A stretch of DNA of 64,000 nt, from the IMG/VR virus record IMGVR_UViG_3300025892_000010; one strand, 5' to 3'. Below the pieces are notes generated by a model, which did not search any database, was not told the origin of the DNA, and worked only from the letters and a program-made list of their open reading frames with translations. Made by a program: the position numbers and the translations under genes. The stretch comes from a virus. Shown piece by piece: positions 1-64,000 of the stretch (within the stretch, counting starts at the first letter, position 1; every line of letters begins with the position of its first letter).

Positions 1-185
1 TCTTCTTTAAAACCTTCCATTAGTACCTCTGATAATGTCTTTTCTCTTCGTTCTTCTTTGTTAGCAATACTCTGTTTCATAGATATGGCCGTTATATGTT
101 CTTCTTTTGGCCATTCTTTATCAAAATATCGTTTAGGCGTCGGACTCTCGGATTCTCTGAATGGTTTAGAAGTCACCTGAAACAT
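1..185 (-). CDS. hypothetical protein, runs off window start
   Basis: Manual translation MFQVTSKPFRESESPTPKRYFDKEWPKEEH..., open to position 1; overlaps the stop of the upstream gene. Confidence 0.5.
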   Translation of the reverse strand, partial: MFQVTSKPFRESESPTPKRYFDKEWPKEEHITAISMKQSIANKEERREKTLSEVLMEGFKE

Positions 186-1650
186 CTCCGTAAAACTCTT
201 CGTATTGTTTATCGTATAGATTATAATTAGAAGTATCGCCCTTACCCACGTTGGATAATGCGTCCTCCTCTGTCGGATACGCTGTCCTAACGCTATCCTT
301 GAAGCACTTTAAGACCATTTCGTGTGTCTGTGCCTCTATATTGACTATGTGTTTTAACGCCATAATGACATAACGACCACTCATATATTCATTATTAATT
401 ACACGTTCACCTGCACCCATTGGCACCATTGCCGGACACGTAAAGGTTACAATATCACCTGCTGTTATTAATGTATTACCATATACTAACATTGATAGAT
501 TGTGTTGTCTCATTATTTGTTTTTTTGATATTCTTGCACCTAGACCACTTGTTAAACCTGTGTCTTCGTAATCATTGTGTATCTTGGATGTGGCACTCTT
601 AACCATCAACTTACTATCAAAGTGTTGGTTTAATGGTTTTCTGGTATCTGCGTATTCAACGCCTTCAGGATATAATAGACCTGCCTCTGCTCTCATTTCT
701 GTATGTGGTTGTTTCTTACCCTTTTCAATCATATCATACGTGGTAGTGGTAATGGTTTTGTTAAAGGCATCGTGGCTCACCAATTTGTTGGCGTACATAC
801 CATTAAAGATATTGTCTAGCATATCAACTGGTTTATCATACTCATATTTAATTACACTTGACATTCTTCTTTCTATGTCTTTAATCTCTGGTTGTTTTCT
901 GTTTTCAGTAATACTAGAAATCAATGACGCAAACTTCCACTTTGGTGTGATTTGTGCTCCTATACTTCCAATCGCCATCATACTTGCAATACTTCTAAAA
1001 TGATAACCCTCACTTGTTTCATAAAAAACATAACCTGCATTTTGAGGATAGTTTCTAGGTATCGCACTCTTGGCCATTAATCTTATTGCTTGATATGGAT
1101 TTAAATTTGGTATTACAATCTTGGCATTAGTAGCAGTCGGCTCAAAGTAAAATGGTTTTTCTGATTTAAGGTAATTACGTACTATATCTTTAACGCCTTC
1201 CTCTATGGGACCTGCATATGCCTTACTAATTTTGGTAATTGAATTACGATACATTTCAGGAGAACAAAAGAATATTTGATAGAATTGAGCACCATCTACA
1301 TTAGGGTCTCTTCTTACTTTGTCAACCTTATACACTTGACACGGTACACCTGACCTCTCTGTATAGTCATAACCTGGTGTGCCTGGCGTATTAAACTTAA
1401 ATGCTATTCTTTCTAATCCTGTGATTGGTAATAATGACCTAATATCTTGTCTATCATATACAATAACTGAGCCAACTACATTGTTGGTCATAATGTCTTC
1501 AGCAAGTTCAAAGTTATACATTATACCTTTGATGTCTATTATTCTAGGGAGTGATTCTTCTTTTTCAAACTGATATGAAATCAATTCTAAATCTGTTAAT
1601 GAATATTGACCAACTTTGTCAAGTTTATCGCCTGTAATTGTACGAACCAT
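166..1650 (-). CDS. baseplate hub/tail protein (gp27/VgrG-like hub, conserved after gp53 in marine T4-likes)
   Basis: 494 aa; follows gp53; C-terminal SGRYVIMALKHIV motif typical of phage hub proteins. Confidence 0.65.
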   Translation of the reverse strand: MVRTITGDKLDKVGQYSLTDLELISYQFEKEESLPRIIDIKGIMYNFELAEDIMTNNVVGSVIVYDRQDIRSLLPITGLERIAFKFNTPGTPGYDYTERSGVPCQVYKVDKVRRDPNVDGAQFYQIFFCSPEMYRNSITKISKAYAGPIEEGVKDIVRNYLKSEKPFYFEPTATNAKIVIPNLNPYQAIRLMAKSAIPRNYPQNAGYVFYETSEGYHFRSIASMMAIGSIGAQITPKWKFASLISSITENRKQPEIKDIERRMSSVIKYEYDKPVDMLDNIFNGMYANKLVSHDAFNKTITTTTYDMIEKGKKQPHTEMRAEAGLLYPEGVEYADTRKPLNQHFDSKLMVKSATSKIHNDYEDTGLTSGLGARISKKQIMRQHNLSMLVYGNTLITAGDIVTFTCPAMVPMGAGERVINNEYMSGRYVIMALKHIVNIEAQTHEMVLKCFKDSVRTAYPTEEDALSNVGKGDTSNYNLYDKQYEEFYGDVSGDF

Positions 1651-1653
1651 TAT

Positions 1654-2193
1654 CTATGCCTTTATCAAGTTTTTAAATTCTTCTATAAAATTATTTAAAT
1701 AGCCAGGATTTAAAAGTTTAATTTGTCTCTTTTTGTCTTGTTCTCTTCTTTCGTATTCTATATTTGATACTGCCTCTGCACCTGCTGTGTCAGAGTTTAC
1801 TTCTATCTTATGTGAGTAATCACTAGGACCTTGACCCTTTTGTGAACCACTTGATTGTGTTTTCTCATAATGATGTATGCCTTCTACATTGTCATACTTA
1901 TCGGCAACAAATTGTTGAAAGTTATACTCATCTAACGGCCAATCATAAAATCTATTTTGTACATTGTTTAACAAACACACAACCCAAAAATAATCTGTAC
2001 TACCATATACTTTGTATGCAATTGTTTCAGGTGAATCACCCTCTGGCACATCAAAACTATCGTAAAGAGCAAGATTGTTTGCTATCTTACTTCTTACTTT
2101 TACTTTTCTCCATATATCGGTAACGTCTTTATTATCACCAACTACACCTGATAAATTGTATTGAATAGTAGGGAATAGGTCAAAGTAATTCAT
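1654..2193 (-). CDS. gp53: baseplate wedge subunit gp53
   Basis: YFDLFPTIQY, LysM-like GDSPETIAYKVYGSTDYFWVV, DWPL, IHHYE, KRQIKLL. Confidence 0.9.
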   Translation of the reverse strand: MNYFDLFPTIQYNLSGVVGDNKDVTDIWRKVKVRSKIANNLALYDSFDVPEGDSPETIAYKVYGSTDYFWVVCLLNNVQNRFYDWPLDEYNFQQFVADKYDNVEGIHHYEKTQSSGSQKGQGPSDYSHKIEVNSDTAGAEAVSNIEYERREQDKKRQIKLLNPGYLNNFIEEFKNLIKA

Positions 2194-3212
2194 TATGCTC
2201 CCTCTTCTATATCTTCTTTAGTTAATACTCTGTCTTCCTTAAATGATACGGTCAAGTTTGTGTGTACTGGTTGACCATCAGGAAAGAAACTAGGTTGACC
2301 ATCTGGCGTATAGTTAACTTCAACACCTGTACAATAACAAGCAGATATTAAATTTAGTTTATCATTTACTTCGCCTTTGTACATATAACTAATTTTAAAA
2401 TAGTTTGGTATTTCAAATAATGCACCTGCATTGTCTTTAAAACCTGGTGCTGAATTGTATTTAAATATTGTTATGATGTCTCTTACTGCGTCTGCCTCTT
2501 TCATATTTCTTGGCCAAAAGTCAAACGTATATGTAAAGTCTCTCATACCAGGACCCTCATAAAATAATTCGTTTCTAGGATTGATTGCTGTACCTGCTCT
2601 TTTCATCATAAATTTAATTGGGTCACCAAGACCAACTAATTGTACTGCCTCACCTAATAATTGTTTACCTTTTTTAATTGCTGTATTTGTACCTGCACTT
2701 AAAAATGCCTTAATCTGGTCTGCACTCTCACCACCACTTGCGTTTCTCATTAATGCACCCTCAATATCACCTGATATACCTGTTTCTTCAGCACCATAAT
2801 CTTGCGAATAACTTGCCTTGATTGAGCTAGGCATATACAATGCAATGGCAGAATTCATAATAGATTTATTAGGTACTTTAGACGTAACCTTTTTACCTTT
2901 TTTCTTACCTGAATTAAACATACCACCTTGTTGTGGACTATATCCTATAAAACCTGATTCAAATATGATATAGTGACCAAGTTCATTAGAACCAAGGTCT
3001 AGTGGATATTGTACAGGACTAAATGATAGTGGATTCTCAATTAATTTTTGACTAGGCGCACTATCTATATTAAATGGTGACTTGTCTTTTAATTTAGCTG
3101 CAACTTTACCAGCCGCTTGAGCAGAACCACCAGACATAAAATTGTTTATTGCATTAGCAGCAAACGGTGTCGCCAGGTTTGATATGTGATTTTTTAACTT
3201 TGTAAATGCCAT
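2193..3212 (-). CDS. gp48: baseplate tail tube cap gp48
   Basis: YPLD, IALYMP, INPRNELFYEGPGMRDFTYTFDFWPRN, V.YTPDG, LTVSFKE. Confidence 0.88.
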   Translation of the reverse strand: MAFTKLKNHISNLATPFAANAINNFMSGGSAQAAGKVAAKLKDKSPFNIDSAPSQKLIENPLSFSPVQYPLDLGSNELGHYIIFESGFIGYSPQQGGMFNSGKKKGKKVTSKVPNKSIMNSAIALYMPSSIKASYSQDYGAEETGISGDIEGALMRNASGGESADQIKAFLSAGTNTAIKKGKQLLGEAVQLVGLGDPIKFMMKRAGTAINPRNELFYEGPGMRDFTYTFDFWPRNMKEADAVRDIITIFKYNSAPGFKDNAGALFEIPNYFKISYMYKGEVNDKLNLISACYCTGVEVNYTPDGQPSFFPDGQPVHTNLTVSFKEDRVLTKEDIEEGA

Positions 3213-3213
3213 T

Positions 3214-3221
3214 TATAAATA
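3214..3221 (+). promoter_or_regulatory. T4-type late promoter TATAAATA (gp4)
   Basis: Exact TATAAATA about 35 nt upstream of gp4 ATG, followed by an AGAGG RBS. Confidence 0.75.
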
Positions 3222-3231
3222 CCTTTATCAA

Positions 3232-3239
3232 TATTTATA
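3232..3239 (-). promoter_or_regulatory. T4-type late promoter TATAAATA (gp48 operon)
   Basis: Exact TATAAATA on minus strand about 20 nt upstream of gp48 ATG. Confidence 0.75.
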
Positions 3240-3256
3240 TAGATTAGAGGTATATT

Positions 3257-3688
3257 ATGGCAAAGAGTTATAAAGGTTTATACAGACCAACCAATCCGAA
3301 GAAATACGTAGGAGACGCCAAAAAGATAGTGTATCGGTCACTATTAGAAAGACGTTTTATGCGTTATTGTGACCTTAATGAAGATATTACATTTTGGGCA
3401 AGTGAAGAATTGCCAATCAGATACTATAACCCTATCACTAGTAAATTTCACCGATACTTTCCAGACTTTGTTGTAAAGACAACCAAAAATCAAAAGTATA
3501 TGATAGAGATTAAACCTTATCGTCAATGCGATAAACCTAAAATGCCAAAGAAGAAAACAAAATCTTATATGCGTGAGAGTTTAGAGTATATTAAGAACAA
3601 GGCAAAATGGTCAGCAGCCAAAGCTTATTGTGATGATAATGGTCTTACATTCAAACTAATTACAGAAAAAGATTTAGGTAAGTATTAA
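3257..3688 (+). CDS. gp4: head completion nuclease gp4
   Basis: YKGLYRPTNPKKYVGD, YRSLLE, WASEEL, HRYFPDF, IEIKP, AKW.AA, FKLITEKDL. Confidence 0.92.
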   Translation: MAKSYKGLYRPTNPKKYVGDAKKIVYRSLLERRFMRYCDLNEDITFWASEELPIRYYNPITSKFHRYFPDFVVKTTKNQKYMIEIKPYRQCDKPKMPKKKTKSYMRESLEYIKNKAKWSAAKAYCDDNGLTFKLITEKDLGKY

Positions 3689-5424
3689 GCCATTGCATTG
3701 GCATAGGCGTGTCTATCGTGGTAACTATCTATACCTACATCTAAACTACCTGCGTGTGTTGATGTTGACGCCACGGTTGTTTGTGTTTTTGTGCCGTTAT
3801 CAATAACATTATTATTAATTACAGGTGCTGTATCTTTAGGTAAAGGACCAACATTCTTCATACCAAATTTAGGTTCCGATTTTGATATTTCTGTGCCAGT
3901 AAAATCAACACCACCATCAGGACTTTCAATAGTTTTAAATGTACTTTCACCTAATGGTGTATCTTGTTTTACAACTACATATTTTTTATTATTTTCGTCA
4001 TATGCCACTTTTACTGCGTCACCTATTTCTTCAGCAACTGATTTAGCAAAACCAGGACCTATTGTTTCAAAATTTTTATCATTCTGTTGTAATACACCAT
4101 CTTTAAATTTATATTTACCAGCAATTGTTTCCATACCATTTGCTTCATCTTTTGCAATCTTTTCAGCAATGTTGGCGTCACCTGTATTTGCTGTATCTAA
4201 TACTGATGGTGCTGGCTCTGAAGTTTCAAACTTCATTTTATCTTTTACAAATTGAGGTAATGGTAATGCTTGAATAATACCATTTATTGCCTCTTTAATT
4301 TTATTTCCTACCATTGTAAAGAATTCTCCTATTGGTCTGAAAAAGTTTTTAACAGCATTCTCAATATTAGTCCGTATACCAGTTAAATATTCCCTAACAG
4401 CAACATCTATATTATCAAGTGTATCTCCTATCGCACCAAAAAAACCAAAAACTGCGTCAACGCCAGCAAAAAACTTTGCTTTAACATTTGCCCATACTTC
4501 ACCAATAGACCCTAATAAATCTTCAACACCAAATATTTCACCTACACTTTGTATTGTGTTCATAACTGCACCTATTACCGTTGCTAAAAACTTTTCACCT
4601 ATTTCATAAAAACTTCCCCATAGATTTGAAAATGCGTCTTTTAATCTATCAAAGTCTAATGTTATTATACTCATCAAAACTTCATTTACAAATTCTAAAC
4701 TTGCCATAAACATTTTAAATGAAGCTTCAATACCAGCAATTAAAATTGTTAATGATTGACCAATACCTACTATTGCTGTCTTGGCAAGAACATCAACAAC
4801 GACCATAATTGCGTCAAAAAGAGGTTTCATTGCAACGCCTAAATCTTTTAATCCATCTAATACAGGTGCTAATGCTTTTACAATATCATCCATATATCTA
4901 ATAATAAAACCAACTGCTAGTGTTAAACCTGCAAGAGGACCAAATCTACCAAATATTTTAAACAATGCACCACTCTTACCAAAGAACGCCATAATCGGAG
5001 CAAACAATTTTCTTAATTTTGCAACACCTGGTAACCCCATCATAAATGCTGATAGAGCTGCTAGTTTACCACCTGCGCCTTCACCTTTTTCTTCGCCCTC
5101 ACCACCAGGTACTTCTATACCAGCAGAGCCAGTAGGTAAATCTTTTTCTTCTTTTGCAAGCTCTGTACTTTGTTCTCTTAATTTACGTGCTTCATCTTTT
5201 TCAAACGATAACAATTCACCTAGTCTAGTAGCAACATCTTTTATTCCTCTAACTGATTTAATAGTCAAGTCTCTTAATTGTTCTAATATACCAGTTTGGC
5301 TATCTGTCTTTTCAGATAGTATAGCTGCACCACCACCGACTAGAGCACCACCAATAACTTTCTGTTGTGATTCTACAACTGCTAGAGCTGTGCTTTGTAT
5401 TGCTTCGTTTGTATCTTTATCCAT
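3685..5424 (-). CDS. tape-measure-like (gp29-like) tail protein
   Basis: 579 aa; long amphipathic helical region with spaced F/W residues; C-terminal APVINNNVIDN; lies downstream of gp26/gp51. Confidence 0.6.
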   Translation of the reverse strand: MDKDTNEAIQSTALAVVESQQKVIGGALVGGGAAILSEKTDSQTGILEQLRDLTIKSVRGIKDVATRLGELLSFEKDEARKLREQSTELAKEEKDLPTGSAGIEVPGGEGEEKGEGAGGKLAALSAFMMGLPGVAKLRKLFAPIMAFFGKSGALFKIFGRFGPLAGLTLAVGFIIRYMDDIVKALAPVLDGLKDLGVAMKPLFDAIMVVVDVLAKTAIVGIGQSLTILIAGIEASFKMFMASLEFVNEVLMSIITLDFDRLKDAFSNLWGSFYEIGEKFLATVIGAVMNTIQSVGEIFGVEDLLGSIGEVWANVKAKFFAGVDAVFGFFGAIGDTLDNIDVAVREYLTGIRTNIENAVKNFFRPIGEFFTMVGNKIKEAINGIIQALPLPQFVKDKMKFETSEPAPSVLDTANTGDANIAEKIAKDEANGMETIAGKYKFKDGVLQQNDKNFETIGPGFAKSVAEEIGDAVKVAYDENNKKYVVVKQDTPLGESTFKTIESPDGGVDFTGTEISKSEPKFGMKNVGPLPKDTAPVINNNVIDNGTKTQTTVASTSTHAGSLDVGIDSYHDRHAYANAMA

Positions 5425-5537
5425 TACTCTGTTTCTTTACATCTACATTTTTTACATTCGCATAGACCACAATACTCATCAACGTGTTCTGCTTCAACAC
5501 AATGACAATTATGGTTACAATCTCTACACTTACGCAT
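5424..5537 (-). CDS. 37-aa Cys/His-rich metallothionein-like protein
   Basis: MRKCRDCNHNCHCVEAEHVDEYCGLCECKKCRCKETE (9 Cys, 3 His); TAATG overlaps with both neighbours; not in ORF track. Confidence 0.7.
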   Translation of the reverse strand: MRKCRDCNHNCHCVEAEHVDEYCGLCECKKCRCKETE

Positions 5538-5812
5538 TATTTTTGTATCTTACTTGATTTGCCGTTAACATATAAACCAAACCAGGCAGCGCCAGCACCA
5601 ACAACTACTGATACAAAACCAGCCTGTGCGTTATTTGGGGCTTCTAATGCCATAAACCAAGTCATAGTTTCATAGAATACTAGACCATATAGTACCATCA
5701 TAAGTCTCGGTACGGTTCTCCAGTTTGATAAAAATTGTGGTAGTTCTTCTTTTAAAAACCACCATAACCATTTGATTTTGTCAACAACAGATTTTTTAGC
5801 TTCTTCTATCAT
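5537..5812 (-). CDS. small two-TM membrane protein (holin-like topology)
   Basis: Two hydrophobic segments and a basic C-terminus. Confidence 0.6.
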   Translation of the reverse strand: MIEEAKKSVVDKIKWLWWFLKEELPQFLSNWRTVPRLMMVLYGLVFYETMTWFMALEAPNNAQAGFVSVVVGAGAAWFGLYVNGKSSKIQK

Positions 5813-5934
5813 TTTTGTTTCTTCCTCTTTTCATTTTCCTCTTTAATGTGTTGCATTAAGAGACCAATGTATATTTCCCTCTCCCAAGGCACCATATTAT
5901 TTAATTCTGTTAAAGAATATTTATGATGTTGCAT
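5809..5934 (-). CDS. gp51: baseplate hub assembly protein gp51-like (possibly expressed as a -1 frameshift extension of gp26)
   Basis: MQHHKYSLTELNNMVPWEREIYIGLL; frame stays open upstream to the slippery site at 5991-5997. Confidence 0.8.
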   Translation of the reverse strand: MQHHKYSLTELNNMVPWEREIYIGLLMQHIKEENEKRKKQK

Positions 5935-5984
5935 TAAAGCAAAATTAACTTGAAAATGGTTTTCAAGTGTGTCGTGTGAGAGGG

Positions 5985-6704
5985 CTATCCGAAAAAATCG
6001 GTCAGTCCTTGCAACGTTATTTTACTTTTCACCTTTGTTTTAGGATTCTCTACCTCTAATTCGTGTCTTAATTTAGGCATAGTCTCATAAAACTTTTGTA
6101 TTTGTTTAAATGCACCACTAGGTATACTCTCTATGAATTTATCTAGTTCCTCTTTGGTGTAATCAGTTGCCATATGCACCTTTTCACCTTCAGAAATTTG
6201 GTATATACCCTTACCAATCATTTCAAACAATACTTTTGTATCAGCACCTTTTGAATAATCTTTTGTCGGGTCAATAGAAGCAATAGTTGGGTATTTCATA
6301 ATAATACTAATGTTCTTTGCTTCGTCTACCATAATTTTATTTGTATGTTGGTCGTCAACGTGTACTTCCACTTCCGAAATATCAATGCTAACGTTAGCAT
6401 AAGTTGATTTGTCGTCTGGACACAAAACTTTTAAATTTGCAATCTCTCCAACTGATTTAGACCTAATCTGTAAAAATACATATTCTAAATCAAATGTAGC
6501 TAACTCATCAACATTTAATTGACCAAATGTACAAACACTAATAATATCTTTTAATGCTTGAACAATTTGTTTTTGCTTTTGCGACTCTAAAGCCTGAAGC
6601 AAAACCTTTTCCTCTTTTACCTGGAATGGTCTAAACTTAACTTGTACATCACTTGATGGTAATGTCAACTCAAATGTCGCTGTTTCTAATATAGGCAATG
6701 CCAT
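5985..6704 (-). CDS. gp26: baseplate hub subunit gp26-like
   Basis: MALP..TFELTLPS..VKFRPFQVKEEKVLL, FDLEYVFLQIRSKSVGE, LQGLTDFF. Confidence 0.88.
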   Translation of the reverse strand: MALPILETATFELTLPSSDVQVKFRPFQVKEEKVLLQALESQKQKQIVQALKDIISVCTFGQLNVDELATFDLEYVFLQIRSKSVGEIANLKVLCPDDKSTYANVSIDISEVEVHVDDQHTNKIMVDEAKNISIIMKYPTIASIDPTKDYSKGADTKVLFEMIGKGIYQISEGEKVHMATDYTKEELDKFIESIPSGAFKQIQKFYETMPKLRHELEVENPKTKVKSKITLQGLTDFFG

Positions 6705-6723
6705 AATATTATCTCCTTGTTAA

Positions 6724-7671
6724 TTATAAAAATGGTGGAAATACTCTTCCACCTGTAACCTTACCAATCGGTAAGTTTCTTCTTGTAGTATTTAATAAGT
6801 CTCTTCCTGCTCTTCTTAATTCAGGAGGAAGTTTGGATAAAATACCACCAAATAGTCCAAATGATTTACCTGGTTTTATTGTAGGCACATCACCAAATGA
6901 AGCACCAATTGTACCAGCGCCAATTTGGTCTAATGTTAAATTAGTCCATCTTCTAAAGTTTAGTGTAATAGGTAATTCTATAACTTTATCATTATCGCCA
7001 TAACTATAATCAATTGATGATATAGTTTGTGGATAAACTTCGTGTAGTCTCACACCATAAGTCACTCTGTCTTTATCGTTAGAAGCTTCAAATTGTCCTA
7101 ATTGTAAAATGTCCATACTACCGATATATGTATCATAGTAATTTATATTGTGTGTGACCATATCAAATATTTTTTTCTGCCAGTTTTCAAAAAACATTCT
7201 TTGTCTTAAAAACTTATCACCATAAAATGTACATTCTACCGTACCTGGAAAACTATATGCATAAGGCATTTCTCTTTTTGGTCCGTATGTCATAGCAGTT
7301 GCTGTGTTAATATCTCTTGACGGCATAGTAACCTTACTACACATCATTGCTACATTTCTAGTCATCTGTATTGATTCTAAATCATTCGGTCCACCAGCAG
7401 AACCACCACCGTGTTCACTAGCTAATAATTCTTCGTGTGTTAAATCTTTTCTAGCAGGCGGGTTGATAATAACCAAATATCTATTTGGTCTTGATAGGCC
7501 TTCGCCCTCATTTACGTTTGCAATAAATCTATTAATTGTTGACTCTGGATTGCCTCCAGGTTTACGTCTTAATCTTTCATCAGCATTTACGTTATCAAGG
7601 GACCTATCTCTAGGTAAACCTATTCTTATATCGTAATTACCGATTCTTCTCCCGCCTCGTAAGATTGCCAT
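6724..7671 (-). CDS. tail tube-like baseplate protein (gp54-like)
   Basis: GLSRPNRYLV, CSKVTMP, FFENWQ, YYDTYIG, LHEVYPQTI: T4 tail-tube-fold motifs. Confidence 0.7.
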   Translation of the reverse strand: MAILRGGRRIGNYDIRIGLPRDRSLDNVNADERLRRKPGGNPESTINRFIANVNEGEGLSRPNRYLVIINPPARKDLTHEELLASEHGGGSAGGPNDLESIQMTRNVAMMCSKVTMPSRDINTATAMTYGPKREMPYAYSFPGTVECTFYGDKFLRQRMFFENWQKKIFDMVTHNINYYDTYIGSMDILQLGQFEASNDKDRVTYGVRLHEVYPQTISSIDYSYGDNDKVIELPITLNFRRWTNLTLDQIGAGTIGASFGDVPTIKPGKSFGLFGGILSKLPPELRRAGRDLLNTTRRNLPIGKVTGGRVFPPFL

Positions 7672-7672
7672 A

Positions 7673-7879
7673 TTACTTCTCTTCTATTAATTTGCAATTC
7701 TCTTTATTTGCTTCTAAACCATTGTTCTTGTTGTACAGCCAAACATATGAATATACTACATTCTCGTTTTTCTCTACACACTTTTTACCAAATGCCAATC
7801 TTGGCTCTTTTGGTATAGAACAAGCAGTCATTAATGAAAGCGCAAATAACATTGCGATTAAAATTAAATAATTTTTCAT
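7673..7879 (-). CDS. small lipoprotein
   Basis: Signal peptide with MTA-C lipobox. Confidence 0.6.
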   Translation of the reverse strand: MKNYLILIAMLFALSLMTACSIPKEPRLAFGKKCVEKNENVVYSYVWLYNKNNGLEANKENCKLIEEK

Positions 7880-8433
7880 TATATTTTCCTTCTGCTGTCT
7901 GCAAATACTTTTCCAATACTTGCTTTTTGAAATCTTGCTACTGGTAAGTATATTGCAATCGCCATTTCATCAACATCAACTCTTAAAAAATTACTTCTTA
8001 CATATCTAAAAAGGTATTTCTTAATAGCCGGCTTAATTAAACCTATATTCTTTACTGCGTCATACGTAACCTGTAACCTAGTTGATTGGTCAAATTTAGA
8101 GTTCGTACTGAATTGCTGTAATCGTTCTAATAATTTAAATCGTAAACCGTAAGGTAGATAGTGAAAGTTTAAACCTATAAAACCACCTCTAAATGTATCT
8201 ATCGGTAACACTAGTGGAAATGTATCATAGAAAGGCAGTTTTGCCTTTGTTTTTGGGTCATATACAAACATAGACATTCTACCAGCACTTGGTTGTCCTA
8301 ATAATTTGCCGTCTCTCATTAATTTAGCAGACGTAGCTCTATCTGCAATAAGTGAAGCTGCATTACGATACCAAGACGCTGACTTTAATGCTTTGTCCTG
8401 TAAGTCAACTAGTGGATTAAATATATTTACCAT
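7879..8433 (-). CDS. gp2: DNA end protector protein gp2
   Basis: YDPKTKAKLPFYDTFPLV, GFIGLNFHYLP, KKYL, AIYLPVARF. Confidence 0.9.
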   Translation of the reverse strand: MVNIFNPLVDLQDKALKSASWYRNAASLIADRATSAKLMRDGKLLGQPSAGRMSMFVYDPKTKAKLPFYDTFPLVLPIDTFRGGFIGLNFHYLPYGLRFKLLERLQQFSTNSKFDQSTRLQVTYDAVKNIGLIKPAIKKYLFRYVRSNFLRVDVDEMAIAIYLPVARFQKASIGKVFADSRRKI

Positions 8434-8438
8434 ACCAC

Positions 8439-8446
8439 TATTTATA
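8439..8446 (-). promoter_or_regulatory. T4-type late promoter TATAAATA (gp2/tail operon)
   Basis: Exact motif 5 nt before gp2 ATG. Confidence 0.8.
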
Positions 8447-8447
8447 A

Positions 8448-8478
8448 GAAAACCCCTAGCGATTTCTCGCTAGAGGTT
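8448..8478 (-). terminator. intrinsic terminator after gp32
   Basis: CTAGCGA-GAAA-TCGCTAG hairpin followed by a T-tract on the minus strand. Confidence 0.8.
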
Positions 8479-8505
8479 GTAGTTGTGATTTTTGAGAGAG
8501 AAAGA

Positions 8506-9405
8506 TTAATCTTCGTCTGCTAATTTACTAAAGTAGGACATTGTATCGTCCTCATCACTAGCCGGCTCAGATTTCACATCACTTCCACTAGGTACAGAGG
8601 TTGTGGTAGATTGTGGTGGGAGGTCAACATTCTCCACGGTCTCTGTATTTCGTTGTCCCATAATTACCCTATTCAGTTTCTCTTTGAGTTCGTCATAGGT
8701 CTTAAAATTACTAGGGTCAACAAAAGGGTTTAGAGGGTATTGTTTAGACCAAATATTTTTGATGTCATCATCTGACTCTTTAATATTTGATACGCCCTCA
8801 AATTCTGACTTATCATAGTTCCAATAGCCATCAACTTTTCTAATTTTTAGTTTAAAGTTTGCACCTTTCCAAAAATCAAATGGATTGATTGGTGTTTCAT
8901 CATCAAATGCTGGTTGCATTGCTTCAGTAATCTTATCAAAGATTTTCTTACCGAATTTAAAGATGAATACTTTACCCTCATTCTCTGGATGTTTAGGGTC
9001 TGAAACTACAAAGATGTTTGAGTAGTATGATAATTTTCTTTTTCTCTTACGAGCAATTTCTTTATCACTATCAACACCTGTATTCCAAAGTCTTGTATTT
9101 TCTTCACTAACAGGATCCTTTTGATTAAGAGTTGTTAATGAGTTTTCAATATACCAACCGCCTTTATCTTGGAAAGCGTGTGACCAAACTCTTTGCCAAG
9201 GCATTTCTTCACCTGAAGTTGCCGGCAAAAATCTGATTACTGCATAGCCATTACCAGTTTTATCTAGTTCTGGTTTCCAGATTCTTTCGTCTTGGTATTT
9301 GTTTTTTGAATTTCCAGAAGTCTCTGGTTTTTCTGAATTAGCTTCTAACGCTTTTGTTATTTTATCAAAATTAGAAGCACTTGATTTTAAACTTTCAAAG
9401 TCCAT
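8506..9405 (-). CDS. gp32: single-stranded DNA-binding protein gp32
   Basis: DERIWKPELDKTGNGYAVIRFLP, WYIENSLTT, NPFDFWKGANFKLKIR, acidic tail SYFSKLADED. Confidence 0.97.
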   Translation of the reverse strand: MDFESLKSSASNFDKITKALEANSEKPETSGNSKNKYQDERIWKPELDKTGNGYAVIRFLPATSGEEMPWQRVWSHAFQDKGGWYIENSLTTLNQKDPVSEENTRLWNTGVDSDKEIARKRKRKLSYYSNIFVVSDPKHPENEGKVFIFKFGKKIFDKITEAMQPAFDDETPINPFDFWKGANFKLKIRKVDGYWNYDKSEFEGVSNIKESDDDIKNIWSKQYPLNPFVDPSNFKTYDELKEKLNRVIMGQRNTETVENVDLPPQSTTTSVPSGSDVKSEPASDEDDTMSYFSKLADED

Positions 9406-9471
9406 ATTATATCTCCTTTGTATTAAATATGTTCGTTGTATTTGTGTGACCTATATTATCGGCCTCATTAT

Positions 9472-9479
9472 TATTTATA
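9472..9479 (-). promoter_or_regulatory. T4-type late promoter TATAAATA upstream of gp32
   Basis: Exact motif. Confidence 0.65.
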
Positions 9480-9485
9480 ATAGAT

Positions 9486-10031
9486 TTACTCACTAGACCT
9501 CAAATATTCTAACATATTCTCTGGTGTAGATTCTATATATGGGTCATCATCTGTACCCTCATTGTTAATACCTGGTTCTTGCCACCATTTCTCAACAACT
9601 CCATTATCTATTACTGCCATATATCTCCAACTTCTATTACCGAAACCTAAATGGTTTTTACCAATTAGCATTCCCATAAATCTAGTGAAGTTGCCTGAGC
9701 CATCTGGTATCATCTTAACTTTTTCAATACCCATATGGTCTGCCCAAGCGTTCATTACAAAAGAATCATTTACTGATATACAATAAACTTCATCTACTGC
9801 AAATTTTTTAATTGTGTCATAGTTCTCTTCAAAACCTGGTAATTGTTGTGATGAACAAGTTGGTGTAAATGCACCTGGTAAACTAAACAAAACTACTCTT
9901 TTATTTTTAAAGTAATTGTCTGTTGTCTCATTCAACCATTGACCACCAATAGCACAACCACCATCTGTTTCAACTTCGTCACCTGTTCTTACTCTAAAGG
10001 TAACTGATGGTATCTTAAATCCTTCATTCAT
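9486..10031 (-). CDS. peroxiredoxin (Prx5-like)
   Basis: SLPGAFTPTCS, CISVNDSFVMNAW, DGSGNFTR, RSWRY. Confidence 0.93.
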   Translation of the reverse strand: MNEGFKIPSVTFRVRTGDEVETDGGCAIGGQWLNETTDNYFKNKRVVLFSLPGAFTPTCSSQQLPGFEENYDTIKKFAVDEVYCISVNDSFVMNAWADHMGIEKVKMIPDGSGNFTRFMGMLIGKNHLGFGNRSWRYMAVIDNGVVEKWWQEPGINNEGTDDDPYIESTPENMLEYLRSSE

Positions 10032-10174
10032 TATTTCTTCCTCTGTTCACGTTGCCACTTCTTATAACCAGCAGCCCATTGTTGTGCTGTTTGCCCTCTA
10101 GGTATAGACCTCTGTATAAGATACTCTCTAAATTGCGTTAGTTTGTTTATAAGATATGTAATATAATTAATCAT
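10031..10174 (-). CDS. hypothetical protein (probably leaderless)
   Basis: MINYITYLINK...; start lies 7 nt after a TATATT -10 element. Confidence 0.5.
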   Translation of the reverse strand: MINYITYLINKLTQFREYLIQRSIPRGQTAQQWAAGYKKWQREQRKK

Positions 10175-10181
10175 TCTAGCC

Positions 10182-10210
10182 AATATATCAAATTTGTTCA
10201 AGATTGTCAA
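10182..10210 (-). promoter_or_regulatory. sigma70-type promoter
   Basis: TTGACA-17-TATATT. Confidence 0.7.
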
Positions 10211-11060
10211 TGCTGGAATAGTCAACATAGTATAAATTATGTTGGCCGTCCCACTCTGCAACCATATTGTTTACGTTGTCTTTTAGTCTCAAATTTCTAT
10301 TTACTTTGTAAAATATGGTCTGTGGAAATCTATTGAATAGTGATTGCCATTGATTTACCCAATTATCGTGTGGTGTAGGACCATTCTCTTTAGCAACATA
10401 ATGTTTTGTGCCTTTGTAAATATTATTAACCGTTGGTTTAGTTGATTGTAAATCGTGACCTATTAGAAAGACCTCTTTTGCACCTAAATGACAAGCAACA
10501 TAACCACTAGACGGACCTGTTGCCCAACCTAGGTCTGTACCCATTATATCTTTTAGACTATGTGATTTATCTTTTTCTGGATGTATCCAAGAAACCTTAA
10601 CTTGACCCACACTTATATTCTTGACATATGTTTTTACGTCTGCAATACCTAATTCTTTTTTCTGTTCTAAATTTTCTTTATTCTTCCTAATTATATGTAC
10701 TGCACCCTCTAATCTTGAACCGTGAAATACAAACTCTTTTGCTTGACCTCTATTGTTCTCTTGCAATACGCCTTCTTTTCTTACTTCATCTATATCACCA
10801 GCTGATACATTACCCTCAACTAACATTCTATACATATTTTCTGGTATTTTAGTCCAATCTCTAAAGTATCCTGGTATCTTATTACAAATACCTGTATGAT
10901 ATATTTCGTGCATTACGCCGTGGTCAACAGCACAGATAACATCTGGTGTAAAATCTCTATGAATAGCATTACAGCCAACAATTGTGCCTAATGGTCTTAA
11001 TCTTTCTAAATCAAAACCAACTCTAGATTCACCATTGCCTATACAAAATGCTCTATGCAT
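10188..11060 (-). CDS. sugar/nucleotide transferase-like protein (MptE/DUF115- or sialyltransferase-like fold)
   Basis: AFCIGNGESR, VGCNAIHRD.TPD...AVD, TGPSS, VFLIGHD. Confidence 0.55.
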   Translation of the reverse strand: MHRAFCIGNGESRVGFDLERLRPLGTIVGCNAIHRDFTPDVICAVDHGVMHEIYHTGICNKIPGYFRDWTKIPENMYRMLVEGNVSAGDIDEVRKEGVLQENNRGQAKEFVFHGSRLEGAVHIIRKNKENLEQKKELGIADVKTYVKNISVGQVKVSWIHPEKDKSHSLKDIMGTDLGWATGPSSGYVACHLGAKEVFLIGHDLQSTKPTVNNIYKGTKHYVAKENGPTPHDNWVNQWQSLFNRFPQTIFYKVNRNLRLKDNVNNMVAEWDGQHNLYYVDYSSIDNLEQI

Positions 11061-11487
11061 ATATCTTACCGTCTTTAGGTTTTAATAATGATATTTCTTT
11101 TTCTGTCTTATCAAATTTAGATTGGAAAGTTCTTTTATTCATTCTTTTCATATGCCAATTAAAATCAAAATTAAACTTTGTCATTTCAGATAGATTCCAT
11201 ATTACTATCTTGTCATCTGTAAACTTATTAATGTACAATGCTTCTTTACTATAAAATTTACTTTTCTTAATTAAACTATCGTATTTTAGTTTCTCAATTA
11301 TAAGACCCTCTATAGCATACTTATGGTCACTTTCAAAGTTTCTTTTCTTAAATTCACAAACATACTTATCACTAATTGCGTCAAAGGCTGCATATGATTT
11401 ACCCTCTACAATTAATGGATTGTCTTCAAATATAGCAAGTTTGTTTAGTTCTTCAACTAATCCTTTTTCATTATTAGACCAACTCAT
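11053..11487 (-). CDS. PD-(D/E)XK nuclease-like protein
   Basis: FDA...VCEFKKR motif. Confidence 0.5.
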   Translation of the reverse strand: MSWSNNEKGLVEELNKLAIFEDNPLIVEGKSYAAFDAISDKYVCEFKKRNFESDHKYAIEGLIIEKLKYDSLIKKSKFYSKEALYINKFTDDKIVIWNLSEMTKFNFDFNWHMKRMNKRTFQSKFDKTEKEISLLKPKDGKIYA

Positions 11488-11801
11488 TGAAAATAATATC
11501 CTACTACACCCATTAAATAGATTGCTAAAGATACTGCATTAAGAACAATCAAAGCTCTATCGTGCCACAACATTCCTACAATTAACCACCCAAGTACACC
11601 AAAACTTGCAACCATAATATTATATGGATATAAATTAGCAGACGCCAATATCATACCTACAATTAAAAATGCACTTGCAGCCCACTTAATATACCAAGAT
11701 AAGTCACCTTTTGGTGTTACCTTTTTAAATACTCTACTTGAATTTAATTTTTTGATTTTTTCGTCTAGTTTTTCTCTTATCGGTGTTATATTATTCTCCA
11801 T
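11484..11801 (-). CDS. three-TM membrane protein (DUF6552-like)
   Basis: SWYIKW, LYPYN, GWLIVGMLWHDRALIVLN. Confidence 0.65.
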   Translation of the reverse strand: MENNITPIREKLDEKIKKLNSSRVFKKVTPKGDLSWYIKWAASAFLIVGMILASANLYPYNIMVASFGVLGWLIVGMLWHDRALIVLNAVSLAIYLMGVVGYYFQ

Positions 11802-12405
11802 TAACAAATACCTCTTTCATAATCATTTTCGCTTCTGTCATATTAAAGTTCAGAAACGGAGTTAGTCTGGCAATCGTATGTGAGATTTTAGGCCAGACAA
11901 CTTTCTCACTAATATTTTTATCCCAATCTTTAATAAACGACAAATGTTTGTTGAGATATATGGCGGTTTGGAAGTTAACTTTCCGTTGAATAAGTAATCG
12001 TAGCATTCTAGGATGTTGTCCCATATGTACCCGTAAACCATCATCAAACCGAATATTACGAGACTGAAAATCATTAACAATCCGTACACAATCGTCCCGA
12101 AAATGATATTTAAAAGATTCATTATACTTTCGGTACTTGGTATAAGTCTCAACACTTTCATTACTTATTAATTCTCCTATCCATTTGTCACCACTAATAA
12201 TAAAATTAGAAACAAGAAAATCAAGTACGTCTCGTTCATTAAATCTTTTAGATAACTTATGAAAAAAATATCTATCTTTTCTTTTAGTGAACGTATCCAG
12301 TTTAGCATTCGTTTTCCCTCCATATTTTATATAATCATAACTATCTGTTGTAAAGTGGAGTTTGACACCCAAGTATATTTTATAAACATCAAATCCGCCA
12401 TACAT
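11791..12405 (-). CDS. gp59: helicase loader gp59
   Basis: FDVYKIYLGVKLHFTTDSYDYIKYGGK, RKDRYFFHKLS, HP.ML. Confidence 0.9.
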   Translation of the reverse strand: MYGGFDVYKIYLGVKLHFTTDSYDYIKYGGKTNAKLDTFTKRKDRYFFHKLSKRFNERDVLDFLVSNFIISGDKWIGELISNESVETYTKYRKYNESFKYHFRDDCVRIVNDFQSRNIRFDDGLRVHMGQHPRMLRLLIQRKVNFQTAIYLNKHLSFIKDWDKNISEKVVWPKISHTIARLTPFLNFNMTEAKMIMKEVFVNGE

Positions 12406-12548
12406 TATTGTTTGTCTCTGTTCTCACTATAACCATAATCCATTACCCAACTTAATAAGGCAAATATTACACCTATCATAATCAAACCCCACAAAAATGA
12501 TTCAGGTTCAACAAACAACATATGATATAACATTTCTAAGCCATTCAT
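12405..12548 (-). CDS. small membrane protein
   Basis: MNGLEMLYHMLFVEPESFLWGLIMIGVIFALLSWVMDYGYSENRDKQ; ATGA/TAATG coupling; not in ORF track. Confidence 0.6.
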   Translation of the reverse strand: MNGLEMLYHMLFVEPESFLWGLIMIGVIFALLSWVMDYGYSENRDKQ

Positions 12549-12763
12549 ACAGGTAATGCACCACCTTTTTTAATCTTCAGCATATTTGCATTTAAGGCTT
12601 CTGCTTTGATTTTTTCTTTTAGTGATTTTGATATTAGTCTGGTTGTAGTTTCTATTTCAATATTGTTTTCTTCACAATACCACACTACAGCGTCCATATA
12701 AGAAATTGGTTTTTTCTCTTTGACTATGTTTAAAATTATTGTTGTAAATTCTTTGCTATTCAT
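12545..12763 (-). CDS. gp33: late transcription coactivator gp33
   Basis: SYMDAVVWYCEENNIE...LISKSLKEKIKAEA..NML; adjacent to gp59 as in T4-likes. Confidence 0.88.
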   Translation of the reverse strand: MNSKEFTTIILNIVKEKKPISYMDAVVWYCEENNIEIETTTRLISKSLKEKIKAEALNANMLKIKKGGALPV

Positions 12764-12769
12764 ACTCTC

Positions 12770-12797
12770 ATTATATCTATTTTCTGTTAAATGTCAA
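12770..12797 (-). promoter_or_regulatory. sigma70-type promoter for gp33 (leaderless)
   Basis: TTGACA-16-TATAAT, 6 nt before ATG. Confidence 0.7.
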
Positions 12798-12799
12798 GC

Positions 12800-13045
12800 G
12801 TGGTGTTTCTGTTGCCAAGTACACCACAAACTCCGTTACCTATTAACTAGGCAGCAAGGGCAAAATTTGAGTTGCCATTTAAAATGCGTTTAAGTACGCC
12901 TACTATTACTCTCTATAAAGTTTTTCTGTACGAGTCGAACCTACACACCCCCCATAAGCACACCATTAATGTGTTTATGGTGGAGGTGGTGGGAGTTGCA
13001 CCCACGTCCTCTATACGTATTATACTCTACGTCAACAAGTAATTC
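12800..13045 (-). ncRNA. ssrA: permuted two-piece tmRNA (alphaproteobacterial type); outer boundaries approximate
   Basis: T-arm GTGGG-TGCAACT-CCCAC plus CACCTCC-A-CCA ending at 12978, short intervening hairpin, then GGGGGTG (12952) giving a 7-bp acceptor stem with G3:U70; GGTTCGAC; TAAAT followed by tag GNSNFALAA* (12876-12847); GGCAACAGAA motif near the 3' end. Confidence 0.92.
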
Positions 13046-13399
13046 TTATGCTCCTTCTTTGTGATTATACATCAAATCAAAAGAGTGAGATACGATACAG
13101 CTTTCTTGTCCACTTGGACTTGTTAAAACAATAAGGTGTTGACTTCTATCTTTTGACACAAACGTATATACAAAATAAGCGGACGGTGCTTCTGCGTTTG
13201 CACCCTCTTTCGCTACGGAAAAAGTCTCTGGAATAAAATCAAACCTATCTATATAACCATTTACAACATCACTAGGACCACATTGAGCAGGTAAACCCAT
13301 TGGTGCTAAACCATAGGCGCCTGAATTTTCTAGTTCGTGGTCTGCGTGAGCAGTAAACATAACTAAGCTGAATAACAAAGTTAGTATTATTTTTTGCAT
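13046..13399 (-). CDS. exported hypothetical protein
   Basis: Signal peptide ending AHA; Cys pair. Confidence 0.6.
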   Translation of the reverse strand: MQKIILTLLFSLVMFTAHADHELENSGAYGLAPMGLPAQCGPSDVVNGYIDRFDFIPETFSVAKEGANAEAPSAYFVYTFVSKDRSQHLIVLTSPSGQESCIVSHSFDLMYNHKEGA

Positions 13400-13432
13400 T
13401 AATGCCTCCTGTGAGGACTTAATAAGGCTTGA

Positions 13433-14116
13433 TTACTGATTTATCTTTTCTTTATTAAGTTCTTCATAATATTTATAAAAGTCCTTAATAGCTTTCTCTA
13501 GGTCTGCTGTATATGTCGCTTTATCTTTTACAAAAGCATTACAAGAACCGTCTTCTCCTGATTGTAAAATAACAACTTGTTCTATGGGAGTTCCGAATAG
13601 CTCTTCATACATAATTGCATAGGCAGTACATTGCATATAATAATTATGATTCCAAGAATCAATACGTTCTTTGTTAGCAGTTTTGAAATCAATTACAGAT
13701 AATTTACCATTGTACTCTGCAATACAATCAACTTGACCAGCAAGGGTTAGTTTATGTGAGTACATAATTTTTTCAAGACAATGAATATTGTCAATTTGGT
13801 CAAGATATGGTTTCATTAACTTAAACATACCAAGAGGTAACACATCACGAATTGCTGGTGTTTCACCTTTTAGATATTGTTCTACTAATGTGTGTACAGC
13901 TTTACCTCTACGTGCCGCTCTGGCCATTTCCCATTTAGCAGCCGCTTCGCCAACATTCTTACGCCATTGTATTAGGCCTTCTTTTTTCTGAATACTTAAA
14001 ATTGTTGTGATTGAGGGATAGTTCTTACCATCTACTTGGTAAAACCTAAAACCGTTTGTGTTCATTCCTTTTGTATTAGGAAACTTACTCTCGTCTAGTT
14101 GTACAAAATTTTTCAT
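13433..14116 (-). CDS. PD-(D/E)XK exonuclease (T4-like marine phage type)
   Basis: YPSITTIL, WRKNVGE, RGKAVH..E, AGQVDCIAEY, IDFKT, QCTAYA. Confidence 0.88.
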   Translation of the reverse strand: MKNFVQLDESKFPNTKGMNTNGFRFYQVDGKNYPSITTILSIQKKEGLIQWRKNVGEAAAKWEMARAARRGKAVHTLVEQYLKGETPAIRDVLPLGMFKLMKPYLDQIDNIHCLEKIMYSHKLTLAGQVDCIAEYNGKLSVIDFKTANKERIDSWNHNYYMQCTAYAIMYEELFGTPIEQVVILQSGEDGSCNAFVKDKATYTADLEKAIKDFYKYYEELNKEKINQ

Positions 14117-14217
14117 TATATTGTTCCTTGCATATAGTTTAGTAATAGAGATAATGCTAGTAGAAATCCACCAACACCAACTATTCCTAATATAATATTC
14201 TTTACTTGTTTCATCAT
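14116..14217 (-). CDS. small single-TM protein (leaderless)
   Basis: MMKQVKNIILGIVGVGGFLLALSLLLNYMQGTI; TAATG overlap with exonuclease. Confidence 0.55.
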   Translation of the reverse strand: MMKQVKNIILGIVGVGGFLLALSLLLNYMQGTI

Positions 14218-14223
14218 ATAGTC

Positions 14224-14252
14224 ATTCTATCTTACATTTACAAGATTGGCAA
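14224..14252 (-). promoter_or_regulatory. sigma70-type promoter
   Basis: TTGCCA-17-TAGAAT. Confidence 0.65.
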
Positions 14253-14329
14253 GCCTAATTTGACCTGTAATCCATTAAATGTTCATTTATTAAATCGGTA
14301 GAGTTTCTTAACTCTTCCCTATCTTCTTT

Positions 14330-14800
14330 TCAGCTAGGAACATAAGACTCATAACAAGTCTTGTTGCTCTCATTCTTATATGCTCTTAATATTTGTTTAC
14401 GGTTTTCACCATCAGCACGATAAGAACAATGTACCCACCCCGAATTAGGTTCATCTAAATTGTGGAATTCCAAAATCATCTGGTCAAATTCACAATTCTC
14501 TGAAATCCATTTTACCAATTCAGCGTTGCTCAATCCAAACACCTCAAAATCGGCCGCCTGGCCTTTGGCGTGCTGTGAATTTTTGCTTGAGCCTATTGCT
14601 TCGCATAAATCTGGACTACGATACCCACTTGATATGGTAACAACCTTACCAAAATGGTCTCGGACTTTTTGTAGTACATTTTCACATAATGCTTTTAAAG
14701 CATTCATATGGTCTTCGCTAGGATTATTACTAATACCCTTACGAACAGCCGTTTGTGAGGCTGTCATTTCTTTTAGACTAAAATTAGGACTTAATTTCAT
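14330..14800 (-). CDS. peptidase M15 (Zn D-Ala-D-Ala carboxypeptidase / endolysin-like)
   Basis: LSPNFSLKEM, ISSGYRS, SQHAKGQAADF, FDQMILEF, WVHCS. Confidence 0.9.
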   Translation of the reverse strand: MKLSPNFSLKEMTASQTAVRKGISNNPSEDHMNALKALCENVLQKVRDHFGKVVTISSGYRSPDLCEAIGSSKNSQHAKGQAADFEVFGLSNAELVKWISENCEFDQMILEFHNLDEPNSGWVHCSYRADGENRKQILRAYKNESNKTCYESYVPS

Positions 14801-14942
14801 TTAATTTTTCCTTTGCTTTTAACTTTAATTTCTTTGCGTCTTTTAACAATTGCCAAGAAACACTACCTCTATCTTCTTTACGTTTCTCTTCCAGTATATT
14901 TACTTCCCTCTTCATTTCTTTATGTTCTTGTTTAAGGTCCAT
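14784..14942 (-). CDS. small coiled-coil protein (DUF465-like)
   Basis: MDLKQEHKEMKREVNILEEKR...KKLKLKAKEKL; not in ORF track. Confidence 0.55.
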   Translation of the reverse strand: MDLKQEHKEMKREVNILEEKRKEDRGSVSWQLLKDAKKLKLKAKEKLNEIKS

Positions 14943-14945
14943 ATA

Positions 14946-15335
14946 TTATCCTCTTGTTAGTTTTAGCAACTTTTCTATTTGTGCCTTAATAATTGGTGTT
15001 CTATTTGGCCAATGTATGTAAGGCTCATCACTTTTCATTAAATTGTAAAGAAATGGTAATATTAATTTCTCTACATCTTTAAATCTAGTATTTACTTCTT
15101 CGTTATTAACTTCTTTTGTTATAGTATCTTTCTCTGCCACAATTTGCATAATCTCATTCATCATAGACTTGATAGAAGATACATCTGTTTTAACTTTAGA
15201 TAGTTCTAAATTCTGATTATCAATTTGTTTAGGGTCAATAGCAGGCTGAGTTGTAGGTGCCTGTGATACTGGTGTCATACCCCAATCATCATCTAGGTCA
15301 AACCCTCTCATATAATCTGGTAAATCTTTTGCCAT
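14946..15335 (-). CDS. hypothetical protein
   Basis: 129-aa ORF, translationally coupled; YIHWPNR motif. Confidence 0.65.
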   Translation of the reverse strand: MAKDLPDYMRGFDLDDDWGMTPVSQAPTTQPAIDPKQIDNQNLELSKVKTDVSSIKSMMNEIMQIVAEKDTITKEVNNEEVNTRFKDVEKLILPFLYNLMKSDEPYIHWPNRTPIIKAQIEKLLKLTRG

Positions 15336-15640
15336 TATTTTTTCCCCTTTTGTCTTCTACGGTGTTTATCTACCACCTGCTTAGTTTTTATATCTTTGAT
15401 AGACTTCTTACCATATCTATCAGCAAATGGACTAGTAGGATGTGCCTCTGCAATTCTGGACATATTCTCTTTCCAACCAGAGTCATTTTTCATACCACCA
15501 GTACCACTAACTATATTTATTGTTGTGATAAGTTGTTTGATATGTTTGTTTTTCTCTAAATATGCCTCTTTATCTGCAATTGACATATAATCATCAAACA
15601 CTTTACCTGTTTTTGTGTCCTCAAAGGTATATGTTGGCAT
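15335..15640 (-). CDS. FmdB-like regulatory protein (Cys-less)
   Basis: MPTYTF..TG..F...MSIA; GWKE.MSRIAEAHP. Confidence 0.65.
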   Translation of the reverse strand: MPTYTFEDTKTGKVFDDYMSIADKEAYLEKNKHIKQLITTINIVSGTGGMKNDSGWKENMSRIAEAHPTSPFADRYGKKSIKDIKTKQVVDKHRRRQKGKK

Positions 15641-15864
15641 TAATTACTCTTTAATGGGTCTTTAAATGTGAAATACTTATTAAGTACCTCTAATTCATCA
15701 TCATATTGAGCAATAATAGCTAACTCTTTTTCTATTGTTTCAAGTGTATCAGGATGTTCAGCTATACCTGCTACTTTATTCAATAAAACTTCTACGTTTG
15801 CTTTATGTTTTGCAATATGTCCTTCAGCGTGTTTCTTTAACGCTTCAATTATTTCATTTCGCAT
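15640..15864 (-). CDS. conserved hypothetical protein
   Basis: HAEGHIAKHKANVEV...GIAEHPD..ETIEKEL. Confidence 0.7.
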   Translation of the reverse strand: MRNEIIEALKKHAEGHIAKHKANVEVLLNKVAGIAEHPDTLETIEKELAIIAQYDDELEVLNKYFTFKDPLKSN

Positions 15865-16009
15865 TTTTTTTCTCCTTTAATATTCTACCATAATTTGGCC
15901 AACCAAACTTATCTGGTGACTCACCTACATAACGCCATCTAATAACGCCTGTGTTAGGATTTCTTTCGTAAATTTTTGGCCTAGATGTATTGTTCTTCTT
16001 CATTGCCAT
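15854..16009 (-). CDS. small hypothetical protein
   Basis: MAMKKNNTSRPKIYERNPNTGVIRWRYVGESPDKFGWPNYGRIL...; fills the intergenic gap. Confidence 0.55.
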   Translation of the reverse strand: MAMKKNNTSRPKIYERNPNTGVIRWRYVGESPDKFGWPNYGRILKEKKNAK

Positions 16010-16571
16010 ATATTTTACCCTCTACGTACCAATCTGGTACTTTTGCTGGACTTTTCCAAGTAGCAAATCTTTTTTTTTCTAGTATATAGTAGTTTCTATA
16101 ACTAGCTACTGCGTCACCATCAACTTTACAATGCTCAGGCATTGCTGGTTGTGGGTCTGTTGCAAGTTTATTTATTTTTGCATTTTTAGGTGGTTGTGAT
16201 AACACTTCACCTAATTTTTGAATTGTTAAATGGTCATCTGTATGATTATATCTTTTTTTGTATTCTTCATTAAGAGCCATCATATGTTTGTATAACCACA
16301 TATAGTTGTAAGCAGATTCAAATAACCATATTGTACTAGGGTGTTTTACCCAACCTGCTTTGTATAGTAATGGTTCTAAATTAGAATTAGGGTGTTTCCA
16401 CCTTTTAATCTTTCTACCATTTTTAGTTTTGTCATAATATTCTGTGCCATCTAATACTCTATGAGCAGTAGATAATAGTTGTGCTGACTCTAGTATCATT
16501 TTTACAACGTGTTTATCACACGACATTTCGGCTGCCACTTTTGGGTCTTTGTGTAAATAAAAAACATTCAT
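15981..16571 (-). CDS. pyrimidine-dimer DNA glycosylase / endonuclease V family
   Basis: MNVFYL..P..AA....DKHVVKMILESAQLLSTAH, HPSTIW, EY..RY, AMP, YRNYY. Confidence 0.8.
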   Translation of the reverse strand: MNVFYLHKDPKVAAEMSCDKHVVKMILESAQLLSTAHRVLDGTEYYDKTKNGRKIKRWKHPNSNLEPLLYKAGWVKHPSTIWLFESAYNYMWLYKHMMALNEEYKKRYNHTDDHLTIQKLGEVLSQPPKNAKINKLATDPQPAMPEHCKVDGDAVASYRNYYILEKKRFATWKSPAKVPDWYVEGKIYGNEEEQYI

Positions 16572-16756
16572 TAGTGTATCGCCTTTCTAAAATAATCTAA
16601 TTGGTCATACTTCGTACATAATGCTTTGAAAGTATTGTACCAAAAGTTTTTAGACCAATCAGTAGTCGCTTTCTTACATCTGTCTTCAGCATTTTTAATT
16701 CTTCTCATCTGTAAATCAGGAGAGATAATACGGTTTATATCTGCATTTGTAATCAT
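16571..16756 (-). CDS. hypothetical protein (probably leaderless)
   Basis: MITNADINR...; 6 nt after TATAAT of a TTGCCA-17-TATAAT promoter. Confidence 0.6.
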   Translation of the reverse strand: MITNADINRIISPDLQMRRIKNAEDRCKKATTDWSKNFWYNTFKALCTKYDQLDYFRKAIH

Positions 16757-16762
16757 AGTTTC

Positions 16763-16791
16763 ATTATACCTCATTATATAGTTTTTGGCAA
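16763..16791 (-). promoter_or_regulatory. sigma70-type promoter
   Basis: TTGCCA-17-TATAAT. Confidence 0.7.
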
Positions 16792-16794
16792 GCG

Positions 16795-16959
16795 TTATTT
16801 ACCTGCATTAGCACCATTTGTTATAATGGTTCTAAAGAGTGTGAATTTAGGGTCTTTCCAATCTACCGTTTTCTCACAATTGTGAGGCGATATACAGGTT
16901 GTTTTCATACAACCCATTAATAAACTACTTATTGCTAGTAGGATTAATATTCGGGTCAT
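16795..16959 (-). CDS. small lipoprotein
   Basis: MTRILILLAISSLLMG-CMKTTCISPHNCEK...; lipobox; not in ORF track. Confidence 0.6.
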   Translation of the reverse strand: MTRILILLAISSLLMGCMKTTCISPHNCEKTVDWKDPKFTLFRTIITNGANAGK

Positions 16960-17983
16960 TCCACTCCATTATTTGGTCTAGTTTGATTCTTATTGCGTCA
17001 GGATCCAGACCAAGTTCCTGCAATTCTTTTGTTCCCATTTCTCTAAAAAAGTCTTCATAGTCTCTATTGGTTAATGTTCTTTTACCTAATTTACCAAAAA
17101 AGTCTTTATAAACTTTTTGCTTATCTCGGAAGTCTTTCGCTCTAGCTTTTGCATTAGCAGCTTCCTTTTGCCAATCTTTTTGGCGCTTTGCATTGTTCTT
17201 TTTTTCGTCTTCAATTTTCTTTTTCTCTGCTCTGGCATTTTTCCAAGTCCTTAATGATATGTTAGCCGCTATCAATAATAATACTGCTAATGGGTCAAAT
17301 ACAAATATCAATACCATAATGGCATATCTTACTGCCTCATCAAAATGGTCTTTTGCATTTTCACCATATATTAATTCTGCAATATACTTTAACGGACCAA
17401 CCTCTGCTTCTATTTTTTGTTGGTCTAATTCTATAATACTCTTTTCTTTATATAGTTCAGAAATTTTATTTGTACTATTTTTAATTTCTTCTTTTAGTAG
17501 ATTACGTTCTTCTTCTTGTTTACGTCTTTCTTTTAAACCTCTAGTAGCATAATCATTCTTTAGGTATACTTCAATAGATTTATCTAATTGTAATAAAGTA
17601 TCTTCAGCACGTTTTATATTACGTTCTTCTTGTTTTATCTGTTTATCAATTAAACTGGTTTGTATTGTAAAGTTTGCCTGTGGTTGTACACTATCAAGGT
17701 GCGCCTTTGATAGGAAACCAAAAATACCCATTGACGTGATAAAGATTAACACTATCACAGCCGTTGTCAAGTATGCCTTGATGGTTTTTGGTACTAAACT
17801 ATTTTGCCAATTATTATATAACCAACTGGCGGCTACAAGTTTACCAACTTCTAACGCACTACCCATAGCAATAATAGGTACATAAGCGCCTGCGAATATA
17901 GTAGCAAGACCTATAATAGAATAACCAGCGGCTATTACAGATATAGAAATTGCACTAAAAAATGTTAATATTATTCCGAACAT
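16925..17983 (-). CDS. multi-TM coiled-coil membrane protein (DUF4407-like)
   Basis: Three N-terminal TMs, LEVGKLVAASWL, coiled coil, EVGPLKYIAE, FVFDPLAVLLL. Confidence 0.7.
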   Translation of the reverse strand: MFGIILTFFSAISISVIAAGYSIIGLATIFAGAYVPIIAMGSALEVGKLVAASWLYNNWQNSLVPKTIKAYLTTAVIVLIFITSMGIFGFLSKAHLDSVQPQANFTIQTSLIDKQIKQEERNIKRAEDTLLQLDKSIEVYLKNDYATRGLKERRKQEEERNLLKEEIKNSTNKISELYKEKSIIELDQQKIEAEVGPLKYIAELIYGENAKDHFDEAVRYAIMVLIFVFDPLAVLLLIAANISLRTWKNARAEKKKIEDEKKNNAKRQKDWQKEAANAKARAKDFRDKQKVYKDFFGKLGKRTLTNRDYEDFFREMGTKELQELGLDPDAIRIKLDQIMEWNDPNINPTSNK

Positions 17984-17994
17984 AGTATTATTTA

Positions 17995-18690
17995 TTACTC
18001 TTTAGATGATTGTACTTTTTCTATCTTTGACATCATATTAATAACTCTTTCTGCATAATCAGTTGTTGTAGAAAATGCTTTTAAAGTTTTAATAAGTTTT
18101 AGAGAGTCTAACTTTTGGTTTTTTGCCCACATAGTTGCTCTCATATTTCTAAAGTCTTCATAAGCTGGGTGCTCATTAAGTAATCTTATATATTCTTTTA
18201 CAGAATCACATTTAGTTTCAAACACTCTTACACCCCAACCTGGCCATTCATTCATACCCTCTGGTAATAAATGTTTAGCAGTTGATTTGAACACTCTAAT
18301 ACCAAATAGATTGTTTGCCTCTTTAGCAAATCTTGATTTACCCCAACCTGATTCTAATACTGCCTGACCTACTAACATTTCAATAGGCACTCTCTTATCA
18401 ACAGGTGTTGTAAAGTTTAGATAATCAACACAATAACCTAGTTCTTTAATAAACTCTTTATTGTTTTTATATCTCATCTTCTTTGATACTAAACCTAGAC
18501 TTTGTGCCCAAGCAGTATGTTCTTTTCTCAAATTTTCGTTAGCCCATTTGGTAGCAATAGGATTAGGATAAAATGTACCGACACCATATACAATTGCTAA
18601 TAATAAAATAGACCACAATGTTCTTTTAGTCCACATCCAAACTTTAGAGTATGGAAAATCTTTTATTTCTTTTTTTATTTTTTTTACCAT
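17995..18690 (-). CDS. GH73 glucosaminidase (Bax-like) with N-terminal TM
   Basis: GQAVLESGWGKSRFAKEANNLFGI, SVKEYIRLLN.HPAY, FSTTTDY. Confidence 0.85.
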   Translation of the reverse strand: MVKKIKKEIKDFPYSKVWMWTKRTLWSILLLAIVYGVGTFYPNPIATKWANENLRKEHTAWAQSLGLVSKKMRYKNNKEFIKELGYCVDYLNFTTPVDKRVPIEMLVGQAVLESGWGKSRFAKEANNLFGIRVFKSTAKHLLPEGMNEWPGWGVRVFETKCDSVKEYIRLLNEHPAYEDFRNMRATMWAKNQKLDSLKLIKTLKAFSTTTDYAERVINMMSKIEKVQSSKE

Positions 18691-18691
18691 A

Positions 18692-19012
18692 TTACCTCTT
18701 CATTACAATGTATTCAAAACCTGTGATAGAGTGTGCTTCTTGTTCGCCATACTCTGACCACGTACCAACTTCAATAGGTTTCATACGTTTTTGTGTGAAG
18801 ACAATATTAGGATTATTATCCATAATCTTTTTCATCTTCTTAAATATTTTTTCTGATTGTTTTTCTGTAAAGTTATTAGCAACATCTGTTGACCAATTAC
18901 CAGTATAGTAAGTCATTTTCTTCTCACTATTGGCCTCAAATTGTTCTAACTTGATTGGTACGTTATTGATAATATGTTTTAGATGGTGGTCTAGTTCTTT
19001 CGTCTTTCTCAT
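18692..19012 (-). CDS. hypothetical protein
   Basis: ORF with GAGG RBS. Confidence 0.6.
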   Translation of the reverse strand: MRKTKELDHHLKHIINNVPIKLEQFEANSEKKMTYYTGNWSTDVANNFTEKQSEKIFKKMKKIMDNNPNIVFTQKRMKPIEVGTWSEYGEQEAHSITGFEYIVMKR

Positions 19013-19039
19013 TATATAGTCCTCTCACTTTGACGTTGA

Positions 19040-19456
19040 TTATAAACCAAGACCAAGGGTCTTGGCTTTCTTTTCAAAAGACCAGAATATAGCATTATGA
19101 TTTCCTGTGTCTCCCAAATTCTGCATTTGATATAGGTGTACCATTTCGTGGCACAACGTATCAAGGAAGTATTGAAAGCTTGGATACTTTGGTAACATTT
19201 CAAGATGGTATCTTCTAGTACCTTTTCTCTTCCACTCCAATATGTTAACTTGACCGACACATTTTTGTCTAGCCAAATTTTTGATTTCAACTTCGTTAAA
19301 CGGTGATAATAGTCCGTCAAACATTCCCTCGTTGATGTAATTAAAATATTGTTTGATTGCCTTATAGGTAGTTTTATATTGTCTAGCGCCAGAGGCATTT
19401 AATCCTCTTTTGATAAATTTTTTGACTTTGAGTTTTTTACTTGTAAGTTTTGGCAT
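19040..19456 (-). CDS. SprT-like zinc metalloprotease
   Basis: FNYINEGMFDG.L, TLCHEMVH, H...F. Confidence 0.8.
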   Translation of the reverse strand: MPKLTSKKLKVKKFIKRGLNASGARQYKTTYKAIKQYFNYINEGMFDGLLSPFNEVEIKNLARQKCVGQVNILEWKRKGTRRYHLEMLPKYPSFQYFLDTLCHEMVHLYQMQNLGDTGNHNAIFWSFEKKAKTLGLGL

Positions 19457-19459
19457 TTT

Positions 19460-19777
19460 TTATTTACATTCATAGGAGCCTCCTTCAAGTAATTTACACT
19501 TATATACCTTGTCTGCGTTTTGTCTCATTTCTGAAGCAATACCCTCTAGTATATTAGGTAAATGTTTTTGCACAATAAAAGTCATTTCAGTTGCAAAACT
19601 ATAAACCAGTTTTTGCATTTCGGCTTCAAGAACCGAAGTGTCAACGTTATTACCTTGCACTTTTTGAGTAATAATATGACCTATCACCGCTGTATTGTAC
19701 TCATTCGCTTGTACTGATTTTTGTAAGGCCGTAAGACCAAACCACAAAATCGCTAAAGCAAATATCAATTTTTTCAT
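19460..19777 (-). CDS. exported hypothetical protein
   Basis: Signal peptide ending VQA; GGAG RBS. Confidence 0.65.
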   Translation of the reverse strand: MKKLIFALAILWFGLTALQKSVQANEYNTAVIGHIITQKVQGNNVDTSVLEAEMQKLVYSFATEMTFIVQKHLPNILEGIASEMRQNADKVYKCKLLEGGSYECK

Positions 19778-19796
19778 AATGTAATCTCCTATATTA

Positions 19797-19850
19797 TATT
19801 TATAGGTATACTATACACCACCGGTGCTATAAAGTCAAGCACTTTTTTTA
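19797..19850 (-). promoter_or_regulatory. tandem sigma70 promoter (A-tract, TTGACT...TAGTAT) and late promoter TATAAATA
   Basis: AAAAAAAAGTGCTTGACT upstream; TATAAATA at 19797-19804. Confidence 0.65.
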
Positions 19851-19891
19851 AAAAAAAGCAAGAAAAATCAGTATTTTTTGTGAAATTTGTT

Positions 19892-20434
19892 CTATTTTTG
19901 TTCTGGTTTATAGAATTCATCATTCCAACCAAAAGCTTCTTTCACTACCGATTCGCTTAAACCTTTGTAAACCTTATTCAGTTTCTTATCTTTCATATTC
20001 AATAAGACCTCTGCTTCTGATTTATGAAGACCCTCTAATATTTGAATAAACATTGTCTCTTTTTGTGTCTTTGTAGTTTCGGCGTCAGCGCCTTCCACAA
20101 AATGCCACAATCTTTTAGACTCTTGACTCAACATTGTATGCTCAGTACCAAGAGGTGCTTCGTTAGCTATGAAAGGTGGTGTACCTGATGGTAATGACCA
20201 CTTGATTTTAGGGTCAAATGAACCTTTTAAAATCATTCTTAAGCCGTCTGAATTATACTCTTGTAATACTTTAATCTTCTTTGTTTTATCTTTAGCGTTA
20301 TTAACTTTAGTTAGAATTTCAGCAATCGTTGGTTCAGCTGAGCTGACCATACCTTGACCAGCATCCATTGACGCTTTAGGCATAATACCTAATTTTGATT
20401 GATGTTCCATAATTTGTTTATCGTTTTCTGCCAT
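19892..20434 (-). CDS. conserved T4-like hypothetical protein (DUF6433-like)
   Basis: IAEIL.KV, FDP...LP.G.PPF, KETMFIQILEGLH..EA, KDKKL...YKGL. Confidence 0.7.
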   Translation of the reverse strand: MAENDKQIMEHQSKLGIMPKASMDAGQGMVSSAEPTIAEILTKVNNAKDKTKKIKVLQEYNSDGLRMILKGSFDPKIKWSLPSGTPPFIANEAPLGTEHTMLSQESKRLWHFVEGADAETTKTQKETMFIQILEGLHKSEAEVLLNMKDKKLNKVYKGLSESVVKEAFGWNDEFYKPEQK

Positions 20435-20455
20435 AATTTTCTCCAATTCGTAATA

Positions 20456-20677
20456 CTATTTATACTGCCCCAAATACTTCTTTTTGTACCACTTATAAAA
20501 TGTCTTGTCTGTAAATATCTCTGCAACCTCACTTGCTGGTACTTGGTCACTTCTTATACAATCAGCTAGAGATTGATACTCATATGTATCCACTTTTCTG
20601 GTCATTTTTTTACCTTTACTTGCCTCTGCTAATGTCATTACAAACCTATCATTCTTTTCTTTAATATTTTCTGACAA
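20456..20677 (-). CDS. hypothetical protein
   Basis: YQSLADCIRSDQVP...FYKWYKKKY. Confidence 0.6.
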   Translation of the reverse strand: MSENIKEKNDRFVMTLAEASKGKKMTRKVDTYEYQSLADCIRSDQVPASEVAEIFTDKTFYKWYKKKYLGQYK

Positions 20678-20894
20678 TGTGTTTTCTCAACGCTCTAGTC
20701 AATTCTTCTATCTTATCTATAACAGAAATCAAACTAGGGTCAGTTATATATTTACCAGATTCTTTAGCCTGGTCTCTTAAATCATTATATTCTTTTAATG
20801 ATACTCTCACCATAGGACTTAAATCTGCACTTGCTTCGTTTTCCCAAGTCTTATCCGTTTCGTGTGTATCGTTATCAGTTTCGTTAGTTACCAT
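20661..20894 (-). CDS. hypothetical protein
   Basis: 77-aa ORF in operon. Confidence 0.6.
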   Translation of the reverse strand: MVTNETDNDTHETDKTWENEASADLSPMVRVSLKEYNDLRDQAKESGKYITDPSLISVIDKIEELTRALRKHIVRKY

Positions 20895-20912
20895 AAAACC
20901 CTTTTTGTTACC

Positions 20913-20945
20913 AAAAGAAAGGGGCCACCGAAGTGGCCCACCTTC
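20913..20945 (-). terminator. intrinsic terminator with UUCG loop
   Basis: GGGCCAC-TTCG-GTGGCCC followed by CTTTCTTTT. Confidence 0.85.
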
Positions 20946-20955
20946 ACTCGTTTAA

Positions 20956-21261
20956 TTATGCCGAGTAAGCTACTTGCTTACCGAATACTTTATTGATACC
21001 AGCAATAATAATTGCTTTTGATGGTGTACCAACTCTGTATGAAACGCCTTTTGAAGACCTATTTTCATAAATCATCATTCCTTCGTTTCTTAATTTACCA
21101 ACCATTGCAGCTGGTGATTTAAGGTCGTAAGTGTTTCTCAATTGTTTCCAAGAAACATCTGAACCTTTTGAGAAAAGATTTCTAATCTTTTCAGTTTTAG
21201 TTAGCTTTTTATTAGCCATAGTTTTATCTCCTTTAAAGATATTATTGATAAAGTTAAACAT
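20956..21261 (-). CDS. winged-HTH DNA-binding protein
   Basis: TKTEKIRNLF..G..V...QLR...LKSPAAMVGKLRNEG..IY....YRVG; alternative start at 21219. Confidence 0.6.
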   Translation of the reverse strand: MFNFINNIFKGDKTMANKKLTKTEKIRNLFSKGSDVSWKQLRNTYDLKSPAAMVGKLRNEGMMIYENRSSKGVSYRVGTPSKAIIIAGINKVFGKQVAYSA

Positions 21262-21351
21262 TATTGTTTACCTTTCCTTTCTCTTTGTGTTATGGTCACA
21301 ACACCATTCAGAGTACACAGCGAATATATATTGTGTGCCCTCCAGAATTCT

Positions 21352-21819
21352 TTAATCAAGGTCAATATCGGGGTCAAACATATCACCACCGTCCCTTAAA
21401 TAGTCTAATTCTTTTTTTACATCTTTAGAAAACGGATTAGTTGCCGGTTTTGGTTTTTCTAAAAACATATCGTAAGTTATCTTGGCAGTTCTAAAGTTAC
21501 CATCTTTGTTAACTTTTAACGATACCATTTTCTCACTTAATAATTGAGCCGGGTGTGCCATATCAAAATCTCTATATGCAAGACCACGTATTGCGTCTAT
21601 TACTATCGCAAGGTCTTTTGTAAATGTGTGATTTTGTGTTCTCATACCAGCGTCAACAAATTTCTTTAATAAGTCAAATCCTATTTCATCAACTAAAGTC
21701 TCAACAAAGTCTTTAGTTTGTTTCTTTTTTAATTCCTCTGCAAACTTCGTATCTTGTTCTTGTCTAACTTCTCTCTTACGTTTATGCTCTGGAAAGAATA
21801 TGATATTATCATTCGGCAA
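21352..21819 (-). CDS. hypothetical protein
   Basis: N-terminal DNIIFFP; HPAQ motif. Confidence 0.6.
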   Translation of the reverse strand: MPNDNIIFFPEHKRKREVRQEQDTKFAEELKKKQTKDFVETLVDEIGFDLLKKFVDAGMRTQNHTFTKDLAIVIDAIRGLAYRDFDMAHPAQLLSEKMVSLKVNKDGNFRTAKITYDMFLEKPKPATNPFSKDVKKELDYLRDGGDMFDPDIDLD

Positions 21820-22081
21820 TTATTTCTCCCTTGAAATTCACTTTGTTTTGTTTTTCAAAATACTCAACTAACTGATTATAACCACCAATTAACTCACCAT
21901 CTATTTTAATTTGAGGCATTGCTCTAACATTTTTACCAATGTCCTCAATTAGTTTACTAGGGTCACCACCAAAATCTTTCTCTAGTGATTTCTCTTCATA
22001 TTCCAGACCAAGGCCTTTTATCAAGGCCTTTGCCTTTGAGCAATAAACACAATTGTTTTTACTATAAATTGTTATCGTCAT
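21809..22081 (-). CDS. nrdC: glutaredoxin (NrdC-like)
   Basis: IYSKNNCVYC, AMPQI.IDGELIGGY. Confidence 0.9.
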   Translation of the reverse strand: MTITIYSKNNCVYCSKAKALIKGLGLEYEEKSLEKDFGGDPSKLIEDIGKNVRAMPQIKIDGELIGGYNQLVEYFEKQNKVNFKGEIIAE

Positions 22082-22691
22082 TTTGTTTACCATCTTTTTC
22101 CAACATACTAGACCAAGCTTCTTTTGCTTTTTCTTTTATGTTATGAGCGTCAACAGCTTGTTCAATAGTGTAGTTATACATCTTATTGTACTCACCTAAT
22201 GGCAATCTTAAACCAATCCAAGCTCTGTAATAACCCTCTTTAGTTAAAGTGACATCTTGTTTCCAGATTTCATAACCTCTAACTTTGGTATTTTTGATTA
22301 CATTAATCAAAGTAGATTCTACCTCTGATACGGTAGTCTTCGTATTGGTTTTGCCAAGTTCAGTAATAAACTGCTTAGACTCTTTATTCATTTCACCTGC
22401 TACTACGTCAGCAATTTCTGACTTCGCATACATTTTAGCTTTCTCTATCGCTAATTGTAAGTCTGGTGAAACACTAGTAGCAACACCGAATAAACAAAGT
22501 TTATCTTTGCCTTTACCAATTAAATCAGTATCACAGGCTTTTCTTTCAGAATAGTCTGCCATATACCAACTTGGTACTTTATTCATTGTCTTACCATTTT
22601 CAGACTTGATTTTGTAAGTACCACCAGCACAAGCATTTAATAACAATGCCGTAGCAAGTACACCTACTATTTTTAGTTTGTTTTTCATCAT
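22062..22691 (-). CDS. LPP20-like lipoprotein
   Basis: LNA-C lipobox, VPSWY, S.DLQLAIEKA...AK.EIA. Confidence 0.7.
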   Translation of the reverse strand: MMKNKLKIVGVLATALLLNACAGGTYKIKSENGKTMNKVPSWYMADYSERKACDTDLIGKGKDKLCLFGVATSVSPDLQLAIEKAKMYAKSEIADVVAGEMNKESKQFITELGKTNTKTTVSEVESTLINVIKNTKVRGYEIWKQDVTLTKEGYYRAWIGLRLPLGEYNKMYNYTIEQAVDAHNIKEKAKEAWSSMLEKDGKQNDDNNL

Positions 22692-22831
22692 AAGTTTTTA
22701 CTCTCCTTTACATCATATAACAAATCTTGTACAAAGTCAAGCGTGGTTTGAACGTATCCTAACGCCTGGTCACTTGATACATCATATATTATAACTAAAG
22801 CAAGGGAAAGTATGATTAAGTTTCTAATCAT
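22688..22831 (-). CDS. small membrane protein containing an internal sigma70 promoter
   Basis: MIRNLIILSLALVIIYDVSSDQ...; internal TTGACT-17-TATGAT. Confidence 0.55.
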   Translation of the reverse strand: MIRNLIILSLALVIIYDVSSDQALGYVQTTLDFVQDLLYDVKESKNL

Positions 22832-23226
22832 TGAACGACCTCCCATTTTCCGTCTGGTTGAAGACACAACTTCCCATATGATTTAAAAGCGTGTCCTTGT
22901 CGGCTATAATACCGACAATATTGAGGCATTTTGGTAGTATTGAAGTAGTAAAATTGAGCAAACAAGTCCCAATAACCGAGACCGTCTTGTCTTCTTTTAC
23001 CATCAGCACATTCCATCACCTCTTCTTTTATTATTTCATCACCTTTTTGTTTGATGATTACTTTAATAAAGCAGTATTGCCCTCCTGTTTCTTCAGGATT
23101 GATAGGCAAAATCTTTGCGTAATAATTCTCATCTTTAGCATTAGCTATACCAGTAATTAGTAAAAATACTATTAATATAAATGACCAAGTCAAATATCTT
23201 TTTATTTTATTATCGGGGTCAAACAT
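22828..23226 (-). CDS. exported Cys-containing protein
   Basis: TM/signal; C-terminal CRYY...CLQPDGKW resembles the end of the 23577 protein. Confidence 0.6.
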   Translation of the reverse strand: MFDPDNKIKRYLTWSFILIVFLLITGIANAKDENYYAKILPINPEETGGQYCFIKVIIKQKGDEIIKEEVMECADGKRRQDGLGYWDLFAQFYYFNTTKMPQYCRYYSRQGHAFKSYGKLCLQPDGKWEVVQ

Positions 23227-23377
23227 TTGCTACACCTAATTTCTTTAAACTATCATTTACTTCATAAAGTTTATCTTCTATCTCTTGTATTTTAGAAGAT
23301 GGTCCATTAAACTCATAAAGTTCTAATTCTTCTTTTAGTTCTTGTTTTTCTTTTTTAAGAATTTCTATTGTACTCAT
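23219..23377 (-). CDS. small coiled-coil protein
   Basis: MSTIEILKKEKQELKEELELYEF...; ATGA coupling. Confidence 0.55.
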   Translation of the reverse strand: MSTIEILKKEKQELKEELELYEFNGPSSKIQEIEDKLYEVNDSLKKLGVANV

Positions 23378-23577
23378 TTTACACTCTTTTTATTTTGTTC
23401 TAAATTGTTTACAAATACTCTTATCAACCTTGATACATCTACCTCTTGCTCTTTAAGAGTTTTTGGATTTTTAAATAAAACTTTACTATCATTTACTTTT
23501 AAAACGTGTTGACCATCTACAATCACAGCTTCGTCTGTGTTTTTTCGCCAATCGTGTGAGCTATATTCTTTTGACAT
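23374..23577 (-). CDS. hypothetical protein
   Basis: MSKEYSSHDWRK...; TAATG coupling. Confidence 0.6.
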   Translation of the reverse strand: MSKEYSSHDWRKNTDEAVIVDGQHVLKVNDSKVLFKNPKTLKEQEVDVSRLIRVFVNNLEQNKKSVK

Positions 23578-24080
23578 TAGTTTAACCTCGGTTTTTCTAT
23601 CCATTGACCATCTGGTAACTGACAAGCAGTACCAAATACAACTTTTCTATTAACACCACCAATACCAATCAACGGCCAACTATTAGTAATATCAACCGTG
23701 TGGTCATACTCTGTACATTTTAATGGCCCCTGTGTATATGATTTTGTTGTATGAATTATACCAGAATTACCAGTTTTAGAATTGTACCAATTTGTATAAC
23801 TTGCACCGTTTGGCGCCGTGTTTAAATGGTCTACAAATACTGCGTTATGTACATCTTTGTCTGAATTGTAAAGTAGTTCAGCACCTGTAAATGCACCAAC
23901 AACGGCACAACCAGCAACAGCATAAGGGTCTGTAATACCAGACTCTACACATAATGCTGTGGTAGAACCACCACCTGAAATAGCACCTAAATGTGTTCTA
24001 TTTACGGTACTACAATTTGTCAACGTCAAGACCATTATAATCATAATGGTTGTCTTTTTCAATAGTTTTTTCATAATCAT
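23577..24080 (-). CDS. 17-kDa surface antigen-like lipoprotein (glycine zipper; RT0821/Lpp0805-like)
   Basis: LTN-C lipobox, Gly zipper, WYNSKTGNSG, C.EY, GTACQLPDGQW. Confidence 0.75.
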   Translation of the reverse strand: MIMKKLLKKTTIMIIMVLTLTNCSTVNRTHLGAISGGGSTTALCVESGITDPYAVAGCAVVGAFTGAELLYNSDKDVHNAVFVDHLNTAPNGASYTNWYNSKTGNSGIIHTTKSYTQGPLKCTEYDHTVDITNSWPLIGIGGVNRKVVFGTACQLPDGQWIEKPRLN

Positions 24081-24258
24081 TTATATTCTCAAAAAATTCA
24101 GAGTCAACTTTAGTTTTAGCAACTAATAATGAATCTGCTTGTATAACTTCAATCTTGTTTCTAATTAATGGGTCAGATGGCGAAGTCTCTCTCAAATTAT
24201 CCGCCATCTTCTTTATAGAATCAATCTTATCACAAAAAGATTTAATATTCTGTACCAT
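24010..24258 (-). CDS. hypothetical protein
   Basis: Coupled ORF. Confidence 0.55.
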   Translation of the reverse strand: MVQNIKSFCDKIDSIKKMADNLRETSPSDPLIRNKIEVIQADSLLVAKTKVDSEFFENINDYEKTIEKDNHYDYNGLDVDKL

Positions 24259-24626
24259 TAGTTTTTAACAAAAAGATTAGTTATCTTTTCCTTTGTACTG
24301 ATAAATTGTGCTTTCATATCAGCCCAAGACTCTGCTTGGTATTCTTTTGTTTTCTGCCATTCACTCTGAGCAAAGTCTTTTGCTTTCCCAGGTACAGCAA
24401 CAACCGTTTCTACAAACTCCTGTGGAGTTATTGTAGTCACTTCATCAGCTTTCGCTTTATTAAGTTCTAAAGATACAATTACAAACGCAGCTATGACTAC
24501 CATACCCCACATTGCAACTTTCTCCCAAACTTTTTTTATCACTTTATCCACGATTTCCTCTATCTGTTGGTTTGTTAAATAATTAGACACCGACACCCTC
24601 ATTAGCTCTTTTTTCCATAAGTTCAA
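24258..24626 (-). CDS. hypothetical membrane protein
   Basis: Central TM; EWQKTKEYQ. Confidence 0.6.
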   Translation of the reverse strand: MNLWKKELMRVSVSNYLTNQQIEEIVDKVIKKVWEKVAMWGMVVIAAFVIVSLELNKAKADEVTTITPQEFVETVVAVPGKAKDFAQSEWQKTKEYQAESWADMKAQFISTKEKITNLFVKN

Positions 24627-24924
24627 TCTCGGAGATTCTCATTTTTTCAGCATATGACATACCAAAAACTTTGTTATAAAAATAGTCTAGTGGACTAACT
24701 GATTGATAAGCGAGCAATAAGTTATCAAACTTTATATCTAAACTATCATAATATTCGGGGTGTTTATTTTTAAGTTCTATATGGTCTTTACAGAATTGTA
24801 TTCTATTTGTGTAATAATCATTCAACTTGTCAAACATAGATTTCTTCTTACTCAATTTGACATCTTTATCTTTTGCATTTTTAAACTCTGCAAATAGAGT
24901 TTCTTTTTCATACTTAAACGACAT
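24583..24924 (-). CDS. hypothetical early protein
   Basis: GGAGG RBS downstream of a promoter. Confidence 0.65.
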   Translation of the reverse strand: MSFKYEKETLFAEFKNAKDKDVKLSKKKSMFDKLNDYYTNRIQFCKDHIELKNKHPEYYDSLDIKFDNLLLAYQSVSPLDYFYNKVFGMSYAEKMRISEIELMEKRANEGVGV

Positions 24925-24963
24925 ACTATATAACCTCCCAAGGTTGTTTATTAATATTCACTT

Positions 24964-24992
24964 ACTATACCAGAAAACTCTCTAAATGTCAA
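24964..24992 (-). promoter_or_regulatory. sigma70-type promoter
   Basis: TTGACA-17-TATAGT. Confidence 0.75.
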
Positions 24993-25006
24993 GCCCCTAA
25001 TAAATG

Positions 25007-25080
25007 ACGTAATTACACGCTTTTTGTGCATATTTAAGCGTCTAGGACGCACCTGGATTGACGAATCAACCATATTACGT
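25007..25080 (-). ncRNA. candidate structured RNA (four-way junction)
   Basis: ACGTAAT/ATTACGT closing stem, GGTTGA-TTCG-TCAATC, GCGTC-CTA-GACGC and a weaker third arm. Confidence 0.35.
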
Positions 25081-25081
25081 A

Positions 25082-25300
25082 CTACCGTACCCCCTCTGGA
25101 AAGGGTAAGTTTATCTGTTCTTCAACCTGGACGTGTTCATCTTTATGTTCTTCTTCTAACCACGCCTCAAAGTTCTTGACTTCTTTTTCTTTATAGGCAA
25201 CAACTTCGTCAATCAATTTGATTGCACCAGGGGTGTCACCACTCACCAATTTTGCTTTGACTTTTTTAAGGTCATCAATCATAGCTAATATTTCATTCAT
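25082..25300 (-). CDS. hypothetical protein
   Basis: Coupled ORF. Confidence 0.6.
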   Translation of the reverse strand: MNEILAMIDDLKKVKAKLVSGDTPGAIKLIDEVVAYKEKEVKNFEAWLEEEHKDEHVQVEEQINLPFPEGVR

Positions 25301-25650
25301 TAGACTTTCCTTCCTGCTGTTTTCAGGTCTTTTCTATTCACCACCATATATGGTCCTTTGTTATATGCCGGCACGATTGTAAAATTCTTTGACTCTTCTA
25401 TCTTCCAACTATTATCAGTTTTGATACCATTACCTATAACATTTGATAATTTAGGTTGTGGGTGTATATCTGATAAGTCAGTTGTGGGGTAATAGCCGTT
25501 ATCATTGGTATTATAACTAGACTTGATAATATGTCCGTCATCACCAACGTTGAGACCTAGTGACCTCATCCATTTGATATGCTTTTTTAAAGCAATAAGA
25601 TATAATTCTTGTTTATTTAAGTTTCTTTTTGGCATTAGATTCATCTTCAC
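25300..25650 (-). CDS. conserved hypothetical protein
   Basis: C-terminal TIVPAYNKGPYMVV..D.KTAG. Confidence 0.65.
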   Translation of the reverse strand: MKMNLMPKRNLNKQELYLIALKKHIKWMRSLGLNVGDDGHIIKSSYNTNDNGYYPTTDLSDIHPQPKLSNVIGNGIKTDNSWKIEESKNFTIVPAYNKGPYMVVNRKDLKTAGRKV

Positions 25651-25894
25651 TTGACATTAATAAAACAATATAATGGACAGCCTTTAATAAGTCTTTTCTA
25701 TTACGACCATCTTTCTTACCAAACCTTGCAAGATATTTAATTGCATTGGCTTGACAAAAATCTTTGTCTATACCACACGACCTTAATAGGTCTTGTACTT
25801 GTACGCCCTCTTTAACTTGAGCATAGTGTTGGCCATACGTTGATTGTATGTATGTACCTATTTCTTTTAGTATTTTATCTTCATTGTATTTCAT
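25613..25894 (-). CDS. DUF3310-like protein
   Basis: KYNEDKIL.E...YI.STY.QHY, FCQANAIKYLARFGKK.G.N..DLLKA.HY. Confidence 0.75.
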   Translation of the reverse strand: MKYNEDKILKEIGTYIQSTYGQHYAQVKEGVQVQDLLRSCGIDKDFCQANAIKYLARFGKKDGRNRKDLLKAVHYIVLLMSSEDESNAKKKLK

Positions 25895-26130
25895 TATATA
25901 ACACTCCTTGCATAATCATATGCTGTTTCTTCGGCTTCATCATCTGTTGACACAAACTCATCTGATTGTAGATAATCGCCTTCATCTTCTCTATCATCAT
26001 AATAAACTTCGTAAAGATTTTTACCATCTTTACCGTCTTCAAGTTTTCTCCAATAACCAATCTTGTTATCATCTTCATCAAATATATCTTTATCAGCTTC
26101 TGAGCCTCTGAATTCATTAATAGTAATCAT
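25894..26130 (-). CDS. acidic hypothetical protein
   Basis: Coupled ORF, very D/E-rich. Confidence 0.6.
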   Translation of the reverse strand: MITINEFRGSEADKDIFDEDDNKIGYWRKLEDGKDGKNLYEVYYDDREDEGDYLQSDEFVSTDDEAEETAYDYARSVI

Positions 26131-26345
26131 TAAATACCTAGTGCCTTTATAACATCTTCCTCTGTTTTTGGCAAGCTTTTACCAGATTGTAACCAATCTA
26201 CCATTTGTTCAAAGTTAAATGCTTCGTCTGTTTTGCCTTCTTTTTCTAACACCTGTTGTGCTATCTTAAAAAACTTTAAGGTACCCATTTCATTGGTCAT
26301 ACCATCAGGTTTGCTTTGATAATTACCTTTTCTTTGATTTGACAT
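26130..26345 (-). CDS. hypothetical protein
   Basis: GGAG RBS. Confidence 0.6.
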   Translation of the reverse strand: MSNQRKGNYQSKPDGMTNEMGTLKFFKIAQQVLEKEGKTDEAFNFEQMVDWLQSGKSLPKTEEDVIKALGI

Positions 26346-26589
26346 ATTTACTCCTATATTTAAATTCTGGTAAATGGTTTAAATTAGCGTGGCTACCATT
26401 CTTATCACAGGCATAGGCTAACGTAGCACTATGTTCTTTTATTGTTTTAGCAAATAACTCTTTGGCCTCATCATACGTCTTAACAATGGTCTTTGTGGTC
26501 TTATTCAAAGGACGCCACTCAACAATAGAATACTCTATCGCATTGTCAATTATATTTTGTTCCCAAGGATTAGCAAGTGTCATCATCAT
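26323..26589 (-). CDS. hypothetical protein
   Basis: ORF in early operon. Confidence 0.55.
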   Translation of the reverse strand: MMMTLANPWEQNIIDNAIEYSIVEWRPLNKTTKTIVKTYDEAKELFAKTIKEHSATLAYACDKNGSHANLNHLPEFKYRSKYVKSKKR

Positions 26590-26746
26590 ACTCTTTAATT
26601 GATTTATCTAATTGTTTCATATATCTTTTACTTCTTTTTAACATTTTATTAGTAATCTTTTTCATATCATTAACTAGAAATAAACAATATACTAATCCAG
26701 CCAAAATGGCAAGTGATAAAAATAACATTATATATTCATTCATCAT
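26570..26746 (-). CDS. small single-TM protein
   Basis: MMNEYIMLFLSLAILAGLVYCLFLVNDMKK...; TAATG coupling. Confidence 0.55.
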   Translation of the reverse strand: MMNEYIMLFLSLAILAGLVYCLFLVNDMKKITNKMLKRSKRYMKQLDKSIKEYDDDTC

Positions 26747-27063
26747 TATTTACCTATTTGACTTTCTGCTTGTAAATTTAAAGCAACATCAATGTCTGAT
26801 TCTTCTTTCATCCAAGAATCATCAGTATTTACTGCTGAAGCTTCAACTTTTTCTATTTCATTAAAATAACACCAATGTGTACCTGTGTCGCCTGTATAAG
26901 TTATAGCGCCAACATAGTTCAAATCTGTGTCATAAGTTTTAGCGTTAAGTGAATTGTCACTCTCGGCTGCTATATCGGTTTTTTCTGTTGCGATACCGAT
27001 ATTGATGATTGTACCACTTCTTCCGTGATTACATTCAACATAATCGCCTACATTTATTATCAT
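26746..27063 (-). CDS. hypothetical protein (SH3/KOW-like start)
   Basis: INVGDYV...GRSGTI; GGAG RBS. Confidence 0.6.
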   Translation of the reverse strand: MIINVGDYVECNHGRSGTIINIGIATEKTDIAAESDNSLNAKTYDTDLNYVGAITYTGDTGTHWCYFNEIEKVEASAVNTDDSWMKEESDIDVALNLQAESQIGK

Positions 27064-27611
27064 TAGTGTATCTCCTTAAATAAATATTCTTTGTCATAAC
27101 TCAAACCTAGATTATAACAAATATAACCTACGTCTTTCTCATTCTCTAAATCTTCGGCAGTTAGAATCCAATTGATTGCTTGTTTTCTAGTTTCAGCACC
27201 AAGTTCCATATTCTTCTTTACTTGATTTTCAAACTTTTTATAAGCCTCATCTTTAGCATTATTCTCTCTTTCAATCTCTTCATCAGCCCAAACACCATAA
27301 GATTTCATTTCTTTTTGAAACTTCTCATCTGACCAGTATTTTGATTCTGCAATCACCGTTCTTGCATAAGATTTTGATGTTGCTATTGAAACAACTTCGT
27401 ATAGTGTTTGTTCATCTAAATATCTTGTCAATTGTTTAACGGTATAAACGCCATACTCTCTCCAATGAGCAGGATCCTCTACTAACATACCAATAAAACA
27501 ATTAGGTGTTTCTAACATTTCTTTTTTAGAAGCTTCATTCATAGATTTGATATGAGCAACTAAATCTAGTTCGTCTTGTCTTGTTTGGTTATATTGAGCA
27601 GGTGTTATCAT
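27063..27611 (-). CDS. hypothetical early protein
   Basis: HWREYGVYT..QL..Y; GAETR..AI.W; YICYNLGL. Confidence 0.7.
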   Translation of the reverse strand: MITPAQYNQTRQDELDLVAHIKSMNEASKKEMLETPNCFIGMLVEDPAHWREYGVYTVKQLTRYLDEQTLYEVVSIATSKSYARTVIAESKYWSDEKFQKEMKSYGVWADEEIERENNAKDEAYKKFENQVKKNMELGAETRKQAINWILTAEDLENEKDVGYICYNLGLSYDKEYLFKEIH

Positions 27612-27805
27612 TAAGCATTCTCCAATTCGTTGGCAATTACTTCATCAACGTTGTCACTATCAATTCCAACCATATTCAGATTGTCAATGTCTAGTATATC
27701 TTTAATTGCTGAAGATTTTGTAATCAAGTTGTTTTTTAGATTAACAATAATCTTGTCAACTTGGTTTTCAACAGATGTCTCAATGTATTGTTTATATTTA
27801 CTCAT
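27611..27805 (-). CDS. hypothetical early protein
   Basis: AAAGGACAAACACACT leader. Confidence 0.6.
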   Translation of the reverse strand: MSKYKQYIETSVENQVDKIIVNLKNNLITKSSAIKDILDIDNLNMVGIDSDNVDEVIANELENA

Positions 27806-27923
27806 AGTGTGTTTGTCCTTTTGTTAGTGTTAATAATATAGTATCATACAAATCAAGTAAAGTCAAGCAGTTTTTTTTCTTGGCTTCTTTAATTCTTTCT
27901 TTTAATGTTTTCTTCTTTATCAT
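27798..27923 (-). CDS. small basic hypothetical protein (leaderless)
   Basis: MIKKKTLKERIKEAKKKNCLTLLDLYDTILLTLTKGQTHYE; 8 nt after a -10 element. Confidence 0.4.
   Translation of the reverse strand: MIKKKTLKERIKEAKKKNCLTLLDLYDTILLTLTKGQTHYE
27838..27866 (-). promoter_or_regulatory. early sigma70 promoter
   Basis: TTGACT-17-TACTAT with extended TG; upstream A-tract. Confidence 0.75.
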
Positions 27924-27931
27924 ATACACAT

Positions 27932-27990
27932 ATCCTATCATACCTGGCCTATAAAGCAAGCACTTTTTTCACTTTTTTTAAATTTTTTTT
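27932..27990 (-). promoter_or_regulatory. early sigma70 promoter with A-tract UP element
   Basis: Phased A-tracts, AAAAAAAGTGCTTGCTT-16-TAGGAT with TG. Confidence 0.65.
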
Positions 27991-28036
27991 ATGAGACCAG
28001 GTAAGGGTTACCGAGGTTGTATGTTCTGGTTATGTT

Positions 28037-28711
28037 CTATTTCCAGTTGTCCAGCACCCAATCAACGTCTGATTCGTGTGGATTAGGGTTTCCGTGAAAC
28101 ACGGCCACCAACGATTCGCTATCTTTTTCAAACGTCCAATCGTTCTTATGAAATCTTGGCTCTTTTCTAGTAAACCACTTATATGAGAAAGACCACTCAT
28201 TTGGCATATATTTTAATTCGGGGTGATTCTTCATAAATTCATAGGTCACATTCTGGTCACCTTGATATTTACGCCATCTTGGTCTGTCTTCGTAATACCT
28301 ATCCCACACAGCCGGTGTCATAGTTATATTATTAAATTTCATAATAGAAGAATTAATACCAGTTGTACCTGTGAAGTCGTGCAATGCACCAAAGGTGTCC
28401 GTAAAACCAAATTTTGCCATCTTATCAATATTTTTTAGGATGACCACATCCAGGTCCATATAAAGATTTTCACCAATTAGACCACTTTCAGGATGAAATA
28501 GTTGTAGTTTGTTCCACCAACCTTGTTCATCATCAAGTGGAAACTTTCTATACTCTATATCACCTTTTACTATTCTATGTAATGAAGTGTTGTCCGTAAA
28601 GCAAATAAATTTGTGGTCTATCGTTAGATGTCGGTTGACCATATTGTACAATTTCTGTACATATTCTGGTCTGTATTTGTTTCCATAATAAACGCATACG
28701 AAATTCATCAC
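28037..28711 (-). CDS. glycosyltransferase (GT-A, GT8-like)
   Basis: YGNKY..EYV..LYNMV.RHL, WWNKL, YMDLDVVI, NSSIM, GDQ, FHG.PNP. Confidence 0.8.
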   Translation of the reverse strand: MMNFVCVYYGNKYRPEYVQKLYNMVNRHLTIDHKFICFTDNTSLHRIVKGDIEYRKFPLDDEQGWWNKLQLFHPESGLIGENLYMDLDVVILKNIDKMAKFGFTDTFGALHDFTGTTGINSSIMKFNNITMTPAVWDRYYEDRPRWRKYQGDQNVTYEFMKNHPELKYMPNEWSFSYKWFTRKEPRFHKNDWTFEKDSESLVAVFHGNPNPHESDVDWVLDNWK

Positions 28712-29328
28712 TACATCTTTTTAAAGTTAAATGCTACAGATATTCTTTTCTTTGTTTCATTTAGATTTGGTAATACACCGTGAGTTAAGAAACTAGGAAA
28801 TAAATACATAACACCTGCCTCTGCTTTACAAGTACAATGTATATTGGTTCTAGGGTGGTTGTTTTTATCTTTTATATGTTCGTCCCAATATGCCTCTAAT
28901 TCTGTAGCAGCTGGACTAGTAAACATTATATCGCCAGATTTTTCTGGTGTTTGTATATAATATACACCTGAAAATATACAACCTGCGTGTCTATGGTCTT
29001 GGTTGTAATCTTTATAACCATTTATATTAAACCATAAGTTATCTAATATGACTTTAGGTAAACCTAAATTACTTGCAAACTCATCAGCTTGTTCTTGTAA
29101 AAATGCATACAAAGGTTTTAATCTTTTATGATATTCAAGGTCAATATCTTTTGATTGAAAACCACCCTCGTTAGATACTAAACGACCTTTAGGGTTTTGT
29201 GTATTTAATCTACCCTCATTGTCTTTACAAAAATCTAAAATGTAATTAGCTAAAACATCATTATCTAAAATAGATTTTGACACCTTTACAGGTGTTGTAA
29301 ACATATCAAATTCACCAGTTTGTATCAT
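28711..29328 (-). CDS. 2OG-Fe(II) oxygenase (TIGR02466-like)
   Basis: SNEGGFQS, WFNIN, H.H, SGVYY, FPSFL.H.V, RISVAFN. Confidence 0.85.
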   Translation of the reverse strand: MIQTGEFDMFTTPVKVSKSILDNDVLANYILDFCKDNEGRLNTQNPKGRLVSNEGGFQSKDIDLEYHKRLKPLYAFLQEQADEFASNLGLPKVILDNLWFNINGYKDYNQDHRHAGCIFSGVYYIQTPEKSGDIMFTSPAATELEAYWDEHIKDKNNHPRTNIHCTCKAEAGVMYLFPSFLTHGVLPNLNETKKRISVAFNFKKM

Positions 29329-30194
29329 TATTTTACTTGTTCCTGTATTTGATTTGGTTTTAATAAATTGTTTGGTTGTGCCATTAACATTTCATAAGCC
29401 GTACCATCAGCAATCTCTTTTAATTTAAACTGATTATCAACTACCATTTTCAACCATTCATTTACCGTTTTATGACCAGGTCTTAAAGGTTTAATTACTT
29501 TACTAATATGTTGGCCTGCAATAAAACTTACAATGTTTCTTTTGTGTGCAAAGACAGGTGTTCTATTTAAAATAGCGTCAACAGCTGATAATGACATATT
29601 AGTTATTAATGCTTGACAACCTTGTAAGTCAACTTTAATATCTGTATTCCACCATTGGTTTCCAGGTCTTGGTTTCTGTCTTACTTTAATTGGCATATTT
29701 TCAAACTCTGTATCTTTGGTCATATTTGTAATTTGTGTTGTCGCCATTTCAATCCATTTTTCTACTGAACAACCATTAATATGAAAAGTTACCGTTGGTG
29801 ATGATGGTGCTAATAAGAAGTGTGTCATCTTACCAGTATCCCAACCTTTAAATTGAACATCAATGCCTTCGTGTTCTAATTGACTTATTCTTTTACCGTC
29901 ACCTATTTTACCTCTGATAGTATGTAAATTACCTTTACAAATTCTAATATAGAATCTGTCCCAATCTACAATAGGTTCTGGATATCTTGTAAAAGGAGCA
30001 TTTAAATAACCTACATCAACATACCACCATTCTTTATCAAGATGTACACACTCTCTAATTAATTCTGTATTTTTACCACCTAAACCCCAAAAGAAGTGTA
30101 TCTCGTGGTCTGCGTCTTGCCAACCTTTTTCAATTGCTGGCCAAATCTTATGAGATAAACATTTATCCCAACTCATTTTATGCGTTATAATCAT
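29328..30194 (-). CDS. capsule-polysaccharide (KpsC/KpsS-like) transferase
   Basis: FWG, YVDVGY, LLAPSS, VRQKP, S.SAVDAIL..PVF, QF...EI..G. Confidence 0.6.
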   Translation of the reverse strand: MIITHKMSWDKCLSHKIWPAIEKGWQDADHEIHFFWGLGGKNTELIRECVHLDKEWWYVDVGYLNAPFTRYPEPIVDWDRFYIRICKGNLHTIRGKIGDGKRISQLEHEGIDVQFKGWDTGKMTHFLLAPSSPTVTFHINGCSVEKWIEMATTQITNMTKDTEFENMPIKVRQKPRPGNQWWNTDIKVDLQGCQALITNMSLSAVDAILNRTPVFAHKRNIVSFIAGQHISKVIKPLRPGHKTVNEWLKMVVDNQFKLKEIADGTAYEMLMAQPNNLLKPNQIQEQVK

Positions 30195-31185
30195 TTAATA
30201 ATCTCCTATGAACATCACCGTTATTAATCTCTTCTTGTTTCCATTGTGTATAAGCACAATCATATAGCCATTGTGTTCTATCAAATTTACAATTGATAGT
30301 CTTATTTCTTATTACTTCTAAACTATGATAACTAACTGGCCAAGCGTGTGATGATTTTGATAATGCCACCGTTGGTATACCCTCACAAACACTTTCTACT
30401 AGAGCATTGCTTGAATATGATACTACAACTCTTGCACCATCTAAATCTTTTTGAAATCCACTACCACCATTTGTTTCATTAAAATCATCATAGTTATTAC
30501 TATATATAATTTTGTTTTTGATACCTGCTTCTCTAAATCTTGTAAAGAAACCACCTTTTTGACCACCCTCTGGTTTTATATTACCATACTTACTTAAAAA
30601 TCTAGGATGAAATCTTACTTTAATTGGCTCATCTGTATAACCACTTATGTCTCTCATTACCCAATACAAATAATTTAAATAATTCCAACTTATACCCTCA
30701 CCTTTTGTATATCTAATTAATTTATCTTTCATTTCAGGTGTGTACAAATCGTTTAAACTTGTATCAGTAGGGTTTTGTAAACATAATAATATATAATTGC
30801 CTTTATTTCTCCAAGGTTTTATATCAATGTTTTGTTCTTTTTGTATCATCTGCCATCTATCAGCTGGTGAATTATGATTTTTAAATATACCTTTATCGTA
30901 TGTGTAATCATTTAAACCAACTCTATAATAATAATTAGGGTCACCTACTTTTATGCCTCTTCTAAATGTAGCGCCTTCTAAAACTATTAATGGTTTTTTA
31001 GTGTCTGAAATATATTTGTATTGGTCTTTATAGTCTTTAAAATAACCTTTAACACCTGTTGTGATATATGCCTTAGCGTGTTCAAGATGTTTACGGTCTT
31101 CAAACTTGGCATACTTGTAAATTTCGTGTGTAGGAAATTTAAAGAAATCGCCCTCTCTAAATGCACCCCAAAAACCGACTATCAT
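30178..31185 (-). CDS. capsule-polysaccharide (KpsC/KpsS-like) transferase
   Basis: LLCLQ.P.D.S, VRFHP, YSSNALVESV.EGIP, AYTQW..EEI..G. Confidence 0.65.
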   Translation of the reverse strand: MIVGFWGAFREGDFFKFPTHEIYKYAKFEDRKHLEHAKAYITTGVKGYFKDYKDQYKYISDTKKPLIVLEGATFRRGIKVGDPNYYYRVGLNDYTYDKGIFKNHNSPADRWQMIQKEQNIDIKPWRNKGNYILLCLQNPTDTSLNDLYTPEMKDKLIRYTKGEGISWNYLNYLYWVMRDISGYTDEPIKVRFHPRFLSKYGNIKPEGGQKGGFFTRFREAGIKNKIIYSNNYDDFNETNGGSGFQKDLDGARVVVSYSSNALVESVCEGIPTVALSKSSHAWPVSYHSLEVIRNKTINCKFDRTQWLYDCAYTQWKQEEINNGDVHRRLLNDYNA

Positions 31186-32000
31186 TGCAACCTCTTAACT
31201 GCCTCGTAGGCAACACCATTTTTAAACTCTTCTAAATTAAACTGACAACTTAATAAACTATCTATCCACAAATCTATAAGTTCTTTGTCTGCATAAAAAG
31301 GGTTTTCTATATGTTCTAACTTTTCACTAACAGGATATGATTGAGATACACCATTACAAAATACAGGCACACCAGCTAATACTGCTTCAATAGCAGCTGT
31401 TGATTGCATTGAAACTAAAGCGTGACAGCCTTCAAGTTGTTTAGTTAAAGGTTGTGTTTCATTCTTTTTTCTAACTATTATTTGTCTATCTGTAAATCTT
31501 CTTAACTCTGCAAGTGTTTCATCAATCCACATTTGTTCATCTATATGATATAATCTACATATCGCTGGTGTTGGTGGACAAACTAATATGTGTGTGCCAA
31601 ACTTCCAACCATTAAATGTTATTGGTTTATATTTTTGAATTCTTTTTTTATCTTTATTTGTAAGTTCTACTATTTTATTAAGTTGCATTTGATTTTTTAC
31701 AACTCTATATAACTGACCATATTTACCTGGCATATAGTCTCTAGTAGGATAAAAGTATGCGTGGTCCATATAATAAAATTCGTGGTTTCTTTTCTGACAT
31801 TCCCATATAACTTTTTCTGAACCTCTTAATGTACCAACAACTGCAATAGGATTAGTAGTCCACTTTTGCCAATCAAACATAGGCCAACTACCAACTTCAA
31901 AAGCAGGTATTTTTTCTCTGCTATTTTTATGTCTTATTTGGCTAAATGCATAGATAAATCTATCTTTAGCACCTGCGTTTGTACAAAATCCTTCTATCAT
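31182..32000 (-). CDS. capsule-polysaccharide (KpsC/KpsS-like) transferase
   Basis: YMDHAYF, ILVCPP, IIVRKK, STAAIEAVLAGVPVF, QF.LEE...G. Confidence 0.65.
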   Translation of the reverse strand: MIEGFCTNAGAKDRFIYAFSQIRHKNSREKIPAFEVGSWPMFDWQKWTTNPIAVVGTLRGSEKVIWECQKRNHEFYYMDHAYFYPTRDYMPGKYGQLYRVVKNQMQLNKIVELTNKDKKRIQKYKPITFNGWKFGTHILVCPPTPAICRLYHIDEQMWIDETLAELRRFTDRQIIVRKKNETQPLTKQLEGCHALVSMQSTAAIEAVLAGVPVFCNGVSQSYPVSEKLEHIENPFYADKELIDLWIDSLLSCQFNLEEFKNGVAYEAVKRLQ

Positions 32001-32671
32001 TCTATATCACAACATTCATCATATAATTTTAACCATTCTTTTGAGTAATCACAATCTCTATATTCATTAAACCAAGGTCCACCCTCTGTAAAGTGAATAT
32101 TTTTTACATCTTTTTTATACTCATACTCACCTGCTAACCAGTTCCACTCTAATGGTAATTCACCAATTAAATTATCATCTGACAACCATTTAAATTGATG
32201 TAGTTGTAAACCTGTGGCTGTATTAACATAATCTGGTGTCAATGATGTACACTTATCACAATTCATAAGCATAAAACTAGACCAATTCTTTTTAGGATAT
32301 TTTGTTTGTACTTGACCTAAAAATTTTGTTTCTGTTCTAGGTATATAATCGTGTTTACAAACTTGAACGGCATATTTCTCATCACGTAATCGCCATAATT
32401 CAGCAATATCACCGACCATTAATTGGTCACAATCCATAAAAACTGCCCAGCCTTTATAGTTTGTAAGATGAGGTACAATAAATCTACTAAAACTAAATTC
32501 AGTTGATTCTATATTACTTCTTTCTCTTGTAAAGTTATCTTTTATGTTAGGTAAATATACTGGTGTAATAGATACAGGTCTTGTACTATTTTTTAATATA
32601 CTATAAGCAAGAACATTAAACGCCACTTTTTCTTTACTATCATAACCGATAAAAACTTTAATCATATGCAA
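31997..32671 (-). CDS. glycosyltransferase (GT8/CDI-like)
   Basis: VFIGYD, STEFSFSRF.VP, FMDCD, VCKHDY, YPKKNWSS, HFTEGGPWF. Confidence 0.85.
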   Translation of the reverse strand: MHMIKVFIGYDSKEKVAFNVLAYSILKNSTRPVSITPVYLPNIKDNFTRERSNIESTEFSFSRFIVPHLTNYKGWAVFMDCDQLMVGDIAELWRLRDEKYAVQVCKHDYIPRTETKFLGQVQTKYPKKNWSSFMLMNCDKCTSLTPDYVNTATGLQLHQFKWLSDDNLIGELPLEWNWLAGEYEYKKDVKNIHFTEGGPWFNEYRDCDYSKEWLKLYDECCDIE

Positions 32672-33146
32672 TAATACCCATAACTGGTGTTTTAGTTTCT
32701 AAATCGTGTATCTCATCTAACTTCATTCTATACCATTTACCTGGTTCAGGTTTAAATTTAAACTTACACAATTCAGCTTCTTTATCCTGTACTCTTCTTG
32801 TTTCATTAATACGTTCATTTTCAAACCATTGGTTCCAAAAACGCCATTGATTATCTTCAAACTTAACAGGATAAAAAAGTATTTCTTGTATTCTATTGTC
32901 TACAAACTTATCTGTATCTTGACCAATATAATAGAAAAACTTTTCCTTTTCTGGTAATAGTGTCATTCTCAATTCATTCTTTAACCATTCTCTTAATTCA
33001 TCTGATACCTTATGATAACTAAATTCTTCTCTGTATTTTTCGTAAATACCATCTATTGGTTTTTCTTTTACTACATCAAAGTCTTCTATCAGTTCTTCAG
33101 GTACAGGTTTTATGTTTTCTTCTTGTACATATGAATTGTATATCAT
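32658..33146 (-). CDS. hypothetical protein
   Basis: Coupled ORF in the glycosylation island. Confidence 0.55.
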   Translation of the reverse strand: MIYNSYVQEENIKPVPEELIEDFDVVKEKPIDGIYEKYREEFSYHKVSDELREWLKNELRMTLLPEKEKFFYYIGQDTDKFVDNRIQEILFYPVKFEDNQWRFWNQWFENERINETRRVQDKEAELCKFKFKPEPGKWYRMKLDEIHDLETKTPVMGIIAYD

Positions 33147-33859
33147 ACTCTAGCCTCCGGACTTTTCATTAACTTCTTTCTTTTAGGACCTTTTATATGG
33201 TCATAAACTGGTCCTAATATTGACCTTGCTTGAACGTGTCCTACTTTACCGTCACCAATGTCTTTGTTTATAACACCATTTTTTTCAAATCTTTTTCTTA
33301 CTAAATCCCATATATAACTATCGTGTTGTTCTTTTTCTTTATATATTAAATCTTCATTATACATCTTTTGCATTTCAATGCCATAGTTTACCACTTCAGG
33401 ATGTTTCATATTAAAATATAAAAAACCACATTCACTATAATGATTGCCTCTACCTAGATAACTCATCATAGCATTATCACTATGTATATGTTTTTTAATA
33501 AAATCTTCATCTATCATTTTGTAGAATATACTATCTGCGTCTATACAAATTAAACCATCATAGTCTTCATTGGTTATAATTTCATTTGTATAAGCATATA
33601 CTTTATAACTAAATCTAACACCATCATTGATATAACCAGCAGGTGTATCTGCAACAGGTCTTTGTTTGTTTCTATTAACAAACTCCTCGCATTGTGGTAT
33701 TTCATCAAACGTACTTTTAGGAATTAAGTTAGTATGTGGTATATCTAACATATCTTCACTATATACAATCAAGTTAAATGGCCAGTTATAAGTTTCAAAA
33801 AACTTATGACCATATTGTTTGTATAACTTTTTGTTTAATGTGGTAACTACTGCAATCAT
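33143..33859 (-). CDS. glycosyltransferase (GT-A)
   Basis: VRFSYKVYA, IDAD, YLGR...SECGF, HDSYIWD, DHIKG.RK. Confidence 0.75.
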   Translation of the reverse strand: MIAVVTTLNKKLYKQYGHKFFETYNWPFNLIVYSEDMLDIPHTNLIPKSTFDEIPQCEEFVNRNKQRPVADTPAGYINDGVRFSYKVYAYTNEIITNEDYDGLICIDADSIFYKMIDEDFIKKHIHSDNAMMSYLGRGNHYSECGFLYFNMKHPEVVNYGIEMQKMYNEDLIYKEKEQHDSYIWDLVRKRFEKNGVINKDIGDGKVGHVQARSILGPVYDHIKGPKRKKLMKSPEARV

Positions 33860-34551
33860 TTTGTAAATACGGTTTCTTTTCTCAAATTACCTCTACGGTG
33901 ATATTTAATTGATAACATAATACTTGCTACATCTTCAGCATATTCTTTTTCTCTATCGTTTCTTAATGGTAGTTCTAATACTACAACTGAATCATTCTTT
34001 GCCATCAGCTCTAAACCACCTAATACTATTTCTTTTTCGTGTTCTTGACAATCTACTTTAATAAAATCCACATTCTGGTCAAACTTATTAACATAATCAT
34101 CTAACACAACAACGTCTGTTGTGAGTTTCTTTAATGCACTTTCTTTTAATGTTCTTTTAGAATTACCATATTGTACACCGTGAGATAATAGACTTACGTT
34201 ACCACTTTCATCTGGACTTTGAAATAGAGTTGCACCTTTTTGGTGTTTGTTAGATAAGGCAACTTCTTCTAATTGCCAATTAGTATGGCCTTCCATATTC
34301 TTTTTATAACATTCTATATTATCTGGATGTGGTTCAAATGCAACTACCTTTTCAAACTTTAATGATAAGTCTTTAGACCAAAAACCAATATTACCACCTA
34401 TGTCTAACGCTAGACCTAACTTCTTACAAAATGATGTTGAGAAATCTCTTTGTTCTTTTTGATATTGAAAATTACCATTATGGTCTTGATGTAAATGGTC
34501 TTTGTAATGTGTGTCCCATTCAGGTAACCACCACGTTTTTTCTAGTTTCAC
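33856..34551 (-). CDS. FkbM-family SAM methyltransferase
   Basis: LDIGGNIG.W, AFEP, LDD, DFIKVDCQ.HE. Confidence 0.85.
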   Translation of the reverse strand: MKLEKTWWLPEWDTHYKDHLHQDHNGNFQYQKEQRDFSTSFCKKLGLALDIGGNIGFWSKDLSLKFEKVVAFEPHPDNIECYKKNMEGHTNWQLEEVALSNKHQKGATLFQSPDESGNVSLLSHGVQYGNSKRTLKESALKKLTTDVVVLDDYVNKFDQNVDFIKVDCQEHEKEIVLGGLELMAKNDSVVVLELPLRNDREKEYAEDVASIMLSIKYHRRGNLRKETVFTK

Positions 34552-35096
34552 TTTTCACTTCCTACTTTTTGTATAAAATAACTATCTGCAATATCTGATA
34601 ATGGATTGCCTGCTTTATCAGTATCAAATATTTTTTTCAAGTCAATTTTAGTTTCTTTTATAAATGCATTTAACATCATATCTTTGTCTGCGTTACCTTT
34701 TCCTGTTGCACCTTTTTTAACAACACTCGGTACAACGGTATCGTAAGGTATATTTTCTTCTTGTAATCTATATTTGAGTATGCCACAATTTTCAGCGATT
34801 TGAAAAAGGCCTTGACCTTTTGAACCATAAGAGTAACCCTCAATATAAACCATAGGCTCAAGTAATGGTTCAATAATGTCCAATGCAAAATCTGAAATGT
34901 ATTTGAATCTTTGAATAGGGTCAGTCCATTCTTTATGTTCATAACCAATAATTTCCTCACTCATCATACCAATATGTTTCTTTTTATTTGTCAAATAGAA
35001 AAACATTAAACTACCATTATCAATACAAATGGCAGGACTTGTTAAACTATAATCAATTCCAACTATCGTCTTCGGCTTTTTCAAAATCTGTGTCAT
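34548..35096 (-). CDS. RuvC-like Holliday junction resolvase
   Basis: GIDYSLTSP, YIEGYSY, IAEN.G.LK, P..VKK.ATGKGNADK, DIADSY. Confidence 0.8.
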   Translation of the reverse strand: MTQILKKPKTIVGIDYSLTSPAICIDNGSLMFFYLTNKKKHIGMMSEEIIGYEHKEWTDPIQRFKYISDFALDIIEPLLEPMVYIEGYSYGSKGQGLFQIAENCGILKYRLQEENIPYDTVVPSVVKKGATGKGNADKDMMLNAFIKETKIDLKKIFDTDKAGNPLSDIADSYFIQKVGSEK

Positions 35097-35226
35097 CAAT
35101 TTCCTCAACTTCCCATCCACAAAAAGGACAAGTAAGAGGTTCTAAATCTTGAACCTCTGTATCCCATTCTATGGTATATTTAGTCTCGCAATTTGAACAC
35201 GTTTTTTTAGCTTTTTCTAATGACAT
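35053..35226 (-). CDS. small zinc-ribbon protein
   Basis: MSLEKAKKTCSNCETKY...TCPFCG with acidic tail; TAATG coupling to nrdB. Confidence 0.7.
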   Translation of the reverse strand: MSLEKAKKTCSNCETKYTIEWDTEVQDLEPLTCPFCGWEVEEIDDTDFEKAEDDSWN

Positions 35227-36329
35227 TATAGTTTGAATTTCTTAAATTGGTCTTTCTTAACATCTTGTTTAATACCACCGATTACATAACTTTCAATTTC
35301 TGTTTCCTGTGGAGCATTTTGTGTTGAACGACTATTTAACCAATGTTCTACCCACGGAAGTGGATTTGCTTTCTGTTCGTATCTTGGCTCTAGGCCTATG
35401 CCTTTCATTCTTCGGTTCGCCATATACTCTACAAATTGGTGTAATAGTTTTTCTGATAAACCAATCATACTTCCTTTGGAAAATAGATAAGTTGCCCAAC
35501 GTTTTTCCTCCTGTACAGCCTCATCATACATTTTATAAACTTCTTTTTCAGTATCTTTAATAACCTTATTCATAACTTTGTCATTTTCGTGGTCTCTATA
35601 ATTATTAATAATTCTTTGAGACATTGCTAAGTGTTGTGATTCATCACGAGCAATAAATGAAATAATTTTAGCAGAGCCTTCTAGTAATTTTAATTCACCA
35701 AATGCAAACGAACAAGCAAACGATACATAAAATCTTAAACCCTCTAATATATTTACCGTTACCAATGCTTTCCATAATTTACTCTTTAGTGTATATTCAT
35801 CTACTGACTTTTTATCTAAATGCCATTTATAACCTGAATCAATCAAGTCATCATAAGTTTCAGTAATAGTCTTTGCTCTTCTCTGTATTTTCTCATCACC
35901 AATAATAGTGTCAAACACATCACTAGGTTGTGAGTATAAATTCTTTATAATGTAGGTATAACTTCTACTATGAATAGTCTCTATGAAATCCCAGGTAACA
36001 ATACAGCCTTCTATCTCCGGTAAAGATACAAATGGTAAAAATGCAAGACACGGACCTCTGCCTTGTACAGAGTCTAACATTGTCTGATACTTTAGATTAG
36101 CAGTAAATATAAACTTTTGCTGTTCATTAAGTTCAGCATAATCGTTTCTATCTTTCTGTAAAGATACTTCTTCTGGTCTCCAAAAATAGCCTAGTTGTTG
36201 TTGGTTAAGTTTATCAAATATAGGATATTTCATATCACTATATTGTTGTACTTGTAAATCTTCACCAAAAAACATAGGTTGTTTTGTGAAATCTAAATTA
36301 TTCTCTGTATTAAAAACGCTTCTTCCCAT
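35226..36329 (-). CDS. nrdB: ribonucleotide reductase class Ia beta subunit
   Basis: FWRPEEV, DSVQGR, ETIHSRSY, EGLRFYVSF, RDESQH, APQETE. Confidence 0.97.
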   Translation of the reverse strand: MGRSVFNTENNLDFTKQPMFFGEDLQVQQYSDMKYPIFDKLNQQQLGYFWRPEEVSLQKDRNDYAELNEQQKFIFTANLKYQTMLDSVQGRGPCLAFLPFVSLPEIEGCIVTWDFIETIHSRSYTYIIKNLYSQPSDVFDTIIGDEKIQRRAKTITETYDDLIDSGYKWHLDKKSVDEYTLKSKLWKALVTVNILEGLRFYVSFACSFAFGELKLLEGSAKIISFIARDESQHLAMSQRIINNYRDHENDKVMNKVIKDTEKEVYKMYDEAVQEEKRWATYLFSKGSMIGLSEKLLHQFVEYMANRRMKGIGLEPRYEQKANPLPWVEHWLNSRSTQNAPQETEIESYVIGGIKQDVKKDQFKKFKL

Positions 36330-36973
36330 TATTCCTTATTCTCCTTTAGTTCATAAAAAAACTTATCGTCATCACCTGCTGTCCATTTTTGTTCTCCCTC
36401 TACACTATACTCCTTGGTGGACACTTTGAAGTCGGGAAACTTCAACTCGCTTGGAGTATAACTCTTATCATAAAATATTACTCTATTATTAGGTTGAGCG
36501 GCAAAATGGCCATTCTCTAACTTTAGAATATTAAAACTCTTATGTTGACTTGGTACTTCGCTATAGGTCACATTCCTCTCCAAGTTCGTAGAGTTCGCAT
36601 TATCAATTGTAAACATATACCAACCTTTGTACCATTTTCTATTTGGCGACAAATACTTACATTGGTTGCCAGATAGCATTTGTTTTTCAACGATTGCAAT
36701 ATCATAACTGAAACAATCCCATAGCTGTAATTCTGTTAACGGTATACTTTCTTTTATATCTTTTTTCCATACAAACGCACTAATCGGTAATTTATCGTAT
36801 AAGGCACCATACTCTGGTATATAAGTTTCAAAGTATAAAGCTCTGCCTTGAATAGACTTTGCCGATACCCAAACGCCTTCAACTAATTCACCGTGTCCTT
36901 TTTCATTATTATATAGATACTCTTTCTTAACATACACATCAATATGAGGTGTATTGACACACAAATATGCCAT
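36329..36973 (-). CDS. conserved hypothetical protein between nrdA and nrdB
   Basis: GALYDKLPISAF, LQLWDCFSY, HKS.N, AAQPNNR; no homing-endonuclease motif. Confidence 0.75.
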   Translation of the reverse strand: MAYLCVNTPHIDVYVKKEYLYNNEKGHGELVEGVWVSAKSIQGRALYFETYIPEYGALYDKLPISAFVWKKDIKESIPLTELQLWDCFSYDIAIVEKQMLSGNQCKYLSPNRKWYKGWYMFTIDNANSTNLERNVTYSEVPSQHKSFNILKLENGHFAAQPNNRVIFYDKSYTPSELKFPDFKVSTKEYSVEGEQKWTAGDDDKFFYELKENKE

Positions 36974-36986
36974 AAGTTACCTTTCT

Positions 36987-39302
36987 CTATATTGTACAAC
37001 TATCGCAATCTTCTTCAGCCTGCAACGTTGCTGGTTCTGTTTCTTCTACCTTGTCTTTCCAACCAAGTGGATGACTAGGTTCATCTTCATCTTTCTTACT
37101 ATCATATGTATTTTGATAATAAGAAGTCTTCCAACCTAATTTATATGTAGTCAACAAGTCTTGAGCCATAACTGATATTGGCACTTGACCCTCTTCAAAG
37201 TGTTCGGGATTATATGACCAGTTACCAGAAATTGCTTGGTCAAAATATTTCTGCATAACTGCAACGATATTTATATATCCTGTGTTCCCTTTCATATCCC
37301 ATAATAGAGTATATGAGTTCTTTAATCGTTGATAATCTGGTACAATTTGTTTCAGCGTACCCTTTTTAGACTTTTTAACTGACAAATAGTCTCTAGGTGG
37401 TTCTATGCCATTTGTCGCATTAGAAACCACACTAGAAGATTCAGACGGCATTTGAGCAGATAAGGTGCTATGTCTTAGCCCAAACTCTTTGATGTCTTTT
37501 CTTAATTGTTCCCACTTCATAGATAGTTTACGATTTACAATCTCATCTACCTCTTTTTTGTAGGTATCAATTGGTAAGATACCGTCTGAATATTTTGTTT
37601 TATGAAAGTAATCACATTGACCTTTTTCTTTTGCAATCTCATTACTTGCTTTTAATAGATAATATTGGAAAGCTTCTGTTAATTCATCAACTTCTTTCCA
37701 CGCTTGTTTATCTTCATATGATAATTTTAGTTTTGCTAGATAGTGTGCAAGACCAATATAACCTATTCCTAAACTTCTTCTTGCCTTTGTAGATACTTCG
37801 GCAGCCTTAACTGGATATTGTTGATGGTCTATGATTTCATCTAAAGCTCTTACTGCTAAATCACAAAGACTATCTAAATCTTCAAGATAACTAATTTTAC
37901 CTACATTGATTGCACTTAAAATACACAATGCAATTTCACCACCACCATCAATGTGTTGAATAGGGTCTGTTGGTAATGTAATCTCTTGACATAAGTTAGA
38001 CATATAAATTCTGTCTTTAAAGCTAGAGTGTGTATTACAATGGTCAATATTCATAATGTAAATACGACCTGTCTCCGCTCTTTCTTTTAACATATTTGTA
38101 AATAATTCTTGAGCACCTATTTTTTTCTTTTTAACACTTGTTTTTCTTTCTGCTTTAAGGTAAATGTCATCAAACGTCTCTGTACCCCACGCTTCATAGA
38201 GTTCAGGTACTTCGTGTGGTGAGAATAAAGTAATTTCTTCATCATTAATAAATCTTTCATAAAATAGTTTAGATATTTGTATAGAGTAATCTAATTTTCT
38301 AACTCTATTATCCTCTGTACCTTTATTATTTTTTAAAACAATAATGTCTTCTATCTCTTGGTGCCAAATAGGGAAGTGAACCGTTGCACTACCACCTCTA
38401 ACACCGTTTTGAGTACAACACTTAACCGTTGCTTCAAACTTTTTGAGGAACGGTATAACTCCTGTGTGTTGGACTTCACCGCCTCTAATTCTGGCGTTAA
38501 TACCTCTAATTCTCCCAGCGTTAATACCGATACCAGCCCTTTGTGCAACATAGTTACCAATAGCCATATCACTACTGAAAATACTAGGCAAAGTATCATC
38601 AACATCAACCAACACACAACTAGCATACTGGCGAATAGGTGTCCTAACACCGGCCATAACTGGTGTAGGAATATTGATTTTAAATTTTGAAATAGCGTCA
38701 TAATATTTTTTAACATAACTCATCCTCTTTTGTTTTGGGTACTTTGCAAATAGTGTGGCACTAATCATCATATACATAAATTGAGGTGTTTCAAACAACT
38801 CGCCTGTACTTCTATCTTGTACCAGATATTTGTCAATTACCTGTCGTAGACCTGCATATGTAAAATCGTAATCTCTTTCGTGAGTAACCCAATTTTCCAT
38901 TCGGTCAAAATCTTTTTTATCGTACCAATTTAATATTTCTGAATCATATACACCAATGTCAACACCTTTTTTAACGTGGTCAAAAATATGTGGGTGGTCC
39001 CAAAGTTTTCTGAAAATTTGTTTTCTTAATGAGAACAATAATAGTCTTGAAGCGACAAATTGATAATTAGGATTATCTAAAGAAATTAAATCTGAAGCTG
39101 ACTTGATTAATATTTTTTGAATTTCGTCTGTTGTAATACCATCATAAAATTGTAAACCACTATTCATTTCAACCTGTGATGAAGAAACACCTGATATATC
39201 TTCACAAGCATACTCAACCATTTCGTGTATCTTATCAATGTTAAGAGGTTCGTATCCTCTGCCATTTCTTTTCTTCACTTTCAATACATTATTTTCTACC
39301 AT
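36987..39302 (-). CDS. nrdA: ribonucleotide reductase class Ia alpha subunit (ATP cone)
   Basis: VKKRNG, PTPVMAG, SCVL, SNLCQEI, ALCILS, MPSESSS, C-terminal CDSCTI. Confidence 0.98.
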   Translation of the reverse strand: MVENNVLKVKKRNGRGYEPLNIDKIHEMVEYACEDISGVSSSQVEMNSGLQFYDGITTDEIQKILIKSASDLISLDNPNYQFVASRLLLFSLRKQIFRKLWDHPHIFDHVKKGVDIGVYDSEILNWYDKKDFDRMENWVTHERDYDFTYAGLRQVIDKYLVQDRSTGELFETPQFMYMMISATLFAKYPKQKRMSYVKKYYDAISKFKINIPTPVMAGVRTPIRQYASCVLVDVDDTLPSIFSSDMAIGNYVAQRAGIGINAGRIRGINARIRGGEVQHTGVIPFLKKFEATVKCCTQNGVRGGSATVHFPIWHQEIEDIIVLKNNKGTEDNRVRKLDYSIQISKLFYERFINDEEITLFSPHEVPELYEAWGTETFDDIYLKAERKTSVKKKKIGAQELFTNMLKERAETGRIYIMNIDHCNTHSSFKDRIYMSNLCQEITLPTDPIQHIDGGGEIALCILSAINVGKISYLEDLDSLCDLAVRALDEIIDHQQYPVKAAEVSTKARRSLGIGYIGLAHYLAKLKLSYEDKQAWKEVDELTEAFQYYLLKASNEIAKEKGQCDYFHKTKYSDGILPIDTYKKEVDEIVNRKLSMKWEQLRKDIKEFGLRHSTLSAQMPSESSSVVSNATNGIEPPRDYLSVKKSKKGTLKQIVPDYQRLKNSYTLLWDMKGNTGYINIVAVMQKYFDQAISGNWSYNPEHFEEGQVPISVMAQDLLTTYKLGWKTSYYQNTYDSKKDEDEPSHPLGWKDKVEETEPATLQAEEDCDSCTI

Positions 39303-39311
39303 ACTTCTCTC

Positions 39312-40310
39312 CTAACATTTCTTATAATCGGTTAATTTCGTCAAGGCACTTAATTTAGAATACGTGTTATTACTTATAATATCTTTTATTTCACTTTTAG
39401 AGGTTCCTGACGTAATTAAATCATTTACATCTTTAGATTGTATGTGTTGTGGCCAAATAAAAATCTTATAATTTTTTTCAACAACATCATACATTCTTTT
39501 TATTATTTCTTTATTTCTTGGTTCATTATCAAATATATAAGTTACCTGTTCAGGTGGCACACGTAAAGTTAAGTCGGCGCCGCCAGCAGCCAAACAATTG
39601 TCAATAAACATACTATCAATTGGTCCTTCAACAATAAAAATATCATTCTGTAAATTTACTTTATCAAGACCAAAAACTTTTTGTTTATTCTCATCAAGTT
39701 TTATTGTGAGATATTTTGGTTGTTCTTTACCAAAGGCACGGCCTTGAAAAGCAAATGGTTTGCCATCAACACCGTAAAAAGGTATTAACAACCTAGGGTG
39801 TTCGCCTTTTGTGTGAGGGAAAGTATTTGGTTTAACCTCATTTACAAATGACATAAATTTATTACAAAAATACAACTTGTCAAAGTATTCAATTGGTATT
39901 TGTCTTTTTATAATATATTGTCTCGCTGGGTGTTCATCATCTAATTCACTTATCTTCTTAAATTTACTAAAATGGTCTATGTCATTAAACTTTGTAGGTT
40001 TAAAGTCAAATTTAGGTGCTGGCGTGGAGGGTGCCGAACCTTTATATCGTTCTAGTAAATATTGTTCATACTTTTTAGGGTCTATGAATTTTAAAAAATT
40101 AGTGAGACTTTGGCCTTCGCCACAATTATGGCATTTAAAGAACATATCATTTTTAACTTGATAAAAATACGCTCTCGCTTTTGTTTTACTCTTTTTAGAA
40201 TCACCACAATGAGGACACCTGAAGTTGAAAAGGTAGTCACCTTTTTTCTTGAATTGTCCTAATCTGGAAGATAATTCGTTAATAAATTTTAAATCAATAT
40301 AACTAGACAT
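39312..40310 (-). CDS. gp61: DNA primase gp61
   Basis: NFRCPHCGDS, CHNCG, FQGR, IVEGPIDS, DNEPRN, KDVND; likely start MSSYIDLKF. Confidence 0.95.
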   Translation of the reverse strand: MSSYIDLKFINELSSRLGQFKKKGDYLFNFRCPHCGDSKKSKTKARAYFYQVKNDMFFKCHNCGEGQSLTNFLKFIDPKKYEQYLLERYKGSAPSTPAPKFDFKPTKFNDIDHFSKFKKISELDDEHPARQYIIKRQIPIEYFDKLYFCNKFMSFVNEVKPNTFPHTKGEHPRLLIPFYGVDGKPFAFQGRAFGKEQPKYLTIKLDENKQKVFGLDKVNLQNDIFIVEGPIDSMFIDNCLAAGGADLTLRVPPEQVTYIFDNEPRNKEIIKRMYDVVEKNYKIFIWPQHIQSKDVNDLITSGTSKSEIKDIISNNTYSKLSALTKLTDYKKC

Positions 40311-40319
40311 AGCAAATAC

Positions 40320-40348
40320 AATATACAATAATCTCACTCAATTGTCAA
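40320..40348 (-). promoter_or_regulatory. sigma70-type promoter for primase/nrd operon
   Basis: TTGACA-17-TATATT, 9 nt before ATG. Confidence 0.7.
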
Positions 40349-40417
40349 TGGTGGAAAAACTTCCTAATCAAAAAAATACCAGAGAATTTTCAGCGCTGTT
40401 TTTCTAACAAAAGCGCT

Positions 40418-40843
40418 TTAGTTCATCATAGCTAGAATAGTTTTGAAATTATTTGATAATATCCAACCTATTACGATAGAACCACCTAATACCAACCATT
40501 TATATTTCTCTAGTATACCAACTCTCCCACCAATGTCAAGCTTTAATTGCCTGATTTCTAGTAAAAGTTTTTTTTCTACCTGTTGGATTTCTTTTGATAA
40601 TTCTTTGTGAACATTATCTATCTCTCCAGCTCTTTCTCTTAATTTTTCAAAGATAACTTCGTCTGTTTGTTCTTGTCTGGAGATTTTCTCTTCGTGTACG
40701 GCTAACATCTGTTTAATACAGGTAGATACATCTGTTAGTTTGTCTATTGCTGTGTCAAGTCTACCGTGGATTGTTTGTACGTTCTCCACGTCTTTTTTTA
40801 GACCAGCTATATCAACGATTACTTGTTTCTCTATGTCAGCCAT
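40418..40843 (-). CDS. coiled-coil protein with C-terminal TM
   Basis: LD.AIDKL..V...MLAVHEEK, LEKYKW then TM. Confidence 0.7.
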   Translation of the reverse strand: MADIEKQVIVDIAGLKKDVENVQTIHGRLDTAIDKLTDVSTCIKQMLAVHEEKISRQEQTDEVIFEKLRERAGEIDNVHKELSKEIQQVEKKLLLEIRQLKLDIGGRVGILEKYKWLVLGGSIVIGWILSNNFKTILAMMN

Positions 40844-40854
40844 TGATACACTTT

Positions 40855-41196
40855 CTAATTAGCTAATGGGTTTTGTGCTTTTAGTTTTAATTCTTGTATT
40901 TGTAATTTTAAAACTTCTACTTCTTTTTCTAATACTGCGACATTAGTTTCATTCTTTTTGATACCTGATACATCTGGTGCTTCTGCTTCAGATTTTTCAA
41001 GTAAAGAAATTCTTTCATTTGATTTAGCAATTTCAGCCGTATTTTTTGTGATACCTGATACGTCTATGCTAGAACCTTCTATTGCTGATAGTCTTGTATT
41101 AAATTCGCCCCAAGCATAAAAACCACCACCTATGGTAGCGATTACACCTATCAAGGCTGCGTATGTAGATAGTTTATCTACTATTCCATTTTTCAT
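40855..41196 (-). CDS. TM plus coiled-coil protein
   Basis: TIGGGFYAWGEFN.RL; C-terminal NPLAN. Confidence 0.7.
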   Translation of the reverse strand: MKNGIVDKLSTYAALIGVIATIGGGFYAWGEFNTRLSAIEGSSIDVSGITKNTAEIAKSNERISLLEKSEAEAPDVSGIKKNETNVAVLEKEVEVLKLQIQELKLKAQNPLAN

Positions 41197-41207
41197 TTTT
41201 ATCCCTT

Positions 41208-43037
41208 TTATTGTAATGATTTCAAAGCAGCTATTTCTGCCTGTAAAGTATTTATTCGTGTTGACACCCTAGCTAGAGCATTCATTTGAACAGCAATTGG
41301 GTCATTACTTATATAGACATTTAAGGATGCCTCTTTATATATTTGTTGCTGTTCTAATATATTTAGTTTTTCAAATAACTCTAGGTTACCATCAGGAATT
41401 GTTCCACCGTTTAATCTTTTGTTCTTATATGCCGTTAAATCTGGTGCATTTGAAGATAACCCTGCTGATATTACTAAAGAAGTTGCTTGTAGTTTTTGGT
41501 CAACTCTTTTTAATTTAGAATTTATTTTTGCAATAATTCTTTCTACTTTTTTACCTATGCTGTCAATGTCGGTAGTGGCAATCTTCCTGTCCGAGACAGA
41601 TACATCTGTCTCATCTTCCACAACTTCGCCATCACTCTCCGTCTCCTTTTGTCCTTCTGTTTCCTTATCTTCAACCACCTCTGGTTCATTAGATACAACA
41701 TCACTCTCTTGTCCTTCCGGCTTTGTTGTTTTTTCATCTGTTGATAAAGTTTCCTCTGTCTTAACGGTTTCTGTTGTAAGTTCTTCATTAGTAGCATTTG
41801 GTTCTTCCTTTATGTTAGATTCTTCGGTTGTTTTTGACTCTATCATATCGTTATTTTCTACTTCAAAATTACTCGTCATTGTCTCTTCTTCTTTAAATTC
41901 TTCCATCTTCGGTTCTTCCATCATAATTTCTGGTTCATTTAAACTAGCAATTTCATTCATCATATCACCACCTAATTCTTTCATCATACTATCGCCTAAC
42001 TCCTCAAAAAATTGTTGTTCAGTAATACCTTCAACTTTTAATTCTTGTTTAAAATCTTGTACTAGATTATTGGTTTCTATAAAATCTGTAAATTGCATTT
42101 CTACAAATTCTTCAAACTTTACTTCTTCTATTTTACCAAGGTCATCTTCAACTATAACCTCAAATTTTATTTCCTCTATTTTTACTTCTTCCATTTTATC
42201 TATTTCTTTAAATGCGTCATCAACTTTATTATCTAAATCTAGGAATAAATCTTTACCATCAGAGGTTTTTAAATCAACTGCGTCTGCAATATCATTACCT
42301 GCGTCTGTACAAGTTCCTAATTCTGAGCAAGGTGTAATTGTTGTAGTGTTAACACCAGCAGTTGTAATAGATAACTGAACATTATCTACATCTGGTCCCC
42401 AATGGGCACCATCATTACCTGTGCCAGCTGTATTATTATAAACTTCAGCTCTTATTGTAAAATCTGTTTGTGTATTTGCATTGTGAGTATAACTATCAGT
42501 TTGATTATTCCATTGACCACTATTCGTTGACCTATTCGGGTCGTAGTCATTTATATTTCTTGTTTGTGTAGTTACCGTACCATCACCGGCTGTGATAGTT
42601 TGTTTAAGTGTTAGTGTGTTTTCAACACTATTCCAAAACCAAATGTCTGCTGACATTGTTGAAGTAAAACCCTCATTGATTTGTGATTGTGTTAAATGAC
42701 TATCGCCAACTAAATCTACATCTTGGTAAATACTACCATTTGGGTCGCCTTCAAATGCTAAAACACCACCTGAAGTATTTTGTCCTGATTGAGTTGAACC
42801 TGTTGTGGAGGTGTGGCCTTGACCGACATCACCTGAAATTGTCCAACCGTTTGAGTTGTAACCAGATGTTCCGAAAGTTGAGTTTGTTAAGACGTTGCCT
42901 GTGGTTGTTCCTGCTGTAGATGTAGTACAGGTACGGTCACCAAGGTCGTTGGTTGTACAGGTCTCTGCCTTACTTACGTTTAGAAAAGTCGTAAGGGTTA
43001 AGGCTATGACCAAACTTATAAACTTTATAACTTGCAT
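41208..43037 (-). CDS. large exported protein: beta-sandwich (carbohydrate-binding-like) domain, acidic linker, C-terminal coiled coil
   Basis: Signal peptide; N..F, GW, SIYQDVDL, GPDVDNVQL; long E-rich region. Confidence 0.7.
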   Translation of the reverse strand: MQVIKFISLVIALTLTTFLNVSKAETCTTNDLGDRTCTTSTAGTTTGNVLTNSTFGTSGYNSNGWTISGDVGQGHTSTTGSTQSGQNTSGGVLAFEGDPNGSIYQDVDLVGDSHLTQSQINEGFTSTMSADIWFWNSVENTLTLKQTITAGDGTVTTQTRNINDYDPNRSTNSGQWNNQTDSYTHNANTQTDFTIRAEVYNNTAGTGNDGAHWGPDVDNVQLSITTAGVNTTTITPCSELGTCTDAGNDIADAVDLKTSDGKDLFLDLDNKVDDAFKEIDKMEEVKIEEIKFEVIVEDDLGKIEEVKFEEFVEMQFTDFIETNNLVQDFKQELKVEGITEQQFFEELGDSMMKELGGDMMNEIASLNEPEIMMEEPKMEEFKEEETMTSNFEVENNDMIESKTTEESNIKEEPNATNEELTTETVKTEETLSTDEKTTKPEGQESDVVSNEPEVVEDKETEGQKETESDGEVVEDETDVSVSDRKIATTDIDSIGKKVERIIAKINSKLKRVDQKLQATSLVISAGLSSNAPDLTAYKNKRLNGGTIPDGNLELFEKLNILEQQQIYKEASLNVYISNDPIAVQMNALARVSTRINTLQAEIAALKSLQ

Positions 43038-43099
43038 ATGCTACAAGGCAACTCCAAATAAGCCAATTAATAGTACCGTAATCCATAAATTATTTATTC

Positions 43100-43873
43100 C
43101 TACTTCGGTGGATTTTGTTTCATCTCCAGGCTTTTTTTTTTCGATTCTATATCAGCAGCCTTATCTACTTCTTTCCACTCTTTATTAGATTTTTTTTCTT
43201 CTATCTTTTTTAATTTTTCTTGTACAACTTTTAATTCTTCTTGTCTAGCAATCTCATCTTTCTTTGCTTGAATTTTGTCTGCTTTCTGTACAACTTTTAA
43301 TCTCTTTGTATAGATGTCATAATCAGGTCTTAACTTATTGTATTTTGACCATTGTTCAGTTGCAGCCTTACCAATTTTACCTTCAAACGGACAAGGTGTA
43401 CCTGATTGTTCCATTGCAAAGAAAACTCTAGGATCCTGACATAAAATTGACACAGCAGCCACTTTCATACCAAGGTCATTTAAGACTTTAGATAATTTTA
43501 TACGTTCACAATTTTCGTCTGTTCTATATGAACCAGCAGATATACCTAAACCAAATGAAGACACACCACCTGACATACCAACCACACATAAATCCTGTGA
43601 CATTGCTGACATACTAGGTGCTGAAGATGAATTTACAACTCTTTGGTCACCTGTATAGGCGTTTGTTGTACTATTAGATGTGGTATTGGAAGACGAACCA
43701 CTAGCGTAAGTAGTAGTTGATTCTTGGCTATATCCACCAGAAATAGTGGTGTTAGAACCCGAAGTTGTTGTTTGTGTGTTGGTCGTGGCACCATTTGAAG
43801 TGGTGTCCGCAAGTGTCAAGTGTGTTAGTCCCATAACGAAACATATTATAAGACCGATTAAAGTCTTGTTCAT
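43100..43873 (-). CDS. exported protein with Ser/Thr-rich N-terminus and Cys-rich core
   Basis: MNKTLIGLIIC...; SAPS..QDLC, DENCERIKLSK.L.DLGMKVAAVSILCQDPRVF.AM..GTPCP. Confidence 0.75.
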   Translation of the reverse strand: MNKTLIGLIICFVMGLTHLTLADTTSNGATTNTQTTTSGSNTTISGGYSQESTTTYASGSSSNTTSNSTTNAYTGDQRVVNSSSAPSMSAMSQDLCVVGMSGGVSSFGLGISAGSYRTDENCERIKLSKVLNDLGMKVAAVSILCQDPRVFFAMEQSGTPCPFEGKIGKAATEQWSKYNKLRPDYDIYTKRLKVVQKADKIQAKKDEIARQEELKVVQEKLKKIEEKKSNKEWKEVDKAADIESKKKSLEMKQNPPK

Positions 43874-43952
43874 AATTTGTCTCTGCGCCTCTACGTGAGT
43901 TAATCTCACTTATTTGTATGCAATTTTCGTGCAAATGAGGTCGTTATACCTT

Positions 43953-43960
43953 TATTTATA
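43953..43960 (-). promoter_or_regulatory. T4-type late promoter TATAAATA
   Basis: Exact motif upstream of the 43873 operon. Confidence 0.75.
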
Positions 43961-43972
43961 AAGGATTTTATT

Positions 43973-44191
43973 TTATTCTAGTATCAAAGCCTTAATGCCT
44001 TTTGAGCCATCAATATTAATTTCTAATTCTGCCTTTGACTTAATGCAACTATACTGAACACTACCATTGGTTTTCAATTGTCTCTCGGCTATTCTTTTTC
44101 CTTTGAGACAAATTGACATAGTGTCTTGAATTCTATGCTCCTTAATTTCATTATTCACAATCATAAGTAATGCTACAATTGTTTCAATCAT
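43973..44191 (-). CDS. conserved hypothetical protein
   Basis: IVALLM....IKEHRIQ...CLKGKR.AER...Y.CIK. Confidence 0.7.
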   Translation of the reverse strand: MIETIVALLMIVNNEIKEHRIQDTMSICLKGKRIAERQLKTNGSVQYSCIKSKAELEINIDGSKGIKALILE

Positions 44192-44649
44192 TAGTGTGCG
44201 TCTCCGTTACCGTTCTTATAGACAATCTCTCTGTCTGCGTCTTTTAGTTTTTCAATATCTTCTTTAGCCTTAATCATTTGTTCTTTTAAGAAACCGATTT
44301 CTAATTTGTTGTTCATCATACCTTCAATGTGTTCTTCCATCTTTTCCACGGTCTTATATAAATCCTCAATCAACATAAATTGCTCGGAATCGGCAGGTAA
44401 ACTACCCATTTCACCTCTTGGCCATTTAATTCTAAACTCTGTATTCTTTTCCAAGTCAACTACTAACATTTCTGTTGCTTGTACTAAATCTTTTTCTAAT
44501 AATGTTATTTTAGTTTCTGATATGTTTAGGCGTTCTACTATGCCGAAATAACTCCACACTCCGACAGCCACGGCTCCGATTATGGCCAGCATATTCCGGA
44601 TTGGCATTGCAACAGCTGTGTTGTCATCTACTGATATTGGTTTACTCAT
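44191..44649 (-). CDS. TM plus coiled-coil hypothetical protein
   Basis: MPIRNML, TM, FRIKWPRGEMGSLPADSEQFMLIE. Confidence 0.7.
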   Translation of the reverse strand: MSKPISVDDNTAVAMPIRNMLAIIGAVAVGVWSYFGIVERLNISETKITLLEKDLVQATEMLVVDLEKNTEFRIKWPRGEMGSLPADSEQFMLIEDLYKTVEKMEEHIEGMMNNKLEIGFLKEQMIKAKEDIEKLKDADREIVYKNGNGDAH

Positions 44650-45031
44650 CTTTTATATCTTCACTTTCATAGTATTCTTTATATTTATCTAACAAATCAT
44701 TTGTAATCTTCAACTGATTTCGGATTCTAGCAAAGTTCTTAGCCAAGAGTTCAAAGTCTTTATCTGTAAGTCCCCATAACACCGGGTCAATGCCTGATTC
44801 CTCTAGCTTTTTGAACACTTCCTCGGCGTTCTCACTAGTTATAATTATCCATTTTAAATTCTCTAATTCAAGTGGTGTGGGTTTGTTCAAATTGAGTTTT
44901 TCCCTCGGTACCTCTTGCTTAAATATCTCTAACTGCTTTACACCTGAGCAACCTGATAAGAATATACACAGCATTAATGGTACTGCTATTATCCAGGCAA
45001 GTCTGTATGTTTTATCTTTAGTATGGGACAT
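44642..45031 (-). CDS. o-spanin (outer-membrane lipoprotein)
   Basis: LSG-C lipobox, Pro-containing region; overlaps the end of the i-spanin-like gene. Confidence 0.7.
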   Translation of the reverse strand: MSHTKDKTYRLAWIIAVPLMLCIFLSGCSGVKQLEIFKQEVPREKLNLNKPTPLELENLKWIIITSENAEEVFKKLEESGIDPVLWGLTDKDFELLAKNFARIRNQLKITNDLLDKYKEYYESEDIKDE

Positions 45032-45488
45032 AATTTGGATTTGCAATACTAGGACACTCTGAATTAATTTCAGACTTCTTTGTAGCATTCTTTTCCTCAT
45101 CTGTTAAAGGTGAGCCACTAGCAATCTCTATACATCTTGTCGCCAATGCACTTGCACCGTTTGTTATTCGTTCAATAGATTCTGTTCTCTGTATGGCTAA
45201 CTTACCAACGTCTCTATTTTTTTTATTAAATCTCTTATCTAAATCTTCTAAATCTTTTTTAAGTACACTTACTAACTCATTCATCTTATTGTTAGCGTCT
45301 AGTATTTTCTTAAAATCTATCTTTTGATTTTCTATAAGTTCTTTCTGCTCTGATACAGCAGATTCTAATTTAATTTGATTTGCTTTTAACGTTGCGTTAT
45401 CAGCTCTTAATTTAAATACATAGGCGCCGGCGCCGGCAAGGCCGGCAACCATAACACCTATCATAATCATTCTCATACTACCAAACAT
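45018..45488 (-). CDS. i-spanin
   Basis: N-terminal TM, long coiled coil, C-terminal Cys; paired with a lipoprotein. Confidence 0.7.
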   Translation of the reverse strand: MFGSMRMIMIGVMVAGLAGAGAYVFKLRADNATLKANQIKLESAVSEQKELIENQKIDFKKILDANNKMNELVSVLKKDLEDLDKRFNKKNRDVGKLAIQRTESIERITNGASALATRCIEIASGSPLTDEEKNATKKSEINSECPSIANPNYVPY

Positions 45489-45489
45489 T

Positions 45490-45600
45490 TTATTTTTTCC
45501 AAAATTTTAGTTTCTTTGCCATAGCAGCTACGTCTTCAAATTTTTCATTGACGTACCAACCAGCAATAAAACCTACAATAAATCCTATTGTTGTAAACAT
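45490..45600 (-). CDS. small single-TM protein
   Basis: MFTTIGFIVGFIAGWYVNEKFEDVAAMAKKLKFWKK; GGAG RBS. Confidence 0.55.
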   Translation of the reverse strand: MFTTIGFIVGFIAGWYVNEKFEDVAAMAKKLKFWKK

Positions 45601-45601
45601 T

Positions 45602-46186
45602 TTAATCTCCTATTTTTGCGTTTCTTTTTCTATGACCATTCCACGCAACAAAGCCACCTGCTCTCAATGACCAGTATGCTAGATAATTCATAAGATAAAA
45701 ACCGTTAACATTAATGTTTATATCTCTAAAGATTTCGTCTGCTCTTTTTTGAGATATTTTACCTAACGTATCTCTTTTATTTTCTCTTAACAAAGTTTCA
45801 TACTTGTAAGCATAGTCGTGTACAAGACCACCTATTAGTAATACACCAACTGGTGAGAAAAATGTTCTTAAAAATTTTGGTATACTTGCACCATCAAATT
45901 TAAAGCCAGCAGGTATTACATATTTGTTTCCGTTTAACACGTAAGTAAAATCGTTTACTAGTTGCCAATTTCTAGTTCCTAATAACCACATTACTATTGC
46001 TTTAAAAAAACCTTTGCCTTTTGTTTTTATAGGTAAAGGTTTTAAATCTGGCATTGCTGTGTATGCGAAAGTATAACATTTAGGTCTCTTTCTATCAAAC
46101 AAGTTGATAGCAAAACCTAATATTACAAACGCAATTAACAATGACCATTGCCAAAACTTCATTGCTAAACCCATTAATAGTTCCAT
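45602..46186 (-). CDS. DUF1353-family protein with N-terminal TM
   Basis: VIPAGF.FDGASIP, VHDYAY, ADEIF, LRAGG. Confidence 0.8.
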   Translation of the reverse strand: MELLMGLAMKFWQWSLLIAFVILGFAINLFDRKRPKCYTFAYTAMPDLKPLPIKTKGKGFFKAIVMWLLGTRNWQLVNDFTYVLNGNKYVIPAGFKFDGASIPKFLRTFFSPVGVLLIGGLVHDYAYKYETLLRENKRDTLGKISQKRADEIFRDININVNGFYLMNYLAYWSLRAGGFVAWNGHRKRNAKIGD

Positions 46187-46187
46187 A

Positions 46188-46727
46188 TTAATCCTTACTT
46201 TTTTTATTTGTATCTATATATGTCTGGTAAATCTTATGAGCCTGACCTAGATTTTTTTTCTTTTCAGGATCCTTTGCTCTCTCACTTGCAACCTTGGCTC
46301 TTTGCGACATTGCAATTGCAGCCTGCATTTTGTGAGCGTGTGTTTTACCAGAGTTCTTAATCTTACTTACAGATTTTCTAGCAGTTTCGCCATCTGTAAA
46401 ACCTAAACCGTGTATTGTACCTTTAGGATTTTCATCTGTATATAAATTTTTATCTTCTTTAATACCTAATCTTTTTTGTACTCTTTCAATTTCTTTTTTA
46501 ATTTGTTTTTGTTTTTGAGAACCTGGCATTACTGACATTGCTTGTCTTACAAGTTTGTAATATAAAGCTTTGTCTTTTAAATCATATTCTTTATTTGCAT
46601 TAATACCTACACTCCTTTTTGTCTTATATTGAGCGCCTTTAGGTGGCGTATCACCTAAACTAGCAATGGGAGCTAAACTATTAACACCATTACTAAAGCC
46701 TGTTATATATTCTTTTAGAGTCTTCAT
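46188..46727 (-). CDS. putative internal virion protein
   Basis: MKTLKEYI leader; LYTDENPKGTIHGLGF motif. Confidence 0.6.
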   Translation of the reverse strand: MKTLKEYITGFSNGVNSLAPIASLGDTPPKGAQYKTKRSVGINANKEYDLKDKALYYKLVRQAMSVMPGSQKQKQIKKEIERVQKRLGIKEDKNLYTDENPKGTIHGLGFTDGETARKSVSKIKNSGKTHAHKMQAAIAMSQRAKVASERAKDPEKKKNLGQAHKIYQTYIDTNKKSKD

Positions 46728-47062
46728 ACTTTAGATTTTTCTCTAATCGTTTCTTTTACTTCAGGTTCTTCTATTCTTATTTCTTCTTTAACAATACCTG
46801 ATAGTTCATCAACTTTTTCATCTAATTTATCTAGTGTATTTAAAACACCTTTTAAAACTACATTATTGTTATCGTTATTTTCTTTTATCTTTGCACCAAA
46901 CTTTTTCATAATAGTTCTTCGCAACACATCTTCAGCGTCATCTTTTTTCTTCTTCGCATTAGGGGCCATATCTACACCACCGTGTGCTACTGCGTTTGTT
47001 GGTGCCTCTTCATCCATCTTATTGATGATTTCATCCATCATTTCTTTATAGTGTTTGGGCAT
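46724..47062 (-). CDS. putative internal virion protein
   Basis: KHYKEM...MDEEAPTNAV motif. Confidence 0.6.
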   Translation of the reverse strand: MPKHYKEMMDEIINKMDEEAPTNAVAHGGVDMAPNAKKKKDDAEDVLRRTIMKKFGAKIKENNDNNNVVLKGVLNTLDKLDEKVDELSGIVKEEIRIEEPEVKETIREKSKV

Positions 47063-47525
47063 ATTCTTTCTCCGATATTAGTTCGTCACCTTTTTCATAA
47101 ACATCAATACCAAAACAAGTCATATACGGCTCTTGTTCTATATCCAATTCAGGTATTTCTCCTTCTTCGGATAACATTTCATCATATAAATTTTGTTCTT
47201 TTAAATATGTTATTATTGTTGATTCAAGAGTGTCTTTATATTGAGCATAACTCTTATCTTCTTTAATTAATAAAGCTAATGCAACTGCAAAAGAACCTAG
47301 TTTAGAACCTAGACCAACTCTTTTAAGTATTTTTTTGATATTAAATACAAATCTATGTAATAAAGTGTAGTGTCTTTTCTTACTACCTAATACATTTTTA
47401 TATTTAATTAACACCTTACCATCTTTGTCAATAATACCATTCTTAAATGCACCTGTTTTTTCAAACGGTGTAATAAGCATTTTGACAACACGATAAGTTA
47501 TTAAAAAATCAATACCTCTAGCCAT
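47046..47525 (-). CDS. conserved T4-like hypothetical protein
   Basis: IDFLITYR..K.L.TPF...AFK.GIID.DG, YT.LHRFVFNIKKI, AL.LIKE. Confidence 0.75.
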   Translation of the reverse strand: MARGIDFLITYRVVKMLITPFEKTGAFKNGIIDKDGKVLIKYKNVLGSKKRHYTLLHRFVFNIKKILKRVGLGSKLGSFAVALALLIKEDKSYAQYKDTLESTIITYLKEQNLYDEMLSEEGEIPELDIEQEPYMTCFGIDVYEKGDELISEKEYAQTL

Positions 47526-47887
47526 TATAGTTCCTCTAACATCTTCTTAATGTTTTGGTCTTCTTTCTCCTCAACTAATTCGTGAGGGTAAAGGTAACCT
47601 AGATAACCACAAATAGTCTTTAGTATTGGCCAATAAACTTTATCTATTTTAAATAACAATAAAGTCATACAGGCGTCAGCACCAAAAACATTATGTAATA
47701 ATATAATATGGTTTAATACTAATCTTATCTTTAAATCACCAGACGTTTCATATTTACGAAACAATCTTTTAAGATATTTAAACCTTTTTACATCATCATC
47801 AAACTCTTGTTGTACTTCAAGAGTAGGGTTGTCATAATTATGCATAGCATATAACAACCAGTTTTGTTTGGTTATCGTATCAAACAT
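47525..47887 (-). CDS. conserved T4-like hypothetical protein
   Basis: YAMHNYDNP...EF.DD.KRFKYLKRL, RLVLNHII.L.NVFG. Confidence 0.75.
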   Translation of the reverse strand: MFDTITKQNWLLYAMHNYDNPTLEVQQEFDDDVKRFKYLKRLFRKYETSGDLKIRLVLNHIILLHNVFGADACMTLLLFKIDKVYWPILKTICGYLGYLYPHELVEEKEDQNIKKMLEEL

Positions 47888-47890
47888 TAT

Positions 47891-48328
47891 TTACACTAAT
47901 TTAGCGTAAACTTTAGACATTCCTGTTTTTAACGTTTCGTACTCTACTTGAAGTTTCAAACCACCTTCTTTTTTATGAGAAATACCATCATCATTAATAT
48001 CAGAACCATCTACGTCCTTACCAAATCTTCCTCCACCAAATTTTACTTCGGTTGTAAAGTTACCTTTTTCACCAGTAGTTTCTTGAACAGGTACAAATAG
48101 ACCTATTCTCATTAAATTATTTCTTATTTCTTCAACAGCTGTCTGAGCAGACATATATTCTTTGCTCGCTGTTCCACCAAGAAATGCATTAACTCTTTTT
48201 AAAACTTCCGGGTCTTGTATGTTGTGAACACCAATAGAACCATCTTCAAAAGAAGCTGCGTCAGGTGTACCAACGTGGCCGCCATCAAGACTTTCTTTGA
48301 TGTTTATGTGTTGTTTAAAAGTTTTCAT
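47891..48328 (-). CDS. putative internal virion protein
   Basis: MKTFKQHINIKE leader. Confidence 0.65.
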   Translation of the reverse strand: MKTFKQHINIKESLDGGHVGTPDAASFEDGSIGVHNIQDPEVLKRVNAFLGGTASKEYMSAQTAVEEIRNNLMRIGLFVPVQETTGEKGNFTTEVKFGGGRFGKDVDGSDINDDGISHKKEGGLKLQVEYETLKTGMSKVYAKLV

Positions 48329-48483
48329 TACTCTTCTTCCTTGTTTTTTTCTTCTTTGTCTTCAGATTTTTTTTTAGTTTTCATACTAGCCATAGGTTTA
48401 TTAGTACCAAGACCAGGACCTAAAATATCTTCCTCAAAGTCTTTCAAATTTTCATCTTCTATAAAAGATTTAAATTTTTTCAT
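48328..48483 (-). CDS. small putative internal virion protein
   Basis: MKKFKSFIEDENLKDFEEDILGPGLG...; TAATG coupling; not in ORF track. Confidence 0.55.
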   Translation of the reverse strand: MKKFKSFIEDENLKDFEEDILGPGLGTNKPMASMKTKKKSEDKEEKNKEEE

Positions 48484-48709
48484 TTTTACTTTTCTTTACT
48501 TTCTTTAATACGACTTCTTTATTAGTTGCCATATTGATTAAGTTGGTAGAAAATTGTATTGCACCATTTAAAGCATTTAAATTACTTTTCATAGTACCAA
48601 CATCAATTTCTACTTTTTGAATCTTATCTTTCAACTCATTAAAGTCTTTAGTAAGTCGCTGTCTTTCATCTTGCAATTCTGCTAATGTTATATTCATAAT
48701 ATTCTCCAA
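48470..48709 (-). CDS. coiled-coil hypothetical protein
   Basis: NLNALNGAIQ. Confidence 0.6.
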   Translation of the reverse strand: MENIMNITLAELQDERQRLTKDFNELKDKIQKVEIDVGTMKSNLNALNGAIQFSTNLINMATNKEVVLKKVKKSKNEKI

Positions 48710-48717
48710 TTAATAAA

Positions 48718-49176
48718 TTACGCTGTCGTACCAGTATTTGCTAAAATGTTCCAAGAACCATTTTTAAAAAAACATACGGCAGTTTGACCTGCACCAGATA
48801 ATACTATACTAGTATGACCTCGTAAGTTTGCCGGTGTAATTGTAGCATTGTTAGAACCAGTTGATGATGTATTCATAAAAATTTTGATTTGACCATCTGC
48901 ACCATTAGCTAATGTAATAGTACCTGCTTGGTTTGTTGCGTTGATTTCAGTAACCGCTGAGGTAACATCAGCCGCTAAAACTGAAGAACCATCTAACGAT
49001 AGTTGTTGTGAAGCTTGTTTCAATCCTAACCAAGTTGGTATGTTATTGAATATAGAAGCTGCATTTACTTTTTTATTGATTGGTGTTCCAGTCGGGTCAT
49101 CCACAATGTGGAATAAATCTACTGAAGCTAATGCGTTACCTAAATCGGTAAGCTGTGTGATTTTCTTATCTGCCAT
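48718..49176 (-). CDS. virion structural protein
   Basis: MADKKITQLTDL...DLFHIVDD, TLANGADGQIK; late promoter and AAGGAG RBS. Confidence 0.65.
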   Translation of the reverse strand: MADKKITQLTDLGNALASVDLFHIVDDPTGTPINKKVNAASIFNNIPTWLGLKQASQQLSLDGSSVLAADVTSAVTEINATNQAGTITLANGADGQIKIFMNTSSTGSNNATITPANLRGHTSIVLSGAGQTAVCFFKNGSWNILANTGTTA

Positions 49177-49241
49177 TTTTTCTCCTTTAAACCCTTTCGG
49201 GAATTCTACTTGCGCCAGTTGACGCAATCACTTTATTAATA

Positions 49242-49249
49242 TATTTATA
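49242..49249 (-). promoter_or_regulatory. T4-type late promoter TATAAATA
   Basis: Exact motif directly after the terminator. Confidence 0.75.
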
Positions 49250-49250
49250 A

Positions 49251-49268
49251 AGGGGGCCGAAGCCCCCT
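49251..49268 (-). terminator. terminator hairpin with UUCG loop
   Basis: AGGGGGC-TTCG-GCCCCCT then TT. Confidence 0.75.
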
Positions 49269-49282
49269 CTAATTAGTTGTTA

Positions 49283-49564
49283 TTAAGCGGCGTTAGTTAA
49301 AACTGATAAAGTCTCGTATTGTACTCTACCATTTCTACCACCTGAACCAGTAATTTTTAAGTTCCAACCTGCGTGGCCAGCACCTGCCGGTACTTCACCA
49401 TCTGCATAGTTAAATAAACCCAATGTGACACCTGTAATAAAGTTGTCAGCAGTTGCGTCTTCAAATAAGTTAGTTCTATTTGCACTTGTTGGTGCTAATT
49501 TAGCAGCGGCACAAGCCCATAAAGGTGCTCCTGCAGCTGAATCTGCGCTAGTTTGCATAGACAT
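49283..49564 (-). CDS. small virion structural protein
   Basis: HAGW...GR.GRVQYETL motif; own late promoter and terminator. Confidence 0.6.
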   Translation of the reverse strand: MSMQTSADSAAGAPLWACAAAKLAPTSANRTNLFEDATADNFITGVTLGLFNYADGEVPAGAGHAGWNLKITGSGGRNGRVQYETLSVLTNAA

Positions 49565-49616
49565 AGTATTCTCTCCCTTTGTTAAATTTAGGTACTCAAT
49601 TCTTAATATGTACCAC

Positions 49617-49624
49617 TATTTATA
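49617..49624 (-). promoter_or_regulatory. T4-type late promoter TATAAATA
   Basis: Exact motif. Confidence 0.75.
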
Positions 49625-49630
49625 AGGGAT

Positions 49631-50113
49631 TTAATCTTCTAGGAGTTTTTTGAGAAGTCTGATAGTTCTTGAAGTATCACCATTATGGACAACACCTTGT
49701 CCACCTTTAGCTCTAAATTCATTAACGTTTTTAGGATAATCGTCTATCAGTATTGAATTCTTATCTGCGTATTGTTGTTTTTGTACACGCTTAACAAGAT
49801 TAATTCTATTAGAGGCAATGCCAAGATTTTTGGTTGCCCAATATTTTTTACCAGGTATACAATTCTTATCGTAAGTATCCTCTACGTAAGCTGATAAAAT
49901 TTCTGTATTATATTTTTTTAGGAAGTTCCAGAGTTGTTTGCCGCCTTTATGCCAAGGTAATGTAGACCAAAAATCTGGTTTACTTTTGATAGTACCCCAT
50001 TTTTCAGACTTACTGCCTTGAGCCCAAACGTCAATCTTCTTGCCGGTAAGTGTTTCAGCACCTTTTACAAAGTCGCATAGCACACCATCCATATCACAAT
50101 AGATTTTTTTCAT
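49631..50113 (-). CDS. HAD-family 5'(3')-nucleotidase
   Basis: IYCDMDGVLCDF, FW..LP, ILS, K..W, ILIDD...NV.EF...GG. Confidence 0.85.
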   Translation of the reverse strand: MKKIYCDMDGVLCDFVKGAETLTGKKIDVWAQGSKSEKWGTIKSKPDFWSTLPWHKGGKQLWNFLKKYNTEILSAYVEDTYDKNCIPGKKYWATKNLGIASNRINLVKRVQKQQYADKNSILIDDYPKNVNEFRAKGGQGVVHNGDTSRTIRLLKKLLED

Positions 50114-50173
50114 AGTGTTTGTCCTTTCATACTAGTATAATAACACATCCAATATAAAAGGCAAGCGTTAATT

Positions 50174-50446
50174 TTACTTATTATACGTGATTTTTGGCTC
50201 GGTATCAACTTTAGTTTTAGTTTCACCAGACATTGTTTTGCCTTTGCCCTCTGATTCTTTTTTATACTTTGAGTCCATCTTATTGAAAAAATCTTTTTTC
50301 TCTTGGTCAGACATTGAAGCCAAACCTTTACCAGTTTTTTCTAATTCTTTTTTGAACATTTGTTGGTAAGCAGAATCATTAATATATTTTGTAAGGTCTT
50401 TAGTTGCTTCCTCTAAACTACCTGATTTTGAATTAAAATATCCCAT
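50174..50446 (-). CDS. putative internal virion protein
   Basis: SGSLEE; YQ.MFKK.L.K.G...M...EKK.FFN. Confidence 0.6.
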   Translation of the reverse strand: MGYFNSKSGSLEEATKDLTKYINDSAYQQMFKKELEKTGKGLASMSDQEKKDFFNKMDSKYKKESEGKGKTMSGETKTKVDTEPKITYNK

Positions 50447-53400
50447 TATTTTCCTTTTACTTGTTTTGCTAAATCTTTATCTGCACCACCCCAAGTACCA
50501 CTTGATTTGGTTACAAAAGAATTAACTCTTGCGAAAGCCCATTGTTGTTGAGTAGCACCTGGTCTGTGGCCACCTCGCCAAGCTGCCATACCTCTATCGT
50601 AAACTTTTTTAAGAATACCATAAGGCATTCCTGATTTTTCAGCCTTATTTTTTAAACCTGCAATTTGTTCAAAGACTGCCCTAGCTGGGTGTTCTTCGTT
50701 CTTCATTTTAGGTTTCATACCTTGTTTTTTTAATCTGTCCATATCTGCAACAGCAGGAGCATTTTCAGCTTTTACTTTTGCACCATAAAAGTTTTTAAGG
50801 TCGTGAGCATACTTGTTTAAGTCTGCACCTTTACCATCTACTTTCATAACCGTACCTTTAGCATTAATAGTAAAACCTTGTTTTGCTAAATCAGTAGAAG
50901 CTTTTGACATATCATCCATAGATTTAAATGTAATAGTCATCTTTTTAAACTCATTTAAATCTTCGTTAGTTCTTTTCAAAACCTTTTGTACATCTGGATG
51001 TTTTGATAAACCTTTTGCAAGTTTCTCAATAGCTTTGACAGCGCCAGTATAATTACCTTGTTTGTATCTAGGGTCATTTGCAATACCGTATGCTTGTTTA
51101 ATTTGTTGTGAAGTAAACTCTACAAGTGTTTCTTCAGGCACACAATTAGGTACTTGTTTGCCACCTTTATCTTTCATACCAACTTGTTTGTAACCTGTCC
51201 AACAAGCTTCAAACATTTCTTCATCCATTTCTTCACCGAATTGGATATTTTTTACCGTAAATTTCATATTTCTTACTGCAAGTTTACTTCTTGAACCACT
51301 TGAAATAAAAGGTATGTTTTCTTTACCTAATTTTTGTAAGTCTGCTTCTTTAAATTTATCAAGAATATTCATAAGTTGTTTTGCTCTAGCAGCTGTAATC
51401 TTTTTATTTCTAAAAGGTTCGTATTCTTTTTTAAGAGTTGCAATCATTTGAGGTGTAATACCAGCTTCTGAAATTACTTCTTCATTTTTATATTTCTTTT
51501 CTAGTATCAATCTGCCTACATAACCTAATTTATCTTCATTTTTTCTTGTCATCTTTGATAAATCTTTAAACATATCTAAAGCAGCTTCTAATGAAGAATT
51601 ACATTTATGTGATTTTGTATAATTATCGTGGTCAGCATTTTCATCATAACAAAACTCTAATTCACCTGCAATCATTTCAAGTTTCTCTTTCATTTTTTCG
51701 TCTTTAGTTTCATCTGCTACACTTAATAATGAGTTAGCCATATCTTCTAGGTTCTGAAGTGTCTCTATAACTTCTGGTCTAAAACCTTTTTTAGCATTTG
51801 ACATACCACTACCAGGACTGCCTTCAGTTTTATCTGCATTTACCATATCAACTATTGTTTTTAAAGTTGCTGTACCATCTTTAATTAATGGTCCCATATT
51901 TTTTGAAGTCTGTTGAGGCATATCACCATATGCTTGGTCATTAAATAAATCTATTTGTTTATCAGCTACTTTCATTTTTTCTAATGACGCTAATTTTTTA
52001 CCACTAAATTTTGCCATCAAATCTTGAAATGCCGCTTCTGCTTTATCTGGTTCTGCTTCAGCAACATCACTACCTACATACCCAAGTTCATCTGCAAGGT
52101 CATCAAGACCCATTTCTCTACATTTTTCTATAGCAGCGTCAAATGAAAATTCATCATCAAAATCTAATTCTATTGGATTGCCATCTTCATCTTCTAAATC
52201 ACCATTGTCTAGGTCTTTTAAAAAGTTTCTTGATTTAATTTGTGTATCGTCTGCTTCTTTTGGTTTATCTTTTTTAGGTGCTTCAGGTTTTTTAGGAGCA
52301 GGTGTATCAGATTTTGGTTCATCATCTTTACCTACTTTTACTAGATTATCACCAGAAGTTTTATGAGTTACCTTACCATCTTTACCATAACGACCAAACT
52401 TCATATAGTCTAGTCCCATACCTTTTGCTTTATCAGAGGCAGCCGATTCTGTCATTTCTTCTTCTTCATCATTAAGTTTAGGTTTATCTTTACCCACTTG
52501 AGCAATCATATCTGAACGTTTTTTTGCTTCTTGTTCTTCTTTTTCTTTTTCCATCTTTTGCTTTAGATGTTTATAAGCAATACCTACCTGTAATAATGGT
52601 TCGCCTGTTTCAGGATTAACCATTTTATCTTGTGCTGTTCTAGCTCTTTGTGCTTGTTTCTGTGCGTCTGTTTGTGCTTTTTGTTTTACAGCAACCGTTT
52701 GCTCTCTACTTTTTTCTAATTCTTTTTTAAGTTTTTCTACTTCACCATTTTCTGCTTCTTCTAAACTTTCTTTGTATATAAAATCACCTGCATAGTCATT
52801 AAGTTTGTCAACTTCTCTATCAGAAATATAATTACCATCTTTCTCCATACCATTCATAGATACATCTAAAACAGACCTAGACCCTCTAGCTTGTGCTTGT
52901 TTGACGATTTTATTTAATGCTTGACCAAACTTTTTAGCAGCATCCTTAGGACTAAAAGCATTGATATTCATTTCTTTACCCTGGCCAACATATCTATTAT
53001 CAGCACCACTACTTGAATCTACATCATAATTAATAGTAAATTTTGCCTCTTCTAATTCTTCTTCTTTTACTTCAACAGGTACATCATTTTCAGGTGCTAC
53101 ATCTGTTTTTTCTTTCTTCTTTACAGCTTCTTCCCAAGTCTCAACGGTTTCTTTAATCTTATCTGTCTTAGCTTTTGCTTGAGCGTCTTGCATATCTTGA
53201 GCAGAATCACCCTCTGATTCACCTAGAATTGCTTTTACCGTTTTTACATCTATGCCTAATTCTTTTGCAATCTTAGCCGCTGACGCACCTTGTTTTCTCA
53301 TTGCGTCTATATCTGACATTCTACCTTCAACTAAATCTGATAGTTGATTAATACCTGCGTGTTTGATTGCTAGTTGTGTAGGGACATCCATATTTGCAAT

Positions 53401-53562
53401 CATTTTTTTGACTGCTGGTGTCACATCTGATTTTGTTTTATGTTTCCATAAATTTTTAATGTTCTTAATTTGTGTGTCATTCAGTCTTGATTGTAAGTAA
53501 CCAACTTCATTTAAGTTTACTTCAGCCATTGCTTCTGACATTGTTTTTCTATATCTACTCAT
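50446..53562 (-). CDS. large modular putative internal virion polyprotein with C-terminal DUF5824-like module
   Basis: Start MSRYRK (TAATG coupled); many hydrophobic-X-E linkers; ACW.GYKQVG.K.KGGK.VPNCVP; VYDRGMAAWRGGHRPGATQQQWAFARVNSF. Confidence 0.75.
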   Translation of the reverse strand: MSRYRKTMSEAMAEVNLNEVGYLQSRLNDTQIKNIKNLWKHKTKSDVTPAVKKMIANMDVPTQLAIKHAGINQLSDLVEGRMSDIDAMRKQGASAAKIAKELGIDVKTVKAILGESEGDSAQDMQDAQAKAKTDKIKETVETWEEAVKKKEKTDVAPENDVPVEVKEEELEEAKFTINYDVDSSSGADNRYVGQGKEMNINAFSPKDAAKKFGQALNKIVKQAQARGSRSVLDVSMNGMEKDGNYISDREVDKLNDYAGDFIYKESLEEAENGEVEKLKKELEKSREQTVAVKQKAQTDAQKQAQRARTAQDKMVNPETGEPLLQVGIAYKHLKQKMEKEKEEQEAKKRSDMIAQVGKDKPKLNDEEEEMTESAASDKAKGMGLDYMKFGRYGKDGKVTHKTSGDNLVKVGKDDEPKSDTPAPKKPEAPKKDKPKEADDTQIKSRNFLKDLDNGDLEDEDGNPIELDFDDEFSFDAAIEKCREMGLDDLADELGYVGSDVAEAEPDKAEAAFQDLMAKFSGKKLASLEKMKVADKQIDLFNDQAYGDMPQQTSKNMGPLIKDGTATLKTIVDMVNADKTEGSPGSGMSNAKKGFRPEVIETLQNLEDMANSLLSVADETKDEKMKEKLEMIAGELEFCYDENADHDNYTKSHKCNSSLEAALDMFKDLSKMTRKNEDKLGYVGRLILEKKYKNEEVISEAGITPQMIATLKKEYEPFRNKKITAARAKQLMNILDKFKEADLQKLGKENIPFISSGSRSKLAVRNMKFTVKNIQFGEEMDEEMFEACWTGYKQVGMKDKGGKQVPNCVPEETLVEFTSQQIKQAYGIANDPRYKQGNYTGAVKAIEKLAKGLSKHPDVQKVLKRTNEDLNEFKKMTITFKSMDDMSKASTDLAKQGFTINAKGTVMKVDGKGADLNKYAHDLKNFYGAKVKAENAPAVADMDRLKKQGMKPKMKNEEHPARAVFEQIAGLKNKAEKSGMPYGILKKVYDRGMAAWRGGHRPGATQQQWAFARVNSFVTKSSGTWGGADKDLAKQVKGK

Positions 53563-53912
53563 TAGTTGTTTACCTTTGCTCCTGCTCTCCATTGATAACA
53601 AGACCAATATCGTGCTTTCCATTTAGGACCTGGATTATCACAATTGTGCCTTGCTCTAAACGATTTACGTCTAGCTGGGTCGTCTCTTTTAATACTTAAA
53701 CCTGTTGTGTCACCAAATGATACTTTAACTACATTACCTTTTTCGTTCTTAACATAAACATAAAACTTCTTACTACCACCACGAATTGGGTCATTAAGTT
53801 TGACCTTTTTGCCTTGATATTCAGACTCTTGTAAAGGTTCGTGTTCGTGTTCAAAAATACACTCATCACATTCTTTATCGTAGTTTTCAAATTCTTTTAA
53901 TGTTTTTACCAT
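53562..53912 (-). CDS. DUF6321-like conserved protein
   Basis: MVKTLKEF leader; EYQGKKVKLN, KV.FGD, RRKSFRARHNC, ARYWSC. Confidence 0.75.
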   Translation of the reverse strand: MVKTLKEFENYDKECDECIFEHEHEPLQESEYQGKKVKLNDPIRGGSKKFYVYVKNEKGNVVKVSFGDTTGLSIKRDDPARRKSFRARHNCDNPGPKWKARYWSCYQWRAGAKVNN

Positions 53913-56209
53913 TAGACTTTCTCTATCATTTTAGCAACAGCCTCTTTTAGCTTTGCTTCCCATTGTTCTTTATAACGTTCCCTATATTTATTCATTGTGG
54001 ACTCTGTAGCTGCCCATTCTTTTATATCTTTTTCAGTAGGGTTATCCGTTTCTCTTTCTAGGAAACCTTTGATTTTCTTCTTAACTGCCATATCACCACT
54101 ACCTGGTTGTGACGGTTTGTATGTAGGATTTTCATATCCTGCATAGTCTGGTTCACCTGGTGTTATGGTTGATGTATGTTTAGCGTAGTCGTTACCAATG
54201 TCTGTCGCCTCTTTAATCTTTGAAACGAGGTCTTTTCGTAATTCTCCAAACATTTTTTTATATTTCTGCGTGTGTTTAGATGGTTTAGTTTTAGCTGTCT
54301 TATCTCCAGGTGCTGGAGTGTTGTCATTCTTGGTTGTGTCTTTGCCTTTAAAATGGCCAGCTCGTTTATCTTTAACATCTTTTTTTAGTCCACTATAATA
54401 CTTTTTAGGTTGTGTTCCTTTTTTATCTTTCACGTCTTTATCTTGAGCTAATCTATCAGTATGTGCTTTAGAAGCCTCTGATACTGCCTCAAATCCATAG
54501 TCAACGTCTAGGTTATATTCCCTCACGTCTACCTCTCTATCTGCCGATACAGGTACACAATCCCATATCCAAGCTTTATGTAAATTATTTTTATCGTCTT
54601 CTAATACGACATAATTAGTACCTTTTCTTTTTACGGTACCTTGTATATCTTCTTTGACATAATCAACTTTGTCACCAATATTAAATATCATTTCTCTAAT
54701 ATATAAATCTCTAATTTGTTGGTGTTCAAAGTCTTTAAATGGTACAACTTCTTTAGTCTCGCCTGTGTATTGAGCGGCTAAATTCATACCTTGTCTTACT
54801 TGTTTCATTATAGCATTTGCGTCAACACCTCTTGGTAGTCCTCTTTTAAAACTAGCAATATCGTTGCTTGAAGCAGCTGCTCTCATTTTACTCGCTGACA
54901 TACCTGATACGTTATCGGCATCGGGGTCTCTTTCGCCAGCAGATACAACATCAATATTATCAAAGTTATAATAACCGTGTCTTGATTTTACATCATTATA
55001 CTTTTTAATTATTGTATCAAATTCTCTAACTCTATCACTACCTACAACCATAGTTATATCACTATAACCTTTTTTGTAAAGTAATGTACAAATATCTAAT
55101 ATCATATTTGTATTATTAACTTCTATATTTCTTGCGTGTCTAGGAAACATCTTTTTCATTATGTCTAGTTTTTGTCTAGGCGATAATGGATTCTTTTTAG
55201 GGTCCTGACTTCTACTTAAATAAATTCTGTAATCGTTTGACCTAATACTTGCCACTTTATTAATTAACTTTTCGTGACCAGTTGTAGGTGGATTAAATCT
55301 ACCAAAACTAAATGCGATTGACTTGCCTTTAGCTTCGTGCATTTCTAAATCATCTATCTCTTTATCGGTAACTTTACCGTCATCTAAAATCTTTTTACAT
55401 TTTTTATAGAAGTTTAAATAGTGATATTTTTCTAACATCTTATAGATAACATTTTTAGGTAATCTATTCTTAATACCAAACTTTTGTATTTCGTCTGGTG
55501 TCATATCTGAATCAAAAGCAGCTCTTCTATCTGCGTCAACACCATCACCTACTTTAATAATGGCTTTGATACTATCTTCTATTTCTTCTAACTTATCGTT
55601 AATTCTATCTTGTAAATTTAAAATATCATTAGGTTCTAATTCTTCTAATTCTCTGTAATCAATAATGTCTCTTTTTAATTCACCTTTGATAACATCTAAC
55701 TCTTGTACTTTTTTCTCAAAATCTTTTAAGTATAAACTAGGGTCAAATGTAAAATCGTCAGGTCTTTTTATAAACTTATTACCCTCAATATCAAATACTG
55801 CGTCTGCCTTTTTATTCTGGTCATCATAAGTTTGTTTGTCTGTAATAAAATAATAATTAATAGGGTGTTTAGAACCTGGTATTAATTTGCCTTGTATGTT
55901 ATCTGGATTAGAAGCAGACAAATACTTTTTAGATAGTCTTAATCTTTCTTCTTCTTGTTTATCAACAGGTACATCAAACAATACATTAAGGTCTAGGTCT
56001 GCGTCATTTCTATATCTCTTTGTAAGAATAGAACCGATAAGAGAAACTTTTAAAACAGGATACTCACTTTCAAATTCTTCTAGTTGTTTATTGATTAATA
56101 CAACAACACTAGGTTTGATTTTAGGATTAGGAGTATCAGCGTCATCAAACACAGCCTTAGCATATGTTCTTCTTGGTATATCTATGATACTTTCTTTAAA
56201 CGTTTTCAT
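53912..56209 (-). CDS. fusion of pol-beta-type nucleotidyltransferase and HIGH-family cytidylyltransferase, plus SH3-like and DUF5824-N-like modules
   Basis: MKTFKES leader; IGS..Y..DADLDL; FGRFNPPTTGHEKL, VVGSDRV, SAGERD, MSASKMR. Confidence 0.8.
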   Translation of the reverse strand: MKTFKESIIDIPRRTYAKAVFDDADTPNPKIKPSVVVLINKQLEEFESEYPVLKVSLIGSILTKRYRNDADLDLNVLFDVPVDKQEEERLRLSKKYLSASNPDNIQGKLIPGSKHPINYYFITDKQTYDDQNKKADAVFDIEGNKFIKRPDDFTFDPSLYLKDFEKKVQELDVIKGELKRDIIDYRELEELEPNDILNLQDRINDKLEEIEDSIKAIIKVGDGVDADRRAAFDSDMTPDEIQKFGIKNRLPKNVIYKMLEKYHYLNFYKKCKKILDDGKVTDKEIDDLEMHEAKGKSIAFSFGRFNPPTTGHEKLINKVASIRSNDYRIYLSRSQDPKKNPLSPRQKLDIMKKMFPRHARNIEVNNTNMILDICTLLYKKGYSDITMVVGSDRVREFDTIIKKYNDVKSRHGYYNFDNIDVVSAGERDPDADNVSGMSASKMRAAASSNDIASFKRGLPRGVDANAIMKQVRQGMNLAAQYTGETKEVVPFKDFEHQQIRDLYIREMIFNIGDKVDYVKEDIQGTVKRKGTNYVVLEDDKNNLHKAWIWDCVPVSADREVDVREYNLDVDYGFEAVSEASKAHTDRLAQDKDVKDKKGTQPKKYYSGLKKDVKDKRAGHFKGKDTTKNDNTPAPGDKTAKTKPSKHTQKYKKMFGELRKDLVSKIKEATDIGNDYAKHTSTITPGEPDYAGYENPTYKPSQPGSGDMAVKKKIKGFLERETDNPTEKDIKEWAATESTMNKYRERYKEQWEAKLKEAVAKMIEKV

Positions 56210-56898
56210 CTTCTTTTTAATTTTCTTTCTGTAGCCATCCATCTTTTTGCTGTGTATGACTTAATTTTATTTGATAATAAACCTCTTACTGCTTTACCAA
56301 CTTTACTCATTACTATTGTTGTAAGTTCTTTATCGTCTTTACTATTATCTACAATCACCATATTATTCATACCAAATAAATTTTGAAATCTACCAATATT
56401 AGATTGTACACCTTCCCAAGATTTTCTTGTAATATATTCTGGTACGGTTCTCTCTCTTTTTTTATTTCTTTCTAATGCAACATCTAAACTAGTATTAACA
56501 AATATCATATAACAATCATAACCTAATTGTCTTAACATAGCAGTTTGGTTTTTAATCTTATCATAATCTCTACCAGTACCATCAACAACCATACCTAATC
56601 TACCTTTGATAGATAAGTCCATTATATTACCTGTTGTTGCCTTTGCTCTGGCTCTTACTATATCTCTCGCCTCTGCCTCATCTTCAGGCATTTTTAATGA
56701 AAGATTGTTTTTCTTTAATGCATTTTCAAAACCAGTATCAGAGTTAATCATTCTTAAACCTGTACCACCAAAAGCACTTCTTGTCACAAATGTTTTACCA
56801 GAACCTGGACCACCTGCAAGAAAAAATGCCTTAAAAATATTAGGGTCATATAAACCCTCATTTAATTCTGTATATTTTATGTCGTTAAATGTTTTCAT
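56206..56898 (-). CDS. zeta-toxin/PNK-like P-loop kinase
   Basis: MKTFND...LNE leader; FLAGGPGSGKT, INSD, VVDGTG, FVNTSLDVALERN..RER. Confidence 0.8.
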   Translation of the reverse strand: MKTFNDIKYTELNEGLYDPNIFKAFFLAGGPGSGKTFVTRSAFGGTGLRMINSDTGFENALKKNNLSLKMPEDEAEARDIVRARAKATTGNIMDLSIKGRLGMVVDGTGRDYDKIKNQTAMLRQLGYDCYMIFVNTSLDVALERNKKRERTVPEYITRKSWEGVQSNIGRFQNLFGMNNMVIVDNSKDDKELTTIVMSKVGKAVRGLLSNKIKSYTAKRWMATERKLKRR

Positions 56899-57476
56899 CT
56901 TTCTATTCTTTTTATAATTTTATTTGCAATAACTTCAGGCTCTGCACCCTCAGCTTTAATATTTATTAATTGTTCATCAAAATGTTTAATAACAGGACCA
57001 ACTTGTTTTTCGTGTTCTCTTAATCTTTGTTTAATAACTTCTGGTTTATCATCTGCTCTACCTCTGGCCGTCAATCTTCTAATTACTTCTTGTTCAGATA
57101 CTTGTAAGTTAATAATAAAATTATGTTCTATATTATTTTTATCCATTGCTCTTACTTGTTCCATACTTCTAGGAAAACCATCAAATACATATCCGTTTCT
57201 TGCGTCTGGTTTTTTAAGTCTGTCCATAACTTCTCTCATAACAATCTCTGTCGGAGCAAACTTACCATTCGCTAATAATTCTTTTACTCTTTTACCATCT
57301 GGTGTATCTTTCTTTGCCAAGTCTCTCATCATATCACCAGTATAAATGTGTGGTATATTAAAATGTTTTGTAATATATTTTGAGTAAGTTGATTTACCCG
57401 AACCTGGTCCACCTATCATAATAATTTGCCAAGGTCCACCTTTTATTTCTCTTAAAAATCTTTCTACAAATTTCAC
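56895..57476 (-). CDS. adk: adenylate kinase (short-LID type)
   Basis: GGPGSGKST, HIYTGDMMR, FDGFPRS.EQ, RL.ARGRADD; GTG start. Confidence 0.9.
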   Translation of the reverse strand: MKFVERFLREIKGGPWQIIMIGGPGSGKSTYSKYITKHFNIPHIYTGDMMRDLAKKDTPDGKRVKELLANGKFAPTEIVMREVMDRLKKPDARNGYVFDGFPRSMEQVRAMDKNNIEHNFIINLQVSEQEVIRRLTARGRADDKPEVIKQRLREHEKQVGPVIKHFDEQLINIKAEGAEPEVIANKIIKRIER

Positions 57477-57634
57477 TTTTTATATCCTGTACCTTTATCT
57501 CTGTTGCCCCATCTTTTTTGCCAAGCCCAAACACTCATTCTACCACCTATGCTTTCACATATTGAATAGTATTTGTCTAAAACACCAATCATTTTCTTTT
57601 TATATAAATCAATTGTATCTGGTAATGTTCTCAT
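57473..57634 (-). CDS. small hypothetical protein
   Basis: MRTLPDTIDLY...SVWAWQKRWGNRDKGTGYKK; coupled on both sides. Confidence 0.55.
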   Translation of the reverse strand: MRTLPDTIDLYKKKMIGVLDKYYSICESIGGRMSVWAWQKRWGNRDKGTGYKK

Positions 57635-58851
57635 TAATTCCATCCTTTAGGCATTGTAAAGTTTTGCCTACTAAATTCTAATCTATCTACAAGTTTAACT
57701 GCACCTGCAACTCTATCAACGGCCACATATCCTTCAGGAGCGGTTACTCTATAACCACTTGAAGTTCTAACAAAATGACCTATACTTTGAATTTGATTCA
57801 TCTTTCTTAATAAAGTATTTTTAGCATTCGCTAAAGTAATATGACTTGCAATCGCAAAGTATAATGCTGTTCTATTTCTTTTGATAAAATTCATACCTTC
57901 TTTTTTTGCTTTTTGGTATGGTGCTTTACCTCTATCAGTTTTCTTACTATCAATTTCTTTATCTAATACGTTTTCGTAATATGTTTCAAATCTTTTTTGC
58001 ATATCTCTTACACCACCCATATTACCTTGCGTTGTTTTGATAAAGTGATTAAAGAAAGTTTTTAATCTAAATCCAACCGTATTAGTGTCTTGACTTGTTT
58101 TAGACATTTCATTTAACATAGGAGCTGCTTTAGATAAAGAGCCTTCAGCCATTCTTATTTGTGCGTCAAAAGCTTTTAGTTCATTAGCATTAAACATAAC
58201 TGAACCAGACTTATCTGTATATTGAGCAGACGCTAAAAATATATTTGAACCACCATTACCTCTAACGGTACCAAAACCTGCTGATAAACTTTTCATATTT
58301 TTACCAGTATATGATGTATGAAATACAATGCCCATTTTGGCTCTAGCAATTTGTTTACCGATATTACTATCTACCGGTACTGCATATGTAATTGTATTAG
58401 GTGTAAATGAAAGCATTTTTTCACCATCAATATTTACTACTTTTAAATCGTCTGTAAATAATAGGTCGCCTTGCAAGATACCTTTGATTGGTAATTTTTT
58501 AAGATAATTAAAACAATATGCAAGTTTTTGAGCTGCACCACCTGTGCCGTGATTTTTTTTAATATCTGATATTGAATAATTGATTTTAGGTGTGACGTTG
58601 AATACTGATTTAGTACCAACAAAGAATTTTCCGTTTTCTGGATTTTGGCCACATATAATAGCAGGCGCACCGTCCCATTTAACGGTCATATTAACTGCAC
58701 CTTTGGCATTACCAGCCAACATATTTCTAACTGATTTTAGAAAGCTTATTGCATTATCACCACCTTTGGCACCGTTATTAATAATATCATCTTCTAGGTG
58801 TTCAAGGTGTGTGTTTTTGTCCTGTGTAAAGAAACCTTTAAAACTAAACAT
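57634..58851 (-). CDS. DUF6267-like protein with ATP-dependent ligase/nucleotidyltransferase motifs
   Basis: KNTHLEHLED; motif I TVKWDG, III LQGDLLF, IV PEGYVA, V VKLVDR. Confidence 0.75.
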   Translation of the reverse strand: MFSFKGFFTQDKNTHLEHLEDDIINNGAKGGDNAISFLKSVRNMLAGNAKGAVNMTVKWDGAPAIICGQNPENGKFFVGTKSVFNVTPKINYSISDIKKNHGTGGAAQKLAYCFNYLKKLPIKGILQGDLLFTDDLKVVNIDGEKMLSFTPNTITYAVPVDSNIGKQIARAKMGIVFHTSYTGKNMKSLSAGFGTVRGNGGSNIFLASAQYTDKSGSVMFNANELKAFDAQIRMAEGSLSKAAPMLNEMSKTSQDTNTVGFRLKTFFNHFIKTTQGNMGGVRDMQKRFETYYENVLDKEIDSKKTDRGKAPYQKAKKEGMNFIKRNRTALYFAIASHITLANAKNTLLRKMNQIQSIGHFVRTSSGYRVTAPEGYVAVDRVAGAVKLVDRLEFSRQNFTMPKGWN

Positions 58852-58910
58852 TTGTTCTCCAATTTATCCATTTATATAATAATCACTAACCCATTAACAA
58901 ATCATACTAC

Positions 58911-58918
58911 TATTTATA
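58911..58918 (-). promoter_or_regulatory. T4-type late promoter TATAAATA
   Basis: Exact motif heading the 58851-50174 operon. Confidence 0.8.
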
Positions 58919-60394
58919 CTATGAAACCTTTAGAAAAAAGGTAGAAATATCCGTATTAGACATAGCATATCTAACAATCTGTCTTGAAAATTCATCTAGT
59001 TTTTTACCTTTTTTATCAGCTTCAACTGCCTCTAAAAAAAGTAAACCCATATATTTACCAAAATAAAAAGCTTTACTTTTATTTTGGCCTCTTTGTGTAT
59101 ATTCATCTGCGCTCTTTTTAAATATGTCTTCAGCTACCACGTCTTGTTTTTCAGTACCAGGTTTTTGTTTGTTTATAAATCTGGTATATAAATTGTAAAA
59201 GTTTTGAAGGTTAATATCTTTATAGTAAGTCTCTCTATAAGTTGATAGCTTACTTCTATGACCAATGGTTCTGTTAAAATTCTTTTCTACATAATGATTG
59301 ACAACACCACCACCTATTTTACCAGCAGCTGCATATTTGCCTTTCATTTCACCTTGCCAAGATTTAATTGTTTCCATAGCTCTTAATTGCATTTGACCAC
59401 CATCATTAAAATGTAAGTAAACATCTGCTGAATTAAAAAAATCTCCTGTCTGACCAAAAGTAAAACCAGTAAATTTTGTATCGGTATTATGAGTTCTTTT
59501 TCTAGTATTAAATGGTGTTACCGTTGCTTGTGAACCACCAACTTTTTTTAAAGATATACCTAAAGTATGTTCATCAACTTTATCTCTAACTGCCTCTCTT
59601 AATTCTGTCCATTCTACTGGTAAAGTTTTTTCATCTTTAGAAAATGGTAATCTACTAGTAGGTTGTTTTGTACTCATCCATATATCTCCTGGATTCCACT
59701 TATCATCATTAAAAGAACCAGGTGCTATAGGTGGATTGTTAACTTTCTTATCGTAGTCTTGAGCTTTCTTTTTATTATCATAAACAGCTTTCATAAAAGG
59801 AGACCCTCTATGAAAATAAACTTTTTTATTTTTAAAAACTTTTACATACTGCGAATTATAAATTGCATTGGCAGACTTTATAAAAACATCTGTTTTAAAC
59901 CAATCTTCAGGACATTTTTCGTATAAATCTTCAATTTTGTTTCTTTGAGATTTATCATAAGTAAAACAATAATCGTGTTGTTTTTTTAGTGCTTTTATAT
60001 CTGTATTTTGATTAGTTAATTTAGTAGCACTAGTATTAAAAAGTATAGATAGAAAATAACATTGTAATGATTCAGTTATAGCCGTGTCGTTTGCACCACC
60101 ACCTGAACCTTTACCACCACCAAAATCGGGGTCTTTGAAAAATTTAGAAACTAAATCTCTACCTGTTTCAGTTCTTCCTGATTTACTATTAGAATATACA
60201 ATAGTATATTTGTCTTTTTGGTCTTTAACTAATTTTAAACCATAGACTTTTCTACCATTAGCATTTTGACCTAATATAAATTCTTTTTTATCTTTGACTT
60301 TACATTCAAAAATACTTTCATAATCCTTACCTTTATAAGGACCACCGCTGGCTGTGTACTTGTCTCTAAATCTAGTAGCTGATAATTGACCCAT
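58919..60394 (-). CDS. PD-(D/E)XK nuclease-like hypothetical protein
   Basis: TESLQC, DKWNPGDIW, GISLKK; upstream GATAAATA late-promoter variant. Confidence 0.55.
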   Translation of the reverse strand: MGQLSATRFRDKYTASGGPYKGKDYESIFECKVKDKKEFILGQNANGRKVYGLKLVKDQKDKYTIVYSNSKSGRTETGRDLVSKFFKDPDFGGGKGSGGGANDTAITESLQCYFLSILFNTSATKLTNQNTDIKALKKQHDYCFTYDKSQRNKIEDLYEKCPEDWFKTDVFIKSANAIYNSQYVKVFKNKKVYFHRGSPFMKAVYDNKKKAQDYDKKVNNPPIAPGSFNDDKWNPGDIWMSTKQPTSRLPFSKDEKTLPVEWTELREAVRDKVDEHTLGISLKKVGGSQATVTPFNTRKRTHNTDTKFTGFTFGQTGDFFNSADVYLHFNDGGQMQLRAMETIKSWQGEMKGKYAAAGKIGGGVVNHYVEKNFNRTIGHRSKLSTYRETYYKDINLQNFYNLYTRFINKQKPGTEKQDVVAEDIFKKSADEYTQRGQNKSKAFYFGKYMGLLFLEAVEADKKGKKLDEFSRQIVRYAMSNTDISTFFLKVS

Positions 60395-60415
60395 ATGTCT
60401 CTCCCTACATACTAT

Positions 60416-60691
60416 TTATCTTTTTGACATATAGTTTAAACATAAAAAAGGTGGTACGCCACCATTTACTTGCCAAACTTTATTTTTATTTTGAAAATCT
60501 ACAATCTTCTTTGCGTCTTCTTCAAAAAAATATTCATTAATAACAGAATTGGTTGGCTGTTCAATAACTTGCCAGACCATTTTTCTACCACGTTTTACTA
60601 GTTTTGTATTGTAAGACAATTTACCCTTTTGACCTCCTGGTCTCTTATCACCTTTATGAAATCTAACTTTTTGTTTTTTAGTTTTTGGCAT
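60416..60691 (-). CDS. basic hypothetical protein
   Basis: Coupled to helicase; FHKGD.RP; NGG.PPFL. Confidence 0.6.
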   Translation of the reverse strand: MPKTKKQKVRFHKGDKRPGGQKGKLSYNTKLVKRGRKMVWQVIEQPTNSVINEYFFEEDAKKIVDFQNKNKVWQVNGGVPPFLCLNYMSKR

Positions 60692-62064
60692 TATACCTTA
60701 AAGTCACTAAACTTATCGTAAGCAACTTCTTTTTGGGGTTTAACTTCTCTTTGGTTGCTGTCAACAATATTTTGTGCTGATTGACCAACATCATATAGTC
60801 TCATCTTGGCTCTATCTACACCTATGATAAATGACCTGTTGACGCTTGGGTCATTGTATCTATTTTTAAGTTGTTTAACTTTCATTTGACCTAGTTGTTC
60901 TAGTTCTTCATTACTAATCAAAGCAAACATAAAGTCTGCTGTTGCTGGTAGACCAAAAGATTCAGACGTGTCTTCTAATCCAATATCACTTGAAGTGAAA
61001 CCTGTTCTAGTTGTTTGTGTTGCACTAAAGATTGGTACATTAAATTCTACTGCAAGACCTCTTAACTCTTCAGCAATAGCCTTAATATAGAAATAAGAAC
61101 CAATATTTCCACCTTTAAATCTACTTGAAGCACATATGTTTAAATAATCAATAAAGATAATATCTGGTCTAAATGATTTCTTTAATGCTAGTTCATCTAT
61201 TAATGATTTAAAGTGACCACTATGAGCAGACGCTGTTGGATATTCTTTAATAATAAGTTTACCATAAGTCTTGTCTGATATTTTTTTCATCTTATTTTCA
61301 TACAAGTCTTTAGGCATTACGTGTAGGTCATCCATAGAAACGTCTAATAAGTTAGCGTCTATTCTTTCTGCAATTCTTTCCTCTGCCATTTCTAAAGTAA
61401 TATATAAAACATTTTGACCCTCTGTTAAGAAGTTAGAAGCCATATGACACATAAACAAAGATTTACCAACACCGGTACCTGCTAATGCAATATTCAATGT
61501 CTTAGCTGGAACACCACCTTTGGTAATTCTATTCATATATTCTAAATCAAATTTATATCTTTTCTCTTTAGTATGGTACCAATCATATCTTTTTTCTGCG
61601 TCTTCTATATAATCGTGACCAACTGACTTGTCAAATGATACTGCTAATGCGTCTGATAATATATGTGGTATGGCCTCTGCTGTTTGTTTCTTATCTTTGC
61701 CATCTAATATTTTAATGCCACTTAATACTGCATTGTGAACAGCACGGTCTTTACACCACTTTTCAGTAGTATCTAAAAGCCATTGTTCATCTGTCTCCAG
61801 ATTTTTAACTGCATTTACATAGTCTTTTATATTATTGTGTTCAGTATCATTAATATCTTTTCTACTATTAACTTCAATTAGTATAGCGTCTTTTGTAGGT
61901 ACATTATTATACTTTGTAATAAAATCAAATATGGTAGTAAATAATACCTGTTCAGTTCTTTCAACAAAGTAATCTTCTTTTAGAAAAGGTAAAACTTTTC
62001 TAGCATACTCTTCTTTGTGAAATAAATTACTTAATATGGTATATTCTATTCTATCACTTATCAT
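60691..62064 (-). CDS. gp41: replicative helicase gp41
   Basis: LAGTGVGKSLFMCH, ITLEMAEE, IKEYPT, IDYLNIC, SATQT.R, QLKNRY. Confidence 0.97.
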   Translation of the reverse strand: MISDRIEYTILSNLFHKEEYARKVLPFLKEDYFVERTEQVLFTTIFDFITKYNNVPTKDAILIEVNSRKDINDTEHNNIKDYVNAVKNLETDEQWLLDTTEKWCKDRAVHNAVLSGIKILDGKDKKQTAEAIPHILSDALAVSFDKSVGHDYIEDAEKRYDWYHTKEKRYKFDLEYMNRITKGGVPAKTLNIALAGTGVGKSLFMCHMASNFLTEGQNVLYITLEMAEERIAERIDANLLDVSMDDLHVMPKDLYENKMKKISDKTYGKLIIKEYPTASAHSGHFKSLIDELALKKSFRPDIIFIDYLNICASSRFKGGNIGSYFYIKAIAEELRGLAVEFNVPIFSATQTTRTGFTSSDIGLEDTSESFGLPATADFMFALISNEELEQLGQMKVKQLKNRYNDPSVNRSFIIGVDRAKMRLYDVGQSAQNIVDSNQREVKPQKEVAYDKFSDFKV

Positions 62065-62389
62065 TTATTATATCACCTCTCTCTAATTGGTCTTCTAATA
62101 GTTCTAATAGTATATCGCCAATATAATCTATAAATTCTTTATTGTCAAGCAGTATTAGATTTTTAGGATTTTTTTTAACGGTGTAATCAAACTTCATAGG
62201 AAGTTTACCGTCTTTTTCAACTTCACTCTCTGGAGCAAATGCAACTCTACCGTAGTGGTAAATTACATCTTTGAATTTACCCTCTGTAATTTTAACGCAA
62301 GAAAAGTCTTCGCCTTCTTTTTGTGCAAAGACGTATCTTTTAGGCTTCGTCTTCTTGTCCGTATGTAAATTTTCGTTTTGTGTGTTCAT
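62054..62389 (-). CDS. hypothetical protein (gp40-position gene)
   Basis: [25 protein letters not shown]; between uvsX and gp41. Confidence 0.6.
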
Positions 62390-63377
62390 CAATCTTATCC
62401 AATACCTCTTTTGTAAAATACTTTTCAGGCTCTGTATTGATAGACTTACCAAATACTTTTGTACCATCAGGCATTTCATATCTAGTAGATACTTTCTTAA
62501 ACACACCGGCTTCTTCACCTAGTTCTAACAGACCATAATGTCTATCTAAACCTTGTTTATATGAAAGTCTTACATCTATTTGAGCATTTTCTTTTGTTAT
62601 TCTTGACTTATAATTTTTACAATGAATAATATTACCAACTACCTCTGTGCCATCTTTTTCTTTTCTTTTGCTTAGGTAGATGATTGATGAAGCAGCGTAT
62701 TTCAAACCCGAACCGCCACCCATTTCTTTTTGTGGAAACATAGAACCAATTACATCATATGTATGATTGGTCATAATCATAGGAACACCTGCTTGACCTA
62801 GTTTTAAGGTCAATACTCTGAAAGTAGATTTGACAATTTGACTTCTTGTCATATCTCTTGTTTCTTTACCAGCAGCTGTATCTTCCATTTCTTTTGTAGT
62901 AGATAACATACCTAAACTATCTAATACAAACATCATAGGTTTTCTTTTAGCTTCTGGTTGTTCCAAATATTTGTCAATCACTTTAATTGATTGAGCTCTG
63001 AATTCTTGTACCGTTGCAACTGGCATTACAACTATTCTTGAGCTGTCAACACCTCTACTCTCAATCATATCTTTTGATATTGCATTTTCTGATTCAAAGT
63101 AAATTACACCTGCGTCTTTGTCACTATCTAAAAAGTGTTTTACTATGCCTAATGCAAAGAAAGTTTTACCTGTTGCAGCTTCGCCGGCGATTGCCGTAAT
63201 TCTATTGTTAGGTAGACCACCATAGATACTACCTGATAACAAAGCATTAAATGAATATGAACCGGTGTCTATAAAAGAATCTACATCACCGCCTGACACT
63301 CCGTCTTTAGCTAGTGTCGCATATTCATTACCTGTTTCTTTAATTATGTCCTTTAAAAAGTCGCTCATATTCTTCAT
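62340..63377 (-). CDS. uvsX: recombinase UvsX
   Basis: [43 protein letters not shown]. Confidence 0.96.
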
Positions 63378-63510
63378 TCTCCTTGTCGGTATAAGTTATA
63401 GTATACCATTTTATGTTTTCATTATAACAAAATTGCTTGATAATGTCAAGCTTATCCGGCGAGAAGTCCAAATATATGTATTTTGGTTGTTTGAATATTG
63501 TTATTCTCAT
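63340..63510 (-). CDS. small hypothetical protein
   Basis: [38 protein letters not shown]...; contains the uvsX promoter. Confidence 0.5.
63421..63449 (-). promoter_or_regulatory. sigma70-type promoter for uvsX
   Basis: TTGACA-17-TATAAT with extended TG. Confidence 0.8.
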
Positions 63511-63513
63511 TCA

Positions 63514-64000
63514 TTAACGGATAATATCTATATTACTATCTTTTGTCCATACTTCTAGTTCACTTCTTAAACGCTTTTCTTCTTGTAGTTTGTAAAAACG
63601 TTTAGTAGCTAACTTACGCCACCATTCTATAATCTCATTGTCGTAATACCGTTCATAGTTTTTTGCTCTAACTATTGTATCAGTTTTACCATTTACTATA
63701 TCTATATAGTTCTCAACACCATAGTTAGATACATAATATCTTTTTTGTTCAGTTAAATTCTTTGCATTTGCAATGGTTTGATTAAATTTTTTAAGTTCAT
63801 CTCCTTCTAATGCTCTTTTTGCAAGACCAATAATAGCTGTGGTCATTTTTAACTTTCTACTAGAAGCGTCTTCTTTTACTAACTCACCTTTACCTATAAT
63901 GTTTTCAACATACTCTACCATATCTAGGTATGGTTTGCCGTGCAACATTGGTATAAAATCTGAAATAGTATTACCTTTGTATCTCAACATAGGTTTCATA
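63514..64000 (-). CDS. hypothetical protein, C-terminal part (truncated by window end)
   Basis: SSRKLK, EQKRYY, WWRKLATKR, LEVW; frame open to the window edge. Confidence 0.6.
   Translation of the reverse strand, partial: MKPMLRYKGNTISDFIPMLHGKPYLDMVEYVENIIGKGELVKEDASSRKLKMTTAIIGLAKRALEGDELKKFNQTIANAKNLTEQKRYYVSNYGVENYIDIVNGKTDTIVRAKNYERYYDNEIIEWWRKLATKRFYKLQEEKRLRSELEVWTKDSNIDIIR

Follow-up and report, generated by a model that had tools for sequence, protein, structure and literature searches.

Leader-tagged nucleotide- and RNA-end-handling enzymes are probable head cargo of a T4-like phage of the SAR11 phage group

Introduction

Why would a T4-like phage place a set of nucleotide-handling enzymes behind a late promoter and begin most of them with short, similar leaders? 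This question is raised by a locus in a 64,000-nucleotide stretch of viral DNA, which was analysed over its whole length and is called the window below. The first-pass annotation proposed that the enzymes are packaged in the virion and injected at infection. In this study, we found that its overall observation (a late box, a coupled operon, an enzyme set and leaders) holds apart from one family label. Since the short N-terminal tags match the T4 head-loading signal, the leader-tagged nucleotide- and RNA-end-handling enzymes of this phage of the SAR11 phage group are probably packaged in the head and enter the host together with the DNA, a reading to which we give a probability of about 0.65. 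Such packaging would be a variant of the T4-type internal-protein mechanism with different cargo.

Results

A coupled gene cassette and its promoters

By identity and synteny, the source phage is a T4-like myophage from the sea and a near relative of Pelagibacter phage HTVC008M. The cassette lies in a conserved gene block flanked by the genes for the helicase (gp41) and the primase (gp61). It consists of eight genes on the minus strand with overlapping starts and stops, encoding in order a DUF6267 protein, a 56-aa protein, an adenylate kinase, a zeta/PNK-like kinase, an NTase-cytidylyltransferase, and proteins of 116, 1038 and 90 aa. The junctions from DUF6267 through the 90-aa ORF measure -10, -4, -4, -4, -1, -1 and -1 nt. 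At the head of the genes is a T4-type late promoter box, TATAAATA (58911..58918, minus strand), in the 67-nt intergenic gap following a 491-aa ORF and 59 nt before the DUF6267 ATG (58851). With this box and an overlap at every junction, the late promoter sequence and translational coupling described at first pass were confirmed.

The TATAAATA octamer is not above chance in the window (12 copies observed, 13.8 expected). Its placement is far from random: the coding strand holds 11 of the 12 copies, all but one of these 11 are followed by a gene start within 70 nt, and 7 touch intergenic DNA, which makes up 4.3% of the window. No further copy occurs between 58911 and 49624. In relatives, TATAAATA was found within 120 nt upstream of DUF6267 in 59/75 loci, and ATAAATA in 70/75. 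The window contains a gp33-like gene (12548-12763); genes for gp55, the prohead protease and the scaffold were not found within it.

A degraded sigma-70-like element (TTGTTA, 18 nt, TATAAA; 58871..58900, minus strand) scores 9/12. At this place, after the late box and ahead of the first gene, a near-perfect TTG(A/C)CA-17-TATAAT promoter is present in 33 of 72 related loci (score 11-12/12, reached by 0.9% of random 70-mers). This suggests that expression is probably not late-only, and that the enzymes may also act from inside the cell. The T4 ip genes themselves lack TATAAATA in the 90 nt upstream. Together, these two observations weaken the argument that late expression implies packaging. The homologous genes 162-164 of cyanophage P-HM2 are transcribed in the Late class, and its gp41 in the Mid class (PMC5082946 S2 Table). 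For the late expression claimed at first pass, the conserved box and the Late P-HM2 homologues are favourable, and the sigma-70 promoters of relatives are a qualification.

The encoded proteins

The first gene encodes a 405-aa DUF6267 protein (57634..58851, minus strand; DUF6267 E 4.5e-119) with a putative ligase/capping-type adenylyltransferase fold and a helical insert. It carries motif I, K-x-D-G with the catalytic lysine, and motifs III, IV (E-G) and V (K). Residues K58, D60, G61, G128, D129, E373, G374 and K386 are invariant in 41 homologues, in agreement with the ligase-fold motifs listed at first pass. In the structure model (pLDDT 88), the helical insert spans ~130 residues. The nine best VIA-align matches are all RNA ligase adenylyltransferase domains, with middling Z scores (8.4-6.5 over 163-197 residues). 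Foldseek with this model gave no match at E <= 0.001, and no match to solved ligases was found at the sequence level. In several proteins DUF6267 is fused to the cytidylyltransferase and to DUF5824, suggesting that it belongs to the same functional unit as its neighbours.

The translationally coupled 56-aa ORF (57473..57643, minus strand) is conserved in 14 related loci. It is followed by a 193-aa adenylate-kinase-family protein (56895..57476, minus strand; ADK E 1.4e-40) with a P-loop. Its Pfam score is well above the cut-off (139 versus 26.8 bits) and its NCBIfam adk score is below it (153.5 versus 168 bits), so it is an ADK-family NMP kinase whose substrate is not certain. Next comes a 230-aa P-loop kinase of zeta-toxin/AAA_33/PNK-like type (56206..56898, minus strand) with a Walker A motif, scoring 45.6 bits for Zeta_toxin (cut-off 22.3) and 49 bits for AAA_33 (cut-off 27). 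Among solved chains, zeta toxin is nearest (E 1e-4), followed by Pnkp kinase and PSTK (E about 0.1).

The 765-aa NTase-cytidylyltransferase (53912..56209, minus strand), assigned by family profile matches, most likely starts at 56209 rather than at the longer ORF start, 56242. It consists of a 6-residue leader (MKTFKE), a minimal pol-beta NTase, a helical domain, an HxGH cytidylyl/adenylyltransferase and the N-terminal half of DUF5824. The pol-beta domain (NTP_transf_2, 27 bits; cut-off 21) has an invariant G-S...D-x-D signature (G53, S54, D65, D67). Its fold matches include MNT 1ylq (Z 8.0), CdnG (Z 6.8), and AadA, ANT and CdnE (E about 2e-3); CCA-adding enzymes appear in this search only at ranks 40 and 45, with no specific likeness, and the fold is generic. 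The HxGH domain matches CTP_transf_like (22.9 bits; cut-off 21) and phrog_395 (E 6e-70), with only a weak likeness to NMNAT and PPAT. Profile matches support both the kinases and the pol-beta/HIGH-family fusion predicted at first pass.

The 116-aa protein (53562..53912, minus strand) is virus-only, with an IPI-like start and a 29-residue acidic leader that ends L-Q-E. Its earlier label, DUF6321-like, was not upheld: the best Pfam match has an E of 7.6, and phrog_7595 is the only assignment. The 1038-aa protein (50446..53562, minus strand) is rich in Lys, Glu and Asp; it ends with the C-terminal half of DUF5824, and its residues 88-150 give a weak HTH match. The last coupled gene encodes the 90-aa protein (50174..50446, minus strand), whose homologues keep an N-terminal K-P-G-S-(I/L)-E-E. 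A leaderless HAD-type 5'(3')-deoxyribonucleotidase-like phosphatase (49631..50113, minus strand) is encoded 60 nt downstream of it and may or may not be part of the cassette transcript.

Leaders that match the T4 head-targeting signal

All leaders quoted in the first-pass annotation are present in the sequence. According to the T4 record, IPI begins with MKTFKEF and has I-T-E at the end of its leader, and IPII and IPIII start MKTYQEFIAE. T4 leaders are cleaved after L/I-x-E, with residues 4 and 7 needed for targeting and residues 8 and 10 for processing (PMC9026906). Hydrophobic or aromatic residues stand near positions 4 and 7 in the leaders of the P-loop kinase, the NTase-cytidylyltransferase, the 116-aa protein, the adenylate kinase, and three proteins of 145, 51 and 179 aa encoded downstream of the cassette.

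As a DNA pattern, M-K-T-[FY]-[KQ]-E matches only ipI, ipII, ipIII and 61.1 in T4. Over 1.54 Mb (the window plus related loci), this T4-derived pattern has 15 matches, each of them on the start codon of a gene from the NTase-cytidylyltransferase family or the 116-aa family, and a reversed control has none. A relaxed N-terminal rule, composed after inspection of the data, selects 5 of 114 window genes, all within 46188-56898, and 2 of 205 HTVC008M genes, both inside the syntenic block. The adenylate kinase alone fits the strict 10-residue rule in the window. Its N-terminal extension of 16 residues is absent from cellular enzymes; residues 1-10 are the leader, ending L-R-E, and the family profiles begin at residue 17.

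The P-loop kinase leader has 14 residues and ends L-N-E, followed by a conserved G-L-Y-D. Across its family, 28/28 unique leaders (8-20 residues) end in [LI]-x-E right before the conserved domain, as do 27/27 in the 116-aa family. Most of the 28 NTase-cytidylyltransferase leaders end in [IFLV]-x-E; two end L-K-D and a few differ at the first position. Homologue leaders vary in length, and hydrophobic-x-Glu is the T4 prohead-protease site. The same leaders are again found on neighbouring genes in loci further removed, and in the majority of these loci gp41 is encoded a few genes ahead of DUF6267.

The first 10 residues of the window DUF6267 protein form a leader-like extension that ends in Gln instead of the cleavage Glu, so this protein may be targeted and stay uncleaved, or may not be packaged. 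In its family, 81 of 104 cluster representatives have an N-terminal extension with a hydrophobic-x-Glu site, and 34 fit the exact 10-residue T4 rule, compared with 0.15% per internal position. Some homologues are leaderless, namely the P-HM2 cytidylyltransferase and DUF6267 of cyanophages. Five loci encode a fusion of the adenylate kinase ahead of the P-loop kinase, with a leaderless N-terminus and an internal leader-like stretch. Non-conserved leaders would have counted against the first-pass proposal; the leaders are conserved in pattern in homologues, with these exceptions.

Prohead protease and virion proteins of relatives

The prohead protease of the sister phage HTVC008M, whose gene corresponds to none in the window, is 39% identical to T4 gp21. 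In the HTVC008M capsid protein, L-G-E aligns with L-T-E|A, the presumed maturation site of T4 gp23. Virion proteomics detected the cytidylyltransferase in S-SM1 (PMC3037559), together with its downstream neighbour in S-SZBM1 (PMC9146016), and together with two neighbours in S-CREM2 (PMC10665884). A leader of the same kind, MRFRQFIIE|A, begins the S-SZBM1 enzyme. The peptide counts are low (2-3 peptides in S-CREM2, PMC10665884, and S-SZBM1, PMC9146016), and the S-CREM2 authors caution that abundant soluble proteins may co-purify with virions (PMC10665884). As far as the S-CREM2 and S-SZBM1 tables were available, their lists of virion proteins do not include the leaderless cyanophage DUF6267. 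The idea that the cytidylyltransferase is packaged is already published (PMC10665884); the literature consulted on this enzyme offers detection and speculation on delivery, and does not name a targeting signal.

These data bear on an alternative that is unlikely but has several points in its favour: the proteins may be ordinary intracellular auxiliary enzymes for nucleotide supply, RNA/DNA ends or cofactors, their leaders an inherited family sequence or a translation-start optimum, and the virion detections carry-over. The consensus sigma-70 promoters of relatives fit this, as do the leaderless cyanophage versions and ADK-kinase fusions, the co-purification caveat with its 2-3 peptides, and the view of pelagimyophage adk as an auxiliary metabolic gene (PMC7029224). 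However, leaders of unrelated families follow one pattern and, although they differ in length and sequence, have hydrophobic-x-Glu at the domain boundary. The T4-only pattern matches just cassette-family start codons in 1.54 Mb, the adenylate kinase is 16 residues longer at its N-terminus than cellular enzymes, and three independent proteomes contain the same enzyme, two of them with its gene neighbours.

It is less probable still that the leaders target the prohead core and the proteins serve head assembly or DNA packaging, then to be degraded or expelled instead of delivered. The 1038-aa protein could be such a core or scaffold component, being highly charged and mostly without domain assignment, and T4 gp21, gp22 and gp24 start with similar short L/I-x-E segments. 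The [LI]-x-E sites of the 1038-aa protein, however, show no excess (10 observed, 9.5 expected), folded enzymes with intact catalytic motifs would be odd scaffold parts, and homologues were detected in mature virions.

T4 gp63 is RNA ligase 1 and also promotes tail-fibre attachment. That DUF6267 is its counterpart, late because of morphogenesis and unrelated to its neighbours, is very improbable: the fold search did match T4 Rnl1 (Z 7.0) and the P-HM2 homologue is late-transcribed (PMC5082946), but Rnl1 matches no better than other RNA ligases, fusions tie DUF6267 to its neighbours, and most of its family bears a head-targeting-type leader.

The core idea of packaging and delivery proposed at first pass came through each check made here, its own refuting condition on leader conservation included. 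Leader conservation, the late P-HM2 homologues and the cytidylyltransferase in three cyanophage virions are favourable, and the DUF6267 leader without Glu is not.

Discussion

Proposed route into the host

In the packaging reading, the cassette would be transcribed from the gp55-type late promoter, seen here as a sequence, and in many relatives from a sigma-70 promoter too; the overlapping genes would be translated as a coupled unit. The leader, with its hydrophobic or aromatic residues near positions 4 and 7, would bind the scaffolding core as in T4, so that the proteins are built into the prohead. A gp21-type prohead protease would cut after the hydrophobic-x-Glu and free the mature enzymes inside the head, from which they would exit with the DNA at infection, like T4 IPI-III and Alt. 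The likely cargo comprises the NMP kinase, the PNK/zeta-like kinase, the NTase-cytidylyltransferase, the small acidic proteins and the 1038-aa DUF5824 protein. DUF6267 might travel with them in most lineages, where its 10-residue leader is canonical; the window version, which lacks the Glu, may keep its leader in the head or be absent from it.

Comparison with known systems

The T4 proteins IPI, IPII, IPIII and Alt share with the cassette a leader beginning M-K-T-F/Y, with L/I-x-Glu at its end and hydrophobic residues around positions 4 and 7, and HTVC008M shares with T4 the homologous protease and the aligned capsid L-x-E site. Alt is a precedent for an enzyme as head cargo. In contrast to the small, fast-evolving, basic, anti-restriction internal proteins of T4, the putative cargo described here is a conserved, syntenic set of nucleotide-handling enzymes of up to 1038 aa, whose leaders span 6-29 residues (10-19 in T4).

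The virion cytidylyltransferase of cyanophages (T4-GC190; S-SM1, S-SZBM1, S-CREM2) resembles ours in its HxGH domain and its place after gp41 and DUF6267, in its late expression in P-HM2 and in its S-SZBM1 leader. Here, however, it is fused behind a pol-beta NTase, and the cyanophages lack the two kinases and the other leader-bearing proteins.

DUF6267 shares the K-x-D-G, E-G and K motifs, and putatively the fold, with RNA ligases (Rnl1, Rnl2, Rnl3, Rnl5, Trl1, REL1), and the block holds a PNK-like kinase and a HAD phosphatase, reminiscent of the T4 Pnkp/Rnl1 repair pair. It differs from them, as compared by sequence and model, in the ~130-residue insert, the missing sequence match and the middling Z scores, and the cassette kinase resembles Pnkp no more closely than it does zeta toxin and PSTK.

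Head-carried enzymes delivered at infection are also known in N4 (the virion RNA polymerase) and as ejection proteins in phiKZ/SPN3US-type giant phages, whose propeptides are cut after Glu by a gp21-related protease, as proposed here. The giant-phage propeptides are mostly longer than 100 residues, and the cargo is a transcription machine rather than nucleotide- or polynucleotide-end enzymes.

Possible joint function

Our best guess, held with low confidence, is that the enzymes share a role in the chemistry of polynucleotide ends or nucleotide cofactors, by which host damage would be forestalled. Nucleotide supply, NAD recharge, CCA addition, and RNA healing and sealing are all guesses at this joint function. 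Some support comes only from the modelled RNA-ligase-like fold of DUF6267. Tentatively, T4-like phages of the ocean's most abundant bacteria (SAR11, OM43 and picocyanobacteria) might all carry in the head and inject a conserved, leader-addressed enzyme kit that mends or pre-empts RNA-end or nucleotide-cofactor damage before phage gene expression, a doubtful generalisation at this stage. Its core would be DUF6267, the cytidylyltransferase and DUF5824, to which pelagiphages would add the PNK-like kinase, the adenylate kinase and the pol-beta NTase. If true, the injected kit would be a delivered counter-defence or host-priming system of undescribed kind.

Further leader-bearing genes

Beyond the region covered at first pass, we observed further leader-bearing ORFs at 48483-48328, 48328-47891 and 46727-46188. 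The first (48328..48483, minus strand) encodes a leader-bearing peptide of 51 aa (MKKFKSFIED...), Gly-rich in its middle part and ending in a Lys/Glu tail, and its layout and genome position are those of T4 gp61.1. BLASTP of the peptide against T4 gp61.1 gave no alignment, so that the resemblance is one of layout only. The second (47891..48328, minus strand) encodes a 145-aa protein with the leader MKTFKQHINIKE, where its HTVC008M homologue, gp139, has MKSFKDFQNVNE. The third (46188..46727, minus strand) encodes a 179-aa protein that starts MKTLKE and fits the leader rule. No alignment was found between it and HTVC008M gp143, which is encoded in the corresponding stretch and starts MKTFTDF.

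Conserved gene order and coupling of the cassette

All genes of the window are encoded on the - strand (G+C ~32%), in the order uvsX, gp41, cassette, a series of small genes, gp61 primase and nrdA. This order is common to HTVC008M, S-PM2, S-SZBM1 and P-HM2, and the same block was found in 80 metagenomic viral contigs (DUF6267 identity 63-88%), which bears out the synteny across related myophages that the first-pass annotation had suggested looking for. DUF6267 of HTVC008M is 49% identical to the window protein, and those of T4-like cyanophages are ~40-49% identical. A megablast search of the cassette against the phage collection gave no match. The typical order in related loci is DUF6267, (56-aa protein), (adenylate kinase), P-loop kinase, NTase-cytidylyltransferase, 116-aa protein, DUF5824 protein, 90-aa protein, HAD nucleotidase and small proteins. 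Not all loci have the adenylate kinase, and in some the 116-aa gene lies directly 3' of DUF6267.

The cassette (58851-50174) had been described as a translationally coupled operon behind one late promoter, and this description holds. Every junction from DUF6267 through the 90-aa gene overlaps by 1-10 nt, and the late box TATAAATA (58918-58911, - strand) lies inside a 67-nt gap, 59 nt 5' of the first ATG.

Leaders of the T4 internal-protein type

We took the T4 leaders from the T4 record itself: IPI starts with MKTFKEF and its leader ends in I-T-E, and IPII and IPIII start with MKTYQEFIAE. In the window, NTase-cytidylyltransferase starts with MKTFKE↓S, the kinase with MKTFNDIKYTELNE↓G and adenylate kinase with MKFVERFLRE↓I (arrows, predicted prohead-protease cuts after hydrophobic-x-Glu). 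The 116-aa protein has MVKTLKEF at its start and L-Q-E at its leader end.

We found that this likeness exceeds chance on four tests. The pattern M-K-T-[FY]-[KQ]-E (searched as DNA), defined on T4 alone, matched only ipI, ipII, ipIII and gene 61.1 in T4. Across 1.54 Mb (the window and related loci) it gave 15 matches, all at start codons of the NTase-cytidylyltransferase or 116-aa family, and the reversed pattern gave 0 matches in the same 1.54 Mb. Homologue leaders differ in sequence and length (8-20 residues in the kinases), but their last three residues, next to the conserved domain, are [LI]-x-E in 28/28 unique kinase leaders and in 27/27 of the 116-aa family. NTase-cytidylyltransferase leaders (n=28) mostly end in [IFLV]-x-E; two end in L-K-D and a few differ at the first of the three positions. 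A relaxed N-terminal rule, composed after the data had been inspected, caught 5 of 114 window genes, all inside 46188-56898; in HTVC008M it caught 2 of 205 genes, each of them within the syntenic block. The strict 10-residue T4 rule, which asks for a hydrophobic residue at positions 4 and 7, L/I/V at 8 and Glu at 10, caught adenylate kinase alone in the window and HTVC008M. Since leaders vary in length, we relied on the junctions and the T4-derived pattern rather than on this strict rule, and both confirm the proposed leaders of internal-protein type and their conservation in homologues.

Family profiles of adenylate kinase begin at residue 17, indicating that the leader is an add-on absent from the cellular enzymes. 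In five related loci (L047, L055, L057, L063, L065) adenylate kinase is fused ahead of the P-loop kinase in a single protein of ~410 aa. The fused adenylate kinase starts without a leader, so the leader-like stretch of the kinase (ending L-N-E or similar) is internal, between the two domains.

In the T4 record (L089), gene 61.1 (2467-2631), situated between genes 41 and 61, encodes 54 aa beginning MKTFKEFIKE; gp61.1 may be an unrecognised head-targeted peptide. A 51-aa ORF of the window (48483-48328) occupies the same gp41-gp61 interval with the same layout of leader, Gly-rich middle and Lys/Glu tail. BLASTP gave no alignment between the 51-aa peptide and gp61.1, so the two are alike only in layout and position.

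DUF6267 is a predicted ligase-type nucleotidyltransferase with a variable leader

The DUF6267 family comprises 2,755 clusters at 50% identity. Because the invariant N-terminal motif H-L-E-H-L-E-D belongs to the domain itself, we first read the protein start as a non-leader; extensions in the family representatives overturned this reading. An extension with an [LIVFM]-x-E site just before H-L-E-H-L-E-D was present in 81 of 104 full-length representatives (consensus MKSFKQ(F/Y)LTE↓(S/A)K), and 34 of the 104 fit the exact 10-residue T4 rule, which 0.15% of internal positions match. A second scan of viral contigs gave the context of distant DUF6267 proteins. Most of these loci encode gp41 a few genes ahead of DUF6267, and leaders of the same kind are carried by DUF6267, a cytidylyltransferase-kinase fusion and small neighbouring proteins; one leader-bearing protein starts with MIGFKEFIAE. 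Cyanophage DUF6267 has no extension. In the window clade the extension is MFSFKGFFTQ, with Gln replacing Glu. In T4, Asp at leader position 10 stops processing, not targeting (PMC9026906), and by this behaviour the window DUF6267 may be targeted yet remain uncleaved, or may not be packaged.

The first-pass annotation had called for structure searches of the domains, and for DUF6267 the outcome was mixed. Phmmer and profile searches against solved structures returned low-complexity helical matches only. Foldseek against the PDB with the confident DUF6267 model (pLDDT 88) and the NTase model found no match at E <= 0.001. The exhaustive aligner VIA-align ranked RNA ligase adenylyltransferase domains in the first nine places for the DUF6267 model (Z 8.4-6.5 over 163-197 residues), including Naegleria Rnl, REL1, Trl1, T4 Rnl1, T4 Rnl2 and archaeal Rnl3, with DNA ligases next. 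The K-x-D-G, E-G and K motifs are invariant. This fold ranking, together with the motifs, supports DUF6267 as a predicted ligase-type nucleotidyltransferase with a helical insert of ~130 residues.

In some proteins DUF6267 is fused to the cytidylyltransferase, once to DUF5824 as well, indicating that the three act together. One metagenomic protein of 1325 aa (P0131) combines DUF6267 and the cytidylyltransferase with RimK-type ATP-grasp and putative zinc protease domains in a single chain.

Probable packaging of the cassette proteins in the virion

The prohead protease gene lies outside the window. The HTVC008M prohead protease has 39% identity to T4 gp21, and L-G-E of the HTVC008M capsid protein aligns with L-T-E↓A of T4 gp23, which we take to be its maturation site.

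Among cyanophages the cytidylyltransferase (T4-GC190) belongs to the core genes, and its product was detected in S-SM1 virions (PMC3037559). It was also detected in S-SZBM1 virions with its downstream neighbour, and DUF6267 is not among the virion proteins in the table passages covered (PMC9146016). This virion-detected S-SZBM1 protein starts with MRFRQFIIE↓A. In S-CREM2 virions the cytidylyltransferase was detected with two neighbours; the authors proposed its possible delivery to the host cell and cautioned about contamination, and DUF6267 is absent from their virion table (PMC10665884).

It had been proposed that the cassette enzymes are packaged and delivered at infection. Conserved leaders of T4 type and a cytidylyltransferase homologue in the virions of three phages argue for this; leaderless versions, among them some from cyanophages, and the missing Glu of the window DUF6267 argue against it. 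We consider leader-directed packaging the best explanation and predict it for this phage with a probability of roughly two in three. The proposed mechanism is that of T4, and the virion presence of one member is already published. The leader-bearing cassette is widespread and is not described in the literature searched, which nowhere ties cassette proteins to a capsid-targeting sequence and nowhere mentions DUF6267.

If packaging is true, the recurring "cytidylyltransferase" of cyanophage virions, a 15-year-old oddity, would be explained by an address label as in T4. The adk gene was counted as an auxiliary metabolic gene in a pelagimyophage survey (PMC7029224); adenylate kinase of SAR11 phages and other supposed auxiliary metabolic gene products would instead be cargo delivered at entry, not metabolic help during infection. 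DUF6267 (~2,750 clusters at 50% identity) gains a predicted fold and catalytic lysine, together with a likely location. As with the T4 leader, these sequences might also be used to bring foreign proteins into the heads of marine phages.

Late and sigma-70 promoter sequences of the operon and its relatives

The first-pass annotation argued that the cassette is late-expressed and hence packaged. The window holds 12 copies of TATAAATA against 13.8 expected, showing no over-representation. The coding strand carries 11 of the 12 (58918, 49624, 49249, 43960, 20464, 19804, 13477, 9479, 8446 and 3239, with 37275 internal), 10 of these 11 lie <=70 nt upstream of a start, and non-coding DNA, 4.3% of the window, is touched by 7 copies. 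Placement and not frequency carries the weight. Of 75 related loci, 59 keep the box upstream of DUF6267. The P-HM2 data class gp41 as middle, and the genes for DUF6267 and the cytidylyltransferase and the one after them as late (PMC5082946 S2 Table).

A sigma-70 scan of 49000-61000 showed no overall enrichment, and the relevant promoter emerged only on comparing relatives. A near-perfect sigma-70 promoter (TTGACA or TTGCCA, 17 nt, TATAAT) was found in 33 of 72 related loci (among L004, L007-L042 and L079), against 0.9% of random 70-mers scoring as high. It lies downstream of the late box, with 18-32 nt (mostly 18-24) between its end and the DUF6267 ATG, so that transcription of the operon in this group is probably not confined to the late phase. 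The window retains a degraded copy, TTGTTA-18-TATAAA (58871-58900, - strand), which nearly reads as a second late box; by sequence, the promoter has decayed in the lineage to which the window belongs. Sigma-70-like boxes and no TATAAATA are found in the 90 nt preceding the T4 ip genes, so the relatives' promoter is no argument against packaging. It does take away "late" as an argument for packaging.

Late boxes are readily recognisable by position in this pelagimyophage-like genome; in the pelagimyophage survey late promoters could not be predicted (PMC7029224). A gp33-like late factor gene lies at 12548-12763. A perfect G+C-rich hairpin (49251-49270) directly follows a 93-aa late gene, just before the TATAAATA box at 49249-49242, and is a likely terminator separating two short late units. 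A 169-aa ORF (48718-49227) probably has the wrong start assigned (TTG): its HTVC008M homologue gp136 begins at an internal M-A-D-K-K-I-T, which places the start near 49176 with a late box ~65 nt upstream.

Domains and possible joint function of the cassette proteins

Domain searches upheld the earlier domain calls except "DUF6321-like" for the 116-aa protein, which has no such Pfam match; a protein-atlas search with it returned virus clusters only, without a named family. Fold comparison placed the NTase domain among generic minimal pol-beta NTases, with matches to MNT (Z 8.0), CD-NTase and aminoglycoside NTases and no specific likeness to a CCA-adding enzyme. For the P-loop kinase, zeta toxin is the closest match, followed by the Pnkp kinase and PSTK; PADLOC matched the kinase weakly to VakA (kinase fold). 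The HxGH domain has a faint likeness only, to NMNAT and PPAT. A HAD phosphatase gene (50113-49631, - strand) lies downstream of the 90-aa gene. We infer that the P-loop kinase, HAD phosphatase, ligase-like enzyme and NTase could resemble a heal-and-seal set for broken RNA; supply of NAD or nucleotides is an equally open reading.

In many relatives the entire DUF5824 domain is on the cytidylyltransferase protein. In the window it is split, the N-terminal half ending NTase-cytidylyltransferase and the C-terminal half lying on the 1038-aa protein (50446-53562). Site density gave no support for reading the latter as a protease-diced polyprotein (10 [LI]-x-E sites against 9.5 expected), a measure that bears on dicing and not on cleavage at a few sites. 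Upstream of the cassette, PADLOC matched residues 102-188 of the 491-aa protein (58919-60394; phrog_1462) faintly to SIR2 (E ~1e-3); the window copy lacks the leader-like MLSFTGYSNLSE with which its HTVC008M counterpart gp126 starts. Residues 88-150 of the 1038-aa protein match weakly a helix-turn-helix of the IS21 transposase N-terminus (E 1.3e-5), which might bind DNA.
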